64,000 bases of DNA. Source: Aulosira sp. ZfuVER01 (lineage in GTDB: Bacteria; Cyanobacteriota; Cyanobacteriia; Cyanobacteriales; Nostocaceae). The position numbers were made by a program, and so were the translations under genes. This document shows positions 1 to 64,000 of the stretch, one piece after another. Under the pieces are notes generated by a model. That model was not told the origin of the DNA. It saw only the letters and a program-made list of their open reading frames with translations, and did not search any database. How positions within the stretch are numbered: position 1 is the stretch's first letter; each line of letters starts with the position of its first letter. The stretch spans positions 224,001 to 288,000 of the forward strand of contig JAVRCV020000052.1 in NCBI GenBank assembly GCA_034530615.2, in the 5' to 3' direction.

Positions 1-988
1 AAAGTTTGAAACTAGGTTGTTTCAGCGCATCAATCACTAAGTCTGCCAATGCTCTAATGAATACTGGATGGGTATTGGGAGCAGGTACACGCCGGAAGTT
101 ATGAATTCCTGCTTCCTCGGCTATTTCCCGATACTCAATATCAATTTCTTGCAGCGTCTCAATGTGTTCTGATACAAAACTGATAGGTACGACGACCAAA
201 TCTTTAACGCCTTTAGCCCCTAATTCTTTTAACGCATCCTCAGTGTAAGGTTGCAACCACTCTACAGGGCCTACACGACTTTGATAAGCTAACGTGTGAG
301 TATTGGGACGATTAAGGGTACGCATAATCAGAACCGTACATTCCTCAATTTCTTGCTGGTAAGGGTCGCCTGCTTCTTCTACATAGCTTTTTGGTACGCC
401 ATGAGCGCTGAAGAAGATATGAACTTCATCGGGATTAGGAAATTGATCGAGTTCTTGGGCGATGAGTTCTGCCATTGCTTGCAGATAGCTCGACTGTTTA
501 TACCAAGAGGGAATGACAGTGTAGTCAAGAGGTTGAAGTTTGGGGTTTTCTTGCCAGAGTTTTTCTAAAAGGCGGAAACTGGAGCCACTGGTACTGATAG
601 AAAATTGGGGGTATAGGGGTAAGATTACCAAGCGTTCGATGTTATCTTGAGCAAGGAGAGCGATCGCTTCTTCGGTATAGGGATGCCAGTATCGCATTCC
701 CACATAAATATTAGCTTCTTGCCCCAAATCGCGCAGCTGCTCCTTGAGAGCGTCACCTTGCGCTTCTGTAATGCGTCGCAGTGGAGAACCGCCTCCGATT
801 TGCTTGTAGTTTTCTTGGGATGTTTTAGTGCGCCGTGAAGCAATGAACCAAGCTAAGGGTTTTTGCAGCCAACGAAATGGTAGGCGAATAATTTCTGGAT
901 CGGAAAACAGGTTAAATAAAAACGGCCCAACGTCTTCCAGCTTATCGGGACCACCGAGATTGAGTAATAATACGCCTACACGACCCAT
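1..988 (-). CDS. hemH: Ferrochelatase (3' end runs off the window)
   Basis: Not in the ORF track because the stop lies outside the window. Manual translation from ATG at 988 gives [37 protein letters not shown]...IGGGSPLR...[13 protein letters not shown]...FFSAHGVP...[15 protein letters not shown]...[13 protein letters not shown], all ferrochelatase motifs. Confidence 0.96.
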
Positions 989-1082
989 AGCAGTTACTTT
1001 CCCCTAACCCTTTCAGTTTTTTTTACTATTGTTAACAATATATCTTTATTAAATATAAAGGTTAACAGGACAGAAAGTTGTC

Positions 1083-1721
1083 ATGGCAACAATTTTAAGA
1101 GACTGGAGCTATCGTTATCAGTGGCTATATGACGGCATATCAGGTTTAGCGGCATTAAGTGTAGGTGGTGAAACTCGGTTTCGGCAACTAGCTTTGCAAG
1201 GTTTAACAATCAACTCAGACACTAAAATTTTAGATTTATGTTGTGGCAGCGGTCAGGCAACACAATTTTTGGTGAAATATTCACAAAATGTAACAGGATT
1301 GGATGCCTCTCCCTTATCTTTGAAACGGGCGAAGCAGAATGTACCTAGCGCCTCCTACTTGGAAGCGTTTGCAGAAAATATGCCCTTTTCTGATTGTGAG
1401 TTTGATGTTGTGCATACCAGTGCGGCATTACACGAGATGGAACCTGAGCAATTGCGAAAAATAATTAATGAAGTTTATCGAGTTCTGAAACCAGGGGGTG
1501 TGTTCACGCTAGTGGATTTTCACGCTCCCACAAATCCTATATTTTGGCCTGGGGTGTCACTATTTCTGTTGTTGTTTGAGACAGAAACAGCTTGGCAATT
1601 ACTCAAGACTGATTTACCAGGGTTGTTGGCAGAAATAGGGTTTGAAGTTAGCGAACCTAAATTATATGCAGGTGGAAGTTTACAGGTGATTCAGGCAAAG
1701 AAATCAAAGATAAGTGGTTAA
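1083..1721 (+). CDS. Class I SAM-dependent methyltransferase (UbiE/Methyltransf_11-like)
   Basis: Motif I ILDLCCGSG, GLDAS, AENMPF...FDVV, VLKPGG. Confidence 0.9.
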   Translation: MATILRDWSYRYQWLYDGISGLAALSVGGETRFRQLALQGLTINSDTKILDLCCGSGQATQFLVKYSQNVTGLDASPLSLKRAKQNVPSASYLEAFAENMPFSDCEFDVVHTSAALHEMEPEQLRKIINEVYRVLKPGGVFTLVDFHAPTNPIFWPGVSLFLLLFETETAWQLLKTDLPGLLAEIGFEVSEPKLYAGGSLQVIQAKKSKISG

Positions 1722-1813
1722 GCAAAATTAAAGTTACGGGTGAAGGCAGGGAACAGGCAACAGCAAGGAGAATGTGTAATTAATATTGAGCTTTAATAGC
1801 TTCTAAGTTTTAA

Positions 1814-2680
1814 TCATCGCAAAATTTGCTCAATCATCCGGTTCGCCTGAGAACCATAACCGCCGCCAAATAAATTGAAGTGATTGAGAATGTGATACAG
1901 GTTATAGAGCGTTTTTCTCTGCTCATAACCTGCATCTAAAGGAAATACTTCGTTATAACCTTGATAAAAAGCTGCTGGGAAACCACCAAATAATTCTGTC
2001 ATAGCGATATCAACTTCGTGATCGCCAAAATAAGTTGCAGGATCGAAAATCACTGGTTCTCCTGAAACAGTACACCCAGCATTACCTCCCCATAAATCGC
2101 CGTGTACCAAGGAAGGTTCCACCTGATAATCTGCCAATAATTCTGGAATCGCAGCTAATAACTTGTCTTGCTTGGGAAAATTACCCCCCCGTCGCCTAGC
2201 TAACTGAAATTGATAACCCAAGCGATGTTTCGCATAAAATTCTGCCCAGTCTGCTGTCCAAGTATTGATTTGAGGCGTAGAACCAATAGTATTGTTAATT
2301 TTCCAACCAAAACCTTGACTGCTAGTCGCTTTATGCATCACTGCTAGCTTCCGCCCCATCTCTGACCAAGATTTGCTGTTACCTCCTCCCATTTCCAGCC
2401 ATTCCAACACGATGTAGCCAGAATTTCCCGCTGTACCCCAGCACAAGGGTTGAGGAACGCGAATACTAGCTGTAATTAGCATTTCCTCCAACCCCAGCGC
2501 TTCAGCCTCAAACATAGCCATTTGAGATGCTTGATTCAGCTTGACAAAGTAAGTGCGTTGATTATCAGAGACAGCATAGCCTTGGTTAATACACCCACCA
2601 CTCACAGAACGCCTTTGCTGACTCTGAAATTTTTCACCAATCACTTCGCTAATATGGGCATCGATTTCTGTCCACATCAT
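1814..2680 (-). CDS. Fructosamine kinase family protein
   Basis: SGGCIN, YFVKLN, PSLVHGDLWGGN, FDPATYFGDHEVDIAM, LNHFNLFG motifs. Confidence 0.92.
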   Translation of the reverse strand: MMWTEIDAHISEVIGEKFQSQQRRSVSGGCINQGYAVSDNQRTYFVKLNQASQMAMFEAEALGLEEMLITASIRVPQPLCWGTAGNSGYIVLEWLEMGGGNSKSWSEMGRKLAVMHKATSSQGFGWKINNTIGSTPQINTWTADWAEFYAKHRLGYQFQLARRRGGNFPKQDKLLAAIPELLADYQVEPSLVHGDLWGGNAGCTVSGEPVIFDPATYFGDHEVDIAMTELFGGFPAAFYQGYNEVFPLDAGYEQRKTLYNLYHILNHFNLFGGGYGSQANRMIEQILR

Positions 2681-2697
2681 GCAATTTGTCCTCGCTT

Positions 2698-2890
2698 ACA
2701 AAGTTCTGTTCGTCGGCGACGTTGGCGAAGCCATCGCCGGAAGCCGGCGCTCCGACTTTGTGCTTTGTCATTTGTCCTTTGTTATTTATCTCATGACCAA
2801 TGACCAATGACTATTGACAAATGCGCCAGTTCGCTCAAATCGGGAAACCCGCCCATGCGACTGGCTACCCAATTGCCCATACCCCATGCC
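2698..2890. repeat. Composite intergenic repeat: GC-rich hairpin element, heptamer STRRs and a 44-bp hairpin element
   Basis: acaaagt...actttgt (2698-2761) encloses cggcga..tggcgaagcca.tcgccg. It is followed by tttgtgc/tttgtca/tttgtcc/tttgtta and atgacca-type heptamers, then a hairpin element at 2823-2866. Confidence 0.7.
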
Positions 2891-2896
2891 CAAATA

Positions 2897-4177
2897 CTAA
2901 GCTGGTTTGAGGACAACTACACCATAAGCATCAGGAGAAAGATATTGTTGTGCGGCTTGCATCAAGTCTCTAGCTTCCTGGGCTTGGATATTAGCAGGAT
3001 AGTTAAAGGCTGGTTCTAAATCTCCTAGCATGGACTGATAGTAACCATACAAGCCAGCGCGATCGCTTGGTGTTTCATTGGCGAAAATAAATCTGTTGGC
3101 TACTCGTCGCCGCACGCGAGCAATTTCCGATTCTTTAACCAACTCTGTTTGTAACATCCGGATATGTTGAGCGATCGCTTCTTCTACCGCCTGTAAATTT
3201 TCTACTGCACACTTAGCCGAAATATAAAACGTCCCTTGCAGTTGGTTACTCATATTACTCACAGCAATCGAAGATACCAGACTCCTTTCTTCCCGCAAAT
3301 CCTGCACCAGCCTTGATGTCCGTCCGTGTCCCAAAATTCCTGCTAAAACATCTAGTGCGTAAGTCTGCTCAATATACCGCAACCCAGGAACCCGCCAAAC
3401 CATTACTAGTCGTGCTTGCTGGAGAGCTTCATCAATGAATTCTTGACGGACAATTTCTGTAAACACAGCTTCAGGATGAAGTACTGGTTCTACCCCAATT
3501 TCAGAGTCTTTGCTGTGAGTAGCTTGATTAATTCCTTCCGCCACAATTTCAATTAATTCTTCTGTGGGTAAATTACCTACAGCCACAGCCGTAATTGATT
3601 GAGGTTGATAAAAAGCTGCGTGGAAATTTCGCATCTGCTGGGGTTGGAGTTGGGAAATCACTGATTCCGGCCCCAATACCGGACGGCGATAGGGTAAGCG
3701 CTCAAAAGCCATTTCCATTGACCGCCGAAAAGTCCGACGCTGAGGATTATCTTCTGAACGCCTAATTTCTTCTAGCACTACAAAGCGTTCCCGTTCAAAA
3801 GCATCATCCTCAATACTGGGATTAAATACTACATCTATTTGTAGCGGAGCCAGATCGGCAAAATCCTTGGGAGCAGTAGTTATATAGTAGTGAGTGTAAT
3901 CTTGGCTTGTAGCAGCATTAGTAATGGCTCCACGCTCTTCAATTCGACGTTCAAATTCGCCACTAGCTAGGCGTTCTGTTCCCTTAAAAATCATATGCTC
4001 TAAAAAGTGAGCAATGCCGTTTATGGTATCCGATTCTACCGCCGAGCCAACCTTAACCCACAAACTCAGGTTAACAGCGTCAATCGGCATTTGCTCTACT
4101 ACTATTGTCAAACCGTTGGGTAACTGGTGCAGCTTTGGAGCATTCAGACGAGGAAATTTTACCAGGGTTGAGGTCAT
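2897..4177 (-). CDS. M16 family zinc peptidase (pitrilysin/processing protease-like)
   Basis: Inverted zinc motif HFLEH in GIAHFLEHMIFKGT, NAATSQDYTHY, ERFVVLEE. Confidence 0.93.
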   Translation of the reverse strand: MTSTLVKFPRLNAPKLHQLPNGLTIVVEQMPIDAVNLSLWVKVGSAVESDTINGIAHFLEHMIFKGTERLASGEFERRIEERGAITNAATSQDYTHYYITTAPKDFADLAPLQIDVVFNPSIEDDAFERERFVVLEEIRRSEDNPQRRTFRRSMEMAFERLPYRRPVLGPESVISQLQPQQMRNFHAAFYQPQSITAVAVGNLPTEELIEIVAEGINQATHSKDSEIGVEPVLHPEAVFTEIVRQEFIDEALQQARLVMVWRVPGLRYIEQTYALDVLAGILGHGRTSRLVQDLREERSLVSSIAVSNMSNQLQGTFYISAKCAVENLQAVEEAIAQHIRMLQTELVKESEIARVRRRVANRFIFANETPSDRAGLYGYYQSMLGDLEPAFNYPANIQAQEARDLMQAAQQYLSPDAYGVVVLKPA

Positions 4178-4282
4178 TGGTAGTTGTGAGTGGTGAGGTG
4201 AAAAGCTTGCTTACTCCTTTATCTTATCTACGACTGAAAACAACTAACGTAATGACTTCAATCTGAGAATTTGCTGAGTTGA

Positions 4283-4298
4283 TGTAGAAACAGTTACA
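4283..4298. promoter_or_regulatory. Candidate NtcA-binding site between the divergent M16 peptidase gene and crtD
   Basis: tGTA-gaaacagt-TACa matches GTA-N8-TAC with the preferred flanks; no TAN3T at canonical 21-23 nt spacing. Confidence 0.4.
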
Positions 4299-4416
4299 TA
4301 AATTTCTGGTTTACTTACTTTCTTGGTGGATGAACTGTTTGAGGATGCATTTATGAAGCTCTCCGCCGCTGTAAAATTATGAGTAGCAATATTAAGAATT
4401 ATAAAAACAAATATCA

Positions 4417-5928
4417 ATGTCTAAGTTTTCGCTTGACAAAAAAGCACCCCGTATAGTTGTCATTGGTGCGGGAATCGGTGGGTTGACTGCTGGAGCATTA
4501 TTAGCTCATAGAGGTTACAGCGTCTTAATCGTGGATCAAGCCCTTGTACCTGGAGGTTGTGCTTCCACTTTTAAACGCAAAGGATTTACCTTTGATGTCG
4601 GAGCAACCCAAGTCGCCGGGTTGGAAGCAGGGGGTATTCATCACCGGATTTTCTCAGAATTGGAAATAGATCTTCCGGAGGCGACTCCATGCGATCCAGC
4701 TTGTGCAGTTTACCTCCCTGGCGAATCAACCCCAATTAACGTCTGGCGCGACCCAGAAAAATGGCGGGAAGAACGTCAACGACAGTTTCCAGGTAGCGAA
4801 CCGTTTTGGCAGTTGTTGGCGACTTTGTTTCAAGCTAGCTGGGAATTTCAAGGACGCGATCCGGTGCTACCGCCACGCAGTTTATGGGATTTGTGGCAGC
4901 TAACTCAGGCAGTACGTCCGAGTACATTAATTACTGTCCCGTTTACCTTGTTTACCGTAGGCGATGCTTTACGCTTATATGGATTAGGTAACGATCGCCG
5001 TTTGCGGACTTTTTTAGATTTACAACTCAAGCTGTATTCCCAAGTCAATGCAGAAGAAACAGCTTTACTATATGCTGCCACTGCCTTAAGCGTATCTCAG
5101 CTACCCCAAGGATTATTTCACCTCCAAGGTAGTATGCAAGTATTAAGCGATCGCCTGGTAAAATCCTTAGAAAGAGATGGTGGCAAATTATTGATGCGCC
5201 ACACTGTCGAAAAAATCACAGTAGAAAATGATCGAGCCACATCTGTAACGATTCGCAATCGGCAAAGCGGCGAAGTCTGGACAGAAACAGCCGACCATAT
5301 AGTTGCAAATGTTACTGTCCAAAATCTCGTGCAACTATTGGGCGAACAGGCTCCATCTGGCTATAAACAGCGCGTGGAAAAATTACCCCCAGCATCAGGG
5401 GCGTTTGTTGTATACCTGGGAGTAGATGCAAGTGCCATCCCCTCTGGATGTCCGCCCCATCTGCAATTTTTATACGATTCGGATGGGCCAATTGGAGAAA
5501 ACAATTCCCTATTTGTCTCTGTCAGCCATCCCGGAGATGGTCGCGCACCGGATGGTAAAGCCACAATTATCGCTTCTTCCTTTGTAGATACACGGATGTG
5601 GTGGCGGACTGAGAATTATGCAGAACTGAAGCAGAAGTATACTGAAGAAGCGATCGCCCGCCTAGGGCAATACTTCTACCTCAAACCAGAAACGATAATA
5701 CACCAAGAAGCAGCCACACCTCGAACTTTTGCGCATTACACAGCACGTGATCGCGGTATAGTTGGTGGCATAGGTCAACGCATCCCCACCTTTGGCCCCT
5801 TTGGTTTTGCCAATCGTACACCCATCAACCATCTTTGGTTAGTTGGCGACTCCACCCACCCAGGTGAAGGGACGGCTGGGGTGAGTTACTCGGCACTGAC
5901 TGTTGTTAGACAGATAGTCAGTGCATGA
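4417..5928 (+). CDS. crtD: Carotenoid C-3',4' desaturase (myxoxanthophyll pathway)
   Basis: FAD-binding VIGAGIGGL, PGGCASTF, FDVGATQVAGL, C-terminal LVGDSTHPGEGTAGVSYSA typical of cyanobacterial CrtD. Confidence 0.85.
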   Translation: MSKFSLDKKAPRIVVIGAGIGGLTAGALLAHRGYSVLIVDQALVPGGCASTFKRKGFTFDVGATQVAGLEAGGIHHRIFSELEIDLPEATPCDPACAVYLPGESTPINVWRDPEKWREERQRQFPGSEPFWQLLATLFQASWEFQGRDPVLPPRSLWDLWQLTQAVRPSTLITVPFTLFTVGDALRLYGLGNDRRLRTFLDLQLKLYSQVNAEETALLYAATALSVSQLPQGLFHLQGSMQVLSDRLVKSLERDGGKLLMRHTVEKITVENDRATSVTIRNRQSGEVWTETADHIVANVTVQNLVQLLGEQAPSGYKQRVEKLPPASGAFVVYLGVDASAIPSGCPPHLQFLYDSDGPIGENNSLFVSVSHPGDGRAPDGKATIIASSFVDTRMWWRTENYAELKQKYTEEAIARLGQYFYLKPETIIHQEAATPRTFAHYTARDRGIVGGIGQRIPTFGPFGFANRTPINHLWLVGDSTHPGEGTAGVSYSALTVVRQIVSA

Positions 5929-5964
5929 GTCAACAGTCAAGGGTCGAGGGTCATTAGTACGTTG

Positions 5965-6200
5965 TCTCCCCTTCGGGTACTCTACCCTACGCTGCGGCAA
6001 CCCTCTTCTCCTGCGGAGACGCTAACGCGAACGAGGGAAAGGGAACGCTTTCAGCGAAAGAGTTCTCCTTTGGAGTACGCACTCACCTGCGGAGGAGCCA
6101 CTGCGTTGGGCGGCTTTGCCGACTTGAAGCAAGTGGCGTTGGAAACCCTCCTGCAGCGCTGTTTCACCTTGTCTCTCTTGTCCTCCTTGTCCCCTCTTCT
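5965..6200. repeat. Stack of nested GC-rich small dispersed hairpin repeats
   Basis: Several short inverted repeats. A 44-bp element (6096-6139) sits between the arms of ctgcggagg...cctcctgcag and is related to 2823-2866 and 58998-59040. Confidence 0.7.
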
Positions 6201-6222
6201 CCGCTAGCTATAACATTCCAAA

Positions 6223-8259
6223 TTACAATCCCGTTGTTGTCGGTGTCGTCGGGGATGGTTCAGGCGCAGGCTGAGGTTCTGGATTCAGAAATTGCCGCCA
6301 AGTTCTAATTTGCTCTTGTGCCGCACTGTAAGCAGAACTACCTCTAGGAACCAATTTGGCAGTTTCAATGCCCTTGTAAATATCAGACTGTCCCTGAGAA
6401 CGGGCGATATCTAACAATTGCTGACTCCATTGGTCAATAGCGATATTAGCATCCATCCGTAAGATGTTACGTCTGGGAACTTGTTGAGCTAGTTGTATGG
6501 CGTTTACCAAAGCTTCTGGTGTGCCAGCTAATGCCGCATCCCGAGCTTTTTGCCAGTTTTCTTTGGCGCGGATTTGCCCTCGCCAATCGTTTATCGCCTC
6601 TTGTGCTTCCCCAGAAAGTGCCCGTCCTGATGAGGCAATTTGTTCGGCAGCGCTAATAGCAGCAGGTAAATTTCCACTCTGAGCCAAGTCTCTTGCTTGA
6701 TCCAAATAAGGCTGGTCCTGAATTCGCTGAATCTTTGCTGTCCAATTCCGGATTTTTCTGCGTGCTTCTGGATACAAAGCTCGACCATTCCGGATTTGGC
6801 CGGCTTCCGATATCGCAGCTTGCAAGGAGGTAACATCTTCCAGCAATGCTATTTGCTCGGCTCGATCCAAGAAAGGTCGGTCTTGAATTGTTTCTACTTG
6901 GGCTTGCCAGCGTCCCGCCTCTTGTCTGGCTTCGCTAGCGCGGGGGTTACTACTGGGAATCAGCTGTGTCTGGGCGATCGCTGCTGTCAAATCGCTAATT
7001 GTTCCTTGGCTAGCCAATGTTCGCGCTTTTTCTAGGCGGGCAACATCTTCAATTTCCAACTGCCATCGCGCAATCAATTGTTGTGCTTTGTTATACACAG
7101 CCCTGGAAGGATCGATTTGTTGTGCCTGAGAAATGGCTGTCTGTAACCCGGAAATATTCCCAATCCAAGCACTTCTTTGCGCCTCAGCCAAACTAATAAA
7201 GTCTTCAACTTGTGTTTGCAGCCCAGTATTTTCGGGAATTTGTCTAGCAATATCTAAAGCTGTATCTGCATCTCGTTTATCTAGGTTTTTCTGCGCCAAA
7301 TCCAACATCTTACGTCCAAATGCCGGAATTGACTCTTGAGCTTTCTGATAAACGTAACTACTCTGATTAATTGATTCAGCGATTTTTATAGCTTCGAGTA
7401 GCTGATCGGGTACGCCACTCTTAGCTAAACTCTCAGCTTTTGCTAATTTTTCACCATCTTCCCGCGCTGTAGCAATTAGCTGATTTAATTGATCGTACTT
7501 AGTAGTTGACCAGTATTTATTGTCCAGACGTAACAATTTAGCAGATAGCATAAAAGCTGATTGCCAGTGCCTTTCCCGCAATTCTGCTTCTGCTTCCCGA
7601 TAAATCTCTTCTCCTCTAGACCAGATCGACTGCCATTTAGTAATTTTTTCTTCTACTAATTTATACGCAGATAAATCGTCAGGTATCTTACGTGCAGTTG
7701 CGATCGCCTCATCTAAATTTCCGGCTTGAAAACTTTGATCGGCTAGTTGCAAAATATCCTCTGACCACCGTTCTATGAAGCGATCGGCTTCTGTGCGCAA
7801 TGGGTGGTTTTTGGGCAATTGCTTCACTAACCCAATTGCTTGCAGTAAGTCGGTTACGGTTTGTTTAGAAGCTGCTAACTGAGCGCAGTGTAGCCGTACC
7901 GACTCACTAGCTAAAGGCCAGAAAATTTTCGGGCAGTTAGGAGCTGCTGGCAATTTTAGTAACATAGCCACAGCCAGGAAACCAACTCCACCGGGAATTA
8001 AGGTTAACATTAATAACCAAAACACCCAGTTTTGCATCCAGCGGGGCAATTTACTGAAAATATAATTGGGTGAAACAGTTTTTTCTGACTGATTATTTAA
8101 AGGAAATCCTTCGGAATTATTATCTGTTTGCCGCTTCACTGACTTAGAGTTAGAACCAGTAGTTTCACTGAATTGTGTTGTTTCGGATAATCTCTTTATC
8201 TCATCCGGATCTCTGGATCTGCCTCGGGACCAACTGTCTGTAATATCCCGCTCTGTCAT
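6223..8259 (-). CDS. Conserved cyanobacterial membrane-anchored alpha-helical repeat protein (function unknown)
   Basis: Single N-terminal TM, LPAAPNCPKIFWP motif, recurring AI..A.QI...Y..AQ..I..W helical repeats; no Walker A seen. Confidence 0.75.
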   Translation of the reverse strand: MTERDITDSWSRGRSRDPDEIKRLSETTQFSETTGSNSKSVKRQTDNNSEGFPLNNQSEKTVSPNYIFSKLPRWMQNWVFWLLMLTLIPGGVGFLAVAMLLKLPAAPNCPKIFWPLASESVRLHCAQLAASKQTVTDLLQAIGLVKQLPKNHPLRTEADRFIERWSEDILQLADQSFQAGNLDEAIATARKIPDDLSAYKLVEEKITKWQSIWSRGEEIYREAEAELRERHWQSAFMLSAKLLRLDNKYWSTTKYDQLNQLIATAREDGEKLAKAESLAKSGVPDQLLEAIKIAESINQSSYVYQKAQESIPAFGRKMLDLAQKNLDKRDADTALDIARQIPENTGLQTQVEDFISLAEAQRSAWIGNISGLQTAISQAQQIDPSRAVYNKAQQLIARWQLEIEDVARLEKARTLASQGTISDLTAAIAQTQLIPSSNPRASEARQEAGRWQAQVETIQDRPFLDRAEQIALLEDVTSLQAAISEAGQIRNGRALYPEARRKIRNWTAKIQRIQDQPYLDQARDLAQSGNLPAAISAAEQIASSGRALSGEAQEAINDWRGQIRAKENWQKARDAALAGTPEALVNAIQLAQQVPRRNILRMDANIAIDQWSQQLLDIARSQGQSDIYKGIETAKLVPRGSSAYSAAQEQIRTWRQFLNPEPQPAPEPSPTTPTTTGL

Positions 8260-8412
8260 CTCTCACACCAAAATAATTGAATAGCGATCTGTTGTAGATC
8301 GATAATTCCATAGTTGCCATAGTAACTTTCTCATAATCAAAAAGCTACTTTTCTTACGATCTCTCTCCACAGATACCATTAACAATTGCAAAAACTAGTG
8401 CGCTTTTATACC

Positions 8413-9318
8413 TTAACCTGAAGCCGAAGATTCCGTCTGCAAATCGACAATTAACTGAGCCAACTGATCGCTGCTTGCTTGGTAAACTCGGCCGCAAAAG
8501 TCGCAAGTTGCTTCCGCGCCATCATCTTTAACGATCATATCTTGTAGTTCGGCTTCTCCCAAAATTTTTAACGCTCCCAACATCCGGTCGAAAGAGCAGC
8601 CACAGTGGAAGCGCAAAATTTGGCTTTCGGGAAAGATTGCCAGCCCCATATCTCCCAGCAAATCTGTAAAGATTTCTGGCAAAGTCTTACCTGCTTGCAA
8701 TAACGGCGTAAATCCGGATAAGGCAGCTACCCGTGATTCCAAAGTTGCAACTAAAGCTTCATCTCTGGCTGCTTTGGGTAACACCTGCACCAACAAGCCA
8801 CCAGAAGCAGTTACCCCGTTTGCTCCCACAAATACGCCTAAAACCATAGCCGAGGGTGTTTGTTCGGAACTCACCAAATAATGAGCTACATCATCACCAA
8901 TTTCACCAGAAATAAGTTCTACAGTACTAGAGTAAGGATAGCCATAACCGATATCCCGCACAACGTAGAGGAAGCCTTTACCAACTGCACCACCAACATC
9001 TAGCTTACCTTTACCATTAGGTGGTAATTCCACAAATGGGTTGCCAACATAGCCACGTACCGTGCCGTCTAACCCAGCATCTACCAAAATGCCACTTAAA
9101 GGGCCGTCACCCTTCACCCGGACGTTTACCCGAGAACCAGTTCGCTTCATACTAGAAGCCATCAACAAGCCTGCTGCCATAGTCCGACCCAGTGCTGCTG
9201 TTGCCACATAGGATAGCTGGTGACGCTGTCTTGCTTCCTCTGTGAGGCGTGTAGTGATAACACCTACTGCTCGAATTCCACCTTCGGCTGCCGTGGCGCG
9301 AATTAATTGATCCGCCAT
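8413..9318 (-). CDS. hslO: Hsp33 redox-regulated chaperone
   Basis: Probable start MADQLIRATA at 9318; SEQTPS motif; zinc centre CGCS and CDFC. Confidence 0.95.
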   Translation of the reverse strand: MADQLIRATAAEGGIRAVGVITTRLTEEARQRHQLSYVATAALGRTMAAGLLMASSMKRTGSRVNVRVKGDGPLSGILVDAGLDGTVRGYVGNPFVELPPNGKGKLDVGGAVGKGFLYVVRDIGYGYPYSSTVELISGEIGDDVAHYLVSSEQTPSAMVLGVFVGANGVTASGGLLVQVLPKAARDEALVATLESRVAALSGFTPLLQAGKTLPEIFTDLLGDMGLAIFPESQILRFHCGCSFDRMLGALKILGEAELQDMIVKDDGAEATCDFCGRVYQASSDQLAQLIVDLQTESSASG

Positions 9319-9594
9319 GAAAAACCTTACCAATAGTATCTTTTGTTAAACGCCTATGCCTTAAAGCAGGGGCGTGAAAGTACTATTTAGTATAACTTAG
9401 TATAACTACACTTAACTTAAACATATCATTTGATACTAACTTGGAAAAAAGTATTGTTTCTCATTTTTGTTAAACTAAATATTTTCTGGGAAAATATGTT
9501 TTTCTCGTTCAACAAGATAAGTTACGTGTAATGCTGAGTGCCTGCGGACTACTCCAAATTGTATTGCGTGTATTTTATTGATTAGAGCATCAAT

Positions 9595-10026
9595 TTAAAA
9601 TTGGGTATTGTCCTTTCGACTAGGTTCTAGCTGCCACTGTTTGAGGATAAGTATTGACCAGAAAATAAATCCTAATATTGCTAAACTAGTTAACGCATCA
9701 GTCCAGATAAAGAGATGCATCTTCGCTGAGAACTGTGACAGATTTCCATAAAAGTAATGTCCTGGGCTTACTAGACCTGTGAATGAGTAGACCAATAGAC
9801 ATGCATAAGCCAGCCAAAACCTTCGATATTTATACAACCAATACCCAGTAATTCCTATGGCTGTCAGAATAAGCCATGATTGATAAATTGAAGAGGCTGT
9901 AATCCAGACTGGTTGAGGATACCGCTCGATGAACAAATAATTATCAGTGAAGTGAATAGCTGTAGAAATAATGCTGGTAATTAGCAGCATTTTCAACAAC
10001 CTCTGATATTTGACCTCAAGATTCAT
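9595..10026 (-). CDS. Hypothetical integral membrane protein
   Basis: 143-aa ORF with about 4 hydrophobic segments and conserved-looking HFTDN and PGHY motifs. Confidence 0.7.
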   Translation of the reverse strand: MNLEVKYQRLLKMLLITSIISTAIHFTDNYLFIERYPQPVWITASSIYQSWLILTAIGITGYWLYKYRRFWLAYACLLVYSFTGLVSPGHYFYGNLSQFSAKMHLFIWTDALTSLAILGFIFWSILILKQWQLEPSRKDNTQF

Positions 10027-10191
10027 TATCAGTTTTCCTCAAATTGAAATTCACGTACTGCACACCAACAACGTAAATTGCTATAAGTAAATTAAATTAT
10101 TTGGAGTCTACAATAAAAGCTGAAACAAATCTTTTCTACTGGATTTGCCATAAAATAACAACTTGTTCGGGTTGAGTACAATCCTTAAAAA

Positions 10192-10578
10192 ATGCTGGGT
10201 AATTTTCAACAAAGCCAACTGCGGATAGAAATCGAAGCGTCAGCAAGTGCAATTCATGACAGTCTGCTGCGTCCAGTGCAATTACAAAAATGGCTGTTAG
10301 GGCAACGCTTTGCTCCTGGAATGCCAGAAGAACTCTACTCCGGCTTCCAGTTTACTACCTGGACTGGACCCGTTGCGATTCATCATCAAGTAAATGTGGC
10401 TAAACCTAATTGCCTCCGCTTTTTACTGAGTGGTGGAATTGATGGGTTTCATGAATGGTATTGGGGAGAAGGTTGGGTGCAGTCCCGCTTGGAAGGAGTG
10501 TCAATGCTACCCCTAAACTTAGGACAAACTTTAAGTTTATTGAGTTTGCGCCAGTTTTTGACGACTCAAAGATCTTGA
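10192..10578 (+). CDS. Conserved hypothetical protein (possible SRPBCC-like fold)
   Basis: 128-aa ORF; IEIEAS...DSLL...W and GIDGFHEWYW pattern. Confidence 0.7.
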   Translation: MLGNFQQSQLRIEIEASASAIHDSLLRPVQLQKWLLGQRFAPGMPEELYSGFQFTTWTGPVAIHHQVNVAKPNCLRFLLSGGIDGFHEWYWGEGWVQSRLEGVSMLPLNLGQTLSLLSLRQFLTTQRS

Positions 10579-10609
10579 ATTGTTTTTTCGCCTGTCTCTT
10601 GCATTTAGC

Positions 10610-11944
10610 TTACAAATTGGTTGTGAGCCTTGCTTTTCTCAAAACAAATGTCAGAACCGTCTCTTGTTTGGAAATTATGTCGGCGGTTACTTGCATACCA
10701 GGTTGAATGGCATAGGATTGATTGCCTTTGGTGAGATGAAGTCTATCTGGCTGGATAGTCACCTCATAGTAAGGTGAAACCCCGATATTACTGTTAGTTT
10801 GAGGTGTAATCGCATCGGCGGTAATGCCTCTGACAGCGCCATTGATAGTGCCATAATCCGGATAAGGATAGGCAGAGATTCTCATAATTACTTTGCCTTC
10901 TGAACATTCAGTGACTTGAGCAGCTTTGCATAAGCGAACCTTACTAATATCAGCAGCATCTACACGAGCTTTGACTAGCAAAGGAGCTTGACTAGGAGCA
11001 ATTTGAGCGATCGCTTGTCCTGGTTGTACAACCTGGCCAGGATTTCTGATGTCCAGTTTCAAGACGCTTCCGGCTTCTAAAGTCCGAATCACAGTTTTTT
11101 GTAAATCCCGATTAATTTGTGTAATTTCTTGCTCGTCTAGGTTAATTTTATTCTGAAGGGCTATTTGACCTTGGATCAAGCTTTCTCGTTCTTTATTCAA
11201 TGCGGCGAGGGTAGACTCACCCTTGGCTTTTTCTTGGGCTATCCGTTCTTGGGTCATCGTCACAGCAGCTATACTCGGATTGAGTCCAGTTTTAGCGCGT
11301 TGCAGTTTGGCGATCGCTGCTTTAAAAGCTTGTTCTTTTTCCTTAATTTGCAGTGTGGCGATCGCTCCCGTATTACCTAACTGTTTATACCGCTTCAGTT
11401 CTTCCTTGGCAAACTCTAAAGTAGCTTTTGCTTCTTCTACTTCTGATTGAGTGATATTTTGTCTATCTTGATATTCTCTTTGATTACGACTGAGATCTGC
11501 TTTTGTCGAAGCTATCTCCCTTTGGATGGAATTAGCCTCAGCAGTTATTTGAGTTTGTAGCGCCTTCAATTGCGCATTTATTTGCGAAATTTGTGATTGA
11601 TTCTGTCGAATATTGTCAATGAGTTGGCTTTTTTTAGTCAGGAGTTGAGAGTCATCAATGATTGCGATCGCTTCACCCTTGGCAAGCGTCTGATTTTCTT
11701 TTACTAAGATAGCTTTAACAATTCCTTGACCTGATGCCTCAATAATTCTCTGTTCTCCTGCGGGACGGACAGTCGCAGGCGATCGCACAGTAATCGGATA
11801 TTTGATAATCGCCGCTAACAAAACCGCCAAACCACAAGTTCCGATCAAAACAACTCCCCCCAATTTTGTCCAACGGCTAATCGCCGGAACAAGTTCGTCA
11901 ATTTGGATTTGACGCAGTAATTCTGGGTTATGTTCACTCAGCAT
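10610..11944 (-). CDS. HlyD-family membrane fusion protein, copy 1
   Basis: N-terminal TM, VRPAGE...GIVKAILVKENQ lipoyl-like half, long coiled coil, AYPYPDYGTI, IQPGMQVTADII. Confidence 0.93.
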   Translation of the reverse strand: MLSEHNPELLRQIQIDELVPAISRWTKLGGVVLIGTCGLAVLLAAIIKYPITVRSPATVRPAGEQRIIEASGQGIVKAILVKENQTLAKGEAIAIIDDSQLLTKKSQLIDNIRQNQSQISQINAQLKALQTQITAEANSIQREIASTKADLSRNQREYQDRQNITQSEVEEAKATLEFAKEELKRYKQLGNTGAIATLQIKEKEQAFKAAIAKLQRAKTGLNPSIAAVTMTQERIAQEKAKGESTLAALNKERESLIQGQIALQNKINLDEQEITQINRDLQKTVIRTLEAGSVLKLDIRNPGQVVQPGQAIAQIAPSQAPLLVKARVDAADISKVRLCKAAQVTECSEGKVIMRISAYPYPDYGTINGAVRGITADAITPQTNSNIGVSPYYEVTIQPDRLHLTKGNQSYAIQPGMQVTADIISKQETVLTFVLRKARLTTNL

Positions 11945-12188
11945 GAGTAGAAAACCAGCGCTAAATAAAAGTTAATAAAAATGTCGCTAGAGTCTGATTG
12001 ATATGAGGCTTGCTTTAGTCTTCATCTCTGCTAAATGTGTTGGCTTGAAAGCTACACATCAAATAACCGCCTCATAATCAAAATTTATCTATATTTTACT
12101 GTTTTTTTAATTTTTGCTTAATCTTCCTTTAATAAATGAATCTGATGTCAATACTCAATCTCTTCCATCAGCAATTTTACTGGATAAT

Positions 12189-12230
12189 TGTAGCCTGAGT
12201 TACAAAAAAAATTAATATAAAAAATACCAT
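12189..12230 (+). promoter_or_regulatory. Candidate NtcA-activated (class II) promoter pointing at the RiPP precursor
   Basis: tGTA-gcctgagt-TACa (GTA 12190-12192, TAC 12201-12203), then 21 nt, then TAccaT at 12225-12230. Confidence 0.6.
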
Positions 12231-12698
12231 CTTAGTTTTTTCTAGAAATTGCTCATTTAATTTACAAAAATTTAAAAATATATCTACTCATAAAAATCAA
12301 TTTCTCTACGCTGAGTAGAATAGCAGAGGTCGTTATGGTTAAAAAAATTTATAATTCTCAGCCTGCGTATGAGATGTCATAACCTTTGATAAATCTCAAA
12401 CAAGGAGGTTGATAAAGTTGAGAAACTTCCTTTATCAAAAAGGCTTATCTCTCTAGATATTTATACTTATCTCTATCTAAAGGATGATTTTCGCTGGAAA
12501 AAATAGCATTTAGTATAAATTGCATGAGTTAGCGCAAATCAATCAATTCAAACATTAAGAGATCAGATGCATTTACCAAGTTAAATGCACAAATTTTGAA
12601 CAGGTTAATTGATTGATGCTGACTTATAAATTGCTCAATCAATTATCAGAGCAATTTCCATTCAAACCAAAATTTGAATTAGGAACGGAGGCTTTATA

Positions 12699-12878
12699 AT
12701 GGCTAACGCATCAGGTTATGAACTATTTTCAATTTCTGAAAATTTTTTAACAGAATTATCAGCAGAAGATGAGTCTATAATTACAGGTGGCGGTGGCTCC
12801 TGCTACGGTGGAAGTAAGAGCAAGAGCAAGAAGAGCAAGAGCAAGAAGAGCAAGAGCAAGAGCAAAAAGTACTGCTAA
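12699..12878 (+). CDS. RiPP precursor peptide (59 aa): double-glycine leader and Ser/Lys-rich core
   Basis: Manual translation: MANASGYELFSISENFLTELSAEDESIITGG|GGSCYGGSKSKSKKSKSKKSKSKSKKYC*. RBS GGAGG at 12687-12691; ELS-x-E-x5-TGG leader motif. It lies directly upstream of the kinase, HopA1 and C39-ABC genes, and falls just below the apparent 60-aa cutoff of the ORF track. Confidence 0.9.
   Translation: MANASGYELFSISENFLTELSAEDESIITGGGGSCYGGSKSKSKKSKSKKSKSKSKKYC
12816..12860 (+). repeat. Perfect 15-bp tandem repeat x3 (AAGAGCAAGAGCAAG) encoding (KSKSK)3
   Basis: Copies at 12816-12830, 12831-12845 and 12846-12860, followed by partial AGCAAAAAG. Confidence 0.95.
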
Positions 12879-12976
12879 TAAACTCTGTAAAGGGCAATTA
12901 ATAGGACTAGTAGTTATAGCCCATTAACACAGGTTTCATTCTTTAGCTAAGGCTTCAAACCTATTTTGTTATAAAG

Positions 12977-13029
12977 CTTGTTGTAAAAATTTGGAAACTA
13001 CCGCTCCATATTTTTACAACAAGTTTCTT
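12977..13029 (+). terminator. Stem-loop between precursor and kinase (terminator or mRNA stabiliser)
   Basis: Perfect 14-bp arms CTTGTTGTAAAAAT (12977-12990) and ATTTTTACAACAAG (13010-13023), inner TGGA/TCCA pair, followed by TTTCTT. Confidence 0.65.
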
Positions 13030-13106
13030 GCAAGAATTTTTGGTTAATTTTTTTGATTTTGCGAGCAGTGCAGTTATCAGATTTCTTTTCAAATTAAGTA
13101 TAGATA

Positions 13107-14246
13107 ATGACATTTTTATTAAGCGATAGCAATTTTTTAGAGCATCTAATTGAACATAATTTATGTGAGGTTAAAGAACTAAAGATTAGCCAAATTGAAT
13201 CGAAAAGTTGTAAAAACTTTAATTTATTAGTGGTTTTCTCCAATAATCACCATCTGCTGATTAAGCAAGAACGCCATAACAAAGAAGGTAAAACTCATGG
13301 TGAGTTCTTGCAAGAATGGCGCATTCATGAGTGGTTGCAAAATTTTCAAGAACTAAGTGAATTTCGCGCAATTATATCTGAGGCGCTGCATTTTGATCCC
13401 ATTCGCTCAATTATTATTTTTAATTACCTTAACGAATATTGTGACTTAGAAGATTTTTACGACAACGAACATATTTTTCCCCAAGAAATCGCAGCATCTT
13501 TGGGAACAAGTGTAGCCACAATTCATCGCAAAACTTGGAAATGTCAGAAATATAAAGAATTTTTAGCAAAAGACTCTCAAGATATTAGCAAACATCCTAA
13601 CTTTCTCCGTGGTTTAGAAAGAATTAAACCAGAAATTTTTGCTCATATTTCTCTTGAGAATCTAAAATTCTTTAAGCTCTATCAGCGCCATGATCGCCTG
13701 AGACAAGCGATCGCTCAACTACAAACTGCTTACCAAAGTTGTTGTTTAATCCACAATGACTTAAAGCTTAACAATATTTTATTGCATAACCAATGGAAGC
13801 AATCCCCAAATCAAGCCATAGTTCGCTTGATTGATTGGGAAAAATTTGCTTGGGGAGATCCAGCATTGGATCTAGGAACAATCATCGCTAGTTACTTAAA
13901 TATTTGGTTAGGGAGTTTAGTTATCAGTACAGATATTGATTTGCAAACAGCTTTGCGGTTAGCCGGTACTCCCCTAGATCAGATCCAACCTAGTATATTT
14001 TCTTTAATAAAAGCTTATTTAACTCACTTTCCCGAAATTTTGAAGTTACGTCCTAATTTTTTGCAATTGGTAATGCAATTTACTGGTCTGGCATTAGTTG
14101 AAAAAATACAAATAAAAATAGATTATCACGAAGCTTTTGGCAATATAGGTATCTGTATGCTTCAGGTTGCCAATACTTTATTGTGCCATCCAGATAAATC
14201 AATCCCGATTATTTTGGGACACAGCGCCTCTGAGCTAAATTTTTAA
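13107..14246 (+). CDS. APH/phosphotransferase-family kinase (LanK/TvaC-like RiPP Ser/Thr kinase)
   Basis: KNFNLLV, LLIKQE, catalytic loop LIHNDLKLNNIL, LIDWEK, WGDPALDLG; context next to the precursor and HopA1 gene. Confidence 0.85.
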   Translation: MTFLLSDSNFLEHLIEHNLCEVKELKISQIESKSCKNFNLLVVFSNNHHLLIKQERHNKEGKTHGEFLQEWRIHEWLQNFQELSEFRAIISEALHFDPIRSIIIFNYLNEYCDLEDFYDNEHIFPQEIAASLGTSVATIHRKTWKCQKYKEFLAKDSQDISKHPNFLRGLERIKPEIFAHISLENLKFFKLYQRHDRLRQAIAQLQTAYQSCCLIHNDLKLNNILLHNQWKQSPNQAIVRLIDWEKFAWGDPALDLGTIIASYLNIWLGSLVISTDIDLQTALRLAGTPLDQIQPSIFSLIKAYLTHFPEILKLRPNFLQLVMQFTGLALVEKIQIKIDYHEAFGNIGICMLQVANTLLCHPDKSIPIILGHSASELNF

Positions 14247-14302
14247 CCCACTTAGTATAAAAAATACAACTTTTAATTAAAAAATCATATTAAATTACAA
14301 AA

Positions 14303-15391
14303 TTGATGATGCAATTGCGAGATTTACTACCTCATGAGATACCAAATGCTGCCTTAGAAGACATCGTTACCAAGGTTCAGATTCAATCTGACTTTACTAT
14401 TACCCATGCAGATTACCAACCTTTAAAACTTGCTGATGAAATCGTAGTATCTCTTCAAAACTTACCGATCGAAATCCAGAATAGGTATTTGAATCTGCAA
14501 TTGCGGAATTTTCTCTATGGCATTTATTACAATGGCCAATTAAAAGCTACCCTAGCAAACAATGTAAATCCAGATAGTTTATTAGAAATAAAAAAGCTAG
14601 AGAATAATCAAGCTGGCGCATTCAACCGAGAATTTTACGAAGACTTGCAGAAAAGTAACTGTGGTAAAGGCTACTTTGATCCAAGATGGCTTGTAGTGAA
14701 GCAAGAAAGCGATCATCTACTTGCTGTGCAAAAAGATGATTTGACATTGCATATTGAACCAGAACGCTATCTGCAATTAGCTGAACAATCGGCTAATGTT
14801 GGTGATGAAGTTGCTGTGCTGATGCCTCCTAACCTAATAGAACAGGCATATTATGTGGCAGTAAGTGATGCAGGTTTGGTGAATAAAACTCTTGCAGTAA
14901 ATATTAATTTTAATTTTATCTCTGAAGGTGCGATCGCATTGATGAAAAGTCTGACACAGCAACTTAACGAAATCAATATCCCTTTCACTTTTAAGGTTTT
15001 ATACGATCCTGATAATTACCAGCGTTGTGACTGTGGGGTGCTGCAATTTGAAAGTCACAACTACCACATAGTAAAGCAAATTCTTCAGACTGTGTATATA
15101 GCAAACAAATGCCTTTTTCGGGATTTAGTACCTCTGTTTACAAAGTTACTAGCGCCAGGGCTGAGTTTAGCAGAAGAACCAAATAATAAATTTACTGACC
15201 AAGAGAATTTTGGCATGAACCGCTGCCGAATATTGGCTAATGCCTTATTAGAAGCTTGGCAAGAAGGTGACAACTCCCAACAAGGAAAAATGCATTATGT
15301 AGATCGGCATTTCTCCCAACACTTAATTGATCTGCAACGCCCTTATCTTAATGCCAACTCTGAGGATATCTATCCGATGTTGGATTGTTGA
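14303..15391 (+). CDS. HopA1-domain protein (LanY/TvaD-like phospho-lyase family)
   Basis: GYFDPRW, IPFTFKVL..P..Y.R.D.GVL, PLFTKLLAPGLSLAEEP, FGMNRC..LA.AL recognised as typical of cyanobacterial HopA1-family proteins; start may be ATG 14306 or 14309. Confidence 0.8.
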   Translation: MMMQLRDLLPHEIPNAALEDIVTKVQIQSDFTITHADYQPLKLADEIVVSLQNLPIEIQNRYLNLQLRNFLYGIYYNGQLKATLANNVNPDSLLEIKKLENNQAGAFNREFYEDLQKSNCGKGYFDPRWLVVKQESDHLLAVQKDDLTLHIEPERYLQLAEQSANVGDEVAVLMPPNLIEQAYYVAVSDAGLVNKTLAVNINFNFISEGAIALMKSLTQQLNEINIPFTFKVLYDPDNYQRCDCGVLQFESHNYHIVKQILQTVYIANKCLFRDLVPLFTKLLAPGLSLAEEPNNKFTDQENFGMNRCRILANALLEAWQEGDNSQQGKMHYVDRHFSQHLIDLQRPYLNANSEDIYPMLDC

Positions 15392-15480
15392 TTAGATGAT
15401 GACGATTAATTACCCTATTACCAGGGTGCGCGTTATAGCATGATTGTATTTGCTTGATCGGGGATATTTAGGATAGGGAT

Positions 15481-17634
15481 GTGTCTAATCTAAAATACCG
15501 AGTTATAAGACAATATAGCGAAGAAGATTGTGGGGCTGCTTGTATTGCTTCTATTGCCAAATATTACGGACGGAGTTTTGCTCTCAACCGCATCCGTGAA
15601 GCGGTAGGCACTGGGCAACTGGGAACTACTTTGTTAGGTCTGAGACGAGGAATAGAAGCTTTTGGCTTTAATGCACGTTCCGGCAAAGCATCATCCGATT
15701 TTCTCCACAAGCTGGAACAAATGCCCTTACCAGCAATCATCCACTGGAAGGGTAATCATTGGGTGATTTTGTACGGTCGGCGCGGTAAAAATTATATCAT
15801 TGGCGATCCTGCCATTGGTCTACGTTATCTCTCCAAACAGGAGTTAATTGAGGGTTGGACTAATTGGGTACTGCTACTCTTACAGCCAGATCCCAAGCGT
15901 TTTTTTGTCCAATCGGATGACAAAACTAACCACCTGGAGAAATTTCTTCGGTTAATCCTACCCTACCGAGGTGTGATTTTTGAAGCTGTACTTTGTGCCC
16001 AATTTATTGGTCTGCTTTCTTTAGCTTCACCTTTCTTTATTCAAATTCTCACGGATGATGTTTTAGTTAGAGGAGATTTTCAGCTGCTTTTTGGTATAGT
16101 GCTGGCAGTTACAGTGATGTATATTGTCAGAAGTGGGCTGAAACTAGTAGAAAATATTCTAATAGCTCATTTTGCGCAACGTTTAGAATTAACTTTAACC
16201 CTAGAATTTGGTCAACAAATTCTCCGCCTCCCACTTTCTTATTATGAGTCTCGTCGTAGTGGTGAAATTGTTAGCCGATTAAGAGATATTCAACAAATTA
16301 ATAAATTAATCGCCGATGCGATCGTGAGTTTTCCCAGTAAGTTTTTTATTGCCAGCGTTTCTTTTATCTTGATGTTATTTTATAGCTGGAAACTGACAAT
16401 CACAGGCTTAGCAATCGCTGGGGTGATGACTCTATCTACAGTAGTTTTTCTGCCCGCACTCCAGCAGAAAAATCGTAAACTCATGGTTTTAGAAGCCGAA
16501 AACCAAGGTGTGCTAGTAGAAACATTTAAGGGAGCATTAACGCTAAAAACTACTACAGCTGCTCCGGAATTTTGGGAAGAATTTCAGCGCCGATTTAGTC
16601 AATTAGCAAACCTGGAATTGAGTACTATAAAAATTGCGATTATTAATAAGCAATTTTCTAGGTTAGTTTCTGATATTGGTGGTGCTACCTTACTATATAT
16701 TGGTAGTAGCCTGGTGATTAGCAAAGAGTTAAGTATCGGTCAGTTGCTAGCATTCACTAGCCTCAATTATAATGTTGGGTCTTTAATTGATTTTTTTGTT
16801 GACTTTGCAGACGATTTTACTCGTGTCAGAACAGCGACATCAAGACTTCAGGAAGTCGTCAATTCTACACCAGAAACTCAAGGAGATGCTAACAAATCTT
16901 GGACAGAAATTCCTGATAATGCAGACATTGTTTGCAGCAACCTAAACTTTCACTATCCTGGCAGAGTTGAATTACTAGAGAACTTTTCTGTTACTCTTCC
17001 TGGTAGTAAAGTCATTGCTCTAATTGGCGCATCAGGTTGTGGTAAAAGTTCTCTGGCAAAAATCATTGCTGGGTTATATACAACTCAATCAGGAAATATC
17101 CGCTTTGGCATTTATAACCAGCAAGATTTGTCTTTAGACTGTCTGCGAAGACAGGTGGTGCTTGTTCCCCAAGAACCTCACTTTTGGAGTCGTTCAATTA
17201 TTGAAAATTTTCGCTTAGGTTCTCCCAACGTTTCCTTTAAAAAAATTGTCGAGGCTTGCCGAATTGCTGAGGCTGATGATTTTGTGAGCAAGCTACCCGA
17301 AAAATATCAAACCGTTTTAGGTGAATTTGGTGCTAACATTTCTGGCGGACAAAGACAAAGATTAGCCATAGCTAGAGCAATTGTCAACGATCCACCCATT
17401 CTGATTTTAGATGAATCAACTGCTGGACTCGATCCTGTGAGCGAAGCTAAAGTTTTACATAAACTATTCTCCTATCGTCAAGGTAAAACCACGATTCTCA
17501 TTAGCCACCGTCCCAGAGTAATTGAACGTGCTGATTGGATTGTGGTATTAGAGCAGGGTAGGTTGAAAATACAAGGTTCTTTAGAAAAATTGCGATCGCT
17601 ACCTGGTAAGCATTTAGATTTTTTAACTCCCTAA
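15481..17634 (+). CDS. Peptidase-containing ABC transporter (C39 + TMD + NBD; LanT/SunT-type)
   Basis: QYSEEDCGAAC (catalytic Cys), HWKGNHW (His), GDP (Asp), Walker A GASGCGKS, ISGGQRQR, ILILDES, ISH. Confidence 0.95.
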   Translation: MSNLKYRVIRQYSEEDCGAACIASIAKYYGRSFALNRIREAVGTGQLGTTLLGLRRGIEAFGFNARSGKASSDFLHKLEQMPLPAIIHWKGNHWVILYGRRGKNYIIGDPAIGLRYLSKQELIEGWTNWVLLLLQPDPKRFFVQSDDKTNHLEKFLRLILPYRGVIFEAVLCAQFIGLLSLASPFFIQILTDDVLVRGDFQLLFGIVLAVTVMYIVRSGLKLVENILIAHFAQRLELTLTLEFGQQILRLPLSYYESRRSGEIVSRLRDIQQINKLIADAIVSFPSKFFIASVSFILMLFYSWKLTITGLAIAGVMTLSTVVFLPALQQKNRKLMVLEAENQGVLVETFKGALTLKTTTAAPEFWEEFQRRFSQLANLELSTIKIAIINKQFSRLVSDIGGATLLYIGSSLVISKELSIGQLLAFTSLNYNVGSLIDFFVDFADDFTRVRTATSRLQEVVNSTPETQGDANKSWTEIPDNADIVCSNLNFHYPGRVELLENFSVTLPGSKVIALIGASGCGKSSLAKIIAGLYTTQSGNIRFGIYNQQDLSLDCLRRQVVLVPQEPHFWSRSIIENFRLGSPNVSFKKIVEACRIAEADDFVSKLPEKYQTVLGEFGANISGGQRQRLAIARAIVNDPPILILDESTAGLDPVSEAKVLHKLFSYRQGKTTILISHRPRVIERADWIVVLEQGRLKIQGSLEKLRSLPGKHLDFLTP

Positions 17635-17726
17635 TCACCTCTCATCTTCAGTATTTAATACTAGCTTTTGGATAATCCGACGCAAGCGACTGCGATTCAA
17701 AAACTTCAATACAATGTGGCAATAGC

Positions 17727-19061
17727 CTATAAATCTGTTAGCAACCTTGCTTTTCTTAACATAAATGTCAATACTGTTTCTTGTTGGGCAATAATTTCAG
17801 CCGTTACTTCCATCCCAGATTGAATAGCATAGGATTGATTGCTTTTGCTCAGATTGAGTTGATCGGGCTGGATGATTACCTCATAGTAAGGTACAGATGC
17901 GAGATTGCTATTAGTTTGAGGCGTAATTGCATCAGATGTAATACCTCTGACAGCACCATTTAGCGTACCGTAATCTGGGTAAGGATAGGCAGAAATCCGC
18001 ATAATGACTCTACCCTCTGTACATTGCTTTACTTGGATGGCTTTACATAGCCGCACTTTACTAATATCAGCAGCAACTACACGAGCTTTAACAACTAAAG
18101 GCGCTTGATTGGGGGAAATTTGCGCGATCGCATCTCCAGCGCGTACCACTTGTCCAGGATTTCGGATTTCTAGTTTCAGGATAGTACCTGTGTCTGAGGC
18201 TCGAATGATAGTTTTTTGTAGGTCTGTTGAGACTTGTTTGAATTCTGTTTGAGCAGTGTTGATTTGGTTTTGAATTTCAACGTGGCGACGGATTAGTTCT
18301 TCTTGTTCTTTCTTCAAAATCGCCAGGGTAGATTCACCCTTGGCTTTTTCTTGAGCAATTCGTTCACTTGCGATCGCTACTGTTGCATTACTAGGGTTAA
18401 GTCCAGCTTTGGCACGTTGGAGTCTAGCCAATGACGCTTTAAACGCCTGTTCTTTCTCCTTAATTTGCAGAGTGGCGATCGCTCCTGTATTCCCCAGTTG
18501 CTGATAGCGCTTCATTTCTTCCTTAGCCAATTCTAGAGCGGCTTCCGCTTCTTGCACTTGTGTCTGAGTAGCGATCTGTTGGTCTTGATAATCCCGTTGG
18601 TTGCGACTTAAGTCAGCTTCAGCAGAGGCGATCGCTCGTTGTATAGAATTAGATTCAGCAGTGATTTGAGTTTTTAAGGCCTTGATTTGGGCAACAATTT
18701 GTGCTAACTGTAAATTATTCTGGTGAATCGTGCCTAAAATTTGGCTTTTTTTGGTTTCCAGTTGAGTAGAGTCAATGTAGGCGATCGCATCCCCCTGATT
18801 GACTACCTGATTTTCTTTCACCAAAATACTTTTGACAATTCCTTCACTAGTTGATTGCACTAAGCGGACATCACCAGTCGGACGGACTGTGGCAGATGCG
18901 GTAACGGTGACATTGTACTGAGTCACCCCAGCCAAAATCAAAGCTACACCTACAGTTCCAATGAGGAATAAACCCCCTAATGTTGTCCAAAGACTAATTG
19001 GTGGCAGAAATTGGTCACTGCTGATTGGGCGAATCAAGTCGGGACTGGGGTCGCTATGCAT
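17727..19061 (-). CDS. HlyD-family membrane fusion protein, copy 2
   Basis: Probable start MHSDPSPDL at 19061 gives 444 aa, the same length as copy 1; shared blocks such as QLGNTGAIATLQIKEKEQAFKA and MRISAYPYPDYGT. Confidence 0.92.
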   Translation of the reverse strand: MHSDPSPDLIRPISSDQFLPPISLWTTLGGLFLIGTVGVALILAGVTQYNVTVTASATVRPTGDVRLVQSTSEGIVKSILVKENQVVNQGDAIAYIDSTQLETKKSQILGTIHQNNLQLAQIVAQIKALKTQITAESNSIQRAIASAEADLSRNQRDYQDQQIATQTQVQEAEAALELAKEEMKRYQQLGNTGAIATLQIKEKEQAFKASLARLQRAKAGLNPSNATVAIASERIAQEKAKGESTLAILKKEQEELIRRHVEIQNQINTAQTEFKQVSTDLQKTIIRASDTGTILKLEIRNPGQVVRAGDAIAQISPNQAPLVVKARVVAADISKVRLCKAIQVKQCTEGRVIMRISAYPYPDYGTLNGAVRGITSDAITPQTNSNLASVPYYEVIIQPDQLNLSKSNQSYAIQSGMEVTAEIIAQQETVLTFMLRKARLLTDL

Positions 19062-19217
19062 GAGCGCGAGAATAAGTAAGCAGCATATCAATTTACACAC
19101 AATAAATCCTGTATAGTCAATGGAAATACTACGGGGTTTTTTGTGGCTGCCTTAATTTCACTCTAACCTTCAGCAGCTAGGGCTTGCTCGACTGTTAATT
19201 TTATACTTGAGGTGTTG

Positions 19218-19655
19218 TCATGTCATGAATTCATTTGGCTTCACCACTAACACTGAACAACCAGCCTCTTCTACCACTTGACTACTAACAGAACCCTGGA
19301 CAATTCGCTTCATTCCAGTTAAACCGCGACTGCCAATGACGATCAAGTCAGCTTTGTAAATATTGGCAAGGCGAATAATCTCGTCCGCTGGATCGCCAGT
19401 TACTAGTTCTAATTCACTGTTTACAGATAAACTTTCTTGGTAAGATTGCAGCTGTTTTTCAATATGGAAATAAGAAAATGTTGGTGACTCTGAATGAGGC
19501 CGATCGGCAGGTAGTTCCATCTCTGAATCAGGGGTGGGAAACACATGGCAGAGAATAACTTTGCTGTCTTGTGACAAAACAAATTCGTTTAAACTCTGAA
19601 TTACTCGTTCTGCAATTTCCGAACCGTCCAGAGCTACCAAAATAGTTTTTAGCAC
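19218..19655 (-). CDS. Universal stress protein
   Basis: Probable GTG start at 19655 after GAGGAG; KTILVALDGS, GDPADEI, ADLIVIGSRG, GSVS, SVLVVK. Confidence 0.92.
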   Translation of the reverse strand: MLKTILVALDGSEIAERVIQSLNEFVLSQDSKVILCHVFPTPDSEMELPADRPHSESPTFSYFHIEKQLQSYQESLSVNSELELVTGDPADEIIRLANIYKADLIVIGSRGLTGMKRIVQGSVSSQVVEEAGCSVLVVKPNEFMT

Positions 19656-19836
19656 CGCTCTCGTCTCCTCAAGAGTAGACCTCTTAAATAAATACCTGGT
19701 AAAGTTTATCGGTAAATACACCAATAATTTTCCAGATGTAAACCGAGTTTATGTAGTACTCAATTTTCCAAACTTCTAGTTTGAAGGCATTAAGTAACTT
19801 TTACCAAAAGTATAAGCAAAAATTCAGATTTCTCAA

Positions 19837-21138
19837 TCACTCCTCATGCTGAATTCGCCGTCGTACTGAATCGGCATGAGAGGGTAGACCTTCTACTGCT
19901 GCTAGTATGTCAATTGTACCAGCCACCTTTTGCAGCGCTGTTTGCGAGTATTGGATAATACTAGAGTGTTTGAGGAAAGTTTCCACACCCAATCCTGAAG
20001 CGTAACGGGCAGCCCCAGAAGTTGGCAAGGTATGATTTGGGCCTGCCAAATAGTGTCCTACCGCTTCTGGTGTTGAGTCGCCTAAGAAAATAGCTCCAGC
20101 ATGGCGAATTTTTGGCAGTAGTTCCCAAGGATCTTGAACTTCTAATTCCAAGTGTTGGGGCGCAAACTCATTCGTGAGTTCTGCTGCAGCTTCTAAAGAT
20201 TCCACAATTACGATCAAGCCATAGTGAGCGATCGCTTTTTCTGTATCTATTCTTCGGGGATGATCTACCAGTTGCCTTTCCACGGCTACTTGTACGTTTT
20301 TTGCCAAAGCCGCATCCGTAGTCAACAAAATCGCCGCCGCCATTGGATCGTGTTCCGCTGGTGCCAATAAGTCAGCCGCAACATATACGGGATTTGCGGT
20401 TTCATCAGCAATAATTAGCACCTCACTTGGCCCTGCCAAACAATCAATGCCGACGCTGCCGTAGACGAGTTTTTTTGCCAGGGTGACATAAATATTACCC
20501 GGGCCCGCAATCACGTTTACCTTCGGAATTGTTTCTGTACCATAGGCTAAAGCCGCGATCGCCTGTGCGCCGCCAACGCGATAAATTTCTTGAATTCCAG
20601 CTTCTTGGGCAGCTACCAATACAGCAGGATGAATTGCTTTTCCTACTCCTGGCGGTGTGACCATTACCACCTGAGGTACGCCAGCTACCTTGGCTGGAAT
20701 TGCATTCATTATTACCGTGCTAGGATAAACAACGCGACCACCAGGCACATATAAACCTGCACGATCCACCGGAGTGTAGCGTTTGCCCAGCACTACATTA
20801 TCATCGCCAAACTGTACCCAGCTTTTTGGTACTCGCTGACTGTGAAACGCTTCAATTTGTTGGCAAGCCCGCCGAATCGCCGCCAACAAATCTTTGGACA
20901 CTTGTTGGTAAGCTGCATCTAGTTCTGAGCCTGTAACACGCAGTTCCTCTGGCTTGAGAGTTTGGTTGTCAAATTCCGCTGTATAATGCAATACAGCTTT
21001 GTTACCTTGGCGCTTCACCGCTTGTAACACTTCTCGCACCGTTGCCTCTTTGTGAAGCACCTGTTCGTCATGGGTGCGATCGCAGATGCGTTGTAGTTCT
21101 GCTCTAACGTCTGCCTGCTGAGTAATAATTCGCAGCAT
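19837..21138 (-). CDS. hisD: Histidinol dehydrogenase homolog with substituted active-site residues
   Basis: GLYVPGG, GGAQAIAALAYGTETIPKV, GPGNIYV, AGPSEVL, AGPNHTLPT; but LAPAEHD, APQHLEL and VGHY replace the usual QAEH, PEHL and GDY. Confidence 0.9.
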   Translation of the reverse strand: MLRIITQQADVRAELQRICDRTHDEQVLHKEATVREVLQAVKRQGNKAVLHYTAEFDNQTLKPEELRVTGSELDAAYQQVSKDLLAAIRRACQQIEAFHSQRVPKSWVQFGDDNVVLGKRYTPVDRAGLYVPGGRVVYPSTVIMNAIPAKVAGVPQVVMVTPPGVGKAIHPAVLVAAQEAGIQEIYRVGGAQAIAALAYGTETIPKVNVIAGPGNIYVTLAKKLVYGSVGIDCLAGPSEVLIIADETANPVYVAADLLAPAEHDPMAAAILLTTDAALAKNVQVAVERQLVDHPRRIDTEKAIAHYGLIVIVESLEAAAELTNEFAPQHLELEVQDPWELLPKIRHAGAIFLGDSTPEAVGHYLAGPNHTLPTSGAARYASGLGVETFLKHSSIIQYSQTALQKVAGTIDILAAVEGLPSHADSVRRRIQHEE

Positions 21139-21872
21139 GGAGTAAGCACAATGCCAAAATATTAGAATATTCCCGCCTGAGAATCAGTCTTGCTCTTTCC
21201 CAAAAGAGGTGCCAAGCTTACTCTAATTCTCTTCTCTAGCTTAACCTGGATTTTTTTGATACTTCCAAGGTTCTAACATCTGAGTTGCTAGAAAAGGCGA
21301 CTTAATTGCTCAGACTGACAAGCCAAGCCTTGGCTTGTAGCAGGGAGTAGGCGTGCCAATTCCCACTACCCTTTTACCCCATCCATCAATGCCCAACATC
21401 ATGGAAGCGTGTTTACACACTGACTGTCCTGAATCGACAATGAGTGAGGGTCTGAGTATAATTTTTACCTAGTTTTCCTAATTTAATAGCTAAAATTTAC
21501 AGAGACTCGATATGTCTGATTTGGTGATTTAAGCTTTGAAATTTAGCTGTTTTACAGTTTTTGCCTCCGACAATATATCCTCTGAGGAAGAAAGACTACA
21601 TTGGCAGCCTTACTACTAAATCATCTACTGGTGAGCTAGGATAATTATCATTTATGGGAGTAAATTATATTAACCCATTTCTCAAGTCAGCAGCACACCT
21701 ACTACCACTTGATTGGAACGGACTATCTTGCCATTTTCTCCTGACATTTGCTTAGATCCCTAGAAAACTGAGAAGTGATATTTTTTCGGAAATCTTAACA
21801 TTGGCAATATGGATGCTATATTAGTAAATCTAGTAGTGTGTGTACATATTAATAGTCTTTTTGGAACTGACT

Positions 21873-22169
21873 GTGGCGAATACAAAGTCTGCTCTTAAGC
21901 GCGCCGAAATCGCAGAACGCAATCGACTGCGTAATAAAGCATATAAATCAGCTGTCAAGACGCTGATGAAGAAGTACGTGAATGCAGTAGAAGTCTATGC
22001 TGCTAATCCCACTCCTGAATTAAATCAACAAGTACAGGAGCGATTAGCCGAGGCTTACAGCAAAATTGATAAAGCCGTAAAGCGAGGTGTGCTTCACCCC
22101 AACAATGGGGCTAGGAAAAAGTCAAGATTGGCTCATAAACTCAAACCACTTACACAAACAGCAAAGTAG
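21873..22169 (+). CDS. rpsT: 30S ribosomal protein S20
   Basis: GTG start then ANTKSALKR...[11 protein letters not shown]...[22 protein letters not shown]. Confidence 0.97.
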
Positions 22170-22177
22170 TCCAAAAT

Positions 22178-22228
22178 CATTCAGTCATTAGTGTTGTGCT
22201 AATGACTAATGACTAACGACTAACGACT
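22178..22228. repeat. Heptamer STRR (taatgac/taacgac) in inverted arrangement
   Basis: gtcattag...ctaatgac taatgac taacgac taacgac. Confidence 0.75.
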
Positions 22229-22238
22229 CTTAACCAAG

Positions 22239-23024
22239 ATGCAGCTAATTGACACCCACGTTCACATCAACTTTGACGTTTTCCAGCCAGATTTAGCAGC
22301 AGTGCGATCGCGATGGCAAGAAGCAGGTGTAGTGCATTTAATACATTCCTGTGTCGAACCATCAGAATTTTCCAGTATCCAAGCCATAGCGCACGAGTTT
22401 CCCGAACTCAGCTTTGCTGTTGGGTTACATCCCTTAGATGCAAAACAATGGAACGCTCAAACAGCCGATGAAATCTCAACATTGGCTAGTTCTGACGCGA
22501 AAGTAGTAGCAATGGGCGAAATGGGGCTGGATTTGCACAAAGCAAATAACTATGAGCAACAGCGCATGGTATTTGAGGCGCAACTAGCAATTGCCAGTGA
22601 ACTTAACTTACCTGTAATTATCCACTGCCGTGAGGCAGCACCCCAGGTAAGAGATGTGTTGCAAAAATGGCGAGAACAAAAAGGAGAAAGCGTTCGGGGT
22701 GTAATGCATTGTTGGGGTGGAACGCCAGAAGAAGCTCAATGGTTCATTGACTTAGGTTTTTACATTAGTTTTAGTGGGACAGTTACCTTCAAAAATGCCA
22801 AGCAGATTCAATCTACCGCTTCTATGGTGCCGAGCGATCGCTTGCTAATTGAAACAGACTGTCCTTTTCTCGCTCCCGTTCCTAAACGAGGCACAGGGAG
22901 AAATGAACCCGCCTACGTCCGTTATGTAGCAGACAGCATAGCCCAACTGCGAGGGGAAACAGTAGAGGCGATCGCCAATCAAACCACCCAAAATGCTTGT
23001 GAATTATTTGGTCTTGTACTATAG
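22239..23024 (+). CDS. tatD: TatD family hydrolase/DNase
   Basis: IDTHVH, GLHP, GEMGLD, IHCR, MHCW, ETDCPFL. Confidence 0.93.
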
Positions 23025-23824
23025 AGCCTATCTGTAAGTAGAATTGACCGAGTAAAAATAAATAAATACCTCAGAGGACGGAAATATGCTAAAATTATTT
23101 CCTCCAAAACATTTTGCTTGCGCCATAATGATAAAGGAAGGAAATTAAAACTCCTAAAATTGATTTTGCACTGTTATCAACTTGACCATCAGTACCCTGA
23201 AACAGCCATCCTGCGGTTATCTAGGCTCCTTCTGTGCAAGGGTTGACCATCCTCCGATCTCTACAAGCGGATGCAATCAGGCGATCGCTAAGCCTGACAA
23301 TCGTAGGTTGAGCTAAACATTTTCAGAAAATTACCTTTTCCGTATTTAACCTATAGAAAACTGTTAAATGTAATTGCCTTGTGAGTATAACCCAGCAAGA
23401 TAAAGCCATACGAATTCAGAGTTGGTTACAAGCCACTCATTTCCTTAGTTTTAGGATATCACCGTGAGTCTAAATATAGAGGGGTATTAAAGACACAACA
23501 GTAGAAAGCTGCGGAGGCTAATTAACGCGCTTGTGGGAGGGGAAGTGACAAAAGCCAATTTAATTCCAGACTATCTCAACCATCTGCTTTTGAGCAATCA
23601 ACTTAGTAGCTGGTTATTAGTTATAATTGTCACTCCATGAGGGGTGCTTTCCCCCTTGTCAGGATAGCGCTTTCCAGCTTTAATTTCTGCGTTTGCCCAC
23701 ACCTGTAAATCGCAGGTGGTGTTAAGGAGAAGTTCCCCAACAGCTACGGACACTGGCTAGCGGTGGGAACCGTGAAAAAGCAGTGTCCAATGGTAAGTTT
23801 AACCAGGTTGACAAAGGTAGAGGC

Positions 23825-26800
23825 ATGACAAACGAAACATATATGGAACCCGCCTTTCTATTGCCCGACTTGATTGAAATCCAGCGTTCAAGCTTCCGTT
23901 GGTTTTTAGAAGAAGGGCTAATAGAAGAACTTAACTCCTTTAGTCCAATTACAGACTACACTGGCAAACTAGAGCTGCACTTTTTAGGTCAAAACTACAA
24001 ACTCAAAGAACCAAAGTACAGTGTCGAAGAAGCCAAACGGCGGGATAGTACTTACGCCGTACAAATGTATGTCCCCACCCGACTACTCAACAAAGAAACT
24101 GGGGATATTAAAGAACAAGAAGTTTTTATTGGCGATTTGCCCTTAATGACCGATCGCGGCACCTTTATTATTAACGGAGCCGAGCGGGTAATCGTCAACC
24201 AAATCGTGCGATCCCCTGGAGTATATTACAAATCTGAAATTGACAAAAACGGTCGACGCACCTACTCAGCTAGCTTAATTCCCAACCGGGGGGCATGGCT
24301 GAAATTTGAAACAGACCGTAATGATTTGGTGTGGGTACGCATTGATAAAACCCGCAAACTCTCAGCTCAGGTACTACTAAAAGCTCTGGGTTTATCAGAT
24401 AACGAAATATTTGATGCTTTACGCCACCCTGAGTACTTCCAAAAAACCATCGAAAAAGAAGGGCAATTTTCCGAAGAAGAAGCCCTGATGGAGTTATATC
24501 GCAAACTGCGTCCAGGTGAACCACCAACAGTATTAGGTGGACAACAGCTATTAGACTCCCGATTCTTCGATCCCAAACGTTACGATTTGGGGCGTGTGGG
24601 ACGGTACAAGCTCAACAAAAAACTACGGCTGTCTGTACCCGACACCATGCGCGTCTTGACTCCCGGCGATATCTTGGCAGCAGTAGACTACCTGATTAAC
24701 CTGGAATATGACATCGGTAATATTGATGACATCGACCATTTAGGAAATCGCCGCGTGCGAAGTGTCGGTGAACTACTGCAAAACCAAGTGCGGGTAGGCT
24801 TAAACCGCTTAGAAAGAATCATTCGGGAACGGATGACCGTATCCGACGCGGAAGTTCTGACCCCAGCTTCCCTAGTCAACCCCAAACCGCTAGTAGCTGC
24901 AATTAAAGAATTCTTTGGCTCCAGCCAATTAAGTCAGTTCATGGATCAAACCAATCCTCTAGCAGAACTGACCCACAAACGCCGCCTCTCTGCCCTTGGC
25001 CCTGGTGGTTTAACTAGAGAACGGGCTGGCTTTGCTGTTCGGGATATTCACCCCAGTCACTACGGACGGATTTGCCCCATTGAAACCCCAGAAGGCCCCA
25101 ACGCTGGTTTGATTGGCTCCTTAGCAACTCATGCGCGGGTAAACCAATACGGCTTTTTAGAAACACCATTCAGACCAGTGGAAAACGCCAAGGTGAGGTT
25201 TGATCTGCCGCCAGTGTACATGACCGCTGATGAAGAAGACGATTTGCGAGTCGCTCCTGGGGATATACCCGTTGATGAAAATGGACTGATCATTGGACCT
25301 CAAGTACCAGTACGCTATCGCCAGGAATTCTCCACCACCACCCCAGAGCAAGTGGACTACGTAGCTGTATCTCCCGTACAGATTGTATCGGTAGCTACGA
25401 GTATGATTCCCTTCCTGGAGCATGACGACGCTAACCGGGCACTGATGGGTTCAAACATGCAACGACAAGCAGTACCCCTGCTCAAACCTGAGCGTCCCTT
25501 AGTGGGAACTGGCTTAGAAGCCCAAGGTGCAAGAGACTCCGGGATGGTAATCGTATCCCGCACCGATGGCGATGTAGTTTATGTTGATGCCACAGAAATC
25601 CGTGTAAGAGTCAAGAATTCAAATTCAGAAATTAAGTACACTCTTTCCAAATACCAGCGTTCCAACCAAGACACCTGCCTCAACCAAAAACCCTTGGTGC
25701 GTATAGGTGAGCGTGTTGTTGCTGGTCAGGTATTAGCTGATGGCTCCTCCACAGAAGGTGGAGAATTAGCCCTTGGCCAAAATATCGTCGTCGCGTATAT
25801 GCCTTGGGAAGGCTACAACTACGAAGATGCAATTTTGATTTCCGAAAGATTAGTACAGGATGATGTCTACACCTCAATTCACATTGAAAAATATGAAATT
25901 GAGGCCAGACAAACAAAACTCGGACCAGAAGAAATTACGCGAGAAATACCCAACGTTGGGGAAGATGCTCTGCGTCAGCTAGATGAACAAGGAATCATTC
26001 GTATTGGGGCATGGGTAGAAGCCGGAGATATATTGGTTGGAAAAGTGACACCCAAAGGTGAATCTGACCAACCCCCAGAAGAAAAACTGCTGCGGGCGAT
26101 TTTCGGTGAAAAAGCGCGGGATGTGCGTGATAACTCCCTGCGAGTTCCTAACGGTGAAAAAGGTCGTGTCGTAGACGTGCGTCTATTTACCCGCGAACAA
26201 GGGGATGAACTGCCACCAGGAGCCAACATGGTAGTCCGGGTATATGTTGCCCAGAAACGGAAAATCCAAGTTGGCGACAAAATGGCAGGACGACATGGCA
26301 ACAAGGGAATTATTTCCCGCATCTTGCCCTTGGAAGATATGCCTTACTTGCCAGATGGTTCCCCAGTAGATATCGTCCTTAACCCCTTGGGTGTACCCAG
26401 CCGGATGAATGTCGGACAAGTATTTGAATGTCTGTTGGGATGGGCTGGTCAAAACTTGGGTGTGCGATTCAAGATTACTCCCTTTGACGAAATGTACGGG
26501 GAAGAGTCATCCCGCCGGATTGTGCATGGCAAATTGCAAGAAGCACGGGATGAAACCGGCAGAAATTGGGTATACAACCCCGATAACCCTGGCAAAATCA
26601 TGGTGTTTGATGGTCGAACAGGCGAACCCTTTGACCGACCTATCACTGTGGGCGTAGCTTATATGCTGAAGCTGGTGCATTTGGTGGATGATAAAATCCA
26701 CGCCCGGTCTACAGGCCCCTACTCCCTCGTTACCCAGCAACCCTTGGGTGGTAAAGCTCAACAAGGTGGTCAGCGCTTCGGAGAAATGGAAGTGTGGGCA

Positions 26801-27124
26801 TTGGAAGCCTTTGGTGCAGCCTATACCTTGCAGGAATTGCTGACAGTTAAATCTGACGATATGCAGGGACGAAATGAAGCCCTCAACGCGATTGTGAAAG
26901 GTAAGGCCATCCCCAGACCGGGAACACCAGAGTCCTTTAAGGTGTTGATGCGAGAACTGCAATCCCTAGGTTTAGATATTGCTGTCCACAAAGTAGAAAC
27001 CCAAGCAGACGGCAGTTCCTTAGATGTGGAAGTCGATTTGATGGCAGATCAATCAGCCCGTCGCACACCACCTCGACCAACTTATGAATCTCTTTCCCGT
27101 GAATCGCTGGAAGACGACGAGTAA
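23825..27124 (+). CDS. rpoB: RNA polymerase beta subunit
   Basis: Probable ATG at 23825; [48 protein letters not shown]. Confidence 0.99.
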
Positions 27125-27135
27125 GGAGTGATGAT

Positions 27136-27232
27136 TGCTGAGTACTGAGTGTTGTTACTCAGTACTCAGCACTTATAACTCTCTCAATTTCAACCTAAAA
27201 ACTAAATATACTCATAACTCAGAACTCAGCAC
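27136..27232. repeat. STRR-type repeats (ctgagta/actcagc) forming a hairpin between rpoB and rpoC1
   Basis: tgctgagtactgagt gttgtt actcagtactcagca, followed by actcat/actcag units. Confidence 0.7.
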
Positions 27233-27238
27233 TTAAGT

Positions 27239-29116
27239 ATGAGAAACGCCCAAACTAATCAGTTTGACTACGTAAAAATCGGCTTGGCATCACCAGAACG
27301 CATTCGGCAATGGGGCGAACGCACTTTGCCTAACGGTCAGGTTGTCGGTGAAGTCACCAAACCAGAGACAATCAATTACCGTACTCTCAAGCCGGAGATG
27401 GACGGCTTATTCTGCGAACGCATTTTTGGCCCAGCGAAAGATTGGGAATGCCATTGCGGTAAATATAAAAGAGTACGTCACAGAGGCATCGTCTGCGAAC
27501 GCTGTGGTGTAGAAGTCACTGAGTCCCGAGTGCGGCGGCACCGTATGGGCTATATTAAACTCGCCGCCCCAGTAGCCCACGTCTGGTATCTCAAAGGAAT
27601 TCCTAGCTATATTTCCATTCTGCTGGATATGCCTTTGCGGGATGTAGAACAAATTGTCTATTTCAACTCTTATGTTGTTCTTAGCCCTGGTAATGCCGAA
27701 ACCTTAACCTACAAACAGCTACTCAGTGAAGATCAGTGGCTGGAAATTGAAGACCAAATTTATAGTGAAGATTCTCAGCTACAGGGTGTAGAAGTAGGTA
27801 TTGGTGCTGAAGCCCTGTTGCACTTGCTCGCTGATATTAATCTAGAGCAAGAAGCCGAAAGCCTGCGAGAAGAAATTGGCAATGCTAAAGGACAAAAGCG
27901 GGCAAAGTTAATCAAACGCCTGCGGGTAATTGACAACTTCATCGCTACTGGTTCTAAACCAGAGTGGATGGTGATGGCTGTCATCCCAGTAATTCCCCCA
28001 GACTTACGCCCAATGGTGCAGCTGGATGGCGGCCGTTTTGCTACCAGCGATTTGAATGATTTATATCGGCGGGTAATTAACCGTAATAACCGTCTGGCAC
28101 GCCTACAAGAAATTTTGGCACCAGAAATTATTGTGCGGAACGAAAAGCGGATGTTGCAAGAAGCAGTAGACGCTTTGATTGACAACGGTCGACGAGGACG
28201 CACCGTAGTTGGGGCAAATAACCGTCCGTTGAAGTCTTTATCCGACATTATTGAAGGTAAGCAAGGACGCTTCCGACAAAACTTGTTGGGTAAACGAGTT
28301 GACTACTCCGGTCGTTCTGTAATTGTGGTGGGACCAAAATTAAATATCCACCAGTGCGGTTTGCCTAGGGAAATGGCAATTGAGTTATTCCAACCCTTTG
28401 TGATCAATCGCTTGATTCGCAGCGGTATGGTCAACAACATCAAAGCCGCGAAAAAACTCATATCTCGCAACGATCCTAGTGTGTGGGATGTACTGGAAGA
28501 AGTGATTGAAGGACACCCAGTACTGCTAAACCGGGCACCAACACTGCACCGCTTAGGGATTCAGGCATTTGAGCCAATTTTAGTTGAAGGTAGAGCCATT
28601 CAACTCCATCCATTAGTCTGTCCGGCATTTAACGCTGACTTTGACGGTGACCAAATGGCGGTACACGTCCCCCTGTCCTTAGAGAGTCAGGCAGAAGCGC
28701 GATTATTGATGCTAGCTTCTAACAATATATTGTCGCCGGCTACCGGCAAACCAATTATCACACCTAGCCAAGACATGGTGTTGGGAGCATATTACTTAAC
28801 CGCAGAAAATCCCGATGCTACCAAAGGGGCAGGACGGTATTTTGCTTCTCTTGACGATGTGATTATGGCTTTCCAGCAAGAGCAAATTGACTTGCACGCC
28901 TATATCTACGTGCGGTTTGACGGCGAAGTAGAATCAGACGGGCCAGATACAGAACCGCTGGAAGTTACCGAAAACAGCGATGGTAGCCGGACTCTACTCT
29001 ATAAGTATCGTCGAGTCAGAGAAGACTCGAAAGGGAATTTGCTGTCTCAGTATGTCCGCACGACCCCAGGCCGCGTTATTTACAACAAGGCAATTCAAGA
29101 AGCACTGGCAAGTTAG
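27239..29116 (+). CDS. rpoC1: RNA polymerase gamma subunit (N-terminal part of beta')
   Basis: Zinc finger CHCGK...CERC; catalytic [12 protein letters not shown]. Confidence 0.99.
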
Positions 29117-29140
29117 AAAAGTCATTTGCCAAAAGGATTT

Positions 29141-29175
29141 GACTAAGGACTAAGGACTAAGGACTAAGGACTAAT
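29141..29175 (+). repeat. Heptamer STRR (GACTAAG)x4 running into the rpoC2 start codon
   Basis: Four perfect copies at 29141-29168, then GACTAAT-G containing ATG 29174. Confidence 0.9.
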
Positions 29176-32100
29176 GACAAACGAAAAGGCAATTTTTCGC
29201 AATCGCGTAGTTGATAAAGGCCAACTGAGAAATTTAATTTCTTGGTCTTTTGTAAATTACGGGACAGCACGTACCGCAGTCATGGCGGACAAATTGAAAG
29301 ACTTAGGATTTCGCTATGCTACTAAAGCTGGGGTGTCCATCAGTGTAGACGATTTGATGGTGCCACCTTCCAAGCGAGCACTCCTAGAAGCAGCCGAAGA
29401 AGAAATTCGGGCTACAGAAGCTCGTTACCAACGGGGTGAAATTACGGAAGTAGAACGCTTCCAAAAAGTAATTGATACCTGGAACGGTACCAGTGAAGCC
29501 CTGAAAGACGAAGTAGTCGTCCACTTTAAAAAGACCAATCCCCTCAACTCCGTGTACATGATGGCATTCTCCGGCGCACGGGGTAACATCTCCCAAGTTC
29601 GGCAGTTAGTAGGGATGCGGGGATTGATGGCAGATCCCCAAGGGGAAATTATTGACTTACCAATTAAAACCAACTTCCGCGAAGGACTCACCGTCACGGA
29701 ATACATTATTTCGTCTTACGGTGCCCGGAAAGGCTTGGTAGACACAGCTTTGCGGACGGCTGACTCTGGTTATCTCACCCGTCGTCTGGTGGACGTATCC
29801 CAGGATGTGATTATCCGGGAATTTGATTGCGGCACTACTAGAGGCATTCCTATCCGAGCGATGGTAGAAGGTGGGAAAACAAAAATTCCTCTATCTACAC
29901 GCCTACATGGACGCGTAATAGCGGAAGATGTGGTAGATCCTAAGACCAAAGAAGTAATAGCCCCACGCAATACCCCAGTATCAGATGAATTGGCCGCAAA
30001 AATTCAAAAATCTGGAGTCACTGAAGTCTTTGCGCGATCGCCTCTGACTTGTGAAGCTGCACGTTCGGTTTGCCAACACTGCTACGGTTGGAGTTTAGCC
30101 CATGCCAAGATGGTGGATTTGGGCGAAGCCGTCGGGATTATCGCCGCCCAAAGTATTGGTGAACCTGGTACCCAGCTAACCATGCGGACATTCCACACAG
30201 GTGGTGTATTTACCGGGGAAGTAGCGCAGCAAGTGCGTTCCAAAACAAATGGTACTATCCGTCTGCCACGTAAATTACGCACCAGACCATATCGTACCCG
30301 CCACGGTGAAGATGCTTTATTTGTGGAAGCCAACGGCGTGATTGTTTTGGAACCGAAAAAAGAAGGTTCTGAAACTGGAGTTCACCAAGAGATTAATGTA
30401 ACTCAAGGTTCCACCCTATACATCACTGATGGACAGCAGGTAAAAACCGGGCAGTTACTCGCAGAAGTCGCCCTCGGTGGACGGACAACTCGTGCTAACA
30501 CCGAAAAAGCGGTGAAAGATGTAGCTACCGACTTGGCTGGGGAAGTACAGTTTGCCGAAGTTGTACCCGAACAAAAAACAGACCGGCAAGGCAATACCAC
30601 CACTACAGCCGCACGCGGTGGTTTGATTTGGATTTTGTCTGGGGAAGTGTATAACTTGCCACCTGGTGCAGAATTGGTAGTGAAAAATGGCGATGCGATC
30701 GCCTCCAATGGTGTACTCGCAGAAACCAAATTAACTACCTTGCATGGTGGTGCAGTCCGCTTGCCCGAAGCTACCCCTGGCAAGAGTACCAGGGAGATTG
30801 AGATTATCACCGCTTCTGTGGTCTTAGACCAAGCTACAGTCACCGTTCAAAGCTCCCAAGGTCGTAACAACTACCTAGTCTCCACTGGGAACAACCAGGT
30901 ATTTAACCTCAGAGCGACTCCAGGCACAAAAGTGCAAAATGGTCAAGTAGTAGCCGAATTAATTGATGACCGCTATCGCACTACCACCGGGGGCTTCCTG
31001 AAATTCGCTGGTGTAGAAGTTCAGAAAAAAGGTAAAGCCAAGCTTGGTTATGAAGTGGTACAGGGAGGCACATTGCTGTGGATTCCCGAAGAAAGCCATG
31101 AGGTTAATAAAGATATTTCCTTGCTGTTGGTGGAAGACGGACAATTTGTAGAAGCTGGTACCGAAGTAGTTAAGGATATCTTCTGTCAAAACAGTGGTGT
31201 GATCGAAGTTACCCAGAAAAACGACATCTTGCGGGAAGTCGTGATTAAACCAGGTGAACTGCTGATGGTAGACGATCCCGAAGCAGTCATCGGGCGAGAC
31301 AACACCTTCATTCAGCCAGGGGAAGAATTCCAAGGCACAGTTGCCACAGAATTGCGCTATATCCAGTATGTGGAGTCACCAGAAGGGCCAGCTTTATTGA
31401 GCCGTCCAGTAGTGGAGTTTGCTGTCCCTAGTAATCCTGATGTGCCTTCGACTACATCAGTCAGCCAACAAACAGGGCGTTCGATTCAGTTGCGAGCAGT
31501 ACAAAGACTACCTTACAAAGATTCCGAACGTGTCAAGTCTGTGGAAGGCGTAGAACTGCTGCGTACCCAACTAGTGTTGGAAATTGAGCAAGAAGGCGAA
31601 CAAGACCATAACGCTTCTCCCTTAGCAGCCGATATCGAATTAATCCCCGATCCTGAAGACCCAGATGTTCAGCGCTTGCAGTTGGTGATTTTGGAGTCCT
31701 TGGTAATTCGTCGCGACATCGCTGCCGACGCTACTCAAGGTAGTACCCAAACCTCCCTAGAAGTACAGGATGGTCAAAGCATCGCCCCTGGTGCAGTCGT
31801 CGCCCGTACCCAAATCTTGTGTAAAGAAGGGGGTACAGTGCGGGGTGTGCAAAAAGGCGCAGAAAATGTCCGCCGCTGTTTGGTGTTACGTGACAGTGTT
31901 GACAAAATCACCATCAATACTAACGTCCAACCCAATGTCAAAGTGGGAGACTTGTTAGTAGAAGGCGCAGAAATTGCCCCTGGAGTCTTTGCTCCCGAAT
32001 CTGGGCAAGTCATGGATATCAAGAATACTGCTGCTAGTTCTGCTGCTAGTGAATCAGCCCTCAGTACTAAAAACTACTCCATTGCTCTGCGCGTTGGTCG

Positions 32101-33229
32101 TCCCTACCGAGTCAGCCCTGGCGCTGTGTTGCAAATAGAAGATGGGGATTTAGTACAGCGTGGTGATAATTTGGTGTTGCTGGTATTTGAACGTGCCAAA
32201 ACAGGGGACATTATTCAAGGTTTGCCCCGGATTGAGGAACTACTAGAAGCCCGCAAACCCAAAGAAGCTTGTATCTTGTGTCGTCGGGCTGGCGAAGTTA
32301 AGGTAGTTTACGGCGATGGTGATGAAGCGATCGCAGTTAAAGTCGTAGAACCGAATGGAGTAGTCACAGATTATCCTCTCGGCCCCGGACAAAACTTAGT
32401 GGTGACAGATGGCTCCCATGTGTTAGCGGGACAACCCCTCAGCGATGGCCCTTCCAACCCCCACGAAATTTTGGAAGTCTTCTTTAGCTTGGGTTCCGAA
32501 GATGGAGTCTATGCTTGTGCTAGCCATGCTTTACAGAAAGTGCAAACATTTCTGGTGAACGAAGTGCAGTTGGTGTATCAGTCTCAAGGTATTGATATTG
32601 CCGACAAACACATCGAAGTCATTGTTCGTCAGATGACCAATAAAGTCCGGATTGATGATGGTGGTGACACCACCATGCTTCCGGGAGAATTGGTGGAATT
32701 GCGCCAAGTTGAGCAAGTTAATGAAGCAATGGCAATTACTGGCGGTGCTAGGGCACAGTATACCCCTGTATTGTTAGGGATAACCAAAGCATCCTTGAAC
32801 ACCGACAGCTTCATTTCTGCCGCTTCTTTCCAAGAAACCACCAGAGTATTAACTGAAGCCGCCATTGAAGGTAAATCTGACTGGCTGCGGGGGTTAAAAG
32901 AAAACGTGATTATCGGACGATTGATTCCTGCTGGAACTGGGTATAACGCCTATGAAGAAACAGGAGCAATTGATGATTACGCGGCACTGGAAAGTAACAG
33001 CGTCTTAGATGAAGTTGACGATCCGTTAGATATGGTGCTAGATGACCGCACAGCTCGCACCTACAACTTAGATTCTCCTTCTCTTGTCGAACCTACATTT
33101 GGTGGTAGACGTGCAGAACGGTCTATCTTAGATGACGATGACTTAATTGCTGATGAAGTCACAGATCTTGTAGAAGAAGATGAAGAGGATGACTACGAGG
33201 AAGACGACGAAGACGATTACGATGAATAA
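29174..33229 (+). CDS. rpoC2: RNA polymerase beta' subunit (C-terminal part)
   Basis: [40 protein letters not shown], large SI3 insertion, SAASFQETT. Confidence 0.99.
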
Positions 33230-33241
33230 TCCTAAACGTTA

Positions 33242-33340
33242 AGTAGTGCTGAGTAATGAGTACCGATTATTTTCTGGCTCATTACTACACTACTTCGATA
33301 AAAATTAATCAAGGCAAAAGAGAATTTTCTTTTGTCTTTT
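33242..33340. terminator. Hairpins between convergent rpoC2 and the GH5 gene
   Basis: agtaatgag...ctcattact with outer gtagtg/cactac; second hairpin aggcaaaaga...tcttttgtct followed by a T-run. Confidence 0.5.
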
Positions 33341-34942
33341 TTATTTGGAAATTTTTACTTCTATTTGCCGCATCTGATAATCTGAACCCAACTTATTAGC
33401 GCAAAAACCAATATCTCTCGATTGATTTGGCTCAATTACCCTTCCCCAATCCAAAGGAGTCACAAGATATTGTGTTGCTCCTTGCTGTTGAAAATTAGCA
33501 TTCCAAGAGTTATTAATCCTAGCTTGATTCAGATGAAATGTGAGTTGCCAGTTATTCACCTTAGTATTGCCTGAATTAATAATTTTCAGGTTGGTACAAA
33601 GTCCCGTTTCCCAATTAGCATAAATGTTAGTCGTTACTTGCAGTTGGGCTGTTGATAAAGGAGTTGCGATGATGGGGGAACTTGGAGATGAGGAGACATC
33701 CTGTTGACTAACTTCCATAGATGGCAGCAGTTGAGATAATAATTGCTGCTTGGGGCGATCGTAATTTTGCCAGTCATCTAGCAAGATACCGCCTGTATCA
33801 CCACTATTAGGATTCCAACTCCAGTAGGCAAAGCTTAAGTTATTCTTCTGGATATATTTCACAAATTTATTTTGCCAAATACCCTCTGGGGAAATATTGT
33901 CTACTTGTCGTCCCCCAAACTCGCCAATCAAAATCGGCGCAATATTTTGACTAGAAATATAGTTAAAGCCTGTTTGCCAGCGCTCAATGAGATTTTTCGG
34001 AAAGTTAGATTCTGAAAAGTAAGATTGATTAAACACTCCTGGGCCATACTCATGGGGAGAATAGATGAGCTTATGGCGACGAGATAAGCGTACTGGGTAG
34101 CGCTTGACACCTTCTAAGTTACCACCTTGCCAATGCTGCTTTAGTTTCTGACCAGGAACATTCTTCTCTACACCTTCAACGATAATTAGCCAGTTAGGAT
34201 TGACACTAAGAATAGCATTGCCTGCGCGTTCTGCTGCTAGTCGCCAGTCGGTAGCTAAGTCGTTAGTACCCCAACTAGCTTGTCCGTGCGGTTCATTTTT
34301 TAAATCTGCACCAATGACATTAGCTTGATTTTTGTATCTTTCTGCTAACATTTTCCAAGTATCGATCCAGTCTACTTCTGTAAAACCGTCTCCATACCAA
34401 AGTTCGGGAATCTTTTGATCGTTGAGGCGATGACTGTCGAGTAGGATAAATAATCCTTGCTTTTCAGCTTCCTGAATAATTAAATCCATGACTTCCAAAG
34501 GTGTTTTGCCTTGGAGTTCTATATTGCTACCGATAGTAAAGTCAATACCACTGACATCAGGCGATGCCTGGGGCGGCAAGCTACGCAAGCCTGCCACTGA
34601 ATAAGGCAACCGAATCAGATTATACCCAAGCATTTTAATCTGGGCCAGCATATCCTTATAATCTCGCCGCCATAATCCATGAGGCACATGTGTCTCTGTT
34701 TCCATACCAAACCAGTTCACCCCTCGCAATACCACCACCTTGCCTCTAGCATCGACAATTTTTGCACCCAAGGTGGAAAGCGGTAGCTGTATTGTCATCG
34801 CCGCACTGGCAACACTCAGTTGGCTATGGGCAGGCAATTGTGTCACACTCCCTAGCAAAAACACCACTAAAGTTACGAAAAATAAGAGCAATTGTTTACG
34901 CCACCTAAATTTTTTTGGTTTATTTTTAGAGATTTTTCGCAT
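33341..34942 (-). CDS. Secreted GH5 endoglucanase with C-terminal CBM2
   Basis: Signal/TM; GVNWFGME, IRLPYS, DLKNEPHG (acid/base Glu), SPHEYGP, IGEFGG (nucleophile), WSWNPNSGDTGG; Ser/Pro linker; CBM2 pattern W..G.C...WQLTF...SWNA...GFCA. Confidence 0.9.
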   Translation of the reverse strand: MRKISKNKPKKFRWRKQLLLFFVTLVVFLLGSVTQLPAHSQLSVASAAMTIQLPLSTLGAKIVDARGKVVVLRGVNWFGMETETHVPHGLWRRDYKDMLAQIKMLGYNLIRLPYSVAGLRSLPPQASPDVSGIDFTIGSNIELQGKTPLEVMDLIIQEAEKQGLFILLDSHRLNDQKIPELWYGDGFTEVDWIDTWKMLAERYKNQANVIGADLKNEPHGQASWGTNDLATDWRLAAERAGNAILSVNPNWLIIVEGVEKNVPGQKLKQHWQGGNLEGVKRYPVRLSRRHKLIYSPHEYGPGVFNQSYFSESNFPKNLIERWQTGFNYISSQNIAPILIGEFGGRQVDNISPEGIWQNKFVKYIQKNNLSFAYWSWNPNSGDTGGILLDDWQNYDRPKQQLLSQLLPSMEVSQQDVSSSPSSPIIATPLSTAQLQVTTNIYANWETGLCTNLKIINSGNTKVNNWQLTFHLNQARINNSWNANFQQQGATQYLVTPLDWGRVIEPNQSRDIGFCANKLGSDYQMRQIEVKISK

Positions 34943-35470
34943 AGTTTTAATTACCTTGCATATAAGTCGAGATTCTCAACCAATGATTCAAATCTTTATG
35001 CATTATGTTTTATATAAACACTCTCATCTTGAAATCTGATTATTTAAACTAATTTGCCATAGATAACAGTTTATCTTAGTAAGAGATACCATAATTCTGC
35101 TGATGTACAGGTATGATTGAGATGATTTTTTGTTCTAAGGTAGCAATTCTTCCAACTAGTCTGCACTAGCTTTTATAGAGTAATTTTTATTACTAAATGT
35201 TCCTGACTCTGTGCAAATATTAGAAATCAATTATCATATAAAGCTATATATAGTAAGCTTTTAAGCCTTACCCGTGTGTACTCAAGATTATTTTTATACT
35301 AGTAAGTTAGTGATTAAATTTACGAAAAATTTAACTACTTTTCTAACTTCTTCATGGCTCTCATATTGCACATCAGACATGAAGAGAATAAGTTGGATAC
35401 TAATGCAGTACAAATATTCACTAACCGCTGAAGAGCTATCAAAGCTATATATGGGCAGCGGTAATTAGCC

Positions 35471-36349
35471 ATGCTGCAATCTACCCATTGTTTTATTGAA
35501 CAAATAACCCAAGTTTTAAATATGTCTCTATCTGCATTGCAAAAATTTTTTCTTCCACCTATTATCGCTTCTTGTGGTGTATTTTCATTAATGTCATTTC
35601 CCCTCGCTGCATTAGGGGAAAAGCAAATTGCTATTAAATTTCAAGAAGAACCTATTTTTTATGGCAAACTCAGAGATGTTGCTATTCCTTACGTGATATT
35701 ATCAACGGCACTTAGTGTAGGAGCCGGGATATCCGCTGCCGCCTTCTGCGGTTGGCGACACTCTTCTCAGAAATCAGCAAAATATCAGCAGGAATTATCT
35801 AATTTAGAACAAAATCTAAAGGAAAAAGAAACCTTACTCAAGGAGATCAAACTCTCAGAGTCTCGCCTACAAGTATCTGGATTGAAAGCTTTTTTGGATG
35901 ATGAAGTACCTTTAGACCACACTCTGATTGCAAACACTCTACCTACAACCATATCCCAACCTGTTGTAATACAAACTCCAGCACTGATATATGAACAGCC
36001 AGTTAATGCTGTGCCGCAGGTTGCAACCAAACAAAATAACACTACAACTGCTAAAACTGTGACAGCTAGTTCTAATTTTGCATCTGCCCAAACTTTTCTG
36101 AGTTATGCTCAAGCAAATCCAAACAATATAGAAGAGTCTGTTGCAGCAGATGAAGCTAATAAAACAACAATCACATCATCTGAGTTTGAAGAGTTACAAA
36201 AACAACTGAGGGAGATGATATTGCAAATGCAGACAATGCAGAACAATTTGCGAGTTATGCCCCCAGCAACAAATGCTGCGGCAAAAAACACAGATAAATT
36301 TGAGATCTACTATGATGCTTCCAGTGGCAATGAGTTTCAGTTGCATTAA
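35471..36349 (+). CDS. Hypothetical membrane protein (2 TM plus coiled coil)
   Basis: 292-aa ORF; two hydrophobic segments, heptad region ELSNLEQNLKEKETLLKEIKL; start may be downstream at MSLSAL. Confidence 0.7.
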   Translation: MLQSTHCFIEQITQVLNMSLSALQKFFLPPIIASCGVFSLMSFPLAALGEKQIAIKFQEEPIFYGKLRDVAIPYVILSTALSVGAGISAAAFCGWRHSSQKSAKYQQELSNLEQNLKEKETLLKEIKLSESRLQVSGLKAFLDDEVPLDHTLIANTLPTTISQPVVIQTPALIYEQPVNAVPQVATKQNNTTTAKTVTASSNFASAQTFLSYAQANPNNIEESVAADEANKTTITSSEFEELQKQLREMILQMQTMQNNLRVMPPATNAAAKNTDKFEIYYDASSGNEFQLH

Positions 36350-36356
36350 ACTCACA

Positions 36357-36487
36357 TAAGTAAGTCGGCGGGAATAAACCAAACTATGTTACGCAATGTA
36401 AACATGGTTAAAACCCTTACAATGACCAATGATAAAGGACAAATGGCAGACCTCTCCAGTTGTCTTTAATTGCACCGACCTAACTTA
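36357..36487. mobile_element. MITE-like element of about 130 bp with imperfect terminal inverted repeats
   Basis: Left end TAAGTAAGTCGGCGGGAATAAA versus reverse complement of right end TAAGTTAGGTCGGTGCAATTAAA; TA at both termini; no ORF. Confidence 0.6.
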
Positions 36488-36501
36488 ATACTCAATAAAA
36501 G

Positions 36502-36541
36502 CCACAGATAAACACCGATAATTATCGGTGTTTATCTGTGG
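36502..36541. repeat. Perfect 40-bp palindrome (likely bidirectional terminator or REP-like)
   Basis: CCACAGATAAACACCGATAA|TTATCGGTGTTTATCTGTGG between convergent genes. Confidence 0.85.
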
Positions 36542-36576
36542 TTCGATATAAAAAACATCATGCGCTAAATTTATAT

Positions 36577-37365
36577 TTAGCGCAAAAACTCGGAAGGAAG
36601 TAGAGAAGCATTAGTCTGTCTAGATTTCGCAGGTGCTATTAATGTAGCTCTTGTCACCTTGGGTTCTGGCAGAATTTGATATCGATTTCCCCAACCGCCA
36701 TTGAGATCTTCTGGTTGTGGAAGAGGTGGTATTGTCTTCCCTGTAGGCAGGGGGATTAATAAAGTTTGACTTGCTTGTGTATACTTTTCACCTTCGTTAG
36801 TAAAGCGCACTAACTTACCTTCAAGCTGGTAATTTTCAGGCTTCAGCTTTTCCTGTGATTTATGATTATCTGACTTTTCCCACTGACCAACAGGATCAAA
36901 AGTAGCAATAAATGTCACATTACTTTCGGGGGTGAGTTTCATCGGTGTTTGATTGGCTTGCCATACTTCCTCAAAACTACCATCAGGTGCGACTTGCCAT
37001 AGATTCAAATCGGCTTGCCATTTTCCCTGTTTCACTTGCACAATTTGGCGATCCAAAATAGAACGTTTCGTATTGGCATCAGAGTTTAGCAATGCTCCTA
37101 TTTGTTCTGCTTTAGGACGTAAATAGCGGACTGCTACCACACTAATGCGGCTAGACTCAGGTAAATTTGTACTACCGCTTATTCGGTATAAACTTTGACC
37201 TGATAATATTTGGACATTTTTAATGTCTAGTTGGGTTTCTACTGATGCTTGTTTAACACAGCCATAATTTCCAAGCAACAGCATGAGAGAGGTAAATACT
37301 AAAGGAAAAACGGCAGTTTTATTCTTGATTTGTTGGCAAATATGCTGAAAATACAAATTTAACAT
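36577..37365 (-). CDS. Hypothetical lipoprotein divergent from the cellulose synthase operon
   Basis: Probable ATG at 37365; hydrophobic stretch ending in LGNYGC lipobox-like; ISGSTNLPE beta-rich domain. Confidence 0.65.
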   Translation of the reverse strand: MLNLYFQHICQQIKNKTAVFPLVFTSLMLLLGNYGCVKQASVETQLDIKNVQILSGQSLYRISGSTNLPESSRISVVAVRYLRPKAEQIGALLNSDANTKRSILDRQIVQVKQGKWQADLNLWQVAPDGSFEEVWQANQTPMKLTPESNVTFIATFDPVGQWEKSDNHKSQEKLKPENYQLEGKLVRFTNEGEKYTQASQTLLIPLPTGKTIPPLPQPEDLNGGWGNRYQILPEPKVTRATLIAPAKSRQTNASLLPSEFLR

Positions 37366-37579
37366 CAGAAAATTAGGTTTTAGAGATTTTAAAGCTACAT
37401 AACTGAGTTTTATATTTATTTTGCCCAATTTATTCGCAAAAAATGCAAGCTTTACCAATCTTTAACATAGTTGTTTTGAAAAATATAAAATCTATTTATA
37501 TAGAGGTTAATACAGAGAATATTTGCTAAAGTGGCAACATCAATAAAGTAAAGACTTACTTGTAAATTCAACTAGGCTC

Positions 37580-39331
37580 ATGAGCCAAAAAGTATTAAAT
37601 TGTCTTAGATTTACTTTTGCAAAACAGCCCCAGAAGGTGCATTTACTGCTGAGTGGTGTCGCAGTCTCGATTTTTTGGATACTGGCTGTGAATGAAGCGT
37701 CTTTAGCGCAAGTAGATCCTAATCAACAAGAAGCTAAAGATTTCCAATTGGGCAATACAAAATTGTTACCAGTACCGCAATCATCCATACCTGGAGGTCA
37801 ATCAATACCAAGATTGCAGACAGTACCTCCGCCACCAACAACAGATAGTATAGCGATGCCTGCGGCGGGCTACGCCTATGCACCGATTGCCAATCCCATA
37901 CTAAAAGCTGTGCCACAGCAACCAGTAAATAATCTCCAGCAACAGGAGACTAGCTTTATCCAACAGCAGGTAAAGCCAAGAGCCAATTCTGTTACACCCC
38001 AGGTTGCAAAGCCAAAAAAAGGTGTACAGACTGCAGTTAGTGGGGAGAATTCTGACCTCGGCTTGGGATTGTTGAGGCCGATAGAAAACTCCCCGCAACA
38101 AATGCCCTTACTTCCTAGTAAGGTTGCAGATCAAGAATTTGCTGCACCTACAGCACCAACTTTTAACCAAGTACTTAACTCGCAAACAGCCCCATTACCG
38201 CCACTTCCTGACACAACGACCACGCCGCAATCTAATGTCACCACCCCAACCCCAACTTTTAATCAACTACTAACTACCCCAACTCCGGTTTCGCCAACAC
38301 AACCAAAAACAATAGCTAGTCAACAGCGTCCTGTATTCACTAGCAGTGCTTTAAGAGAACCCTTTTTACAATTTCAAGGTGTCTATGTCACTCAAGGAGG
38401 TGATACGTCAGCACGGGCAAGAGTTACAGGAGTTTACCCACTCTCTCCTCAAGCTTTATTTGGGGCGACTTTAGACTTAACAAGTCAAGGTAGCAGCTTT
38501 GATGATTCTAGAAAAGAGGGTTTAAATATCAACGAGCTTTATTTAGCCACTTCCATCGCCGGCATCCCTAATCTGCGATTTGTGGTAGGTCAAATAGATT
38601 TAACGTCCTATTTTGACCGTAATAGCTTTGCCAAAGATGGAGCTAGCCAATTTTTTAACCCAGTATTTCAAACCAACCCAGCATTAGCAGCAACAGGAAT
38701 TGCTTCTCGTCCCAGTTTGTTAGTTAACTGGAGTGTCACCGACAATATTGAAGCGAAAGCAGCAGTTTTTTCCTCAGCAGACAAAATCAGTGACTTTTCC
38801 TTAGATGGATTTGCAGGAGAAGTTGCCGTTCGTTACGGAAATGCGATTATTCGTGGTACTTATGCCTCAGATCGTGATGCTGGTGTTCGCGATAGCTTTG
38901 CTGAAAGCTATAGCATTGCTAGGGGAAATAATCAATTTGGGCCGATCAAAACTGATCGCGAAGAAGCATACAGTTTGAACGCCGAAGTCTTTATACCCAA
39001 TTTGAAATTAGGTGTTTTTGGGCGTTATGGTCGCTACGAAAACCGTGACCTAGGAGAAGGCGCAAATACCTACGTCTTAGGAGCTACCTTCTTGGATTTA
39101 TTTACCCGAGACGATCGCCTCGGTTTAGCTTATGGGCGTGCTTTATCAAACGATAGCTTGCGTCGTGGAAATACACCAGATGTCTTGGAACTTTACTACG
39201 ATTTTCAACTTGTACCCAATCTGCGGTTAGGTTTTACAGTTCAAGGACGTGATAATTTCTCAGAAACTGTTGTAGGTGTCAGGGTGAAATCAGAATTTAA
39301 TGTGACTCCAAGCGGGAGAGTTGCTCGATGA
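37580..39331 (+). CDS. Outer-membrane beta-barrel protein (carbohydrate porin-like) with long Pro/Gln/Thr-rich N-terminus
   Basis: Signal peptide, low-complexity region, alternating beta strands; GQIDLTSYFDRNSFA, FFNPVF, DRLGLAYG, ELYYDFQL resemble OprB-type porin C-termini. Confidence 0.65.
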   Translation: MSQKVLNCLRFTFAKQPQKVHLLLSGVAVSIFWILAVNEASLAQVDPNQQEAKDFQLGNTKLLPVPQSSIPGGQSIPRLQTVPPPPTTDSIAMPAAGYAYAPIANPILKAVPQQPVNNLQQQETSFIQQQVKPRANSVTPQVAKPKKGVQTAVSGENSDLGLGLLRPIENSPQQMPLLPSKVADQEFAAPTAPTFNQVLNSQTAPLPPLPDTTTTPQSNVTTPTPTFNQLLTTPTPVSPTQPKTIASQQRPVFTSSALREPFLQFQGVYVTQGGDTSARARVTGVYPLSPQALFGATLDLTSQGSSFDDSRKEGLNINELYLATSIAGIPNLRFVVGQIDLTSYFDRNSFAKDGASQFFNPVFQTNPALAATGIASRPSLLVNWSVTDNIEAKAAVFSSADKISDFSLDGFAGEVAVRYGNAIIRGTYASDRDAGVRDSFAESYSIARGNNQFGPIKTDREEAYSLNAEVFIPNLKLGVFGRYGRYENRDLGEGANTYVLGATFLDLFTRDDRLGLAYGRALSNDSLRRGNTPDVLELYYDFQLVPNLRLGFTVQGRDNFSETVVGVRVKSEFNVTPSGRVAR

Positions 39332-41685
39332 GTCAAACTAAACAAGGCAAAAGCCAAAAGCCAAAAGGTAAATTCATTCACCATCTTTCTCTTTTGACTT
39401 TTTCGTTGACCCTTTTTACTTATTTAGTAACTTTGCCACCTCTGGGAAACATTGCCCCAGTTCAAGCACAAAGTTTATCGGCGGCGGTAAAAAAGGGTTT
39501 TACCTTGTTAAATAAAGGGTTAGTAAATGATGCCATCACTGCCTTCCAACAAGCACTCAAAAGTCAACCGTCATCTTTACAAGCAAGGTTAGGATTAGCG
39601 ATCGCCTATCGCCGCGCCGGACGCATTCAGGAAGCCTGGAGTGCCTATCAACAGGTAGTAGCAATAGACCCTAATAACCCACTAGCTTTAAAGACGATTG
39701 GTTTATTGGGTAGTTATCGTCCTGAGTGGCAAGTACAGGGAATTGCCGCTTTGACAACTTTCCTGAAGTCAAATCCCAATGACCTAGAAGCTCTTGGTTA
39801 TCGTGCTCTACTCTACTCTTACCAAGGAAGATTTACAGAGTCTCTAGCAGACTACCAACCTGTATTAGCAAATAACCCAACGCCAGATATAGTCATTGGT
39901 GCTGCCCAAGCTTATAGCTATAATGGCGAATTTTCCCAAGCATTAGAGTTGTTTAACCGCTACCAAGCTACGGGAAAACCGATTGTCGGCTATGCAGCAG
40001 TAGCTTACGGTCGCAGCTTACGAGAAACCGGCGACACTGCCGGGGCAATACAGGTTTTACAAGCACAATTAAAACGCTCAAATACCCTCGATGCTCTAGC
40101 GATTGAGACTCGTAAAGAACTAGCTATTGCCTACCTTGCCAATCAACAGCAAGCACAAGCCTTAGCAGTATTAGATCCATTACAAGGTAGGGCAGATGCG
40201 ATTTTACCCTTAGCGCGATCGCTCAATGAAATTCGCAAACGCATCAATAACCCCACCTTGACACAGCAGACAATCAATCTCTATCGTCAGGCATTAACCA
40301 ACAATCCTAACCCTTCTCCCACCTTGCTGCGAGAAGTTGCTGATGTCTTTAGTGGATTCCCGCAAGGACGACAAACAGCACTGCAACTTTATCGACAAGC
40401 AGCTTCACAGTTTCCCGGCGATCGCAGTCTGGTAGTAAAGCAATTAGCCTTGGAATCTCAATTAGGAATAGTTGCTAAAAGTGACTTAAGACAGCGTTTG
40501 GCTACTGTATTACAACCCTTGCCCACAGACCGCGGGCAACAGCAACAACTGGCTAATGCTTTGGTAAATATTGATGCTCCTGATGCAGAATTTTTACCTG
40601 TATACCAAAGTCTTTTACAAACAGGAGTGAACGCACCGTTTTTAAATTTCCGTATAGCTCAGATGTATATACAGCGGAACGATCTCAATGGTGCAAGACA
40701 AGCCTTGGCAGCTTATACCAGTAGTAATAAAGGTAATAAGGATCTTGCTCCTCAATTACTTGCCGCAGAAATTGAGCGCCGGGAAGGTAGTTTAGCAGCC
40801 AGTGCCCAACGTTACCAAGCTGTACTTGCTACTCGTCCTGATAGTAGCGATATTGTTGATGCGGCTTTGCGGGGACTAGCTGGTGTGCGATTGCAACAAA
40901 AGCATCTTGATGAAGCTGTGGCAGTATATGACCAACTGCTAGCTCGCAATCCTCAAGATTTGCCGACTCAGCTAGGACGCGCTAGCATTGCCTATCAAGC
41001 CAAGCGGATTTCTCAACCAGAAGCAGAGGCAGTTCTCAACAATTGGTTAGCGACACAGCCTGCAACTAATACGCCTTCAGAACTATACAGTTTGGTGGGC
41101 GTGCTACCGACTGACCCCCAACGGGAAGCTCTATATAATTACTTAATACAAATAGATCCTAGCTACATACCACTACAACTACGGCTAGTGCAGGTCATAG
41201 CCCAACGCAATCCCAGCCAAGCCCAAGCAAGGGTGAAGCAGCTGATTGCTCGTTTAGGTAACAATCCAGACTCCTATCAGTTACAGGCAGAGTTAGCTCG
41301 TGCTGTAGGTAATTTAGATTTAGCCAGCGTTGCCTATCAAAATATTCTGGCACAGCAACCAGATAACATAGATGCCCTAGCTGCTTTGGGAGGAATTCAC
41401 TTTGAACAACGCCGCTTTGAGTCAGCACAGGAAATATATAGTCAAGTGTTAGCACAAAAGCCGGATGACAAAGAAGCACGCCGCTCCCTCGCAGGATTAA
41501 GCACGGTTCTGGATCAGCCCTTGTCTGCATTGGCACAGCTAGAACAACTACAACTAGAAGCGATTTCCCAAGGAGAAACCGATACTGATGTCAGTCGCCA
41601 GATGCAGCACATCCAAGAAGACTTTCTCCTGCGAAGAGGTTTTCAACCTCCTTGGGAAGACCCTCAACGCCGCAATAAAAATTAA
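39328..41685 (+). CDS. Periplasmic TPR protein (BcsC-like scaffold without a barrel)
   Basis: Signal peptide (VQA|Q), many TPR units (AITAFQQALKSQP, AYQQVVAIDP, YDQLLARNP); ATGA overlap with the porin gene. Confidence 0.8.
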   Translation: MSQTKQGKSQKPKGKFIHHLSLLTFSLTLFTYLVTLPPLGNIAPVQAQSLSAAVKKGFTLLNKGLVNDAITAFQQALKSQPSSLQARLGLAIAYRRAGRIQEAWSAYQQVVAIDPNNPLALKTIGLLGSYRPEWQVQGIAALTTFLKSNPNDLEALGYRALLYSYQGRFTESLADYQPVLANNPTPDIVIGAAQAYSYNGEFSQALELFNRYQATGKPIVGYAAVAYGRSLRETGDTAGAIQVLQAQLKRSNTLDALAIETRKELAIAYLANQQQAQALAVLDPLQGRADAILPLARSLNEIRKRINNPTLTQQTINLYRQALTNNPNPSPTLLREVADVFSGFPQGRQTALQLYRQAASQFPGDRSLVVKQLALESQLGIVAKSDLRQRLATVLQPLPTDRGQQQQLANALVNIDAPDAEFLPVYQSLLQTGVNAPFLNFRIAQMYIQRNDLNGARQALAAYTSSNKGNKDLAPQLLAAEIERREGSLAASAQRYQAVLATRPDSSDIVDAALRGLAGVRLQQKHLDEAVAVYDQLLARNPQDLPTQLGRASIAYQAKRISQPEAEAVLNNWLATQPATNTPSELYSLVGVLPTDPQREALYNYLIQIDPSYIPLQLRLVQVIAQRNPSQAQARVKQLIARLGNNPDSYQLQAELARAVGNLDLASVAYQNILAQQPDNIDALAALGGIHFEQRRFESAQEIYSQVLAQKPDDKEARRSLAGLSTVLDQPLSALAQLEQLQLEAISQGETDTDVSRQMQHIQEDFLLRRGFQPPWEDPQRRNKN

Positions 41686-41840
41686 ATATCTTCACGAAAT
41701 ATTAGCAATCTTCAGTTAATTGTGAACCACCTCAAGGGAACAATAAGGGCAGGTTACGCGAAAAAGAACAAAATACCTAGCATTTCTTTTTCGCTTCCTG
41801 CACCCTCTGCCAACGTTTCACAAATCAAACAGTTCTTAGG

Positions 41841-43103
41841 ATGCGGTACCTTCCAAAAGTGGCAGTTCTTCTCTGTCCAATTTGTCTATCTGCCTGTGTC
41901 TTAGTCGTCAACCCCAAAACACCAAACGATCCAACTCCAGTAGCCAATGTTTCTAGTTCTAATGTAGATGGTAGTGAAAAAATGCCAGTGTTTTTGGCGG
42001 CTTTACCTCAATCCACCGCCAATCGGGAGTTACTAGCCGAAAGTTGGGACAGCTACCGCCGCAAATTTATTCAAGGTGATGGACGGGTAATTGATTATGA
42101 AGCTCGCGATCATTCCACTAGTGAAGGTCAAGCCTATGCCATGTTACGAGCTGTACTCATCGATGACCCCGAAACTTTTGCCCTGACTTTAAAGTGGGCA
42201 GAAAGTAACTTGATGCGGCAACAGAATGGTAAACCTACAGATAGTTTATGGGCTTGGAAGTGGGGACAAAAACAAGATGGTAGCTGGGGTATCATCGACA
42301 GCAACTTTGCCAGTGATGGAGATATAGATGCCATTACTTCCCTGATTTTCGCAGCACGGCGCTGGAATCGTCCTGAGTACATGGAACTAGCGAAAATCAA
42401 ACTGCAAGATTTATGGAAACTTTCTAGCATTTCTGGGACTGGCGGAAAACGCTATCTGCTTCCAGGCCCCGCGTCAGCATTTGCTCCAAATGAATCTACC
42501 CTCTACCTCAACCCTTCTTATCTTGCTCCCTATGCTTTTCGCATTTTTGCACAAATCGATCCTGCACATGACTGGTTGAGTTTAGTAGACAGCAGCTACC
42601 AGATTTTGGAAAATTCTGCACAGCTTTCTACCGTGGGTTTACCTAGTGATTGGGTAGCTCTAAATCTAAAAACAAATCAATTCCAGACTACACCAAACTC
42701 TAGTGCGCTCAAGAGTTTGTATGGTTTTGATGCTTATCGAGTGTGGTGGCGGTTATCACTTGATGCTGTCTGGTTTAATTCACCGCAAGCACACCAATAT
42801 TTAGAGAAATTCACTCAACATTTACAAAATTTGTGGACTCAACAATCGTACATCCCGGCACGTATCGACCTCCAAGGAAAAGCATTAGTAGATTACGATG
42901 CTACATCTCAATACGCCATGTTGTATACAGCTATGCGCTTGGTTAAACCCACACTAGCGCAAGAAATACTAGAGAAAAAATTGCTACCTCAATACAAGCA
43001 AGGAATTTGGGGCGAACACTCAGCATATTACACCCAAAACCTGGTTTGGTTAGGGTTACTGCCTCCAGATTCAATGCCGAAACAGCTCATCAAAGCTAAT
43101 TAG
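41841..43103 (+). CDS. bcsZ: GH8 endoglucanase (BcsZ-like lipoprotein)
   Basis: Lipobox LSAC; TSEGQAYAML, NFASDGD, NPSYL, YGFDAYRV. Confidence 0.88.
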   Translation: MRYLPKVAVLLCPICLSACVLVVNPKTPNDPTPVANVSSSNVDGSEKMPVFLAALPQSTANRELLAESWDSYRRKFIQGDGRVIDYEARDHSTSEGQAYAMLRAVLIDDPETFALTLKWAESNLMRQQNGKPTDSLWAWKWGQKQDGSWGIIDSNFASDGDIDAITSLIFAARRWNRPEYMELAKIKLQDLWKLSSISGTGGKRYLLPGPASAFAPNESTLYLNPSYLAPYAFRIFAQIDPAHDWLSLVDSSYQILENSAQLSTVGLPSDWVALNLKTNQFQTTPNSSALKSLYGFDAYRVWWRLSLDAVWFNSPQAHQYLEKFTQHLQNLWTQQSYIPARIDLQGKALVDYDATSQYAMLYTAMRLVKPTLAQEILEKKLLPQYKQGIWGEHSAYYTQNLVWLGLLPPDSMPKQLIKAN

Positions 43104-43243
43104 CAGGAGGTTGTGTTGTTTAGTCAAAAAGAATAGGAGCTATAAAAATCACAAATTTAGTGATTATTTTCACTTAAGAAATCGCATTTAAAAACCAAAA
43201 CTCGAACAATATATCTACTATCTACCATCACTCACACCTTACC

Positions 43244-45601
43244 ATGAAGCAATTGTTTCATCTTTTCTCCACTAGCACAAAAGTAATTGTTGTTACTTCT
43301 TGCTGTTTATTGTTTCCCGATTCGTTACTCAGCGTTAATGCTCAGAGCAAAGGTTCCAATCTGCAACAGCCAGTTTTAATGGCACAAGCAAATACAGCAA
43401 GTAAGAGTACACAAAAGCCAGAAACAAACGCCCTTGCAGAAGGTGCTGATGCTAAAAATCTTATAACTTACAATCTAGAATTTAATCGCAGCCCAATTGT
43501 GGGCAATCGTATGCGCTTGCGGGGGGTTTATTCAGAAGCACGTCTTGCTTTTACCCGCCCTCGTAGCTGGAAACTCGATCGGGGTCAGGTGAAAGCTTTA
43601 ATCCGCTTCCAACACTCGCCAGCATTATATGCCAGTCGCTCTAACTTAACTATGCTAGTTAATGGTACTAGTGTTGGTAGTGTACCTCTGAATCGGAAAC
43701 AGTCTCAAGTCGGTCAAGTATTGTTGAACATACCGCCGAACTTACTTCAGGACTATAACGAATTAACAATCGTCGCCCAGCAGAACAACTCTCTTGAATG
43801 TAGTAATCCTAATAGCCCAGATTTGTGGACAGAAATTCTGCCAGATTCCAAATTAATTTTTAACTTCCAACAGCAGCAGATTCCCCTCAATTTTAGTCGC
43901 TATCCTTATCCTTTCTTTGATGAACTAGGCTTAGATACTAACCAAATTGTTTATCTGCAACCTAGCCAAGTGAGTCAATCTTGGCTGACTCCGGCAGCTC
44001 GCTTACAAGCAGCCCTAGGCAGAATCGCGGATTTTCGCCCAATAGATACAAACTTAGTGTCTAATGTGTCAGATGTAAAACCGAGTCAACGTTTAGTCAT
44101 CATTGGTACTCCTAGCGAACAACCTACCTTAGCTACTTGGAAGAATTTACCTCTCAAAGTTATTAGCTCTCAAATTCTCGATCGCGATAACAATCCGATA
44201 CCTGAAGACACAGGGGTATTGATAATTTCCCGTATCGATAAGAGCAATACTCCCGTATTAATTGCTACTGGCAATAGCAGCAAAGCTGTAGCAAAGGCAG
44301 TACAGTTTTTGACACAACCTGATGTGCGGAAAATGGGTACAGGTCAAGTAGTTTTAGTTGATAAGCTCCAGGAAACACTAACACCTGGTTCCCGCCAGTG
44401 GCCTCGTTATTTACCAGAGAAAAATACATTTCAACTTAGCGATATCAAAACCCAAGTAAACGGTCAGCCTTTTGGTGACGTAACTGTGCGTGGTGCAGCA
44501 GCGCCAGCAATTGATATTGATTTCCACGCCTTACCAGACGATCGCTTTGTGCGTGGTAGTTCCATGAATCTGGTTTACAGCTATGGGCCGCAGATGAATC
44601 CCAGAACCTCGGCTGTAGAAGTGCTACTAGATGGTGTATTCATCGGTGGGGCACGTCTTGACTCAGAATCAGGCGCAAATCGCAAAAATCTGAAAGTAAA
44701 TTTGCCGGAAAATTTAATTAAGCCTAACTCTAAATTGCAAGTGTTTTTCCGGATGAACTCCAGAGAACCATTTGATAAACAGAACTGTCTCGAGCCACCC
44801 GATCAACAACTTACAGGTACAGTGCATTCTGATACTAGTTTCGACTTACGGCGAGAAATATCAGCAGATTTACCAGATCTGAACCTATTAAAATTTGGTT
44901 TTCCATTTACCGCACCTCAGGATTTATCGAAAACGGCAATTGTCGTACCCCAAAATCCATCAGCTACAGATATATTAACTTTGCTGGCATTTAGCGATCG
45001 CTTAGGAAGACTGAGTCAAGCCGATGCGGTCAAACTTGATGTTTACACACCAGAGACATTACCCGAAACAGTCCGCAGTAATGATCATTTAGTGGGAATT
45101 GGCACTAGGGAAAAGTTTCCTATTCCCGATGTGTTTCAGTCTAGCGGTTTGAACTTAAGTCAGGCATTTTCTCGCTTATCAGCCCAAGCAACAATTCAAA
45201 CTCCTCAGGATGCTCAAGGGATGATTAAGCAGATTATCTCTCCTTGGAATGGCGATCGCGTGATTTTGGCTTTGACAGCTCAATCTGAAACTGGTTTAGA
45301 ACGAGTCAGACAAGTCCTCAATCAAGACTCGTGGTTCTTCCAACTTAAAAAAGATACGGTACTGATTAGTAGTGACCAAAGAAACCCGGCTCCCTACGAT
45401 CCTAATGCTTATCAATTAGATTTTTTCCAAAGTGCTCCCTCGATTAAGCGCTGGGAAAAAACTACTCTCTTAAGTAAGGTATCGCGCCTCGTTCAAGAAA
45501 ATTGGTTGTTACTACCTATAGGGATTGTTGGTTTTTCTATTCTGCTTTATGGCATTTCTCAGTTGTATATCAAACGTCTATCTAATGGCGAGAAGAAGTA
45601 A
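43244..45601 (+). CDS. bcsB: Cellulose synthase subunit B
   Basis: Signal peptide, duplicated jelly-roll/flavodoxin-like layout (HSPAL...NGT...C...LWTEI...YPYPFFD; LPDL...GFPFT), C-terminal TM; immediately upstream of bcsA. Confidence 0.85.
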   Translation: MKQLFHLFSTSTKVIVVTSCCLLFPDSLLSVNAQSKGSNLQQPVLMAQANTASKSTQKPETNALAEGADAKNLITYNLEFNRSPIVGNRMRLRGVYSEARLAFTRPRSWKLDRGQVKALIRFQHSPALYASRSNLTMLVNGTSVGSVPLNRKQSQVGQVLLNIPPNLLQDYNELTIVAQQNNSLECSNPNSPDLWTEILPDSKLIFNFQQQQIPLNFSRYPYPFFDELGLDTNQIVYLQPSQVSQSWLTPAARLQAALGRIADFRPIDTNLVSNVSDVKPSQRLVIIGTPSEQPTLATWKNLPLKVISSQILDRDNNPIPEDTGVLIISRIDKSNTPVLIATGNSSKAVAKAVQFLTQPDVRKMGTGQVVLVDKLQETLTPGSRQWPRYLPEKNTFQLSDIKTQVNGQPFGDVTVRGAAAPAIDIDFHALPDDRFVRGSSMNLVYSYGPQMNPRTSAVEVLLDGVFIGGARLDSESGANRKNLKVNLPENLIKPNSKLQVFFRMNSREPFDKQNCLEPPDQQLTGTVHSDTSFDLRREISADLPDLNLLKFGFPFTAPQDLSKTAIVVPQNPSATDILTLLAFSDRLGRLSQADAVKLDVYTPETLPETVRSNDHLVGIGTREKFPIPDVFQSSGLNLSQAFSRLSAQATIQTPQDAQGMIKQIISPWNGDRVILALTAQSETGLERVRQVLNQDSWFFQLKKDTVLISSDQRNPAPYDPNAYQLDFFQSAPSIKRWEKTTLLSKVSRLVQENWLLLPIGIVGFSILLYGISQLYIKRLSNGEKK

Positions 45602-45694
45602 AAAATGCAAATATTCGCAGATATAACAAATAATTATCTGTATCTATTTGTGAATAAAAGCTCAAATTTCACATCTAAAAATTGAACATTACAA

Positions 45695-48301
45695 ATGTCT
45701 TCTTCTTCATACATACCACCTCGTAAACCAGGCGATCGCCAGCGCACCAAATTAAGCCATTGGTTAATTGATCTGACTCCCAGTTTATTTGATCGTGCCC
45801 TCGAAAACATTGGTTTGAAACAGTTGAAGTGGATAGGTGCGCTACTTCTGTTGCTTTCTGTGCCATTGATTATTACTCCAATAGCAGTTTGGCAACAGGG
45901 TGCAGTTGCCGTCTTTTTAGTATTACTTGGTCAGTTAGTTATACAAGCTGAAAATCAAGAATCTTCTGCTGATATCAGCCAGTATTACCATCTATTTATG
46001 GTGTGGCTGAGTTTGGTAACAACACTGCGTTATTTATACTACCGCACTAGCTATACGCTGAATTTTGATGGCTGGGTAAATAGTATTGCTTGTTTACTGT
46101 TATTTGCAGCAGAACTCTATGCCATCCTGACTTTGGTGTTGGCATATTTTCAAACTCTCAAAATTAAAGAACGTCAGCCAGTTAATTTATCTACCATTGC
46201 GGAAGCAGAATGGTTCAACGTTGATATTTATATTCCGACTTACAACGAAGATGTTGAAATTGTCCGCAAGACTGCATTAGCAGCCTTGGCTTGTGACTAT
46301 GCTGCTGGCAAAAAGAAGGTTTATATTCTGGATGATGGTCGTCCAGAAAGATACAAGGAAAATGACCCGCGTCGGGAAAAGTTTAGCGCTAGACGGGAAC
46401 AGATCCGGCAAATGTGCGAAGAACTAGGTTGCATACACATGACGCGGGATAATAATGACCATGCCAAGGCTGGTAATATCAACACCGCATTTCGCAAAAC
46501 TGACGGTGACTTAGTGCTGATTTTGGACTGTGACCATATACCGTCGCGGCAATTTCTCTTGCATACAGTAGGCTTCTTTTTTGATCCGAAAGTTTCTTTT
46601 GTCCAAACTCCCCACTGGTTTTATAATCCCGACCCCTTTGAGCGCAATTTGCTGACTCAAGGTAAAATCCCCGTGGGCAATGAACTATTTTATAAAGTTT
46701 TACAAAAAGGCAACGATTTTTGGAATGCTTCTTTTTTCTGCGGTTCAGCAGCATTAATTCGTAAAGCCCACGCCCTAGAAGTTGGTGGAATTGCCGTAGA
46801 AACGGTGACAGAAGATTGTCATACTGCTTTGCGGCTGCATTCTAAAGGTTACAAGTCGGTGTACTACGACAAAATTATGGTGGCTGGTTTAGCACCAGAA
46901 ACCTTTTCTTCTTATGTTGGACAACAAGTACGTTGGGCTAGGGGAATGGCCCAAATATTGCGGTTGGAAAATCCCTTCTTTAATCGCAAACTGAAGCTAA
47001 CATTTGCTCAGCGAATTTGTTATTTAAGCGCAACTTCGCACTTTTTATATGGGTATCCGCGATTAGTATATGCGATCGCGCCTACTCTATTTTTATTATT
47101 TGGGATTAACTCTGTCCAAGGTTTGGGTTTAGAAACTTTAGCTTACGCCATACCACATATTATCCTCTCTTTATCAGCGAATTACATCATTTACAAACAC
47201 GTCCGCTTTTCTTTCTGGAATGAAATTTTTGAATTTGCAATGGCTTTCCAGGCTGGGTGGGTTACTATGTTGGCGCTGATTAACCCCAAGTTAGGTTCGT
47301 TTAACGTTACTGATAAAGGAGTATCTGTCACCCAACGCATCTTTGACTGGGAATCAATGCGTGGTCTGTTGGTAGTTACAGGGGTGGTGATTGCTTCCTT
47401 GCTGGCTGTCCCCTATTGGCTACTACTTCGCCCTGAAGATTGGCAAGCTGTCTTAGTCAATACCCTGTGGTCTATTTTTAACATAATTTTGCTAGTAGCT
47501 GCTTTGTTAGTTGGCTTTGAACAACCGCAAGTGCGTTCTGCACACAGATTACAACGACGACTTAATGTGGTTATTTCTAGTAACGACCAAGTAGTTATGG
47601 GCGAAACAGTAAATATCTCAGAAACAGGGGCGTTAATTTCTTTGGAATCTTGGCCGAATTTGGCAGATGAAGTGGAAATTGAGGTGATGGGAGATTTTAG
47701 CGCTAGAGCTACTCTCACAGCAAGGATTATCCGGGTTTCTCCGGTTAATGATGCAGAAACACATTTAGCAGTTGATTTTGTCAATCCTAATCCTGCCCAA
47801 CTTGATGCTTTAACTTTAGTTTTATATTCTGATGTCCGGGAATGGTATTCCCAAAAACGGCAGTATGTAGACAAGCCAATGGCTTCCTTTGGGTTTTTGG
47901 CCACTAGTTTGACTCGTTCTTTAAGAGATATCAAACAACCCATGCGCAAGAAGGTACGCAAGCAAGTACAAACTGTGGGTCAACTTTACTGGGATGGTCA
48001 CTTCTTCTCTGGAGTTACAACAGAATTAGGGGTTACAGGTTTACGGTTGGAGTTAGAAGATACAAAAGCCGTATCCTCTAACAGAATACTCAGAGAACAA
48101 GACTGGCATACGATGCGAACACTTAAACCACTGGTGGGTTTGCTTTTAAATCAGGATGGAGATTACCCCAGCCGATTGGTTGCGGAAATTATCGCAGTAG
48201 AGGAACAACCCAACGGTAAAATTGCGATCGAGTTTCATTTTCCTGAGAAATTCAAGCAACGCCAAGACACCAGAATTAAACAACTGTTGCAAATCTTGTA
48301 A
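45695..48301 (+). CDS. bcsA: Cellulose synthase catalytic subunit (GT2 + PilZ)
   Basis: IPTYNE, LDDG, HAKAGN, DCD, QTPH, FFCGS, TED, QQVRW, FNVTDK gating loop, PilZ RSAHR and NISETG. Confidence 0.93.
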   Translation: MSSSSYIPPRKPGDRQRTKLSHWLIDLTPSLFDRALENIGLKQLKWIGALLLLLSVPLIITPIAVWQQGAVAVFLVLLGQLVIQAENQESSADISQYYHLFMVWLSLVTTLRYLYYRTSYTLNFDGWVNSIACLLLFAAELYAILTLVLAYFQTLKIKERQPVNLSTIAEAEWFNVDIYIPTYNEDVEIVRKTALAALACDYAAGKKKVYILDDGRPERYKENDPRREKFSARREQIRQMCEELGCIHMTRDNNDHAKAGNINTAFRKTDGDLVLILDCDHIPSRQFLLHTVGFFFDPKVSFVQTPHWFYNPDPFERNLLTQGKIPVGNELFYKVLQKGNDFWNASFFCGSAALIRKAHALEVGGIAVETVTEDCHTALRLHSKGYKSVYYDKIMVAGLAPETFSSYVGQQVRWARGMAQILRLENPFFNRKLKLTFAQRICYLSATSHFLYGYPRLVYAIAPTLFLLFGINSVQGLGLETLAYAIPHIILSLSANYIIYKHVRFSFWNEIFEFAMAFQAGWVTMLALINPKLGSFNVTDKGVSVTQRIFDWESMRGLLVVTGVVIASLLAVPYWLLLRPEDWQAVLVNTLWSIFNIILLVAALLVGFEQPQVRSAHRLQRRLNVVISSNDQVVMGETVNISETGALISLESWPNLADEVEIEVMGDFSARATLTARIIRVSPVNDAETHLAVDFVNPNPAQLDALTLVLYSDVREWYSQKRQYVDKPMASFGFLATSLTRSLRDIKQPMRKKVRKQVQTVGQLYWDGHFFSGVTTELGVTGLRLELEDTKAVSSNRILREQDWHTMRTLKPLVGLLLNQDGDYPSRLVAEIIAVEEQPNGKIAIEFHFPEKFKQRQDTRIKQLLQIL

Positions 48302-48388
48302 TTAAAGTACTGGGTATTTTGACAGACTAGAACTGATTTAGGCGATCGCACTCAAAAATTATAACGGTTGGATTGGTATTGCCTAGTA

Positions 48389-48416
48389 GGGGCGGGGTTT
48401 TCCCGCCCTTTACTTT
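48389..48416 (+). terminator. GC-rich hairpin downstream of bcsA
   Basis: GGGCGGG-gtttt-CCCGCCC followed by TTTACTTT. Confidence 0.55.
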
Positions 48417-48594
48417 ACGAAAATCTATCTGGAGATTGTTAAAGAGGTCACATAATCTCATAAGCTAATTTTAAAGCGATTTTTGCCAAGGTCGTCTTAG
48501 TGTTTTGGAAATACAGGCTTTGTCTGTTGGACAACGGCTGGTAAAGTATCGCCTACGCTGTATTATCACTTAGTCCTTAACCCCCAGTTTCAAG

Positions 48595-48918
48595 ATGCCT
48601 CTAAAAATCGTTCAGAACTTCGATAGTAGTTTCATTCTTGCAGCCGAAGCCAAAGAGATTCTATTTAAATTGCTCAATAATGAAAATTTCTTAACGCAAA
48701 TTGCACAACAGTTATCAGTAGAAGAAGTTGAATTTGCAGAGTTAATTTTTCAGCCAGTTCCCTATAGCTTTAATACTCCCAAAGGGATGCCGAAAGAATT
48801 TGAACAATACCATGAATCTCAGGAGTACGTCATTATCAACGTGCCACCAAATTTTATGTTTAGTGCAAAAATTTTTCAGCCTAGTCGGCTGTGTGCAATT
48901 TACCGTAAAATTGGCTAA
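48595..48918 (+). CDS. Hypothetical protein
   Basis: 107-aa ATG-started ORF with ordinary composition. Confidence 0.7.
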   Translation: MPLKIVQNFDSSFILAAEAKEILFKLLNNENFLTQIAQQLSVEEVEFAELIFQPVPYSFNTPKGMPKEFEQYHESQEYVIINVPPNFMFSAKIFQPSRLCAIYRKIG

Positions 48919-49006
48919 TAGTGGAATCATTTAAATAATAAGATAACGTTTACTCTTTTACCATTAACCAATATTAATTAAGTTAGATACTTTACTACTT
49001 TAATTT

Positions 49007-49552
49007 ATGAACACTGAAACAAATATTCCTTTGTTAGCAACACTAGAATATGTTCCTTACATAGATGATTGTGGACAACTACCGGAACAATTTCAGGGCA
49101 AAATTGGAGTCTATGCAATTTTTGATCGAGAAAAAGTGCTGCAATTTGTCGGCTATTCTCGTGATGTTTATCTCAGTCTCAAACAGCATTTAGTGCGTCA
49201 GCCACAACAATGTTATTGGTTGAAAGTTCAGACCATTGACCGTCCTAGCCGCACTGTTTTAGAAAGTATCGAGCAGGCTTGGATTGCTGAAAATGGCAGC
49301 GTACCTTCAGGTAATGCGGAAAACAAAGAAGCATGGACAAATCCCATCGATGTTAAAGCCGTCATGACACCTGAAGAAAGGGAAAATTATCAAAAGCCAG
49401 TCAATGATGAATTGACGCAAATGAAAATCCTGAAAAATGTAGCACGGCGAGTAGAGGCAGAAATTTTAGCTGTATTAGAAAACCGTGGTTGCCAAATGCA
49501 AATTCGCTTTAATCCTAAGTTGAAAGAAGAAGGACTGCTTGATTTGAAATGA
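49007..49552 (+). CDS. GIY-YIG-like domain protein (conserved cyanobacterial)
   Basis: GVYAIFD...FVGYSRDV...LKQHL pattern. Confidence 0.75.
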   Translation: MNTETNIPLLATLEYVPYIDDCGQLPEQFQGKIGVYAIFDREKVLQFVGYSRDVYLSLKQHLVRQPQQCYWLKVQTIDRPSRTVLESIEQAWIAENGSVPSGNAENKEAWTNPIDVKAVMTPEERENYQKPVNDELTQMKILKNVARRVEAEILAVLENRGCQMQIRFNPKLKEEGLLDLK

Positions 49553-49685
49553 TAGTAGTTTTGCTTAGACTTAACTTCATAACTCAGATCGTAACTCTGC
49601 ATTCACAAAGGCCCCCAAAAAACCAATTTGGGTATTAAGATTTGATTGTTCAATTAAATTTAGATGCCAATTTTACGCTAGTAGG

Positions 49686-50726
49686 GTGCTTAAGATGACA
49701 AATACGCCTCCTCCCGATCCTGAGTCATCACCAAACAATACCCTTGGCTTTGATGAATTTATCGCCATTCTGGTTGCCTTTAGCACTATTGGCGCAATTC
49801 TATTTTGGTCATTATCCCGTAAGGATTCTGGCTGGAATTTAGACGGGGTAATATCTCCAAATGCGTCACCCAGTGTTCAGCTAAATCAAGGGTTATCTTC
49901 TCCTACACAGAAGGCACAACCAAAAAATGCAGGTACCTTGCCATCACCTCTGCCTACACCTCTTTTTGAACCTAGTAGTGTTCCACTAGCTATTGACCAG
50001 GTGCCACCCACACATATCACTCCAGCTTTTCCCGCACAGCAACAAGCACCTGTATCATCATCTAGCAGAGTCATTGCACAACCATTCTCTCTGGTAACGC
50101 CCTCGAAGAATAAGTCAACCATTCCGCCACCTATTGCATTTAACGATGTACCTGCTGATTTTTGGGGTCGGCGTTTTATTAATGTTCTTTCTTCTCGGGG
50201 TATTATCAAAGGCTTTCCAGATTATTCCTTTAGACCAAATCAGCCTGTAAAACGCGGGGAATTTGCTGCCATACTGCAACAAGCATTTGAAAACAAGTCT
50301 GGTAAAAATACCCTCAATTTTAAAGATGTCAAAGTAGAATTCTGGGCGACTCCAGCAATTAACCAAGCTATCAGTACAGGATTTTTGAAGGGTTATCCGA
50401 ATCAGACCTTTCAACCAGAACAAAAAATTTCGCGGGTGCAAGTTTTGGTAGCCTTGGTTAGCGGGTTGAATCTGAAAACACCTGCATCTCCAGAGCAAGT
50501 TTTAAAAATTTACAAAGATGCTAAAGATATTCCTAAATATGCAACTGATAAAATAGCATCTGCCACAGCCAATGGACTGGTTGTCAATTATCCCGATCCC
50601 GCGGTCTTGTCGCCCAATAAAGAAGCTACCCGTGCTGAAGTAGCTGCTATGGTCTATCAAGCTTTAGTGAAAATGGGGCGATTAGAGGCAATTCCTTCTC
50701 AAAACATTGTACGCTTGCCCCAGTAA
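49686..50726 (+). CDS. S-layer homology (SLH) domain protein with N-terminal TM
   Basis: Three SLH repeats (FNDVPADFW...GFPDYSFRPNQPVKRGE; FKDV...GYPNQTFQPEQKISR; YKDAKDI...PNKEATRAE); start may be ATG 49695. Confidence 0.88.
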   Translation: MLKMTNTPPPDPESSPNNTLGFDEFIAILVAFSTIGAILFWSLSRKDSGWNLDGVISPNASPSVQLNQGLSSPTQKAQPKNAGTLPSPLPTPLFEPSSVPLAIDQVPPTHITPAFPAQQQAPVSSSSRVIAQPFSLVTPSKNKSTIPPPIAFNDVPADFWGRRFINVLSSRGIIKGFPDYSFRPNQPVKRGEFAAILQQAFENKSGKNTLNFKDVKVEFWATPAINQAISTGFLKGYPNQTFQPEQKISRVQVLVALVSGLNLKTPASPEQVLKIYKDAKDIPKYATDKIASATANGLVVNYPDPAVLSPNKEATRAEVAAMVYQALVKMGRLEAIPSQNIVRLPQ

Positions 50727-50744
50727 ACCGAGAATAACTAGGGT

Positions 50745-50897
50745 TCGGATAAGCCCACAGGCTGAAGTCTTGGGTTATAAGACACTGTTAGGTGAACGAA
50801 GACTCGGAGGTAGGCTTTAGGGCTTATCTGAACCATATTAGTGAAGACACTGTAGATCTAAGTTTGTGTAGCCGCATCCTTGAGGATGACGGCTACA
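50745..50897. repeat. REP-like palindromic repeat remnants between convergent genes
   Basis: gataagccc...gggcttatc and tgtagccg-catcc-ttga-ggatg-a-cggctaca; tttgtgtagcc also appears inverted at about 56680-56691. Confidence 0.5.
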
Positions 50898-50999
50898 GTT
50901 AAGCAAACCGTATTGTGACAACTTTCACTGATATTTATATTTAATAGCAGTGTAGAGCATACACATTAGGTTGAAACCTGTGGTCAACAATACATTAGC

Positions 51000-51440
51000 C
51001 TACGAGTCTTTACCTACAACCTGTGATTTGAGGGTTGTAATTTCGTTGGTTAACTCTTTCCTGGTTGAAGCTTTGAGTAGATAGCGATAAACAAACCAGG
51101 CGGAGTAACCAATACCAATCAATTCAAAGGTAGGTGCTACTAAGGGTATATCGTTCAACGAATCCAAGATTGCCAAGAGTACCTTAACCGCGACAATTGC
51201 TCCTACAATTAAGCCGACGGAAACTAAGGGCTGCTTGTATTGATTAAAGAAGTTTCCGAGATATTCAGGTAGTGTTCCTAAAAAGCCAGAAATTTGTTCT
51301 CCGTATTTTAGCCATTGCTCTTGAGACTGCACAGGAGGCTGGAGTTTGGTTATGGTTCCTGTTTGGCTGTTGATATCTGTCATCGTGGTCTCTGAAGACT
51401 TGGTTTCTGTGAATTCCGGTTCTTGCATTTTCGCTTCCAT
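51000..51440 (-). CDS. curT: CAAD-domain thylakoid curvature protein (CURT1/CurT homolog)
   Basis: LAILDSLNDIPLVAPTFELIGIGYSAWFVYRYLLKASTRKEL is the CAAD signature. Confidence 0.88.
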   Translation of the reverse strand: MEAKMQEPEFTETKSSETTMTDINSQTGTITKLQPPVQSQEQWLKYGEQISGFLGTLPEYLGNFFNQYKQPLVSVGLIVGAIVAVKVLLAILDSLNDIPLVAPTFELIGIGYSAWFVYRYLLKASTRKELTNEITTLKSQVVGKDS

Positions 51441-52025
51441 AAATTGTAACAGTTGAGTTTCTCTAATCTGGACAATTACAACCTAAAGGTTGTTGATTAG
51501 GTGATGCATGAGAGCATCAGTACAACTGAGTTTGGGTTCAAAAGGGTTTTAGTGTCCTATCACCATAATTGTCCTTTAACCACTACTTCATCAACTACAA
51601 GGTAGCAAGTCAGTAGGAGGATAGAAGTCAGAAGGCGGCAGGCGCTATAAAAAATCAGCTTTCTGAGTTCTGTTTTTTAAATCAACTGGAATCCTCAGGT
51701 TGCTATTATCCCATGTCATGTCAGTTGCCCATTATCGTACTCATTAGAAGTACAAATCATGCAAAAGTCAGTCCACCTCTTATTTATACAAGCTTAAAAC
51801 CCGATTTTATCGGATATTAAAGCTATCTTAAGCAGTGTTCCTCAATTAACCCATTCGTAGTGATATTAATACGGAATAAAAGTTTTTATGTAGTTAATGT
51901 ACTAGACAGAAAAATTGTTTTATGATATGCAGCTATATTAGTTTTATGACTGAGAAAAAGCCTCTCATAAATATTTCAGCTATATTAGCAATCAATACAA
52001 TATTTTTATTTATAGATAAGGCTGG

Positions 52026-52115
52026 CTAGTACCGCTACGCAAAATGCGTAATTACCTTTTCGCAAGGGTTTCAGACATTTCCAATGGGTTGTTTATTTAT
52101 GTCGTACTGTACTAG
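52026..52115. mobile_element. Short MITE-like element with CTAG-bounded inverted ends
   Basis: CTAGTACCGCTACG... and ...GTCGTACTGTACTAG; 90 bp, no ORF. Confidence 0.5.
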
Positions 52116-52342
52116 CAGCTTGCAGCCAAAAATATTACTGGGCTGATGTTTATCTATAACCCCTATGTCCTAATTATTTTTCCTGGGTCAGGTAAAATCA
52201 AGCTTTGTATCTTAATTACAAAAATGTTGAAAATATCCTTCTCTTCTTGGAGAGCAGATTTAGGATTAGGCTAGCTAAAATTCAGTTTTTCTTATCCTAA
52301 ATCTTTAAACTCCAAGTTATGTTAATACTTACTTAGTTCAGC

Positions 52343-52798
52343 TTAGTCCCAATCGCGAATTTCTGCACCTTCTCCACCAATACCAATTCCGGTGTTAAAT
52401 ATTTCTGCATCAGTGATAGTTAGGTTATTCATTGATGCTTGATACACATTAGAATCGTAAATTTTAGCACGAGTCAAATTGGCATTATCGAGATTAGCTT
52501 GCTTCAAATTTACATTAGTTATGTAAGCTGAAGTTAAGTTAGCACCTGATAAGTTTGCGCCAGTGAGATCGGCTCCTTCAAGGTTAGCTCCAGCCAAATT
52601 TGCTTTTTGGAGATTTGCACCTCTAAGATCTGCTCCAATCAAATGAGCGCTGCTAAGGTTGGCTCCTACGAGATCGCACTTGATACATTCCCCAGTTGAC
52701 AACAACTTTTGTAAGTCTTGCGGATTATCAGCTTTCACTACGTTAGTGAAAAAGAGGGGAGTTGCTAAGGCTAGAACTGCTAATAGCTGGAGTTTCAT
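52343..52798 (-). CDS. Exported pentapeptide repeat protein
   Basis: Signal peptide from MKLQLL (52798), CIKCDL, tandem A(N/D)LxG pentapeptides. Confidence 0.9.
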
Positions 52799-53109
52799 AA
52801 TTTCCCCCTTTGTACTCAAGTTAGATCCGTTCTTTTCCTCACAATTCTATTATCTCACTAAATTTCTGTAATTATGTTAATTGAGTACACAAGCAGTTTG
52901 AGGGATAAAACTTGTTTTGTATTGATGCTAACAGGCTTTTGTTAAGGCTTTGGGGTGATAAATGAGCCGTAAATTATGAAAACTTGTGTCTGTTAGATTC
53001 CTGTTAAATCTTATTAAGGAATGGCACAAAAAGACATAGTTTGTCATGGAAGTTTAACAGAAATTTTCCTGTTGCCTAGTAATACTGTTGATAAGTAATA
53101 CTTGAGCCT

Positions 53110-53976
53110 TCAAAGCATTAAAAAATCTCGCATATACTGATTGACTAAATCAGGTTTTTCTTGCTGCACCCAATGGCTACAGTTAGGAATATATTTTATT
53201 TGAAAGTTTTTGACATAGGCTTCTGTGTCATAACTTAATTCTTTACCCAGAGCAGTATCATTTTCACCCCAAATCATCAGTGTTGGTACTTGTAAAATGC
53301 CCCAATTTGTTTTTAATATTCTCTGCCGAAAAATGTTCCGGTAATAATTTAACATGGCTGTGAGAGCGCCAGTTTTAGCAGCAGCATTTTTAAAAGCGTC
53401 AATGTCTGCTGGGGTAAAACTATTTTTGTCAACTGCCATACCTTTAAAAGCTTTTTCAACTGCTGCATAGTCTGAGCGTTTGATGACTAACTCTGGTAGC
53501 CAAGGTAGTTGGAAAAAGAAAATATAAGAGCTACGGAGTAGTTGTTGAGGAGTACGTAAACCCTGAGTAAATTTTGCCGGATGAGGCAGATTAAGTATAA
53601 TTAATCGCTCTAACATATCTGGGTGAGTGTATGCAAAATTCCACGCGATCGCACCTCCCCAATCATGCCCGACTAAAACACATTGATCGTATCCTAAGCC
53701 TTTAATTACGCCCTCAATATCTTTGACAAATTCATCCATCACATAAGCTGATTTCTCCTTTGGTTTATCGCTGTCGTTGTAACCACGTAAATCAAGGGCA
53801 ACTACTTTAAAGTATTTGGCAAATTCTGGTATTTGATGCCGCCAAGAATACCAAAATTCTGGAAACCCGTGTAACATCAGCATTAAAGGCCCTTCACCTT
53901 GAGTGACGTAGTGCAGTTTCACTCCATTAGTGGTGATATATTCGTGTGTCCAGGAAGGTTGTATTACAGATGTCAT
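53110..53976 (-). CDS. Alpha/beta hydrolase (epoxide hydrolase-like)
   Basis: HGFPEFWYSW, DLRGYNDS, GHDWGG nucleophile Asp, SHWVQQE. Confidence 0.92.
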   Translation of the reverse strand: MTSVIQPSWTHEYITTNGVKLHYVTQGEGPLMLMLHGFPEFWYSWRHQIPEFAKYFKVVALDLRGYNDSDKPKEKSAYVMDEFVKDIEGVIKGLGYDQCVLVGHDWGGAIAWNFAYTHPDMLERLIILNLPHPAKFTQGLRTPQQLLRSSYIFFFQLPWLPELVIKRSDYAAVEKAFKGMAVDKNSFTPADIDAFKNAAAKTGALTAMLNYYRNIFRQRILKTNWGILQVPTLMIWGENDTALGKELSYDTEAYVKNFQIKYIPNCSHWVQQEKPDLVNQYMRDFLML

Positions 53977-54192
53977 TGATCTGACTCCATGTTGATAAAA
54001 AGTCTCTAAGAGATGATTAAATTATGTTGTATAATTATTTTATTGAAATCCGTTAAAAGAATAGTCAAGTAAAAATTTTATAGACAATAGTTTAAAAAGA
54101 TATTTCTTTAGCTAATGTAAATTTTGCCCTTGGATAGATGTAAATATGAAGTAAATATTGCTACAAAAATCTCATATATCCAGGCAAATCCT

Positions 54193-54993
54193 ATGACACA
54201 ACATCTTATACATCATCCTTCATCATGGGTAGAAAGACTAGCAAGATTTGGTTATGTATCTAAGGGAGTAGTTTACATTATCGTTGGGTTACTAGCAGTT
54301 CAAGTGGCTTTTGGTACAGGTGGTAGAACGACTGATACCAAAGGTGCTTTACAAACACTTGTCGAACAACCATTTGGTCAATTTCTACTAGCTTTAGTAG
54401 CAATTGGTTTAATTGGATATGTAATTTGGCGCTTTGTACAAGCAATAAAAGATCCAGAAAATAAAGGATGGTTACAGCGATTAGGTTATGCAATTAATGG
54501 TTTGTTATACGGGAGTTTAGCTTATAGCGCTGTACAAATTCTGCTCGGTTCTAAAGATAGTGGTAATAGTAACTCCACTCAAGATTGGACAGGACGCTTG
54601 CTTTCCCAACCATTTGGTCAATGGTTAGTGGGAACTTTAGGAGCGTTAATTGTTGGTTTTGGTTTTTATCAGTTTTACAAAGCTTATACTGCCAAGTTCC
54701 GCAGGAAACTTAATTTAACTGAGTTAAGTAATACAGAGCGTCAATGGGTGATGGCGATTTGTCGATTTGGTCTGATAGCCAGGGGTATTGTCTTCTGCAT
54801 TATTGGCTGGTTTCTGATTCAAGCAGCCACTCAATATAACGCTCAAGCGGCTGGAGGTTTGGATGAGGCGTTACAGACTTTGGCACAACAACCTTACGGC
54901 CCTTGGCTTTTAGGCTTTGTGGCACTGGGTTTAGTTGCTTATGGTATTTATATGACGATCAAAGCGCGGTATAGTCAGCTAGTCGTGAATTGA
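54193..54993 (+). CDS. DUF1206-type membrane protein
   Basis: Three repeats of ARxG...QPFG.LL..VA.GL; probable ATG at 54193. Confidence 0.8.
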   Translation: MTQHLIHHPSSWVERLARFGYVSKGVVYIIVGLLAVQVAFGTGGRTTDTKGALQTLVEQPFGQFLLALVAIGLIGYVIWRFVQAIKDPENKGWLQRLGYAINGLLYGSLAYSAVQILLGSKDSGNSNSTQDWTGRLLSQPFGQWLVGTLGALIVGFGFYQFYKAYTAKFRRKLNLTELSNTERQWVMAICRFGLIARGIVFCIIGWFLIQAATQYNAQAAGGLDEALQTLAQQPYGPWLLGFVALGLVAYGIYMTIKARYSQLVVN

Positions 54994-55026
54994 AAATCGC
55001 GGCACACCTTGTTTTTAGATACGCAC

Positions 55027-56181
55027 ATGAGCTTAATAGAAACACGCGGTGTCTGGCTTACCAATACCGATAGTAAAGTACTCAAGTCACAGCAGCGCAT
55101 TGCTGAGGCAATGGATTTTCTGGCTGAGACAGGATTTAATGTAGTGTTTCCTGTGGTTTGGAATAAGGGAATCACTCAGTATCGCAGCCAAACGATGCTG
55201 CAAACATTTGGTGTAGAAATTGACCCCAGCTTTGTTGGTCGTGACCCCTTAGCAGAAGTAATTGTCGAGGCGCGACGGGTTGGGTTAAAAGTAATCCCTT
55301 GGTTTGAATACGGCTTTGCCAGTTCTTACAACTTGAATGGCGGGATGCTGTTGCAGACAAAACCGGAATGGGCTGCACGCGATCGCAATGGTAAACTACT
55401 CAATAAAAATGGTTTTGAGTGGATGAATGCTCTCGATCCCCAAGTGCAAGAATTCTTATTGAACTTGGTGCGGGAAGTAGTGACCAATTATGATGTTGAT
55501 GGCATTCAAGGTGACGATCGCTTACCAGCCTTACCCTGTGAAGGTGGCTACGATGAAGGAACTATGGCACTTTATCGTCAGCAATTCAACCAAAATCCGC
55601 CGGAAAATCCTCAAGATGGGCAATGGCTACAATGGCGTGCGGATATTCTCACTGAATTTTTAGCCCGTCTCTACCGAGAAATCAAAGGAGTTAACTCGAA
55701 TTTAATTGTGTCGATGTCTCCCAATATTTATGATTGGGGCTTTAAAGAGTATCTACAAGATTCAGCTACTTGGCTAAATCGCGGAATTGTTGATATGATT
55801 CACCCGCAGATTTATCGCCGCGACTTCCTTAGTTATAAATGTATTGTTAATAAATTGGTAGACCAACAATTCACAGATGGAACACTACCAAAGTTAGCAC
55901 CAGGAATTTTAATGAAGCTTGGTTCTTACTGTATTACTCCTGAGCATCTGATTAAAGCAATTGAATGCAATCGCAAACGCGGTATTAAAGGAGAAGTATT
56001 CTTTTTCTATGAAGGTTTACGAGAAAATGACCGTGCTTTAGCTAAGGTACTCCGGAATGGCCCATACTCTGAGTCTGCAAAATTTCCCAGCTTGTCAGAT
56101 TTGAGTGGCAGTGGTTTAACTAGCAGGAGGACATCTTCGATTTGGCAGAAGTTGGTAAAGTTTTTCCGAAATCTTTTTTAA
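55027..56181 (+). CDS. Glycoside hydrolase-like family 10 (GHL10/UPF0748) protein
   Basis: ETRGVWL, GFNVVFPVVW, DPLAEVI.EA, IPWFEYG, YDVDGIQGDD, PQIYR. Confidence 0.82.
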   Translation: MSLIETRGVWLTNTDSKVLKSQQRIAEAMDFLAETGFNVVFPVVWNKGITQYRSQTMLQTFGVEIDPSFVGRDPLAEVIVEARRVGLKVIPWFEYGFASSYNLNGGMLLQTKPEWAARDRNGKLLNKNGFEWMNALDPQVQEFLLNLVREVVTNYDVDGIQGDDRLPALPCEGGYDEGTMALYRQQFNQNPPENPQDGQWLQWRADILTEFLARLYREIKGVNSNLIVSMSPNIYDWGFKEYLQDSATWLNRGIVDMIHPQIYRRDFLSYKCIVNKLVDQQFTDGTLPKLAPGILMKLGSYCITPEHLIKAIECNRKRGIKGEVFFFYEGLRENDRALAKVLRNGPYSESAKFPSLSDLSGSGLTSRRTSSIWQKLVKFFRNLF

Positions 56182-56185
56182 CTAG

Positions 56186-56617
56186 ATGCGTGGAGTATCA
56201 ATGCAGGTAGAACAGGTAATAAATATTCTTAAAAATGATTTGCCAACTCTTTTTGAGAAAGATATCTCTTATGACATATATACGCAGGATATCTACTTTC
56301 GCGATCCGGTGAATAAATTTAAGTATAAGTTTAACTATCGGATTATATTTTGGACTTTAAGATTTCACGCTCGGCTATTTTTTACTCAAATTTACTTTGA
56401 TTTACATGAAGTGAATCAATCAGCCGAAGATACAATTTTAGCTAAGTGGACAGTACGTGGTGTATTGCGTGTGCCTTGGAAAGCAAAGATATTTTTTAAT
56501 GGTTATTCAACTTATAAACTCAATCAAGATAATTTAATCCATGAACATATCGATACTTGGGATAGGAAACCAGGAGAGATTTTGCGGCAGTTTATCGCCA
56601 AAGGTGAAGATAGCTAA
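56186..56617 (+). CDS. DUF2358 (NTF2/SnoaL-like) protein
   Basis: YDIYTQDIYFRDPVNKF...W...GYSTYKL...IHEHIDTW. Confidence 0.8.
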   Translation: MRGVSMQVEQVINILKNDLPTLFEKDISYDIYTQDIYFRDPVNKFKYKFNYRIIFWTLRFHARLFFTQIYFDLHEVNQSAEDTILAKWTVRGVLRVPWKAKIFFNGYSTYKLNQDNLIHEHIDTWDRKPGEILRQFIAKGEDS

Positions 56618-56741
56618 AATGAGCGATCGCATCTTTTATAATTAAACTTAACTTGAGATCGCTCTCAGCCTAGAAGCCTGGGGCTACACAAACGAAGTCC
56701 GCGATTTCCAATCGCCCGGTGTTTCTAGAAGCTAGAAAACA

Positions 56742-57356
56742 ATGGTCAGCAGCCTTAAAGAACTTTTAGACGACCCAGAACTCGCTCATATTGACGACCC
56801 GGAAGAAAAGTTTGTCACTAGTGGCGTAAGTTGGCAAATGTACGAAGTGCTATTAACCAAACTAGAAGATAATTCTCATTACCATGTCACTTACTTGGAT
56901 GGAATCTTAGAAATTGTGTCACCGTCTATCAGACATGAAAATATCAAAAAACGTTTGGCTATTCTCATAGAACGCTATCTTTACTCTCAGCGAATTCGAT
57001 TCAGCCCTATGGGGAGTTCTACCATTAAAAAACAACTCAGACAAGCTGGATTAGAACCAGATGAATGCTATTGCATTGGAGAGAAGAAAGATATTCCAGA
57101 CTTAGCGATAGAGGTAATTATCACCAGTGGTAGCCTTGACAAACTAGAAAGTTATCGCCGCTTGGGAGTTGTTGAGGTTTGGGTTTGGCAAATTAATCGA
57201 CTCAGACTTTATCATTTGCGAGAACAAACACCATCTATATTGTTATATACCTACGGATACGAACAAATTATATCGAGTGAATTATTACCCGAACTCAATA
57301 TTGCTTTATTAGAACAATGTGTCCAGATTTCAGATGATATTCAAGCCATTGACTAA
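56742..57356 (+). CDS. Uma2 family restriction-endonuclease-like protein
   Basis: VSWQMYE, YLDGILEIVSPS..HE, EPDECY, PDLAIEV, K...Y..LGV.EVW. Confidence 0.88.
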   Translation: MVSSLKELLDDPELAHIDDPEEKFVTSGVSWQMYEVLLTKLEDNSHYHVTYLDGILEIVSPSIRHENIKKRLAILIERYLYSQRIRFSPMGSSTIKKQLRQAGLEPDECYCIGEKKDIPDLAIEVIITSGSLDKLESYRRLGVVEVWVWQINRLRLYHLREQTPSILLYTYGYEQIISSELLPELNIALLEQCVQISDDIQAID

Positions 57357-57515
57357 TTTGAACAAGGTTTGTAAGAGAGGGCGATCGCAGTCAATACAGC
57401 CGTCAGCTTCACAGGTTCCATACACTCAAGTAGATTGTAGAAATTACCTTATGTATATCTACTTAGAAGTATGACAGAAATTTTGACTGAGTTTCAAAAG
57501 ATTGGTTAATGAAGA

Positions 57516-58508
57516 TTAATTTGAAGTTTTCGGTTCAAATATTAGGTAAGTTCCTCCTAAGCCTTCTACAATTGTGCGCGTATTGGCAGCCATCATATTT
57601 TGATAAGTTTCTACCTCGCTTCCCACTTCTCCTAGCCCATCAGCATAGAGTTTTCTTTCAGAAACTTTGACTTCGTTTTCTTCGGCTACAGACTGCAAAA
57701 CTTTAGAGTTAATAGCTGTCTCCGGAAAGATTGTCGGAACTTTAGCTTGCTGAATATTTTTCGCCAAATTTTTTACTTGCGTAATTGTTGGTCTTTCTTC
57801 AGTACTAACACCTTCTAAAGTTCCTGCTAGGGAAATACCGTAAGCTTGGCTGTAATAGCTAAGTCCATTATGAGTGGTAACTAATCTGCGTTTATTAGTT
57901 GGAATACTAGCGATTCTAGCCTTTATCCAGCGATCTAGTTGAGTCAGTTCGTTGTTAATTTTTAACTTATTACTACTATATGTTTCGGCATTGCTGGGTT
58001 CTAATTTTCCCAAGTTAGTGCTAATTACATTCACCATCCTGATAGCATTCTTCACATTGTGCCAGATGTGAGGATCAGCTACTATATTGCCATCTTCCCG
58101 AAACTTCTGGGGCTTGGGAACTGCAATTTGTGCAACAGCAATTTTAGGTGCAATGCTTTTAGTTGCTTTAATTAGTTTGTTCAATCCTGGTTCCAAATTA
58201 TAGCCGTTATAAAGAATCAGATTAGCTTGTTCAATAGCTTTGCGATCTTCCGGCTTTGGCTGATAAAGATGGGGGTCTGCACCAGGGGGAATCAAGCAGG
58301 TAAGGTTAATTGTATTCCTAGCAATTTGTCTTGTTAGGTCACATATTATACTTGTTGTAGCAACAACTTTCGGAAGATTATAATTAACCCTAGTCGTGGT
58401 TTGGGTGAATGAAGTGCTTGTTGCTTGGTTAACACACCCAAAAAATCCTATCGTCATAGTGAGTGAAACAGCACGGATAAAATTAATATTTAGTATGTTT
58501 TTTGACAT
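57516..58508 (-). CDS. Metal (Zn/Mn) ABC transporter substrate-binding lipoprotein, TroA/ZnuA family
   Basis: Lipobox FFGC, VVATTSII, DPHLYQP, DPHIW, VTTHNG, YADGLG (probable His/His/His/Asp site). Confidence 0.88.
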   Translation of the reverse strand: MSKNILNINFIRAVSLTMTIGFFGCVNQATSTSFTQTTTRVNYNLPKVVATTSIICDLTRQIARNTINLTCLIPPGADPHLYQPKPEDRKAIEQANLILYNGYNLEPGLNKLIKATKSIAPKIAVAQIAVPKPQKFREDGNIVADPHIWHNVKNAIRMVNVISTNLGKLEPSNAETYSSNKLKINNELTQLDRWIKARIASIPTNKRRLVTTHNGLSYYSQAYGISLAGTLEGVSTEERPTITQVKNLAKNIQQAKVPTIFPETAINSKVLQSVAEENEVKVSERKLYADGLGEVGSEVETYQNMMAANTRTIVEGLGGTYLIFEPKTSN

Positions 58509-58949
58509 TGCGTACTCCGGCTGATTGGATAATAAAGATAATTATGATGGTGAGTTAATCAGTAAAATACTCAAATTTCACGAATTGCTGTCAAATATTG
58601 AGATTGTGACACTTTATAGTCTGATAACCTAATGAGTGCAACAGTAGGCAGGGAAACTAGAGGTTATGTAGGGTTTAGCGCCTGAGATCGTTTTGCCAAG
58701 TTGGTTTTGCAAGCATAGTATCGTTACGAGAAATTCAAACAGCTTGTATTATAGGCTTTTGGACTATTTTGTAAATGTAACGGGTATGTTGATTTGCGCG
58801 ATCGTTTTACCAGTCGTGATTTTAAGAAATTGTAGCGATGACTTTACCGCCTGTGGTAAGTTGGTAAATTGGCAAATTCAACAAGAGTCGATTGGGTAAG
58901 CCTTGCCATTGCCCACATTTTTGTAAAAGTCAAAGTATCGCGCTAACCG

Positions 58950-59195
58950 TTATCTCGTCCGCAGGCTTTGTGCAATTAGCCGCACCATTCTATGGTGAGT
59001 CCAGTCGGTGGTGTCGGTTTCCATCCCGTCAAACTGGCGTTCGCCGTAGGGGTTCTCGGAGAGTGACTGCGAGATAAGCGAAGGGTATTACCCCTTATTA
59101 GCCAGATGCATCCTAAGCCGGACATCTAAATCCATCTTATTTCAGCAACATTCGACCGTATGTGTATCTCAAAAATCAAATACCAGTCCTATACA
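58950..59195. repeat. Degenerate composite of small dispersed hairpin repeats
   Basis: GC-rich patch in an AT-rich spacer; ccagtcg...cggtttcc...aactggcgt (58998-59040) is related to the elements at 2823 and 6096. Confidence 0.5.
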
Positions 59196-59704
59196 TATTG
59201 ATGCTGGTTGACTTCAAGTGTTTCAAACTAGCACTAATGCCCAATAATTATGGTTGCTGAAAGGACTGCTGCTCTGATTAAGAATTAATGATAGATGAAA
59301 ATTTTATACTTGGGATTTGTTTAATATTTATACTTACTAAATGGGGATAAACCCTCAGGTGAATTGACTACACGGATAATAAAATATAAGAGATATCAGT
59401 TGTTTGTCAATGGGAATATTTTACCAATGGCTGCTCTGTGGTGACACTGCTATAAAAACCTTCTAAAGTTATAACTACTACTTTAGTATTAGCAAAATAT
59501 CATTGCTTCCAAGATGAGTTATTTGTTCATTCTGGGCAAACAATAGGTTTTTGGTTTGGAGAGTGCATATTTCTTCAAAACCAAATCTAAATAGTAATTA
59601 ATTATGTGGTTTGCGACCTCAGCATTATGCAATTTATAATGCCATTTTTCCGAGCAGACTTATCCGAAAATTGCGCCACTAATGCAAACAAGTAAGACAA
59701 ATTT

Positions 59705-60898
59705 ATGGTTAACTCTTTCGATTCTCGTCCAGAGGTTTTATGGCGACAAGTTTGGGGATTAGCTGCTTTAGTGGCTGGAATTATCTTCAGTTGGATGACT
59801 TACAATTTTTATCAACCAAAAATATTACAAAAGCTGGAGTTTGTAGAATTAGCAGGTTGGCTAGGGATAATACAAGGCTTACTGGCCGCATTTATCGAAC
59901 CTTTTGTAGGGCGATTTTCTGATCGCATCCAACAGCGCTTAGGCAATCGCTTACCCATGATTAGTATAGGCGTAACACTGGCAGGCTCGATTTTTGTCAT
60001 TGTCTCGCTGTTACTAGAACAGAAGTTGCAAGGAGGTATCCGCTGGTTAGTACCTGCACTGATGACGGCGTGGGTAATCGCCATGATTATTTTTCGCGGC
60101 CCGGCGATCGCATTATTAACACAGTTTGCACCTGTAACCGAATTACCCCAAGCTAATGCTGTTTTAGTATTCGTATTTGGCTTTATTGGAGCTATTGGGC
60201 CAGTATTAAATATTTTTATCAATAATATTGGTGCCTCAATGACTTTTTTGTTAGGAGCGATCGCTTTGGTGATGGGAGGATATATTTTGCGATCGTTAAC
60301 TCCTATACATACCTGGAAGCCCTATCCTATAAATGAGGATGTTCCAGCTAATGCTCCTACTTTATTATTAATTTTAATTTTTGTGGTTGGTTTGGGTACA
60401 GGATTAGAAGTAAACCTATTAATGTCGATATTTCCTCAAGAATTGCAAACTCAATTCCCTGGTGTCAGACTAGAATTTATTACCTCTGGCATACTTTTCG
60501 TATCTGCGATCGCTTCCGTTGTTTTGGGAGAATGGACGGCGCAAATAGGTGCTAATAAAGCAATGTTACTAGGCTTAGGCACAATGACCGGCTCAATGGG
60601 AATGGCTTTATTAAATGACATCGACGCATTTGTGGTTGGTTATATAGTTGCTTTTGGTGTGAGTTTTAGCTTAATTTTTGTGAGTATGATTCCCTTTTGC
60701 TTAGGAAAAGTTCCCTCTCATCAAACAGGTTTAGCTACTGGTTTATATTTTAGTGGTAGTGCGGGAGCCACTGCTTTAGTAGCACTTTTAATTAAGCAAG
60801 CGCTGATAGGATCGTTAGGAGCATTTTTATTGGCTGAGTTTGCTTTTTTTGTAGTAGCTGGATGTATTGCAATCACTAAGAAAATCAAAATTAGTTGA
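59705..60898 (+). CDS. Major facilitator superfamily transporter
   Basis: About 12 hydrophobic segments; GRFSDRIQQRLGNRLP motif A variant. Confidence 0.88.
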   Translation: MVNSFDSRPEVLWRQVWGLAALVAGIIFSWMTYNFYQPKILQKLEFVELAGWLGIIQGLLAAFIEPFVGRFSDRIQQRLGNRLPMISIGVTLAGSIFVIVSLLLEQKLQGGIRWLVPALMTAWVIAMIIFRGPAIALLTQFAPVTELPQANAVLVFVFGFIGAIGPVLNIFINNIGASMTFLLGAIALVMGGYILRSLTPIHTWKPYPINEDVPANAPTLLLILIFVVGLGTGLEVNLLMSIFPQELQTQFPGVRLEFITSGILFVSAIASVVLGEWTAQIGANKAMLLGLGTMTGSMGMALLNDIDAFVVGYIVAFGVSFSLIFVSMIPFCLGKVPSHQTGLATGLYFSGSAGATALVALLIKQALIGSLGAFLLAEFAFFVVAGCIAITKKIKIS

Positions 60899-61107
60899 TT
60901 TACTCATACTTTTGCATCTATTCAGAGAGTACGTAACTTTGCTACTAAGCCATCGGCTTACGCTTGGGCTGCTAATTATCTAAGTATAAATACATAAAAA
61001 AGCGATCGCATTCATGAATTTTTCAAGAAGTTGTTTCAGGTGGACAGGCGATCGCACAATTTTTAGTTAAGCTATAAGCGCTAATATTCAGGATTATTGA
61101 GCGCTTT

Positions 61108-61938
61108 ATGCACTGGTTACTATCTGGGCCGTTGAGTACAGAGGAATTGACGGTTAAGATTGCAGACTTACCTGCATCCTTACAAGGTAAAAAACTGGTG
61201 CAGATGTCGGATTTTCATTATGATGGTTTGCGGCTGTCGGACGCAATGCTAGAAAAGGCGATCGCAGTTAGCAATCAAGCTGAACCCGATTTAGTTGTAT
61301 TGACTGGTGACTATGTAACTACCAGCCCAAAACCAATTCACAACCTAGCTTTACGACTTAAGAATCTCCAAAGTCGCGCTGGTATTTATGCTGTATTGGG
61401 CAACCATGATATATGTTACAAACACTCAAAAGCAGAAATTACAGATGCTCTAAATCAGGTTGGTGTTCGCGTTCTGTGGAATGAAATCGCCTACCCATTA
61501 GGGAAAGAATTACCCTTAGTTGGATTAGCGGATCGATACTCTAGGGAATTTAACCCTGTACCAGTCATGAACCAGCTAGACGCCGCTACTCCTCGGATTG
61601 TTTTATCTCATAATCCTGATACTGCGGAAATATTACAAGCTTGGCGGGTGGATTTACAATTATCTGGTCATACTCATGGTGGACAAATTGTGATTCCAGG
61701 ATTGGGGACTGGAGTACTCTATTATCGAAAAATTGTCCGAAAAATTCCTTTAAAAGTGCGTCGGCGCATTCCATATTTGAAAAACGATTACTCTTTCATC
61801 CGCCATTGGGAATGGGCACAAGGTTTACATCAGATAGGAAAAAATCAATTATACGTCAATCGTGGTTTAGGAACTTATCTCCCCGGACGTTTGTTTTGTC
61901 CTCCAGAAGTTACTGTTATTACGTTACAAGGTAAGTGA
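61108..61938 (+). CDS. Metallophosphoesterase (YkuE/YaeI-like), copy 1
   Basis: SDFH, TGDYV, LGNHD, LSHNPD, SGHTHGGQ, VNRGLG. Confidence 0.92.
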   Translation: MHWLLSGPLSTEELTVKIADLPASLQGKKLVQMSDFHYDGLRLSDAMLEKAIAVSNQAEPDLVVLTGDYVTTSPKPIHNLALRLKNLQSRAGIYAVLGNHDICYKHSKAEITDALNQVGVRVLWNEIAYPLGKELPLVGLADRYSREFNPVPVMNQLDAATPRIVLSHNPDTAEILQAWRVDLQLSGHTHGGQIVIPGLGTGVLYYRKIVRKIPLKVRRRIPYLKNDYSFIRHWEWAQGLHQIGKNQLYVNRGLGTYLPGRLFCPPEVTVITLQGK

Positions 61939-62079
61939 TTTAGCAGTAAAATTTCAAATGAATTACTAATTAAATTGATACCAACCTAATTATACTGCTG
62001 CAATTTACAGCAATTAATTAAGATAGATTTTATTTTTTGGTAAGCTGTAAGCGCTGCTATCAGGAGTATCTGTTGCGCT

Positions 62080-62910
62080 ATGCATTGGTTATTTACAGGA
62101 CATTTAAGAGTAGATAAAATAACGGTTAAGATTACAGATTTACCTGTGTCTTTAGAAGGTACAACGTTAGTGCAATTGTCAGATTTTCATTACGATGGGA
62201 TGCGACTCTCGGAAGAAATGTTAGAAGAAGCGATCGCACTGAGTAATGAAGCAGAACCTGATTTAGTTGTCTTAACTGGTGACTATGTTACCGACGATCC
62301 CGCCCCAATTCACAAATTGACACAAAGACTTAAACATTTAGAAAGTCGTTATGGTATTTACGCCATACTTGGTAATCACGACATCCATTACAGCCACTCC
62401 AAAGCAGAAGTTACAGATGCTTTTACTAGCATTGGAATTCATGTTTTGTGGAATGAAATCGCCTATCCACTAGGAAAAGAATTACCATTAGTAGGATTAG
62501 CTGATTATTGGTCACGAGAATTCAAACCTGCACCAGTAATAAGTCAACTAGACTCCGCCACACCCCGCATCGTTTTATCTCACAATCCAGATACTGCCCA
62601 GATATTGCAACAATGGCGAGTAGATTTACAGCTATCTGGTCATACTCACGGAGGTCACATTGTATTACCAGGTATTGGCCCTGTGGTGTTTCATTATAAA
62701 AAGCTTTTGAAAAAATTACCCAAAAAATTGCGGCGTTGGGTTCCGTTTTTACTAGGAGACTTCTCGAAAGTAGTCCGATATTGGGAGTGGGCGCAAGGCT
62801 TTCACAAAGTAGGAAATAATCAGTTATATGTCAATCGTGGCTTAGGAACTTATCGACCAGGACGCTTATTTTGTCCACCAGAAGTCACTGTAATTACTTT
62901 AATTAGTTAA
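62080..62910 (+). CDS. Metallophosphoesterase (YkuE/YaeI-like), copy 2
   Basis: Same motifs and same length (276 aa) as copy 1. Confidence 0.92.
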   Translation: MHWLFTGHLRVDKITVKITDLPVSLEGTTLVQLSDFHYDGMRLSEEMLEEAIALSNEAEPDLVVLTGDYVTDDPAPIHKLTQRLKHLESRYGIYAILGNHDIHYSHSKAEVTDAFTSIGIHVLWNEIAYPLGKELPLVGLADYWSREFKPAPVISQLDSATPRIVLSHNPDTAQILQQWRVDLQLSGHTHGGHIVLPGIGPVVFHYKKLLKKLPKKLRRWVPFLLGDFSKVVRYWEWAQGFHKVGNNQLYVNRGLGTYRPGRLFCPPEVTVITLIS

Positions 62911-62915
62911 TAGTC

Positions 62916-63020
62916 CTGTGTCATTGGTCATTTGTTATTTGTCTTCCTTGTCTCCCTTGTCCTCCTTGTCCTTCTTATCCCCACGTCCCCAGTCAATGCT
63001 CTTGACTATTGACTATTGAC
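62916..63020. repeat. Short tandem repeats (gtcattg/tttgtc heptamers, ccttgtcct nonamers, ttgacta heptamers)
   Basis: Visible tandem units downstream of the second phosphoesterase gene. Confidence 0.75.
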
Positions 63021-63032
63021 TTACATACTTGA

Positions 63033-63079
63033 AACCGCCTCAAGCTACGATGGGAGAATATCGGCAGCTTAGGGCGGTT
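63033..63079. other. GC-rich long hairpin (terminator or ncRNA element)
   Basis: aaccgcc-tc-aagct...agctt-ag-ggcggtt with inner cgat/atcg. Confidence 0.5.
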
Positions 63080-63572
63080 CTTGGAATATGCAATCGTTCG
63101 AGAAAATTTGGAAATTCAGAAGGAATATAGCTAAACTAAGGTGGACTACGAACAATCTTCGCAACTCTATCTCTCCAGAATTACTTGTGCATCCTTTTTC
63201 CAACTAGGCAGGTATTTCTGGCTGTGCGTTCAATCACCTCCAAAACAATTATCGATGAGTTTAAGGCGAAAACACTTTCAACGGATGCGACAACTGAGTA
63301 GTGATTGCGAGGATATTAGAGCAGGAGGCACAGGCTCTAATCTCAAGGTTTTAGTTAACTTTTAACCTTTTTGTACCTTGCTCTTAATGTAGCACCTTCT
63401 TTTTTATGCATCACTATATATTTACCAAACTTGATCGGTATTAATTTATCGCAATAATTTGGCAATCTTTCTTAAGAAAGTAATAGTTATAGATTAAAAG
63501 TAAAGGGTGAGGAAACCCCACCCTAACAAATGCATCTGTCGCTTTCTTTTGGAAAATTGGTATTAGATGACG

Positions 63573-64000
63573 TTACTGAGATGAACCCCCAGTTGTACTG
63601 TCTCCGGAGGAAGAAGCACCGCTGTTAGAATTGGTATTTGACTTGTCTGCTCCTGAAAGAGGAGTATTTGTCAAACTATCACTCTTCTTATCTTGAGCAG
63701 GAGTGTTAGTAGTTGGATTTTGGGGGCTGGAAGTTGGGGCTTTTTCAGCAGCAGGTCGCTGAGATGGAACAGTAATATTAATATTAGGTTGTGCAGGTGC
63801 AGGTGCAGATGATGCTGGAGCCTGCTGTTGTGGAATCACCACAGGTACTTCTCTAGTTCTTTCAATGATTGTGGTTCGGGACTGGGGAGATTGACTAGCC
63901 GCCGGAGAAGGACTAGCACTATTGGGTACAGGTACAGGAACAACTACTGGTGCAGTATTGTCCACAGCGGGGTTGTTGCGCTGGTTAAAGTACCATAATG
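63573..64000 (-). CDS. Pro/Ser/Thr-rich hypothetical protein (5' end outside the window)
   Basis: The frame stays open to the window edge (...LWYFNQRNNPAVDNTAPVVVPVP...TTIIERTREVPVVIP). Confidence 0.75.
   Translation of the reverse strand, partial: LWYFNQRNNPAVDNTAPVVVPVPVPNSASPSPAASQSPQSRTTIIERTREVPVVIPQQQAPASSAPAPAQPNINITVPSQRPAAEKAPTSSPQNPTTNTPAQDKKSDSLTNTPLSGADKSNTNSNSGASSSGDSTTGGSSQ

Follow-up and report, generated by a model that had tools for sequence, protein, structure and literature searches.

The cassette and its surroundings

The window analysed here, 64,000 nucleotides of the genome of Aulosira sp. ZfuVER01, holds a block of six ORFs, hlyD1, a precursor peptide, a kinase, a HopA1-like protein, a C39-ABC exporter and hlyD2, each in the place and on the strand that a preliminary description, made from the letters alone, had assigned to it:

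10610..11944, minus strand: hlyD1, periplasmic adaptor gene, divergent from the precursor, travels with the cassette (Pfam HlyD_3)
12687..12691, plus strand: GGAGG ribosome-binding site of the precursor (sequence)
12699..12878, plus strand: precursor ORF (ORF list)
12699..12791, plus strand: precursor leader, 31 aa, with double-glycine end (sequence; putative cleavage site)
12792..12878, plus strand: predicted precursor core, 28 aa and stop (sequence; relatives)
13107..14246, plus strand: LanK/TvaC-like APH-fold Ser/Thr kinase (Pfam, NCBIfam, motifs)
14303..15391, plus strand: HopA1/LanY-fold protein, predicted pseudo-lyase (Pfam, alignments, AlphaFold model)
15481..17634, plus strand: C39 peptidase-ABC exporter, 717 aa (Pfam, motifs)
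17727..19061, minus strand: hlyD2, resident adaptor gene, probable start ATG at 19061 within an ORF extending to 19100 (congener comparison)

The Pfam searches that had been proposed all found their domains: APH (PF01636) in the kinase (E 4.5e-9, above cut-off), PF17914 in the HopA1-like protein (180 bits) and C39 in the exporter. Pfam also gives ABC membrane and ATPase domains in the exporter and HlyD_3 in both hlyD1 and hlyD2. The genes found support the characterization of the block as a minimal, secreted and apparently uncharacterised RiPP cassette. As had been claimed, LanC, HFCD/LanD and YcaO have no match among the scanned window ORFs (a set that leaves out overlapping shadow ORFs and the three that encode RNA polymerase), and Pfam likewise finds no YcaO/TfuA thioamidation genes in that set. 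The claim that the window lacks a methyltransferase does not hold, there being one at 1083-1721, which lies 9 kb off and is not part of the cassette. A scan for promoters and terminators did not rise above shuffles (14 vs 23; 7 vs 6). Elsewhere, the genome encodes two intact HopA1 lyases (contigs C17 and C55) and two LanC-domain proteins.

The precursor leader has Leu at -12, Glu at -7 and Ile at -4, and matches NF038167 weakly (14.8 bits, below the cut-off of 32). Its double-glycine region consists of four consecutive Gly, so that the cut site may shift. The predicted core, GGSCYGGSKSKSKKSKSKKSKSKSKKYC, contains 9 Ser, 11 Lys, 2 Cys and no Thr, with Lys directly preceding seven of the nine Ser. 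To judge by its sequence, this ORF is more than a chance occurrence, because GGAGG lies 7 nt upstream of its ATG, its leader is of the double-glycine type, Calothrix sp. NIES-2100 has an orthologue (76%), and similar peptides occupy the equivalent position in 35 other loci. The exporter has its peptidase Cys/His motifs and its Walker motifs, and the complete set for double-glycine/C39 type I export is encoded: GG leader, C39 Cys/His, HlyD and TolC (two TolC-family ORFs on contig C10).

The two adaptor genes are not of equal standing. hlyD1 is 93% identical to its NIES-2100 counterpart. The hlyD2 product is 67% identical to that of hlyD1, and of 14 congeners 9 carry an hlyD2 orthologue (81-84%) at this position and show no cassette there. 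By these comparisons hlyD2 was resident here before the cassette and does not belong to it, contrary to the earlier count of two HlyD genes among its members; it may serve the exporter, but need not. A recent duplication, or a required part of the cassette, was considered for hlyD2 and rejected, given its dS of 1.7 to hlyD1 and its residence in congeners. A search for a crossover between hlyD1 and hlyD2 as the way of insertion found no clear junction.

The HopA1-like protein and its kinase

The HopA1-like protein, whose true start is likely ATG 14306 or 14309, has N200 (codon 14900-14902) in place of the CaoY Arg187 equivalent and Q248 (codon 15044-15046) in place of the Tyr236 equivalent; K231 and R241, the equivalents of CaoY K219 and R229, are kept. 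It is, that is to say, without two of the four class V lyase residues (R187, K219, R229, Y236). In the alignment of the family profile with LxmY, a lyase of solved structure (9dk1_B, E 1.4e-9), all four columns correspond, the residue spacing of 31/10/7 agrees with that of CaoY, and the top fold match of the AlphaFold model is LxmY (E 1.3e-15, TM 0.67), at 18-19% identity between solved LxmY and the window protein. CaoY, the source of the mutant data, is a distant homologue of the window HopA1. As described in the text of PMC9486802, the R187A substitution in CaoY nearly abolishes elimination and leaves the peptide mostly phosphorylated, with minor or trace dehydrated species remaining; that text contains no Y236 mutant. 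The same source reports that a Lys preceding phosphoserine hinders elimination by CaoY. LanK requires LanY for its solubility. From its residues, the window HopA1 looks like a pseudo-lyase.

The kinase, by the same kind of evidence, has intact-looking catalytic motifs (K53, E70, H216, D218, N223 and D243 are all present), although its score against the NCBIfam LxmK model NF038156, 82 bits, is below the cut-off of 315. At position 342 it has Glu, where the partners of intact lyases have Lys. The two proteins are still predicted to dock: the modelled complex reaches an ipSAE of 0.75 (best of three controls, 0.00), at least 72% of contacts are shared between runs, and partner pLDDT is at least 84. 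That mark is reached by 116 of 157 solved pairs and by 2 of 215 mismatched ones; the pass may, for this pair, reflect resemblance to solved LxmKY.

The altered lyases are under purifying selection, with dN/dS of 0.11-0.38 in seven altered-HopA1 pairs vs 0.15-0.33 in four intact pairs. The reading of HopA1 as a pseudogene was rejected on its open frame and a dN/dS of about 0.2. A role as a plant effector was also rejected, the fold being nearer to LxmY than to Pseudomonas HopA1 and the gene being coupled to a kinase and a precursor. A broader version of decay, in which the kinase-HopA1 pair leaves the peptide unmodified or the whole cassette is a relic, its peptide exported unmodified or not made, takes its strength from the NIES-2100 copy, which is broken by the loss of 828 bp across HopA1 and the C39 domain (the cassette is thus dispensable), and from the presence of a close kinase (87%) in only 1 of 14 congeners. 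We regard it as very improbable: every frame in the window is open, dN/dS is about 0.2 for the kinase as well as for HopA1, the catalytic residues of the kinase are retained, and the four-gene layout is conserved across 13 family codes.

Related loci with intact and altered lyases

The survey of HopA1 neighbourhoods that the preliminary description had suggested kept 116 of 213 HopA1 homologues, those with a readable precursor, in a sample picked by similarity rank and not at random. Classed by the Arg187 equivalent, 36 loci are altered (Arg-lost) and 80 intact, and their cores differ with the state of the lyase. Arg-lost cores are polar and rich in Lys/Arg and Ser (median K+R share 0.30, vs 0.07 in the intact loci), and intact-lyase cores are hydrophobic (hydrophobic share 0.43, vs 0.02 in the Arg-lost). 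The pairing of altered HopA1 with a cationic core recurs in dozens of cyanobacteria. A short type of C39-ABC exporter (>55% identity) adjoins 17 of the 36 Arg-lost loci and none of the 80 intact ones, as read from fetched DNA; an HlyD gene is present in 18 of the 36. Neither LanD plus LanX nor LanC recurs near the Arg-lost loci, and no other enzyme does.

The kinases of the Arg-lost loci have kept their catalytic residues (K53, H216 and N223 in 35/35, D218 and D243 in 34/35). Position 342, Lys in 73 of 74 partners of intact lyases, is E or D in 20 of 35 Arg-lost partners; an acidic shift of the whole protein was not seen in the kinase or in HopA1 (p 0.25 and 0.27). In the Arg-lost HopA1 proteins the Arg187 equivalent is replaced by at least ten different residues, and the only recurrent gains are acidic (Q180 to E/D in 28/36, N235 to D/E in 24/36), so that no new catalytic residue is evident. 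The recurrence of these acidic residues and the continuing purifying selection would suit a remodelled pocket that acts on the phosphorylated core with some other chemistry. That prospect is very improbable: no residue has become newly invariant across the 36, and the replaced positions vary freely.

Loss of Arg goes with loss of the Tyr236 equivalent, which is kept in 3 of 36 Arg-lost proteins (80/80 in intact loci); the K219 equivalent persists in 21 of 36 (80/80 in intact loci) and that of R229 in 30 of 36. Residues so retained, K231 and R241 in the window among them, may leave the lyase active enough for Ser to be dehydrated in part or in full, or this kinase may team up with an intact lyase encoded elsewhere; the dehydroalanines would then react with the terminal Cys or adjacent Lys to lanthionine or lysinoalanine. 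CaoY R187A did leave trace dehydration (PMC9486802), a cyclase is not indispensable for lanthionine formation (PMC12291118), 19 of the 36 cores have at least two Cys, and the lyases on C17 and C55 could act in trans, in a genome with two LanC-domain proteins. We nevertheless hold this outcome to be distinctly unlikely, considering that the window HopA1 has lost Arg and Tyr together, that many relatives with three or four lyase residues lost keep the same type of core, that Lys beside phosphoserine hinders elimination and that 12 of the 36 cores are free of Cys.

Kinship inflates the survey statistics: 28 of 35 Arg-lost kinases fall in a single clade of the kinase tree, which has four state changes in total, and independent contrasts yield only two supported pairs, for which a sign test is not significant. 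There are exceptions in both directions. Six of the 36 Arg-lost cores are more than 20% hydrophobic, and among them L227 and L230 have plainly ordinary cores; in the other direction, a cationic core accompanies one lyase that is intact (L233). A profile built from altered HopA1 proteins did not rank altered copies first.

The candidate product and known systems

Two products had been offered for the cassette. Poly-dehydroalanine is disfavoured, because the Arg187 and Tyr236 equivalents are lost and seven of nine core Ser follow Lys; the second option, a poly-phosphoserine peptide, gains support from the altered lyase and the intact kinase motifs. From its genes, the cassette probably makes an exported poly-phosphoserine/lysine zwitterion. 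The kinase and HopA1 would form an LxmKY-type heterodimer, HopA1 being retained as a folding and substrate-guiding partner. The kinase would bind the leader and phosphorylate up to nine Ser at the expense of ATP, and the phosphates would persist, elimination being lost or very slow. The C39 domain would then cleave after the double glycine, the 28-residue core leaving through an ABC/HlyD/TolC channel, after which a disulfide could link its two terminal Cys.

The gene layout has been described before; the novelty lies in the reading of HopA1 as a pseudo-lyase. Eyles 2021 catalogued 183 cyanobacterial kinase-HopA1 clusters by bioinformatics alone (PMC8153245), so that a missing cyclase or decarboxylase is not in itself what surprises. 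The cassette has the features of that catalogue (HopA1, phosphotransferase, double-glycine precursor, peptidase/transporter), and its gene set and leader type are those of Family 1A and small networks there and of the type-B LanA of Liang 2022 (PMC9486802), as far as these sources present them. Peptides rich in Ser/Lys and in Arg that bear such a leader appear in the Eyles table under networks 1, 103 and 142, as does a HopA1 entry for Calothrix sp. NIES-2100; in its dataset 2, the nearest of the listed peptides are in network 103 and other Ser/Lys-rich ones in network 1 (Family 1A is network 1 at 40% identity). Its text, figure supplement Figs S26-S32 aside, regards the pair as a dehydratase and draws no distinction between lyases that are intact and those that are altered. 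In the full-text literature (subscription papers aside) we found neither a characterised product of a cyanobacterial kinase/HopA1 pair nor a report of a lyase-dead LanY.

The LanK/LanY pairs of class V lanthipeptides and thioamitides (CaoK/CaoY, LxmK/LxmY of PDB 9DK1-3, TsaC/TsaD) likewise set an APH-fold kinase beside a HopA1-fold protein, with the same fold and a heterodimer predicted to join at the beta-sheet region of HopA1. The stand-alone LanK (PF01636) and LanY (PF17914) folds that define class V are present in the cassette; the LanY residue set is incomplete for want of Arg187 and Tyr236 equivalents, and LanD with LanX (Va) or LanC (Vb) is absent, as are a methyltransferase and a reductase. 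The cassette has instead a cationic low-complexity core, a double-glycine leader and C39 export. Phospeptin (EmbA/EmbM) establishes that loss of elimination residues can give a linear poly-phosphorylated RiPP (PMC9259500), from a lanthipeptide dehydration system that, like the cassette, has mutated elimination residues and kept kinase residues. It depends on a single LanM-derived enzyme, has Thr sites and one candidate species, whereas the cassette is a two-protein class V system with Ser in Lys/Arg repeats, spread over many cyanobacterial families; DUF4135, of the LanM-derived maturase, has no match in it.

Export by the double-glycine/C39 route is typical of bacteriocins. Phosphorylation might be a temporary mask that keeps a polycationic nucleic-acid- or membrane-binding peptide neutral within the producing cell, the active cationic form being freed by extracellular phosphatases; protamine-like poly-Arg or Arg-Ser cores whose Ser are too scarce to offset their charge (L166, L168, L173, L175, L209) would fit. 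The proposal departs from that of a lasting zwitterion solely in what the product would do. It seems unlikely to us: around the 36 Arg-lost loci no gene for a phosphatase or for immunity is recurrent, the low-complexity cores lack the hydrophobic face usual for membrane-active peptides, and Gly-rich, weakly charged cores also exist (L211, L225).

What the preferred product, a persistent phosphoserine/lysine zwitterion, does outside the cell is a speculative matter and the least certain step; most likely it would associate with itself and bind to polysaccharide of the sheath, to cations or to mineral surfaces. Diatom silaffin-1A, also a short Ser/Lys peptide, has every Ser phosphorylated and is zwitterionic and self-assembling, as its source presents it (PMC4557024); it is eukaryotic, made by unrelated enzymes and bears polyamines on Lys, a chemical analogy and not homology. 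EbfG1-4/PteB of Synechococcus elongatus, likewise small double-glycine proteins with a C39 transporter in a cyanobacterium, are required for biofilm formation; the abstract mentions no modifying kinase, and the analogy is functional only (PMC4997328). Tentatively, and with more doubt than confidence, one may imagine a widespread, undescribed RiPP class in which a dead lyase holds the kinase and silaffin-like zwitterions self-assemble as sheath, adhesion or mineral-binding material. In this picture the class V kinase would phosphorylate Ser-Lys, Arg-Ser and poly-Arg repeats, and the products would be exported.

Phosphorylated end products are described as rare among bacterial natural products (PMC12639078). 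If the poly-phosphoserine reading is true, a sizeable share of cyanobacterial class V lanthipeptide/dehydratase loci make phosphopeptides instead, a single alignment column separates the two kinds of locus, and poly-phosphorylated RiPPs arise by two independent routes, here with a pseudo-enzyme retained as scaffold. Mat- and sheath-forming cyanobacteria would gain a candidate matrix component, and biomineral and adhesive materials a compact kinase able to place many phosphates on cationic repeat peptides. As a speculation, at the high pH near photosynthesising filaments the phosphoserines might slowly eliminate non-enzymatically and cross-link with adjacent Lys or Cys, so that the material would be cured extracellularly.

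The cassette and its limits

The six-gene block of the preliminary description is present, with labels borne out by Pfam and NCBIfam. The ORF calls are:

10610-11944, minus strand, hlyD1
12699-12878, plus strand, precursor of 59 residues
13107-14246, plus strand, kinase
14303-15391, plus strand, HopA1-fold gene
15481-17634, plus strand, C39-ABC exporter
17727-19061, minus strand, hlyD2

A GGAGG ribosome site precedes the precursor, which consists of a 31-residue double-glycine leader and a 28-residue core containing 9 Ser, 11 Lys and one Cys close to either end. Two HlyD proteins had been assigned to the system, but in 9 of 14 congeners an hlyD2 orthologue (81-84%) lies directly between the 128-residue gene (10192-10578) and usp, with the cassette absent. 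Thus, hlyD2 is a resident gene, and the mobile unit is hlyD1-precursor-kinase-HopA1-C39. In nine congeners (loci L250-L258) hlyD2 has no adjoining ABC partner. At this site Calothrix sp. NIES-2100 (L008, 7001-9503) also carries the cassette but not hlyD2; an 828-bp deletion there (window equivalent 14998-15825) has taken out the C39 domain and truncated HopA1, whose second half is lost, with the precursor, kinase and hlyD1 frames remaining open.

In line with the claimed lack of cyclase and decarboxylase, the window ORFs scanned gave no LanC, HFCD or YcaO match. A methyltransferase, said to be absent, does occur, 9 kb from the cassette and unrelated to it. The genome also holds three further kinase-HopA1 pairs, two LanC-domain proteins and TolC-family genes. 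Eyles et al. 2021 counted 1,340 HopA1 proteins, 96% of them adjoining a phosphotransferase; their cyanobacterial clusters, of which this cassette is a member, include a Family 1A, in which 183 clusters account for 570 peptides and to which that study assigned no product, and their table lists Ser/Lys-rich and Arg-rich peptides with the same leader (PMC8153245). Cyanobacterial precursors are likewise mentioned by Liang et al. 2022 (PMC9486802). Since this kinase-HopA1 layout is already catalogued, absence of a cyclase is not new. For the altered-lyase branch described below, no description was found in the open-access literature searched, one Eyles figure supplement aside.

An altered lyase and its predicted substrates

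In the class V lanthipeptide lyase CaoY, K219A abolishes elimination, R187A nearly does and R229Q impairs it; Tyr236 is the counterpart of the conserved catalytic Tyr in SpvC (PMC9486802). An alignment between the solved lyase LxmY and a profile of 20 cyanobacterial HopA1s (E 1.4e-9) extends across all four catalytic columns, and LxmY is the top fold match (TM 0.67) of the AlphaFold model of the window HopA1 (pLDDT 85). By alignment, this active site is altered: Asn200 replaces the Arg187 equivalent and Gln248 the Tyr236 equivalent, Lys231 and Arg241 being retained. All the kinase motif residues (K53, E70, H216, D218, N223, D243) are present. The cassette thus differs from class V lanthipeptide systems in defining lyase residues as well as in cyclisation genes.

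Ranked searches (relatives, family, order, class and metagenomes; not a random sample) yielded 213 non-redundant HopA1s. Of these, 69 were set aside because the DNA retrieved around them showed no precursor, 23 because their loci contain two pairs, 4 for repeating a core and 1 as a fusion; among the 116 remaining loci, 80 retain the Arg and 36 lack it. All 80 intact loci have the full lyase signature, and their cores are hydrophobic (median K+R 0.07, hydrophobic 0.43); cores at the 36 Arg-lost loci are polar (0.30 and 0.02) and consist of Ser-Lys repeats, Arg-Ser repeats, Ser-flanked poly-Arg or Gly/Ser-rich runs. A cationic-polar threshold is reached by 27/36 Arg-lost cores versus 1/80 intact ones. 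Tyr236, which played no part in defining the groups, is retained in 3/36 versus 80/80. Of the Ser/Thr in Arg-lost cores a share of 0.69 has Lys/Arg as a neighbour, compared with 0.10 in intact ones; in CaoY, a Lys immediately preceding phosphoserine hinders elimination (PMC9486802). The exceptions are L227 and L230 (Arg-lost, ordinary cores) and L233 (intact, cationic core). Protamine-like poly-Arg or Arg-Ser/Arg-Thr dipeptide-repeat cores adjoin Arg-lost HopA1s at six loci (L166, L168, L173, L175, L209, L237).

On sequence evidence, then, the active-site change tracks core type across the 116 loci, through few independent events. The Arg-lost loci come from 13 family codes and from unassigned records. 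On the kinase tree 28 of 35, the window included, form a single clade (99% local support), the remainder being one five-member clade and two single rows elsewhere. This tree has four state changes and gives two independent pairs with support, too few for the sign test to reach significance; a HopA1 tree with catalytic columns removed likewise needs four changes. Arg loss is best read as one old lineage and perhaps two parallel losses rather than 36 independent events, and the very small p-values of the 116-locus comparison overstate the case.

A pseudo-enzyme is favoured over a pseudogene by dN/dS (0.11-0.38 in 7 altered pairs, 0.15-0.33 in 4 intact pairs) and by 83% median retention, in altered HopA1s, of the 69 columns at least 97% conserved among intact lyases. 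Retention is lowest at three of these columns, Q180 and those of the Arg and Tyr. At least 10 different residues replace the Arg, and the gains that recur are acidic without exception (E/D at 180, D/E at 235); at kinase position 342, Lys in 73/74 becomes E/D in 20/35 Arg-lost partners. This pattern would fit a cavity that now accommodates a cationic core, phosphate binding being gone. That the altered HopA1 instead performs a new reaction is hardly to be expected.

The predicted kinase-HopA1 complex scores 0.75, whereas none of 3 controls exceeds 0.00; contact agreement is at least 72% and partner pLDDT at least 84, and 116/157 solved pairs and 2/215 mismatched pairs reach the mark. Resemblance to the solved LxmKY may explain this result. 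At the interface, L147, P175 and N177 persist in 86-100% of altered HopA1 copies. LanK and LanY are poorly soluble when apart (PMC9486802), which offers a reason for keeping a dead lyase.

The predicted product

The preliminary description left a choice between poly-dehydroalanine and poly-phosphoserine products; altered lyase, intact kinase motifs and cationic cores favour the second and disfavour the first. The cassette probably makes a secreted poly-phosphoserine peptide. The kinase, complexed with the dead lyase, would poly-phosphorylate the precursor under direction of the leader; the peptide would then be cut after the double glycine and leave by type I export, its 28 residues including as many as 9 phosphoserines to set against 11 Lys. 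A precedent is phospeptin, poly-phosphorylated by an enzyme that derives from LanM and has mutated elimination residues (PMC9259500), and the present system is predicted to work alike through a different enzyme pair. Residual dehydration here, or dehydration in trans, is quite unlikely, and export of a peptide without modification very unlikely. Kinase (35), C39 exporter (27) and HlyD (18) recur beside the 36 altered loci, as does an unlabelled ORF family of ~125 residues (9/36); no further recurring enzyme was found there, and 12/36 cores lack Cys.

Once exported, the phosphopeptide may self-associate and serve in the sheath or in binding to surfaces. We favour this role by analogy with silaffin-1A, a zwitterionic, self-assembling peptide with every Ser phosphorylated (PMC4557024), and with the EbfG proteins of biofilms, which leave the cell through a C39 transporter (PMC4997328). 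The main alternative, that the phosphates temporarily mask the charge of a cationic agent, could use the same enzymology and is unlikely.

Other kinase-HopA1 loci and window features

Several related loci differ from the cassette. A kinase-HopA1 pair on contig C11 of the same genome (L003, 7991-10477; also L038, L039, L155; kinase ~45% identity) sits by menaquinone-type genes and recurs in most of the family members that were searched. Gln takes the place of the essential Lys219 in its HopA1, and neither precursor nor exporter was found alongside; the pair may represent a housekeeping kinase accompanied by a further dead lyase. Two-pair clusters (L057, L076, L078, L083, L085, L086, L088, L090, L093, L095, L096) combine an intact pair with a second, whose kinase is divergent (27-30%) and whose HopA1 lacks all four lyase residues; the last residues of their precursors are three Leu, a Cys and one more, and the second pair may be a cyclase-like module. 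At L113 (367-528) and L193, HopA1s with Trp at the Arg and Cys at R229 and Y236 group with intact lyases by phylogeny; the L113 precursor has an acidic core rich in Thr and Pro, so that an acidic phosphothreonine peptide might arise here by a route of its own.

Elsewhere in the genome, an intact pair on C17 (L001, 333-6995) is directly followed by a LanM (DUF4135 + LanC) and by two Cys-containing precursors, so that one cluster holds two dehydration systems. On C55 (L002, 2480-11763) an intact pair accompanies aldo/keto reductase-like and PPIase-like genes, several hydrophobic precursors and, upstream, a radical-SAM-like gene and Nif11-type peptides (labelled by sequence inspection). Four further C39 exporters (C32, C41, C16 and C49; L004-L007; 714-725 residues, 60-64% identity) each adjoin double-glycine-type small ORFs, without kinase or HopA1.

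The window also carries a cellulose synthase region (33341-48301: GH5 cellulase with CBM2, OprB-like porin, TPR protein, GH8, BcsB and PilZ-bearing BcsA) and, 42 kb from the cassette, two tandem calcineurin-like metallophosphoesterases of 276 residues (61108-62910; DNA 65% identical).

Follow-up and report, generated by a model that had tools for sequence, protein, structure and literature searches.

A conserved double-glycine-leader precursor with a Ser-Lys repeat core beside a LanK-like kinase and an altered HopA1/LanY-like partner in Aulosira sp. ZfuVER01

Background

The closest described relatives of the locus reported here are the Family 1A HopA1/phosphotransferase precursors (Eyles et al. 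2021, PMC8153245), which correspond to the "type-B" putative LanA peptides (PMC9486802). With them it shares the same type of double-glycine leader, the precursor gene at the head of the cluster upstream of the kinase, an adjacent pair of phosphotransferase and HopA1 genes, the cyanobacterial host and the hypervariable cores. The supplementary table of the Family 1A paper already includes peptides with basic repeats from Pleurocapsa CCALA 161 and Cyanobium PCC 7001; the available text of the paper neither singles out cores with basic S/T-K/R repeats nor describes altered HopA1 residues (PMC8153245). For Calothrix sp. NIES-2100 the table row gives a 109-aa ORF, which is also present in the locus, and not the Ser-Lys peptide (PMC8153245). 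Kinase/HopA1 pairs occur in nearly every genome of the cyanobacterial family (HopA1 homologues in 198 of 201), yet our literature search found no characterised Family 1A product.

As in the class V LanK/LanY systems (LxmKY, PDB 9DK1; CaoK/CaoY), an APH-fold kinase and a HopA1-fold partner are encoded side by side, the partner matches the fold of LxmY, the leader is predicted to lie on the C-lobe of the kinase and the equivalents of Lys219 and Arg229 are in place. Unlike these systems, the locus has Asn and Gln at the Arg187 and Tyr236 equivalents, a Ser-Lys repeat core, a double-glycine leader paired with a C39-ABC exporter, and a kinase that reaches 82 bits where the LxmK family model demands 315; a LanX cyclase, a LanD and a reductase are absent from its cluster. 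The export genes resemble those of C39-ABC double-glycine systems, with a C39 domain that carries the catalytic Cys fused to the ABC exporter and two HlyD genes nearby. Ser alternating with Lys or Arg is also seen in diatom silaffins, eukaryotic RS-domain proteins and protamine, where phosphorylation turns a polycation zwitterionic. The likeness to these proteins is one of composition alone, the biosynthesis differs and we claim no homology; the silaffin analogy drawn in the original prediction, like the lysinoalanine cross-links proposed there, is speculation. Phosphorylated RiPPs made by lanthipeptide-type enzymes have been described in phospeptin, which carries phosphoThr introduced by a LanM-like enzyme, and in salivaricin 10 (PMC12639078). 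The present system resembles phospeptin in its lanthipeptide-type enzymes and in an end product that is predicted to keep phosphate (PMC12639078); it differs in that the phospeptin enzyme is class II LanM-like and from another organism, and in that phosphorylation is here a prediction. What the present comparison adds, from sequences and models, is a coherent subfamily with basic-repeat cores, an altered lyase-like partner and a predicted docking site of the leader on the kinase.

The precursor gene and its cluster

The window analysed is a stretch of 64,000 nucleotides from contig JAVRCV020000052.1 of Aulosira sp. ZfuVER01. Within it lies a compact cluster in which two HlyD adaptor genes flank those of the precursor, an LxmK-like kinase, a HopA1/LanY-like protein and a C39-ABC exporter:

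10610..11944, minus strand: HlyD-family membrane-fusion/adaptor protein, 444 aa, divergent from the precursor (Pfam HlyD_3 and Biotin_lipoyl_2; TIGR01843, 140 bits)
12687..12691, plus strand: Shine-Dalgarno-like GGAGG, 7 nt before the precursor ATG (read from the sequence)
12699-12878, plus strand: precursor ORF, 59 aa, translation MANASGYELFSISENFLTELSAEDESIITGGGGSCYGGSKSKSKKSKSKKSKSKSKKYC
12699..12791, plus strand: leader peptide, aa 1-31, ending in G30-G31 (translation and alignments)
12792..12878, plus strand: core peptide, aa 32-59, GGSCYGGSKSKSKKSKSKKSKSKSKKYC, plus stop codon (translation; S/K/R-repeat cores in orthologues)
12816..12865, plus strand: hexanucleotide (AAGAGC)n / 15-nt tandem repeat coding for the Ser-Lys tract (Tandem Repeats Finder)
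13107..14246, plus strand: APH-fold Ser/Thr kinase, LanK/LxmK-like, 379 aa (Pfam APH, PF01636, 36.9 bits; NCBIfam NF038156, LxmK, 82 bits)
14303..15391, plus strand: HopA1/LanY-like protein, 362 aa from a TTG start, adjoining the kinase ORF (Pfam PF17914, 180 bits)
15481..17634, plus strand: C39 peptidase-ABC exporter, 717 aa (Pfam Peptidase_C39, 115.8 bits, ABC_membrane and ABC_tran)
17727..19100, minus strand: second HlyD-family adaptor, 457 aa (Pfam HlyD_3; TIGR01843, 154 bits)

The features first described for the precursor, a 59-aa ORF behind a GGAGG ribosome-binding site with an acidic leader and a 28-aa core of 9 Ser, 11 Lys and 2 Cys, were all recovered on re-reading the sequence. The leader (aa 1-31) has six Asp/Glu, no Lys/Arg and the motif ..ENFLTELSAEDESIITGG, and the rest of the core is made up of 4 Gly and 2 Tyr. 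This composition is rare: of the 36,389 ORFs with 40 aa or more in the genome (8.03 Mb), the precursor is the only one in which 20 consecutive residues hold at least 17 Ser plus Lys. Searches against Pfam and NCBIfam returned no family match for the precursor, the annotation of Calothrix sp. NIES-2100 lists its orthologue as a hypothetical protein, and the intergenic regions of the window between 11900 and 13150 hold no second ORF with a GG leader. A run of four glycines had been thought to leave the cleavage site uncertain; the ambiguity is settled by an alignment of 21 sequences in which G30-G31 is invariant and the following glycines vary, so that the cut is predicted after Gly31.

Family matches of the neighbouring genes agree with the earlier assignment of a double-glycine-leader precursor beside genes for a kinase, a HopA1-like protein and a C39 exporter. 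None of the window's cluster genes is disrupted. The exporter has the catalytic-Cys motif EEDCGAAC, with TIGR03796 and TIGR01193 matches below their cut-offs, and an HlyD gene stands at the same place as 10610..11944 in the orthologous loci, while the second adaptor is missing from the Calothrix sp. NIES-2100 locus. Homologues of the HopA1/LanY-like protein start at MQL, two codons after the TTG. The cluster carries one APH-like match only and thus no second APH-like gene. All its ORFs are accounted for by family matches, with no cyclase, LanD or reductase among them; the window's contig has no LanC-like gene, the two LANC_like matches of the genome lying on other contigs (C17 and C22). No conserved phosphatase, cyclase or immunity gene was found in the orthologous loci, whose flanking genes vary from one locus to another.

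A coherent subfamily with basic repeat cores

Absence of a conserved leader next to homologous kinase/HopA1 genes had been named as a point that would speak against the precursor, and such leaders were found in other cyanobacteria. A syntenic orthologue is present in Calothrix sp. NIES-2100, a member of the host's GTDB genus. In this genome, in G020 and in G164/Nostochopsis the orthologous loci (64-85% identity in HopA1) have the shared leader, followed by an S/K/R-repeat core, upstream of the kinase gene. The same layout was found through the precursor profile in two Rivularia MAGs and one Brasilonema contig. This profile search gave 27 related peptides, and a second one gave 106 cluster representatives at E<=0.001, of which 97 short ones were newly inspected and about 67 of these were basic by a composition filter. 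Detection of precursors by regular expression overlooked several peptides (L061, L105 and L112), which were then read by hand, and it mis-split a few leaders, so the counts of cores and of basic composition given here are approximate.

Subfamily members share the leader ..FLTDLSxEDESxIxGG and have basic low-complexity cores of the types (SK)n, (SR)n, (TR)n or poly-Arg. The order precursor-kinase-HopA1-ABC is strict in all basic-core loci examined that extend far enough. On the evidence of these sequences the precursor belongs to a coherent subfamily, defined by the shared leader and the basic repeat cores. In the compiled set of 42 basic cores, an approximate number, Ser/Thr is strongly enriched in most. 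Some basic cores (P0074 and P0098) have no Ser/Thr at all, and since such cores as P0074 exist, selection may act on the basic character and not on Ser. Many of the members are from genera that form sheaths (for example Calothrix, Rivularia, Scytonema, Brasilonema), and many have Cys/His-rich C-terminal tails.

The DNA coding for the Ser-Lys tract is slippage-prone because it consists of an (AAGAGC)n / 15-nt repeat (12816-12865, period 15, 3.1 copies, 100% matches in Tandem Repeats Finder). A non-functional ORF, that is a chance reading frame across a microsatellite in a decaying cluster, would fit this tandem repeat and also the orthologous cluster of Calothrix sp. NIES-2100, where an 831-bp deletion removes part of HopA1 and the C39 domain. 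We consider this highly improbable. Despite the slippage-prone DNA, the leader stays in frame with S/K cores in relatives from several other genera while repeat lengths and Ser/Lys/Arg usage differ among them; the alternative frames of the tract (RARAR.., SCSCS..) are leaderless, the ribosome-binding site is good and the window's own cluster is undamaged. By its conservation the ORF is a genuine small gene that encodes a double-glycine-leader RiPP precursor, which we assign to the Family 1A (LanK/LanY-type) pathway of cyanobacteria.

The kinase and its predicted leader docking

The kinase aligns with the LxmK model NF038156 over positions 14-343 of 347, at 82 bits and thus below the 315-bit cut-off, and it has intact IKQE, HNDLKLNN and IDWE..WGDPA motifs. 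Among 45 kinases compared, all but one keep the catalytic Asp motif (44 of 45). We modelled the kinase in complex with the precursor and obtained a score of 0.78, as against 0.02 for the best of three controls; 116 of 157 solved complexes, compared with 2 of 215 mismatched pairs, scored that high. The docking runs share at least 64% of contacts, with a partner pLDDT of at least 47. In the predicted interface, leader residues 3-20 face kinase residues 279-294 and 349-368 in the C-lobe, which agrees with the leader binding described for the C-lobe of LxmK (PMC12141560).

These data bear on the possibility of export in essentially unmodified form, the product being a leader-cleaved, protamine- or polylysine-like polycationic bacteriocin or signal and the kinase/HopA1 pair acting elsewhere or being vestigial for this substrate. 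A C39-ABC exporter with HlyD suffices to process and export a double-glycine peptide, as in the export of class II bacteriocins. The basic cores devoid of Ser/Thr (P0074, P0098) also fit, as does the published analysis of Family 1A cores, which reports no conserved Ser, Thr or Cys (PMC8153245). Against it stand the strict gene order in the basic-core loci, the conserved catalytic motifs of the kinase, the predicted docking of the leader and the enrichment of Ser/Thr in most cores, and we regard unmodified export as unlikely. The precursor is very probably a real substrate of the neighbouring kinase system.

The HopA1/LanY-like partner

The AF2 model of the HopA1/LanY-like protein (pLDDT 88) matches LxmY (9dk3_B) with E 4.8e-16 and TM scores of 0.69/0.79. 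In a profile alignment N200, K231, R241 and Q248 fall on R189, K221, R231 and Y238 of LxmY, which at a constant +2 offset correspond to R187, K219, R229 and Y236 of CaoY, the mapping to CaoY going through LxmY by equal spacing and not by the CaoY sequence. The importance of these four CaoY residues for phosphate elimination derives from mutagenesis or structural comparison; the R187A variant nearly abolished elimination, and K219A abolished it and left phosphopeptides (PMC9486802). The window's protein retains two of the four, K231 and R241, with N200 and Q248 in place of the Arg187 and Tyr236 equivalents. Judged by these residues, the initial idea of a phosphorylated core gains support.

A set of 46 HopA1-like ORFs was compared for Arg, Lys, Arg and Tyr at the equivalents of CaoY R187, K219, R229 and Y236 (RKRY). 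The first Arg is absent in 26, all non-RKRY, with N/D/E/Q in its position; 25 of these adjoin basic repeat cores, and every partner of a basic core that we examined lacks it. The Tyr is also absent in 22 of the 26 and the catalytic Lys in eight, while K, R and Y (three of the four) are kept in the basic-core members L100, L105 and L112. All 20 ORFs that retain the Arg also keep the Tyr, and the 13 with a detected precursor all adjoin non-basic cores. RKRY-type paralogous clusters also lie on contigs C17 and C55 of the host genome. In an unrooted quick tree, displayed with a midpoint root, the RKRY proteins fall into one clade (SH-aLRT 96); L040 (truncated) and L099 (identical to L065) were left out of this tree, and the fused L067 was trimmed. 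The association of Arg loss with core type is therefore a single phylogenetic split, between groups that were sampled by different routes, and not independent evidence, and we make no claim of independent Arg losses.

In the basic-core and RKRY groups HopA1 is respectively less conserved (mean difference -0.063) and more conserved (+0.061) than the kinase. Across the genera of the window's own clade HopA1 is 64-67% identical as against 61-62% for the kinase, and Gln248 is kept in four genera. By these comparisons the partner in this clade is under purifying selection rather than in decay.

Proposed pathway and fate of the serines

We tentatively propose leader-guided phosphorylation of multiple serines with weak or no elimination, followed by cleavage after Gly31 and export, a pathway to which we give slightly less than an even chance as a whole. 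The acidic double-glycine leader would use its hydrophobic LF/FL motif to dock on the kinase's C-terminal lobe, as the complex model predicts, and the kinase, by analogy with LxmKY, would act in complex with the HopA1/LanY-like protein and phosphorylate the core serines repeatedly. Elimination of phosphate is expected to be weak or absent because the equivalents of CaoY Arg187 (here Asn200) and Tyr236 (here Gln248) are lost. The C39 domain would then cut after Gly31 and the ABC/HlyD system export the 28-residue core. What leaves the cell would be a peptide of alternating phosphoSer and Lys, zwitterionic to net anionic, and neither a polycation nor a fully dehydrated lanthipeptide. Whether most serines stay phosphorylated in the product is in our estimate nearly balanced, leaning slightly towards no.

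The pair could instead still work as a dehydratase, as in class V, turning Ser into Dha and giving a (Dha-Lys)n polycation, to which Cys and possibly Lys would add, non-enzymatically or through another cyclase, to form lanthionine or lysinoalanine before export. Characterised LanK/LanY pairs do dehydrate Ser/Thr (PMC9486802), and a known cyclase is absent from some class V pathways (PMC11186320). The catalytic base Lys231 and Arg241 are kept, and the purifying selection on HopA1 and the conserved Gln248 in the window's clade point the same way; N/D/E/Q in the position of the lost Arg might suit a polycationic substrate that helps elimination with its own Lys/Arg. These points are opposed by the missing equivalents of R187 and Y236, of which the former was nearly indispensable for elimination in CaoY (PMC9486802), and by the cluster's want of a cyclase, LanD or reductase. 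The cysteines argue on both sides. In the original prediction a CY...YC frame was to close a macrocycle around the tract, and as a family trait this does not hold: among the 42 basic-repeat cores approximately 26 have Cys after the tract and 10 on both sides, which would suit dehydration, and approximately 16 have none, which would not. The nearest orthologues include one without Cys (G020) and one with a single Cys (from Rivularia). Furthermore, six basic-core clusters that have lost the catalytic Lys (L102, L103, L107, L108, L111 and L116) still have Cys-rich tails, so that the Cys of the family need not serve lanthionine formation. Full dehydration is the main rival of persistent phosphorylation and in our judgement less likely than not.

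Returning to persistent phosphorylation, the subfamily is marked by extreme Ser/Thr-Lys/Arg repeat cores together with lyase-like partners that lack residues needed for elimination. If phosphates persist, this would be the first class-V-type system turned from dehydration to poly-phosphorylation, an example of an enzyme retained as a structural pseudo-enzyme partner and a genetically encoded source of zwitterionic peptides with dense phosphorylation. Should dehydration still take place, a LanY would work on a polycationic substrate without two residues thought to be important. A bolder and rather improbable reading is that the basic-repeat subfamily is a RiPP class not recognised before, with a LanK kinase that is stabilised by a catalytically silenced LanY "pseudo-lyase" and puts many phosphoSer/phosphoThr on (S/T-K/R)n cores, the phosphates serving masking or mineral/metal chemistry. 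The phosphates could reversibly mask a protamine-like polycationic antimicrobial in the producer, to be stripped by phosphatases after export, or they could give secreted zwitterionic phosphopeptides that act on the mineral/metal chemistry of the sheath.

The precursor-kinase spacer

One further element lies between the precursor and the kinase:

12974..13026, plus strand: long A/U-rich hairpin with a 17-bp outer stem (RNA fold of 12870-13110, z = -2.28)

From its predicted fold this hairpin is a possible attenuator, terminator or mRNA-stabilising element. A consensus scan for terminators gave no call for it on the plus strand, and the consensus promoter/terminator scan of 11900-13200 gave nothing useful on that strand; on the minus strand of the same interval it gave one promoter-like site, with 5.3 expected, and one terminator-like site. 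A strong local hairpin (-17 to -35 kcal/mol, folded without a shuffle control) is present in the precursor-kinase spacer of all seven orthologous loci that were folded.

Precursor gene and cluster organization

The precursor ORF heads a compact gene cluster flanked by housekeeping genes.

Features of the cluster (positions in the window, strand, feature)
10610-11944, minus, HlyD adaptor (Pfam HlyD_3)
12687-12691, GGAGG, 7 nt 5' of the precursor ATG
12699-12878, plus, precursor ORF (ATG start, 59 codons)
12816-12865, tandem (AAGAGC)n / 15-nt repeat encoding the Ser/Lys tract
12974-13026, long hairpin in the spacer between precursor and kinase
13107-14246, plus, APH-fold kinase (Pfam APH)
14303-15391, plus, HopA1-family protein (PF17914, 180 bits)
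15481-17634, plus, C39-peptidase ABC exporter (EEDCGAAC motif)
17727-19100, minus, second HlyD adaptor (Pfam HlyD_3)

The sequence and its translation (leader MANASGYELFSISENFLTELSAEDESIITGG, core GGSCYGGSKSKSKKSKSKKSKSKSKKYC) bore out the original prediction of an ORF with a GGAGG, an acidic leader and a cationic core. The 31-residue leader carries six acidic and no basic residues, and the 28-residue core comprises 11 Lys, 9 Ser, 4 Gly, 2 Cys and 2 Tyr; of the 36,389 ORFs in the genome (8.03 Mb) that reach 40 aa or more, no other has a 20-aa window with at least 17 Ser plus Lys. The cleavage site, earlier left uncertain by the glycine run, can now be predicted at a fixed position because G30-G31 is invariant. 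Since the Ser/Lys tract is a tandem repeat, slippage is a likely source of core length variation, and as the length of the unit is divisible by three, the reading frame survives it.

The kinase matches the NCBIfam model 'class V lanthionine synthetase subunit LxmK' over nearly its full length with 82 bits, below the cut-off of 315 bits. No second APH-like gene was found in the cluster, and the two LanC-like matches in the genome both lie on contigs other than that of the window. A strong hairpin was obtained in the precursor-kinase spacer at all seven orthologous loci folded (folding without shuffle control), which would fit an attenuator or stabiliser raising precursor mRNA relative to enzyme mRNA.

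A basic-repeat subfamily of a published peptide family

The precursor genuinely belongs to a family that is published yet uncharacterised. In the survey of Eyles et al. 2021, HopA1/phosphotransferase pairs accompany 'Family 1A' peptides confined to cyanobacteria (570 peptides from 183 clusters), which combine a double-glycine leader with a hypervariable core; their supplementary table names basic-repeat peptides of Pleurocapsa and Cyanobium, and a row for Calothrix sp. NIES-2100 gives another ORF, not the SK peptide (PMC8153245). The van der Donk laboratory also pointed out cyanobacterial 'type-B' putative precursors (PMC9486802). No characterised cyanobacterial product was found in the literature searched.

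The Aulosira genome carries four kinase/HopA1 pairs, and of 201 genomes sampled from its family 198 contain HopA1 homologues. At each locus of the nearest HopA1 relatives (64-85% identity), a peptide sharing the leader and having an S/K/R core is encoded upstream of the kinase, so that the leader is indeed conserved beside homologous kinase/HopA1 genes.

Cores at closest-relative loci
L040, Calothrix sp. NIES-2100, GGCSHGRSKSKSRKHKRSKSRSKSRKYCR
L038, genome G020, GKRGKYNSSKSGSKSRSKSRSKSKS, Cys-free
L039, genome G164 / Nostochopsis, CGSSKSKSKSKSKDKNRDHGCGC

Two further members came from two Rivularia MAGs detected with the precursor profile, one being GRKGSKSKSKSKSKSKSKSKSKSRSRSGGHYC and the other having a frameshifted leader. 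A profile search returned 27 peptides. Set beside these related loci, a non-functional ORF is highly improbable. Order-wide, 61 of 401 genomes matched, part of the matches being leader-only, and an exhaustive profile search gave 106 cluster representatives at E<=0.001, a composition filter flagging 67 of 97 new short matches as basic. The basic cores include (SK)n, (SR)n, (TR)n, (GSKK)n, poly-Arg and Lys/His types, frequently with Cys/Pro/His tails, and some lack any Ser/Thr; judged from these sequences, the conserved property of the peptide is the basic Ser/Thr repeat. Cys is absent from 16 of the 42 basic cores compiled, follows the tract in 26 and flanks it on both sides in 10; owing to these counts the CY...YC frame, proposed earlier as a possible Cys-closed macrocycle, stands as a recurrent option, not as a rule.

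The same leader type also precedes other cores in the family peptides P0035, P0045-P0047, P0074 and P0098 (acidic KDDDD-repeat; amphipathic poly-Arg/Ile; Ser/Thr-free; His/Lys/Tyr-rich). Cys/His-rich C-terminal endings recur among family members (CGCGSYC, CGCHGYC, CCYCH, ...PCH), and because they are present even where the cluster HopA1 lacks the catalytic Lys, they hint at disulfide or metal binding rather than lanthionine formation.

Altered residues in the lyase-like partner

The HopA1-like protein has a predicted LxmY-like fold (AF2 model pLDDT 88; Foldseek E 4.8e-16, TM 0.69/0.79), followed among Foldseek matches by HopA1 effectors, class III lyase domains and OspF. In the characterised system CaoK is the phosphorylating and CaoY the eliminating enzyme; in CaoY, elimination was nearly lost in R187A and wholly lost in K219A, which left phosphopeptides, and Tyr236 is the counterpart of a Tyr that takes part in alpha-proton abstraction in SpvC (PMC9486802). 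Active-site positions were mapped by sequence and profile alignment to LxmY, with CaoY numbers by a constant +2 offset.

Equivalent residues (window, LxmY, CaoY)
Asn200, R189, R187
Lys231, K221, K219
Arg241, R231, R229
Gln248, Y238, Y236

The alignment surveyed comprised 46 HopA1-like ORFs drawn from 50 sources. The R187-equivalent Arg is kept in 20, all of which also keep the Tyr; wherever a precursor was detected beside them (13 ORFs), its core is non-basic. Arg is absent in 26, of which 25 adjoin basic-repeat cores, the sole exception being a degenerate second pair at locus L048. At the Tyr position these 26 have lost the residue in 22 cases (to Q, N, R, K, E, G, M, T or W), kept it in three and are truncated in one; eight also lack the catalytic Lys. 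Kinase catalytic motifs are kept in 44 of 45 kinases. HopA1 conservation lies below that of its kinase in the basic-core group (mean difference -0.063) and above it in proteins keeping all four residues (+0.061). What is new, as far as alignments tell, is that changes in the lyase-like partner coincide exactly with the basic-repeat subfamily, and the precursor belongs by sequence to this distinct subfamily with a remodelled lyase partner. In a quick, unrooted tree the Arg change falls on one split, and as the two groups were gathered by different routes (HopA1 similarity vs precursor similarity), the association of Arg loss with core type is not a set of independent events.

Proposed modification of the core

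LxmKY is a solved heterodimer (9DK1), LxmK without LxmY being poorly soluble and the leader being modelled on the kinase C-lobe (PMC12141560); no solved leader-LanK complex was among the PDB search results. Here, the hydrophobic LF...FL segment of the leader is predicted to dock on the kinase C-lobe. The kinase-precursor model scored 0.78 (best of three controls 0.02); of 157 solved complexes 116 attain this mark, as do 2 of 215 mismatched pairs. At least 64% of contacts are common to runs, partner pLDDT is at least 47, and the interface joins leader aa 3-20 to kinase residues 279-294 and 349-368; a model pass of this kind denotes likeness, not binding.

The kinase, held by its LanY-like partner, would then phosphorylate core serines. 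Given the altered lyase site, we tentatively favour weak or absent elimination, and therefore export of a peptide in which pSer and Lys alternate; given up to nine phosphoserines against 11 Lys, core charge would shift from about +11 to net negative. The HopA1-like protein of the window retains Lys231 and Arg241, is well conserved in its clade and shares Gln248 across four genera, and this conservation indicates function, not decay. Having N/D/E in place of the lost Arg may just as well reflect adaptation to polycationic substrates that contribute their own Lys/Arg to catalysis. Continued dehydration, to a Dha-rich polycation to which Cys or Lys might add, is the main competitor, though doubtful next to the CaoY mutant data. 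Export of the unmodified polycation would suit the cores lacking Ser/Thr and is unlikely beside the retained kinase motifs.

Related loci

In L040, HopA1 breaks off at about aa 231 and the exporter has lost its C39 domain through an 831-bp deletion that corresponds to window 14995-15825; the second HlyD gene (window 17727-19100) is missing, and the precursor gene is intact and annotated as hypothetical protein. The cluster appears from its sequence to be decaying in this strain of the same genus. At L048 (G181:C99, ORFs 3552-4646 and 5371-6525), both partners of the tandem second pair are degenerate (kinase motif HNNIQFQK; HopA1 positions V-E-L-K), and an intact pair adjoins.

Within the Aulosira genome, C17:333-12634 (L117) carries a paralogous pair with the full R-K-R-Y set, followed by a LanM (DUF4135 + LANC_like, 1101 aa), two Cys-rich double-glycine precursors, a PPIase, an HlyD adaptor and a cNMP-binding C39-ABC exporter. 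By gene content it looks like a conventional lanthipeptide system, and with this pair plus LanM it holds two dehydration systems in one cluster. The pair at C55:81495-88000 is surrounded by several hydrophobic double-glycine peptides, a radical-SAM-like ORF and two Nif11-like ORFs. Near the pair at C11:17990-20476, whose HopA1 has Gln in place of the catalytic Lys, no precursor was detected. Finally, one 823-aa ORF on a metagenome contig (L067, 6272-8743) matches both kinase and HopA1 profiles, a natural kinase-HopA1 fusion adjoining an Arg/Ser-rich core.
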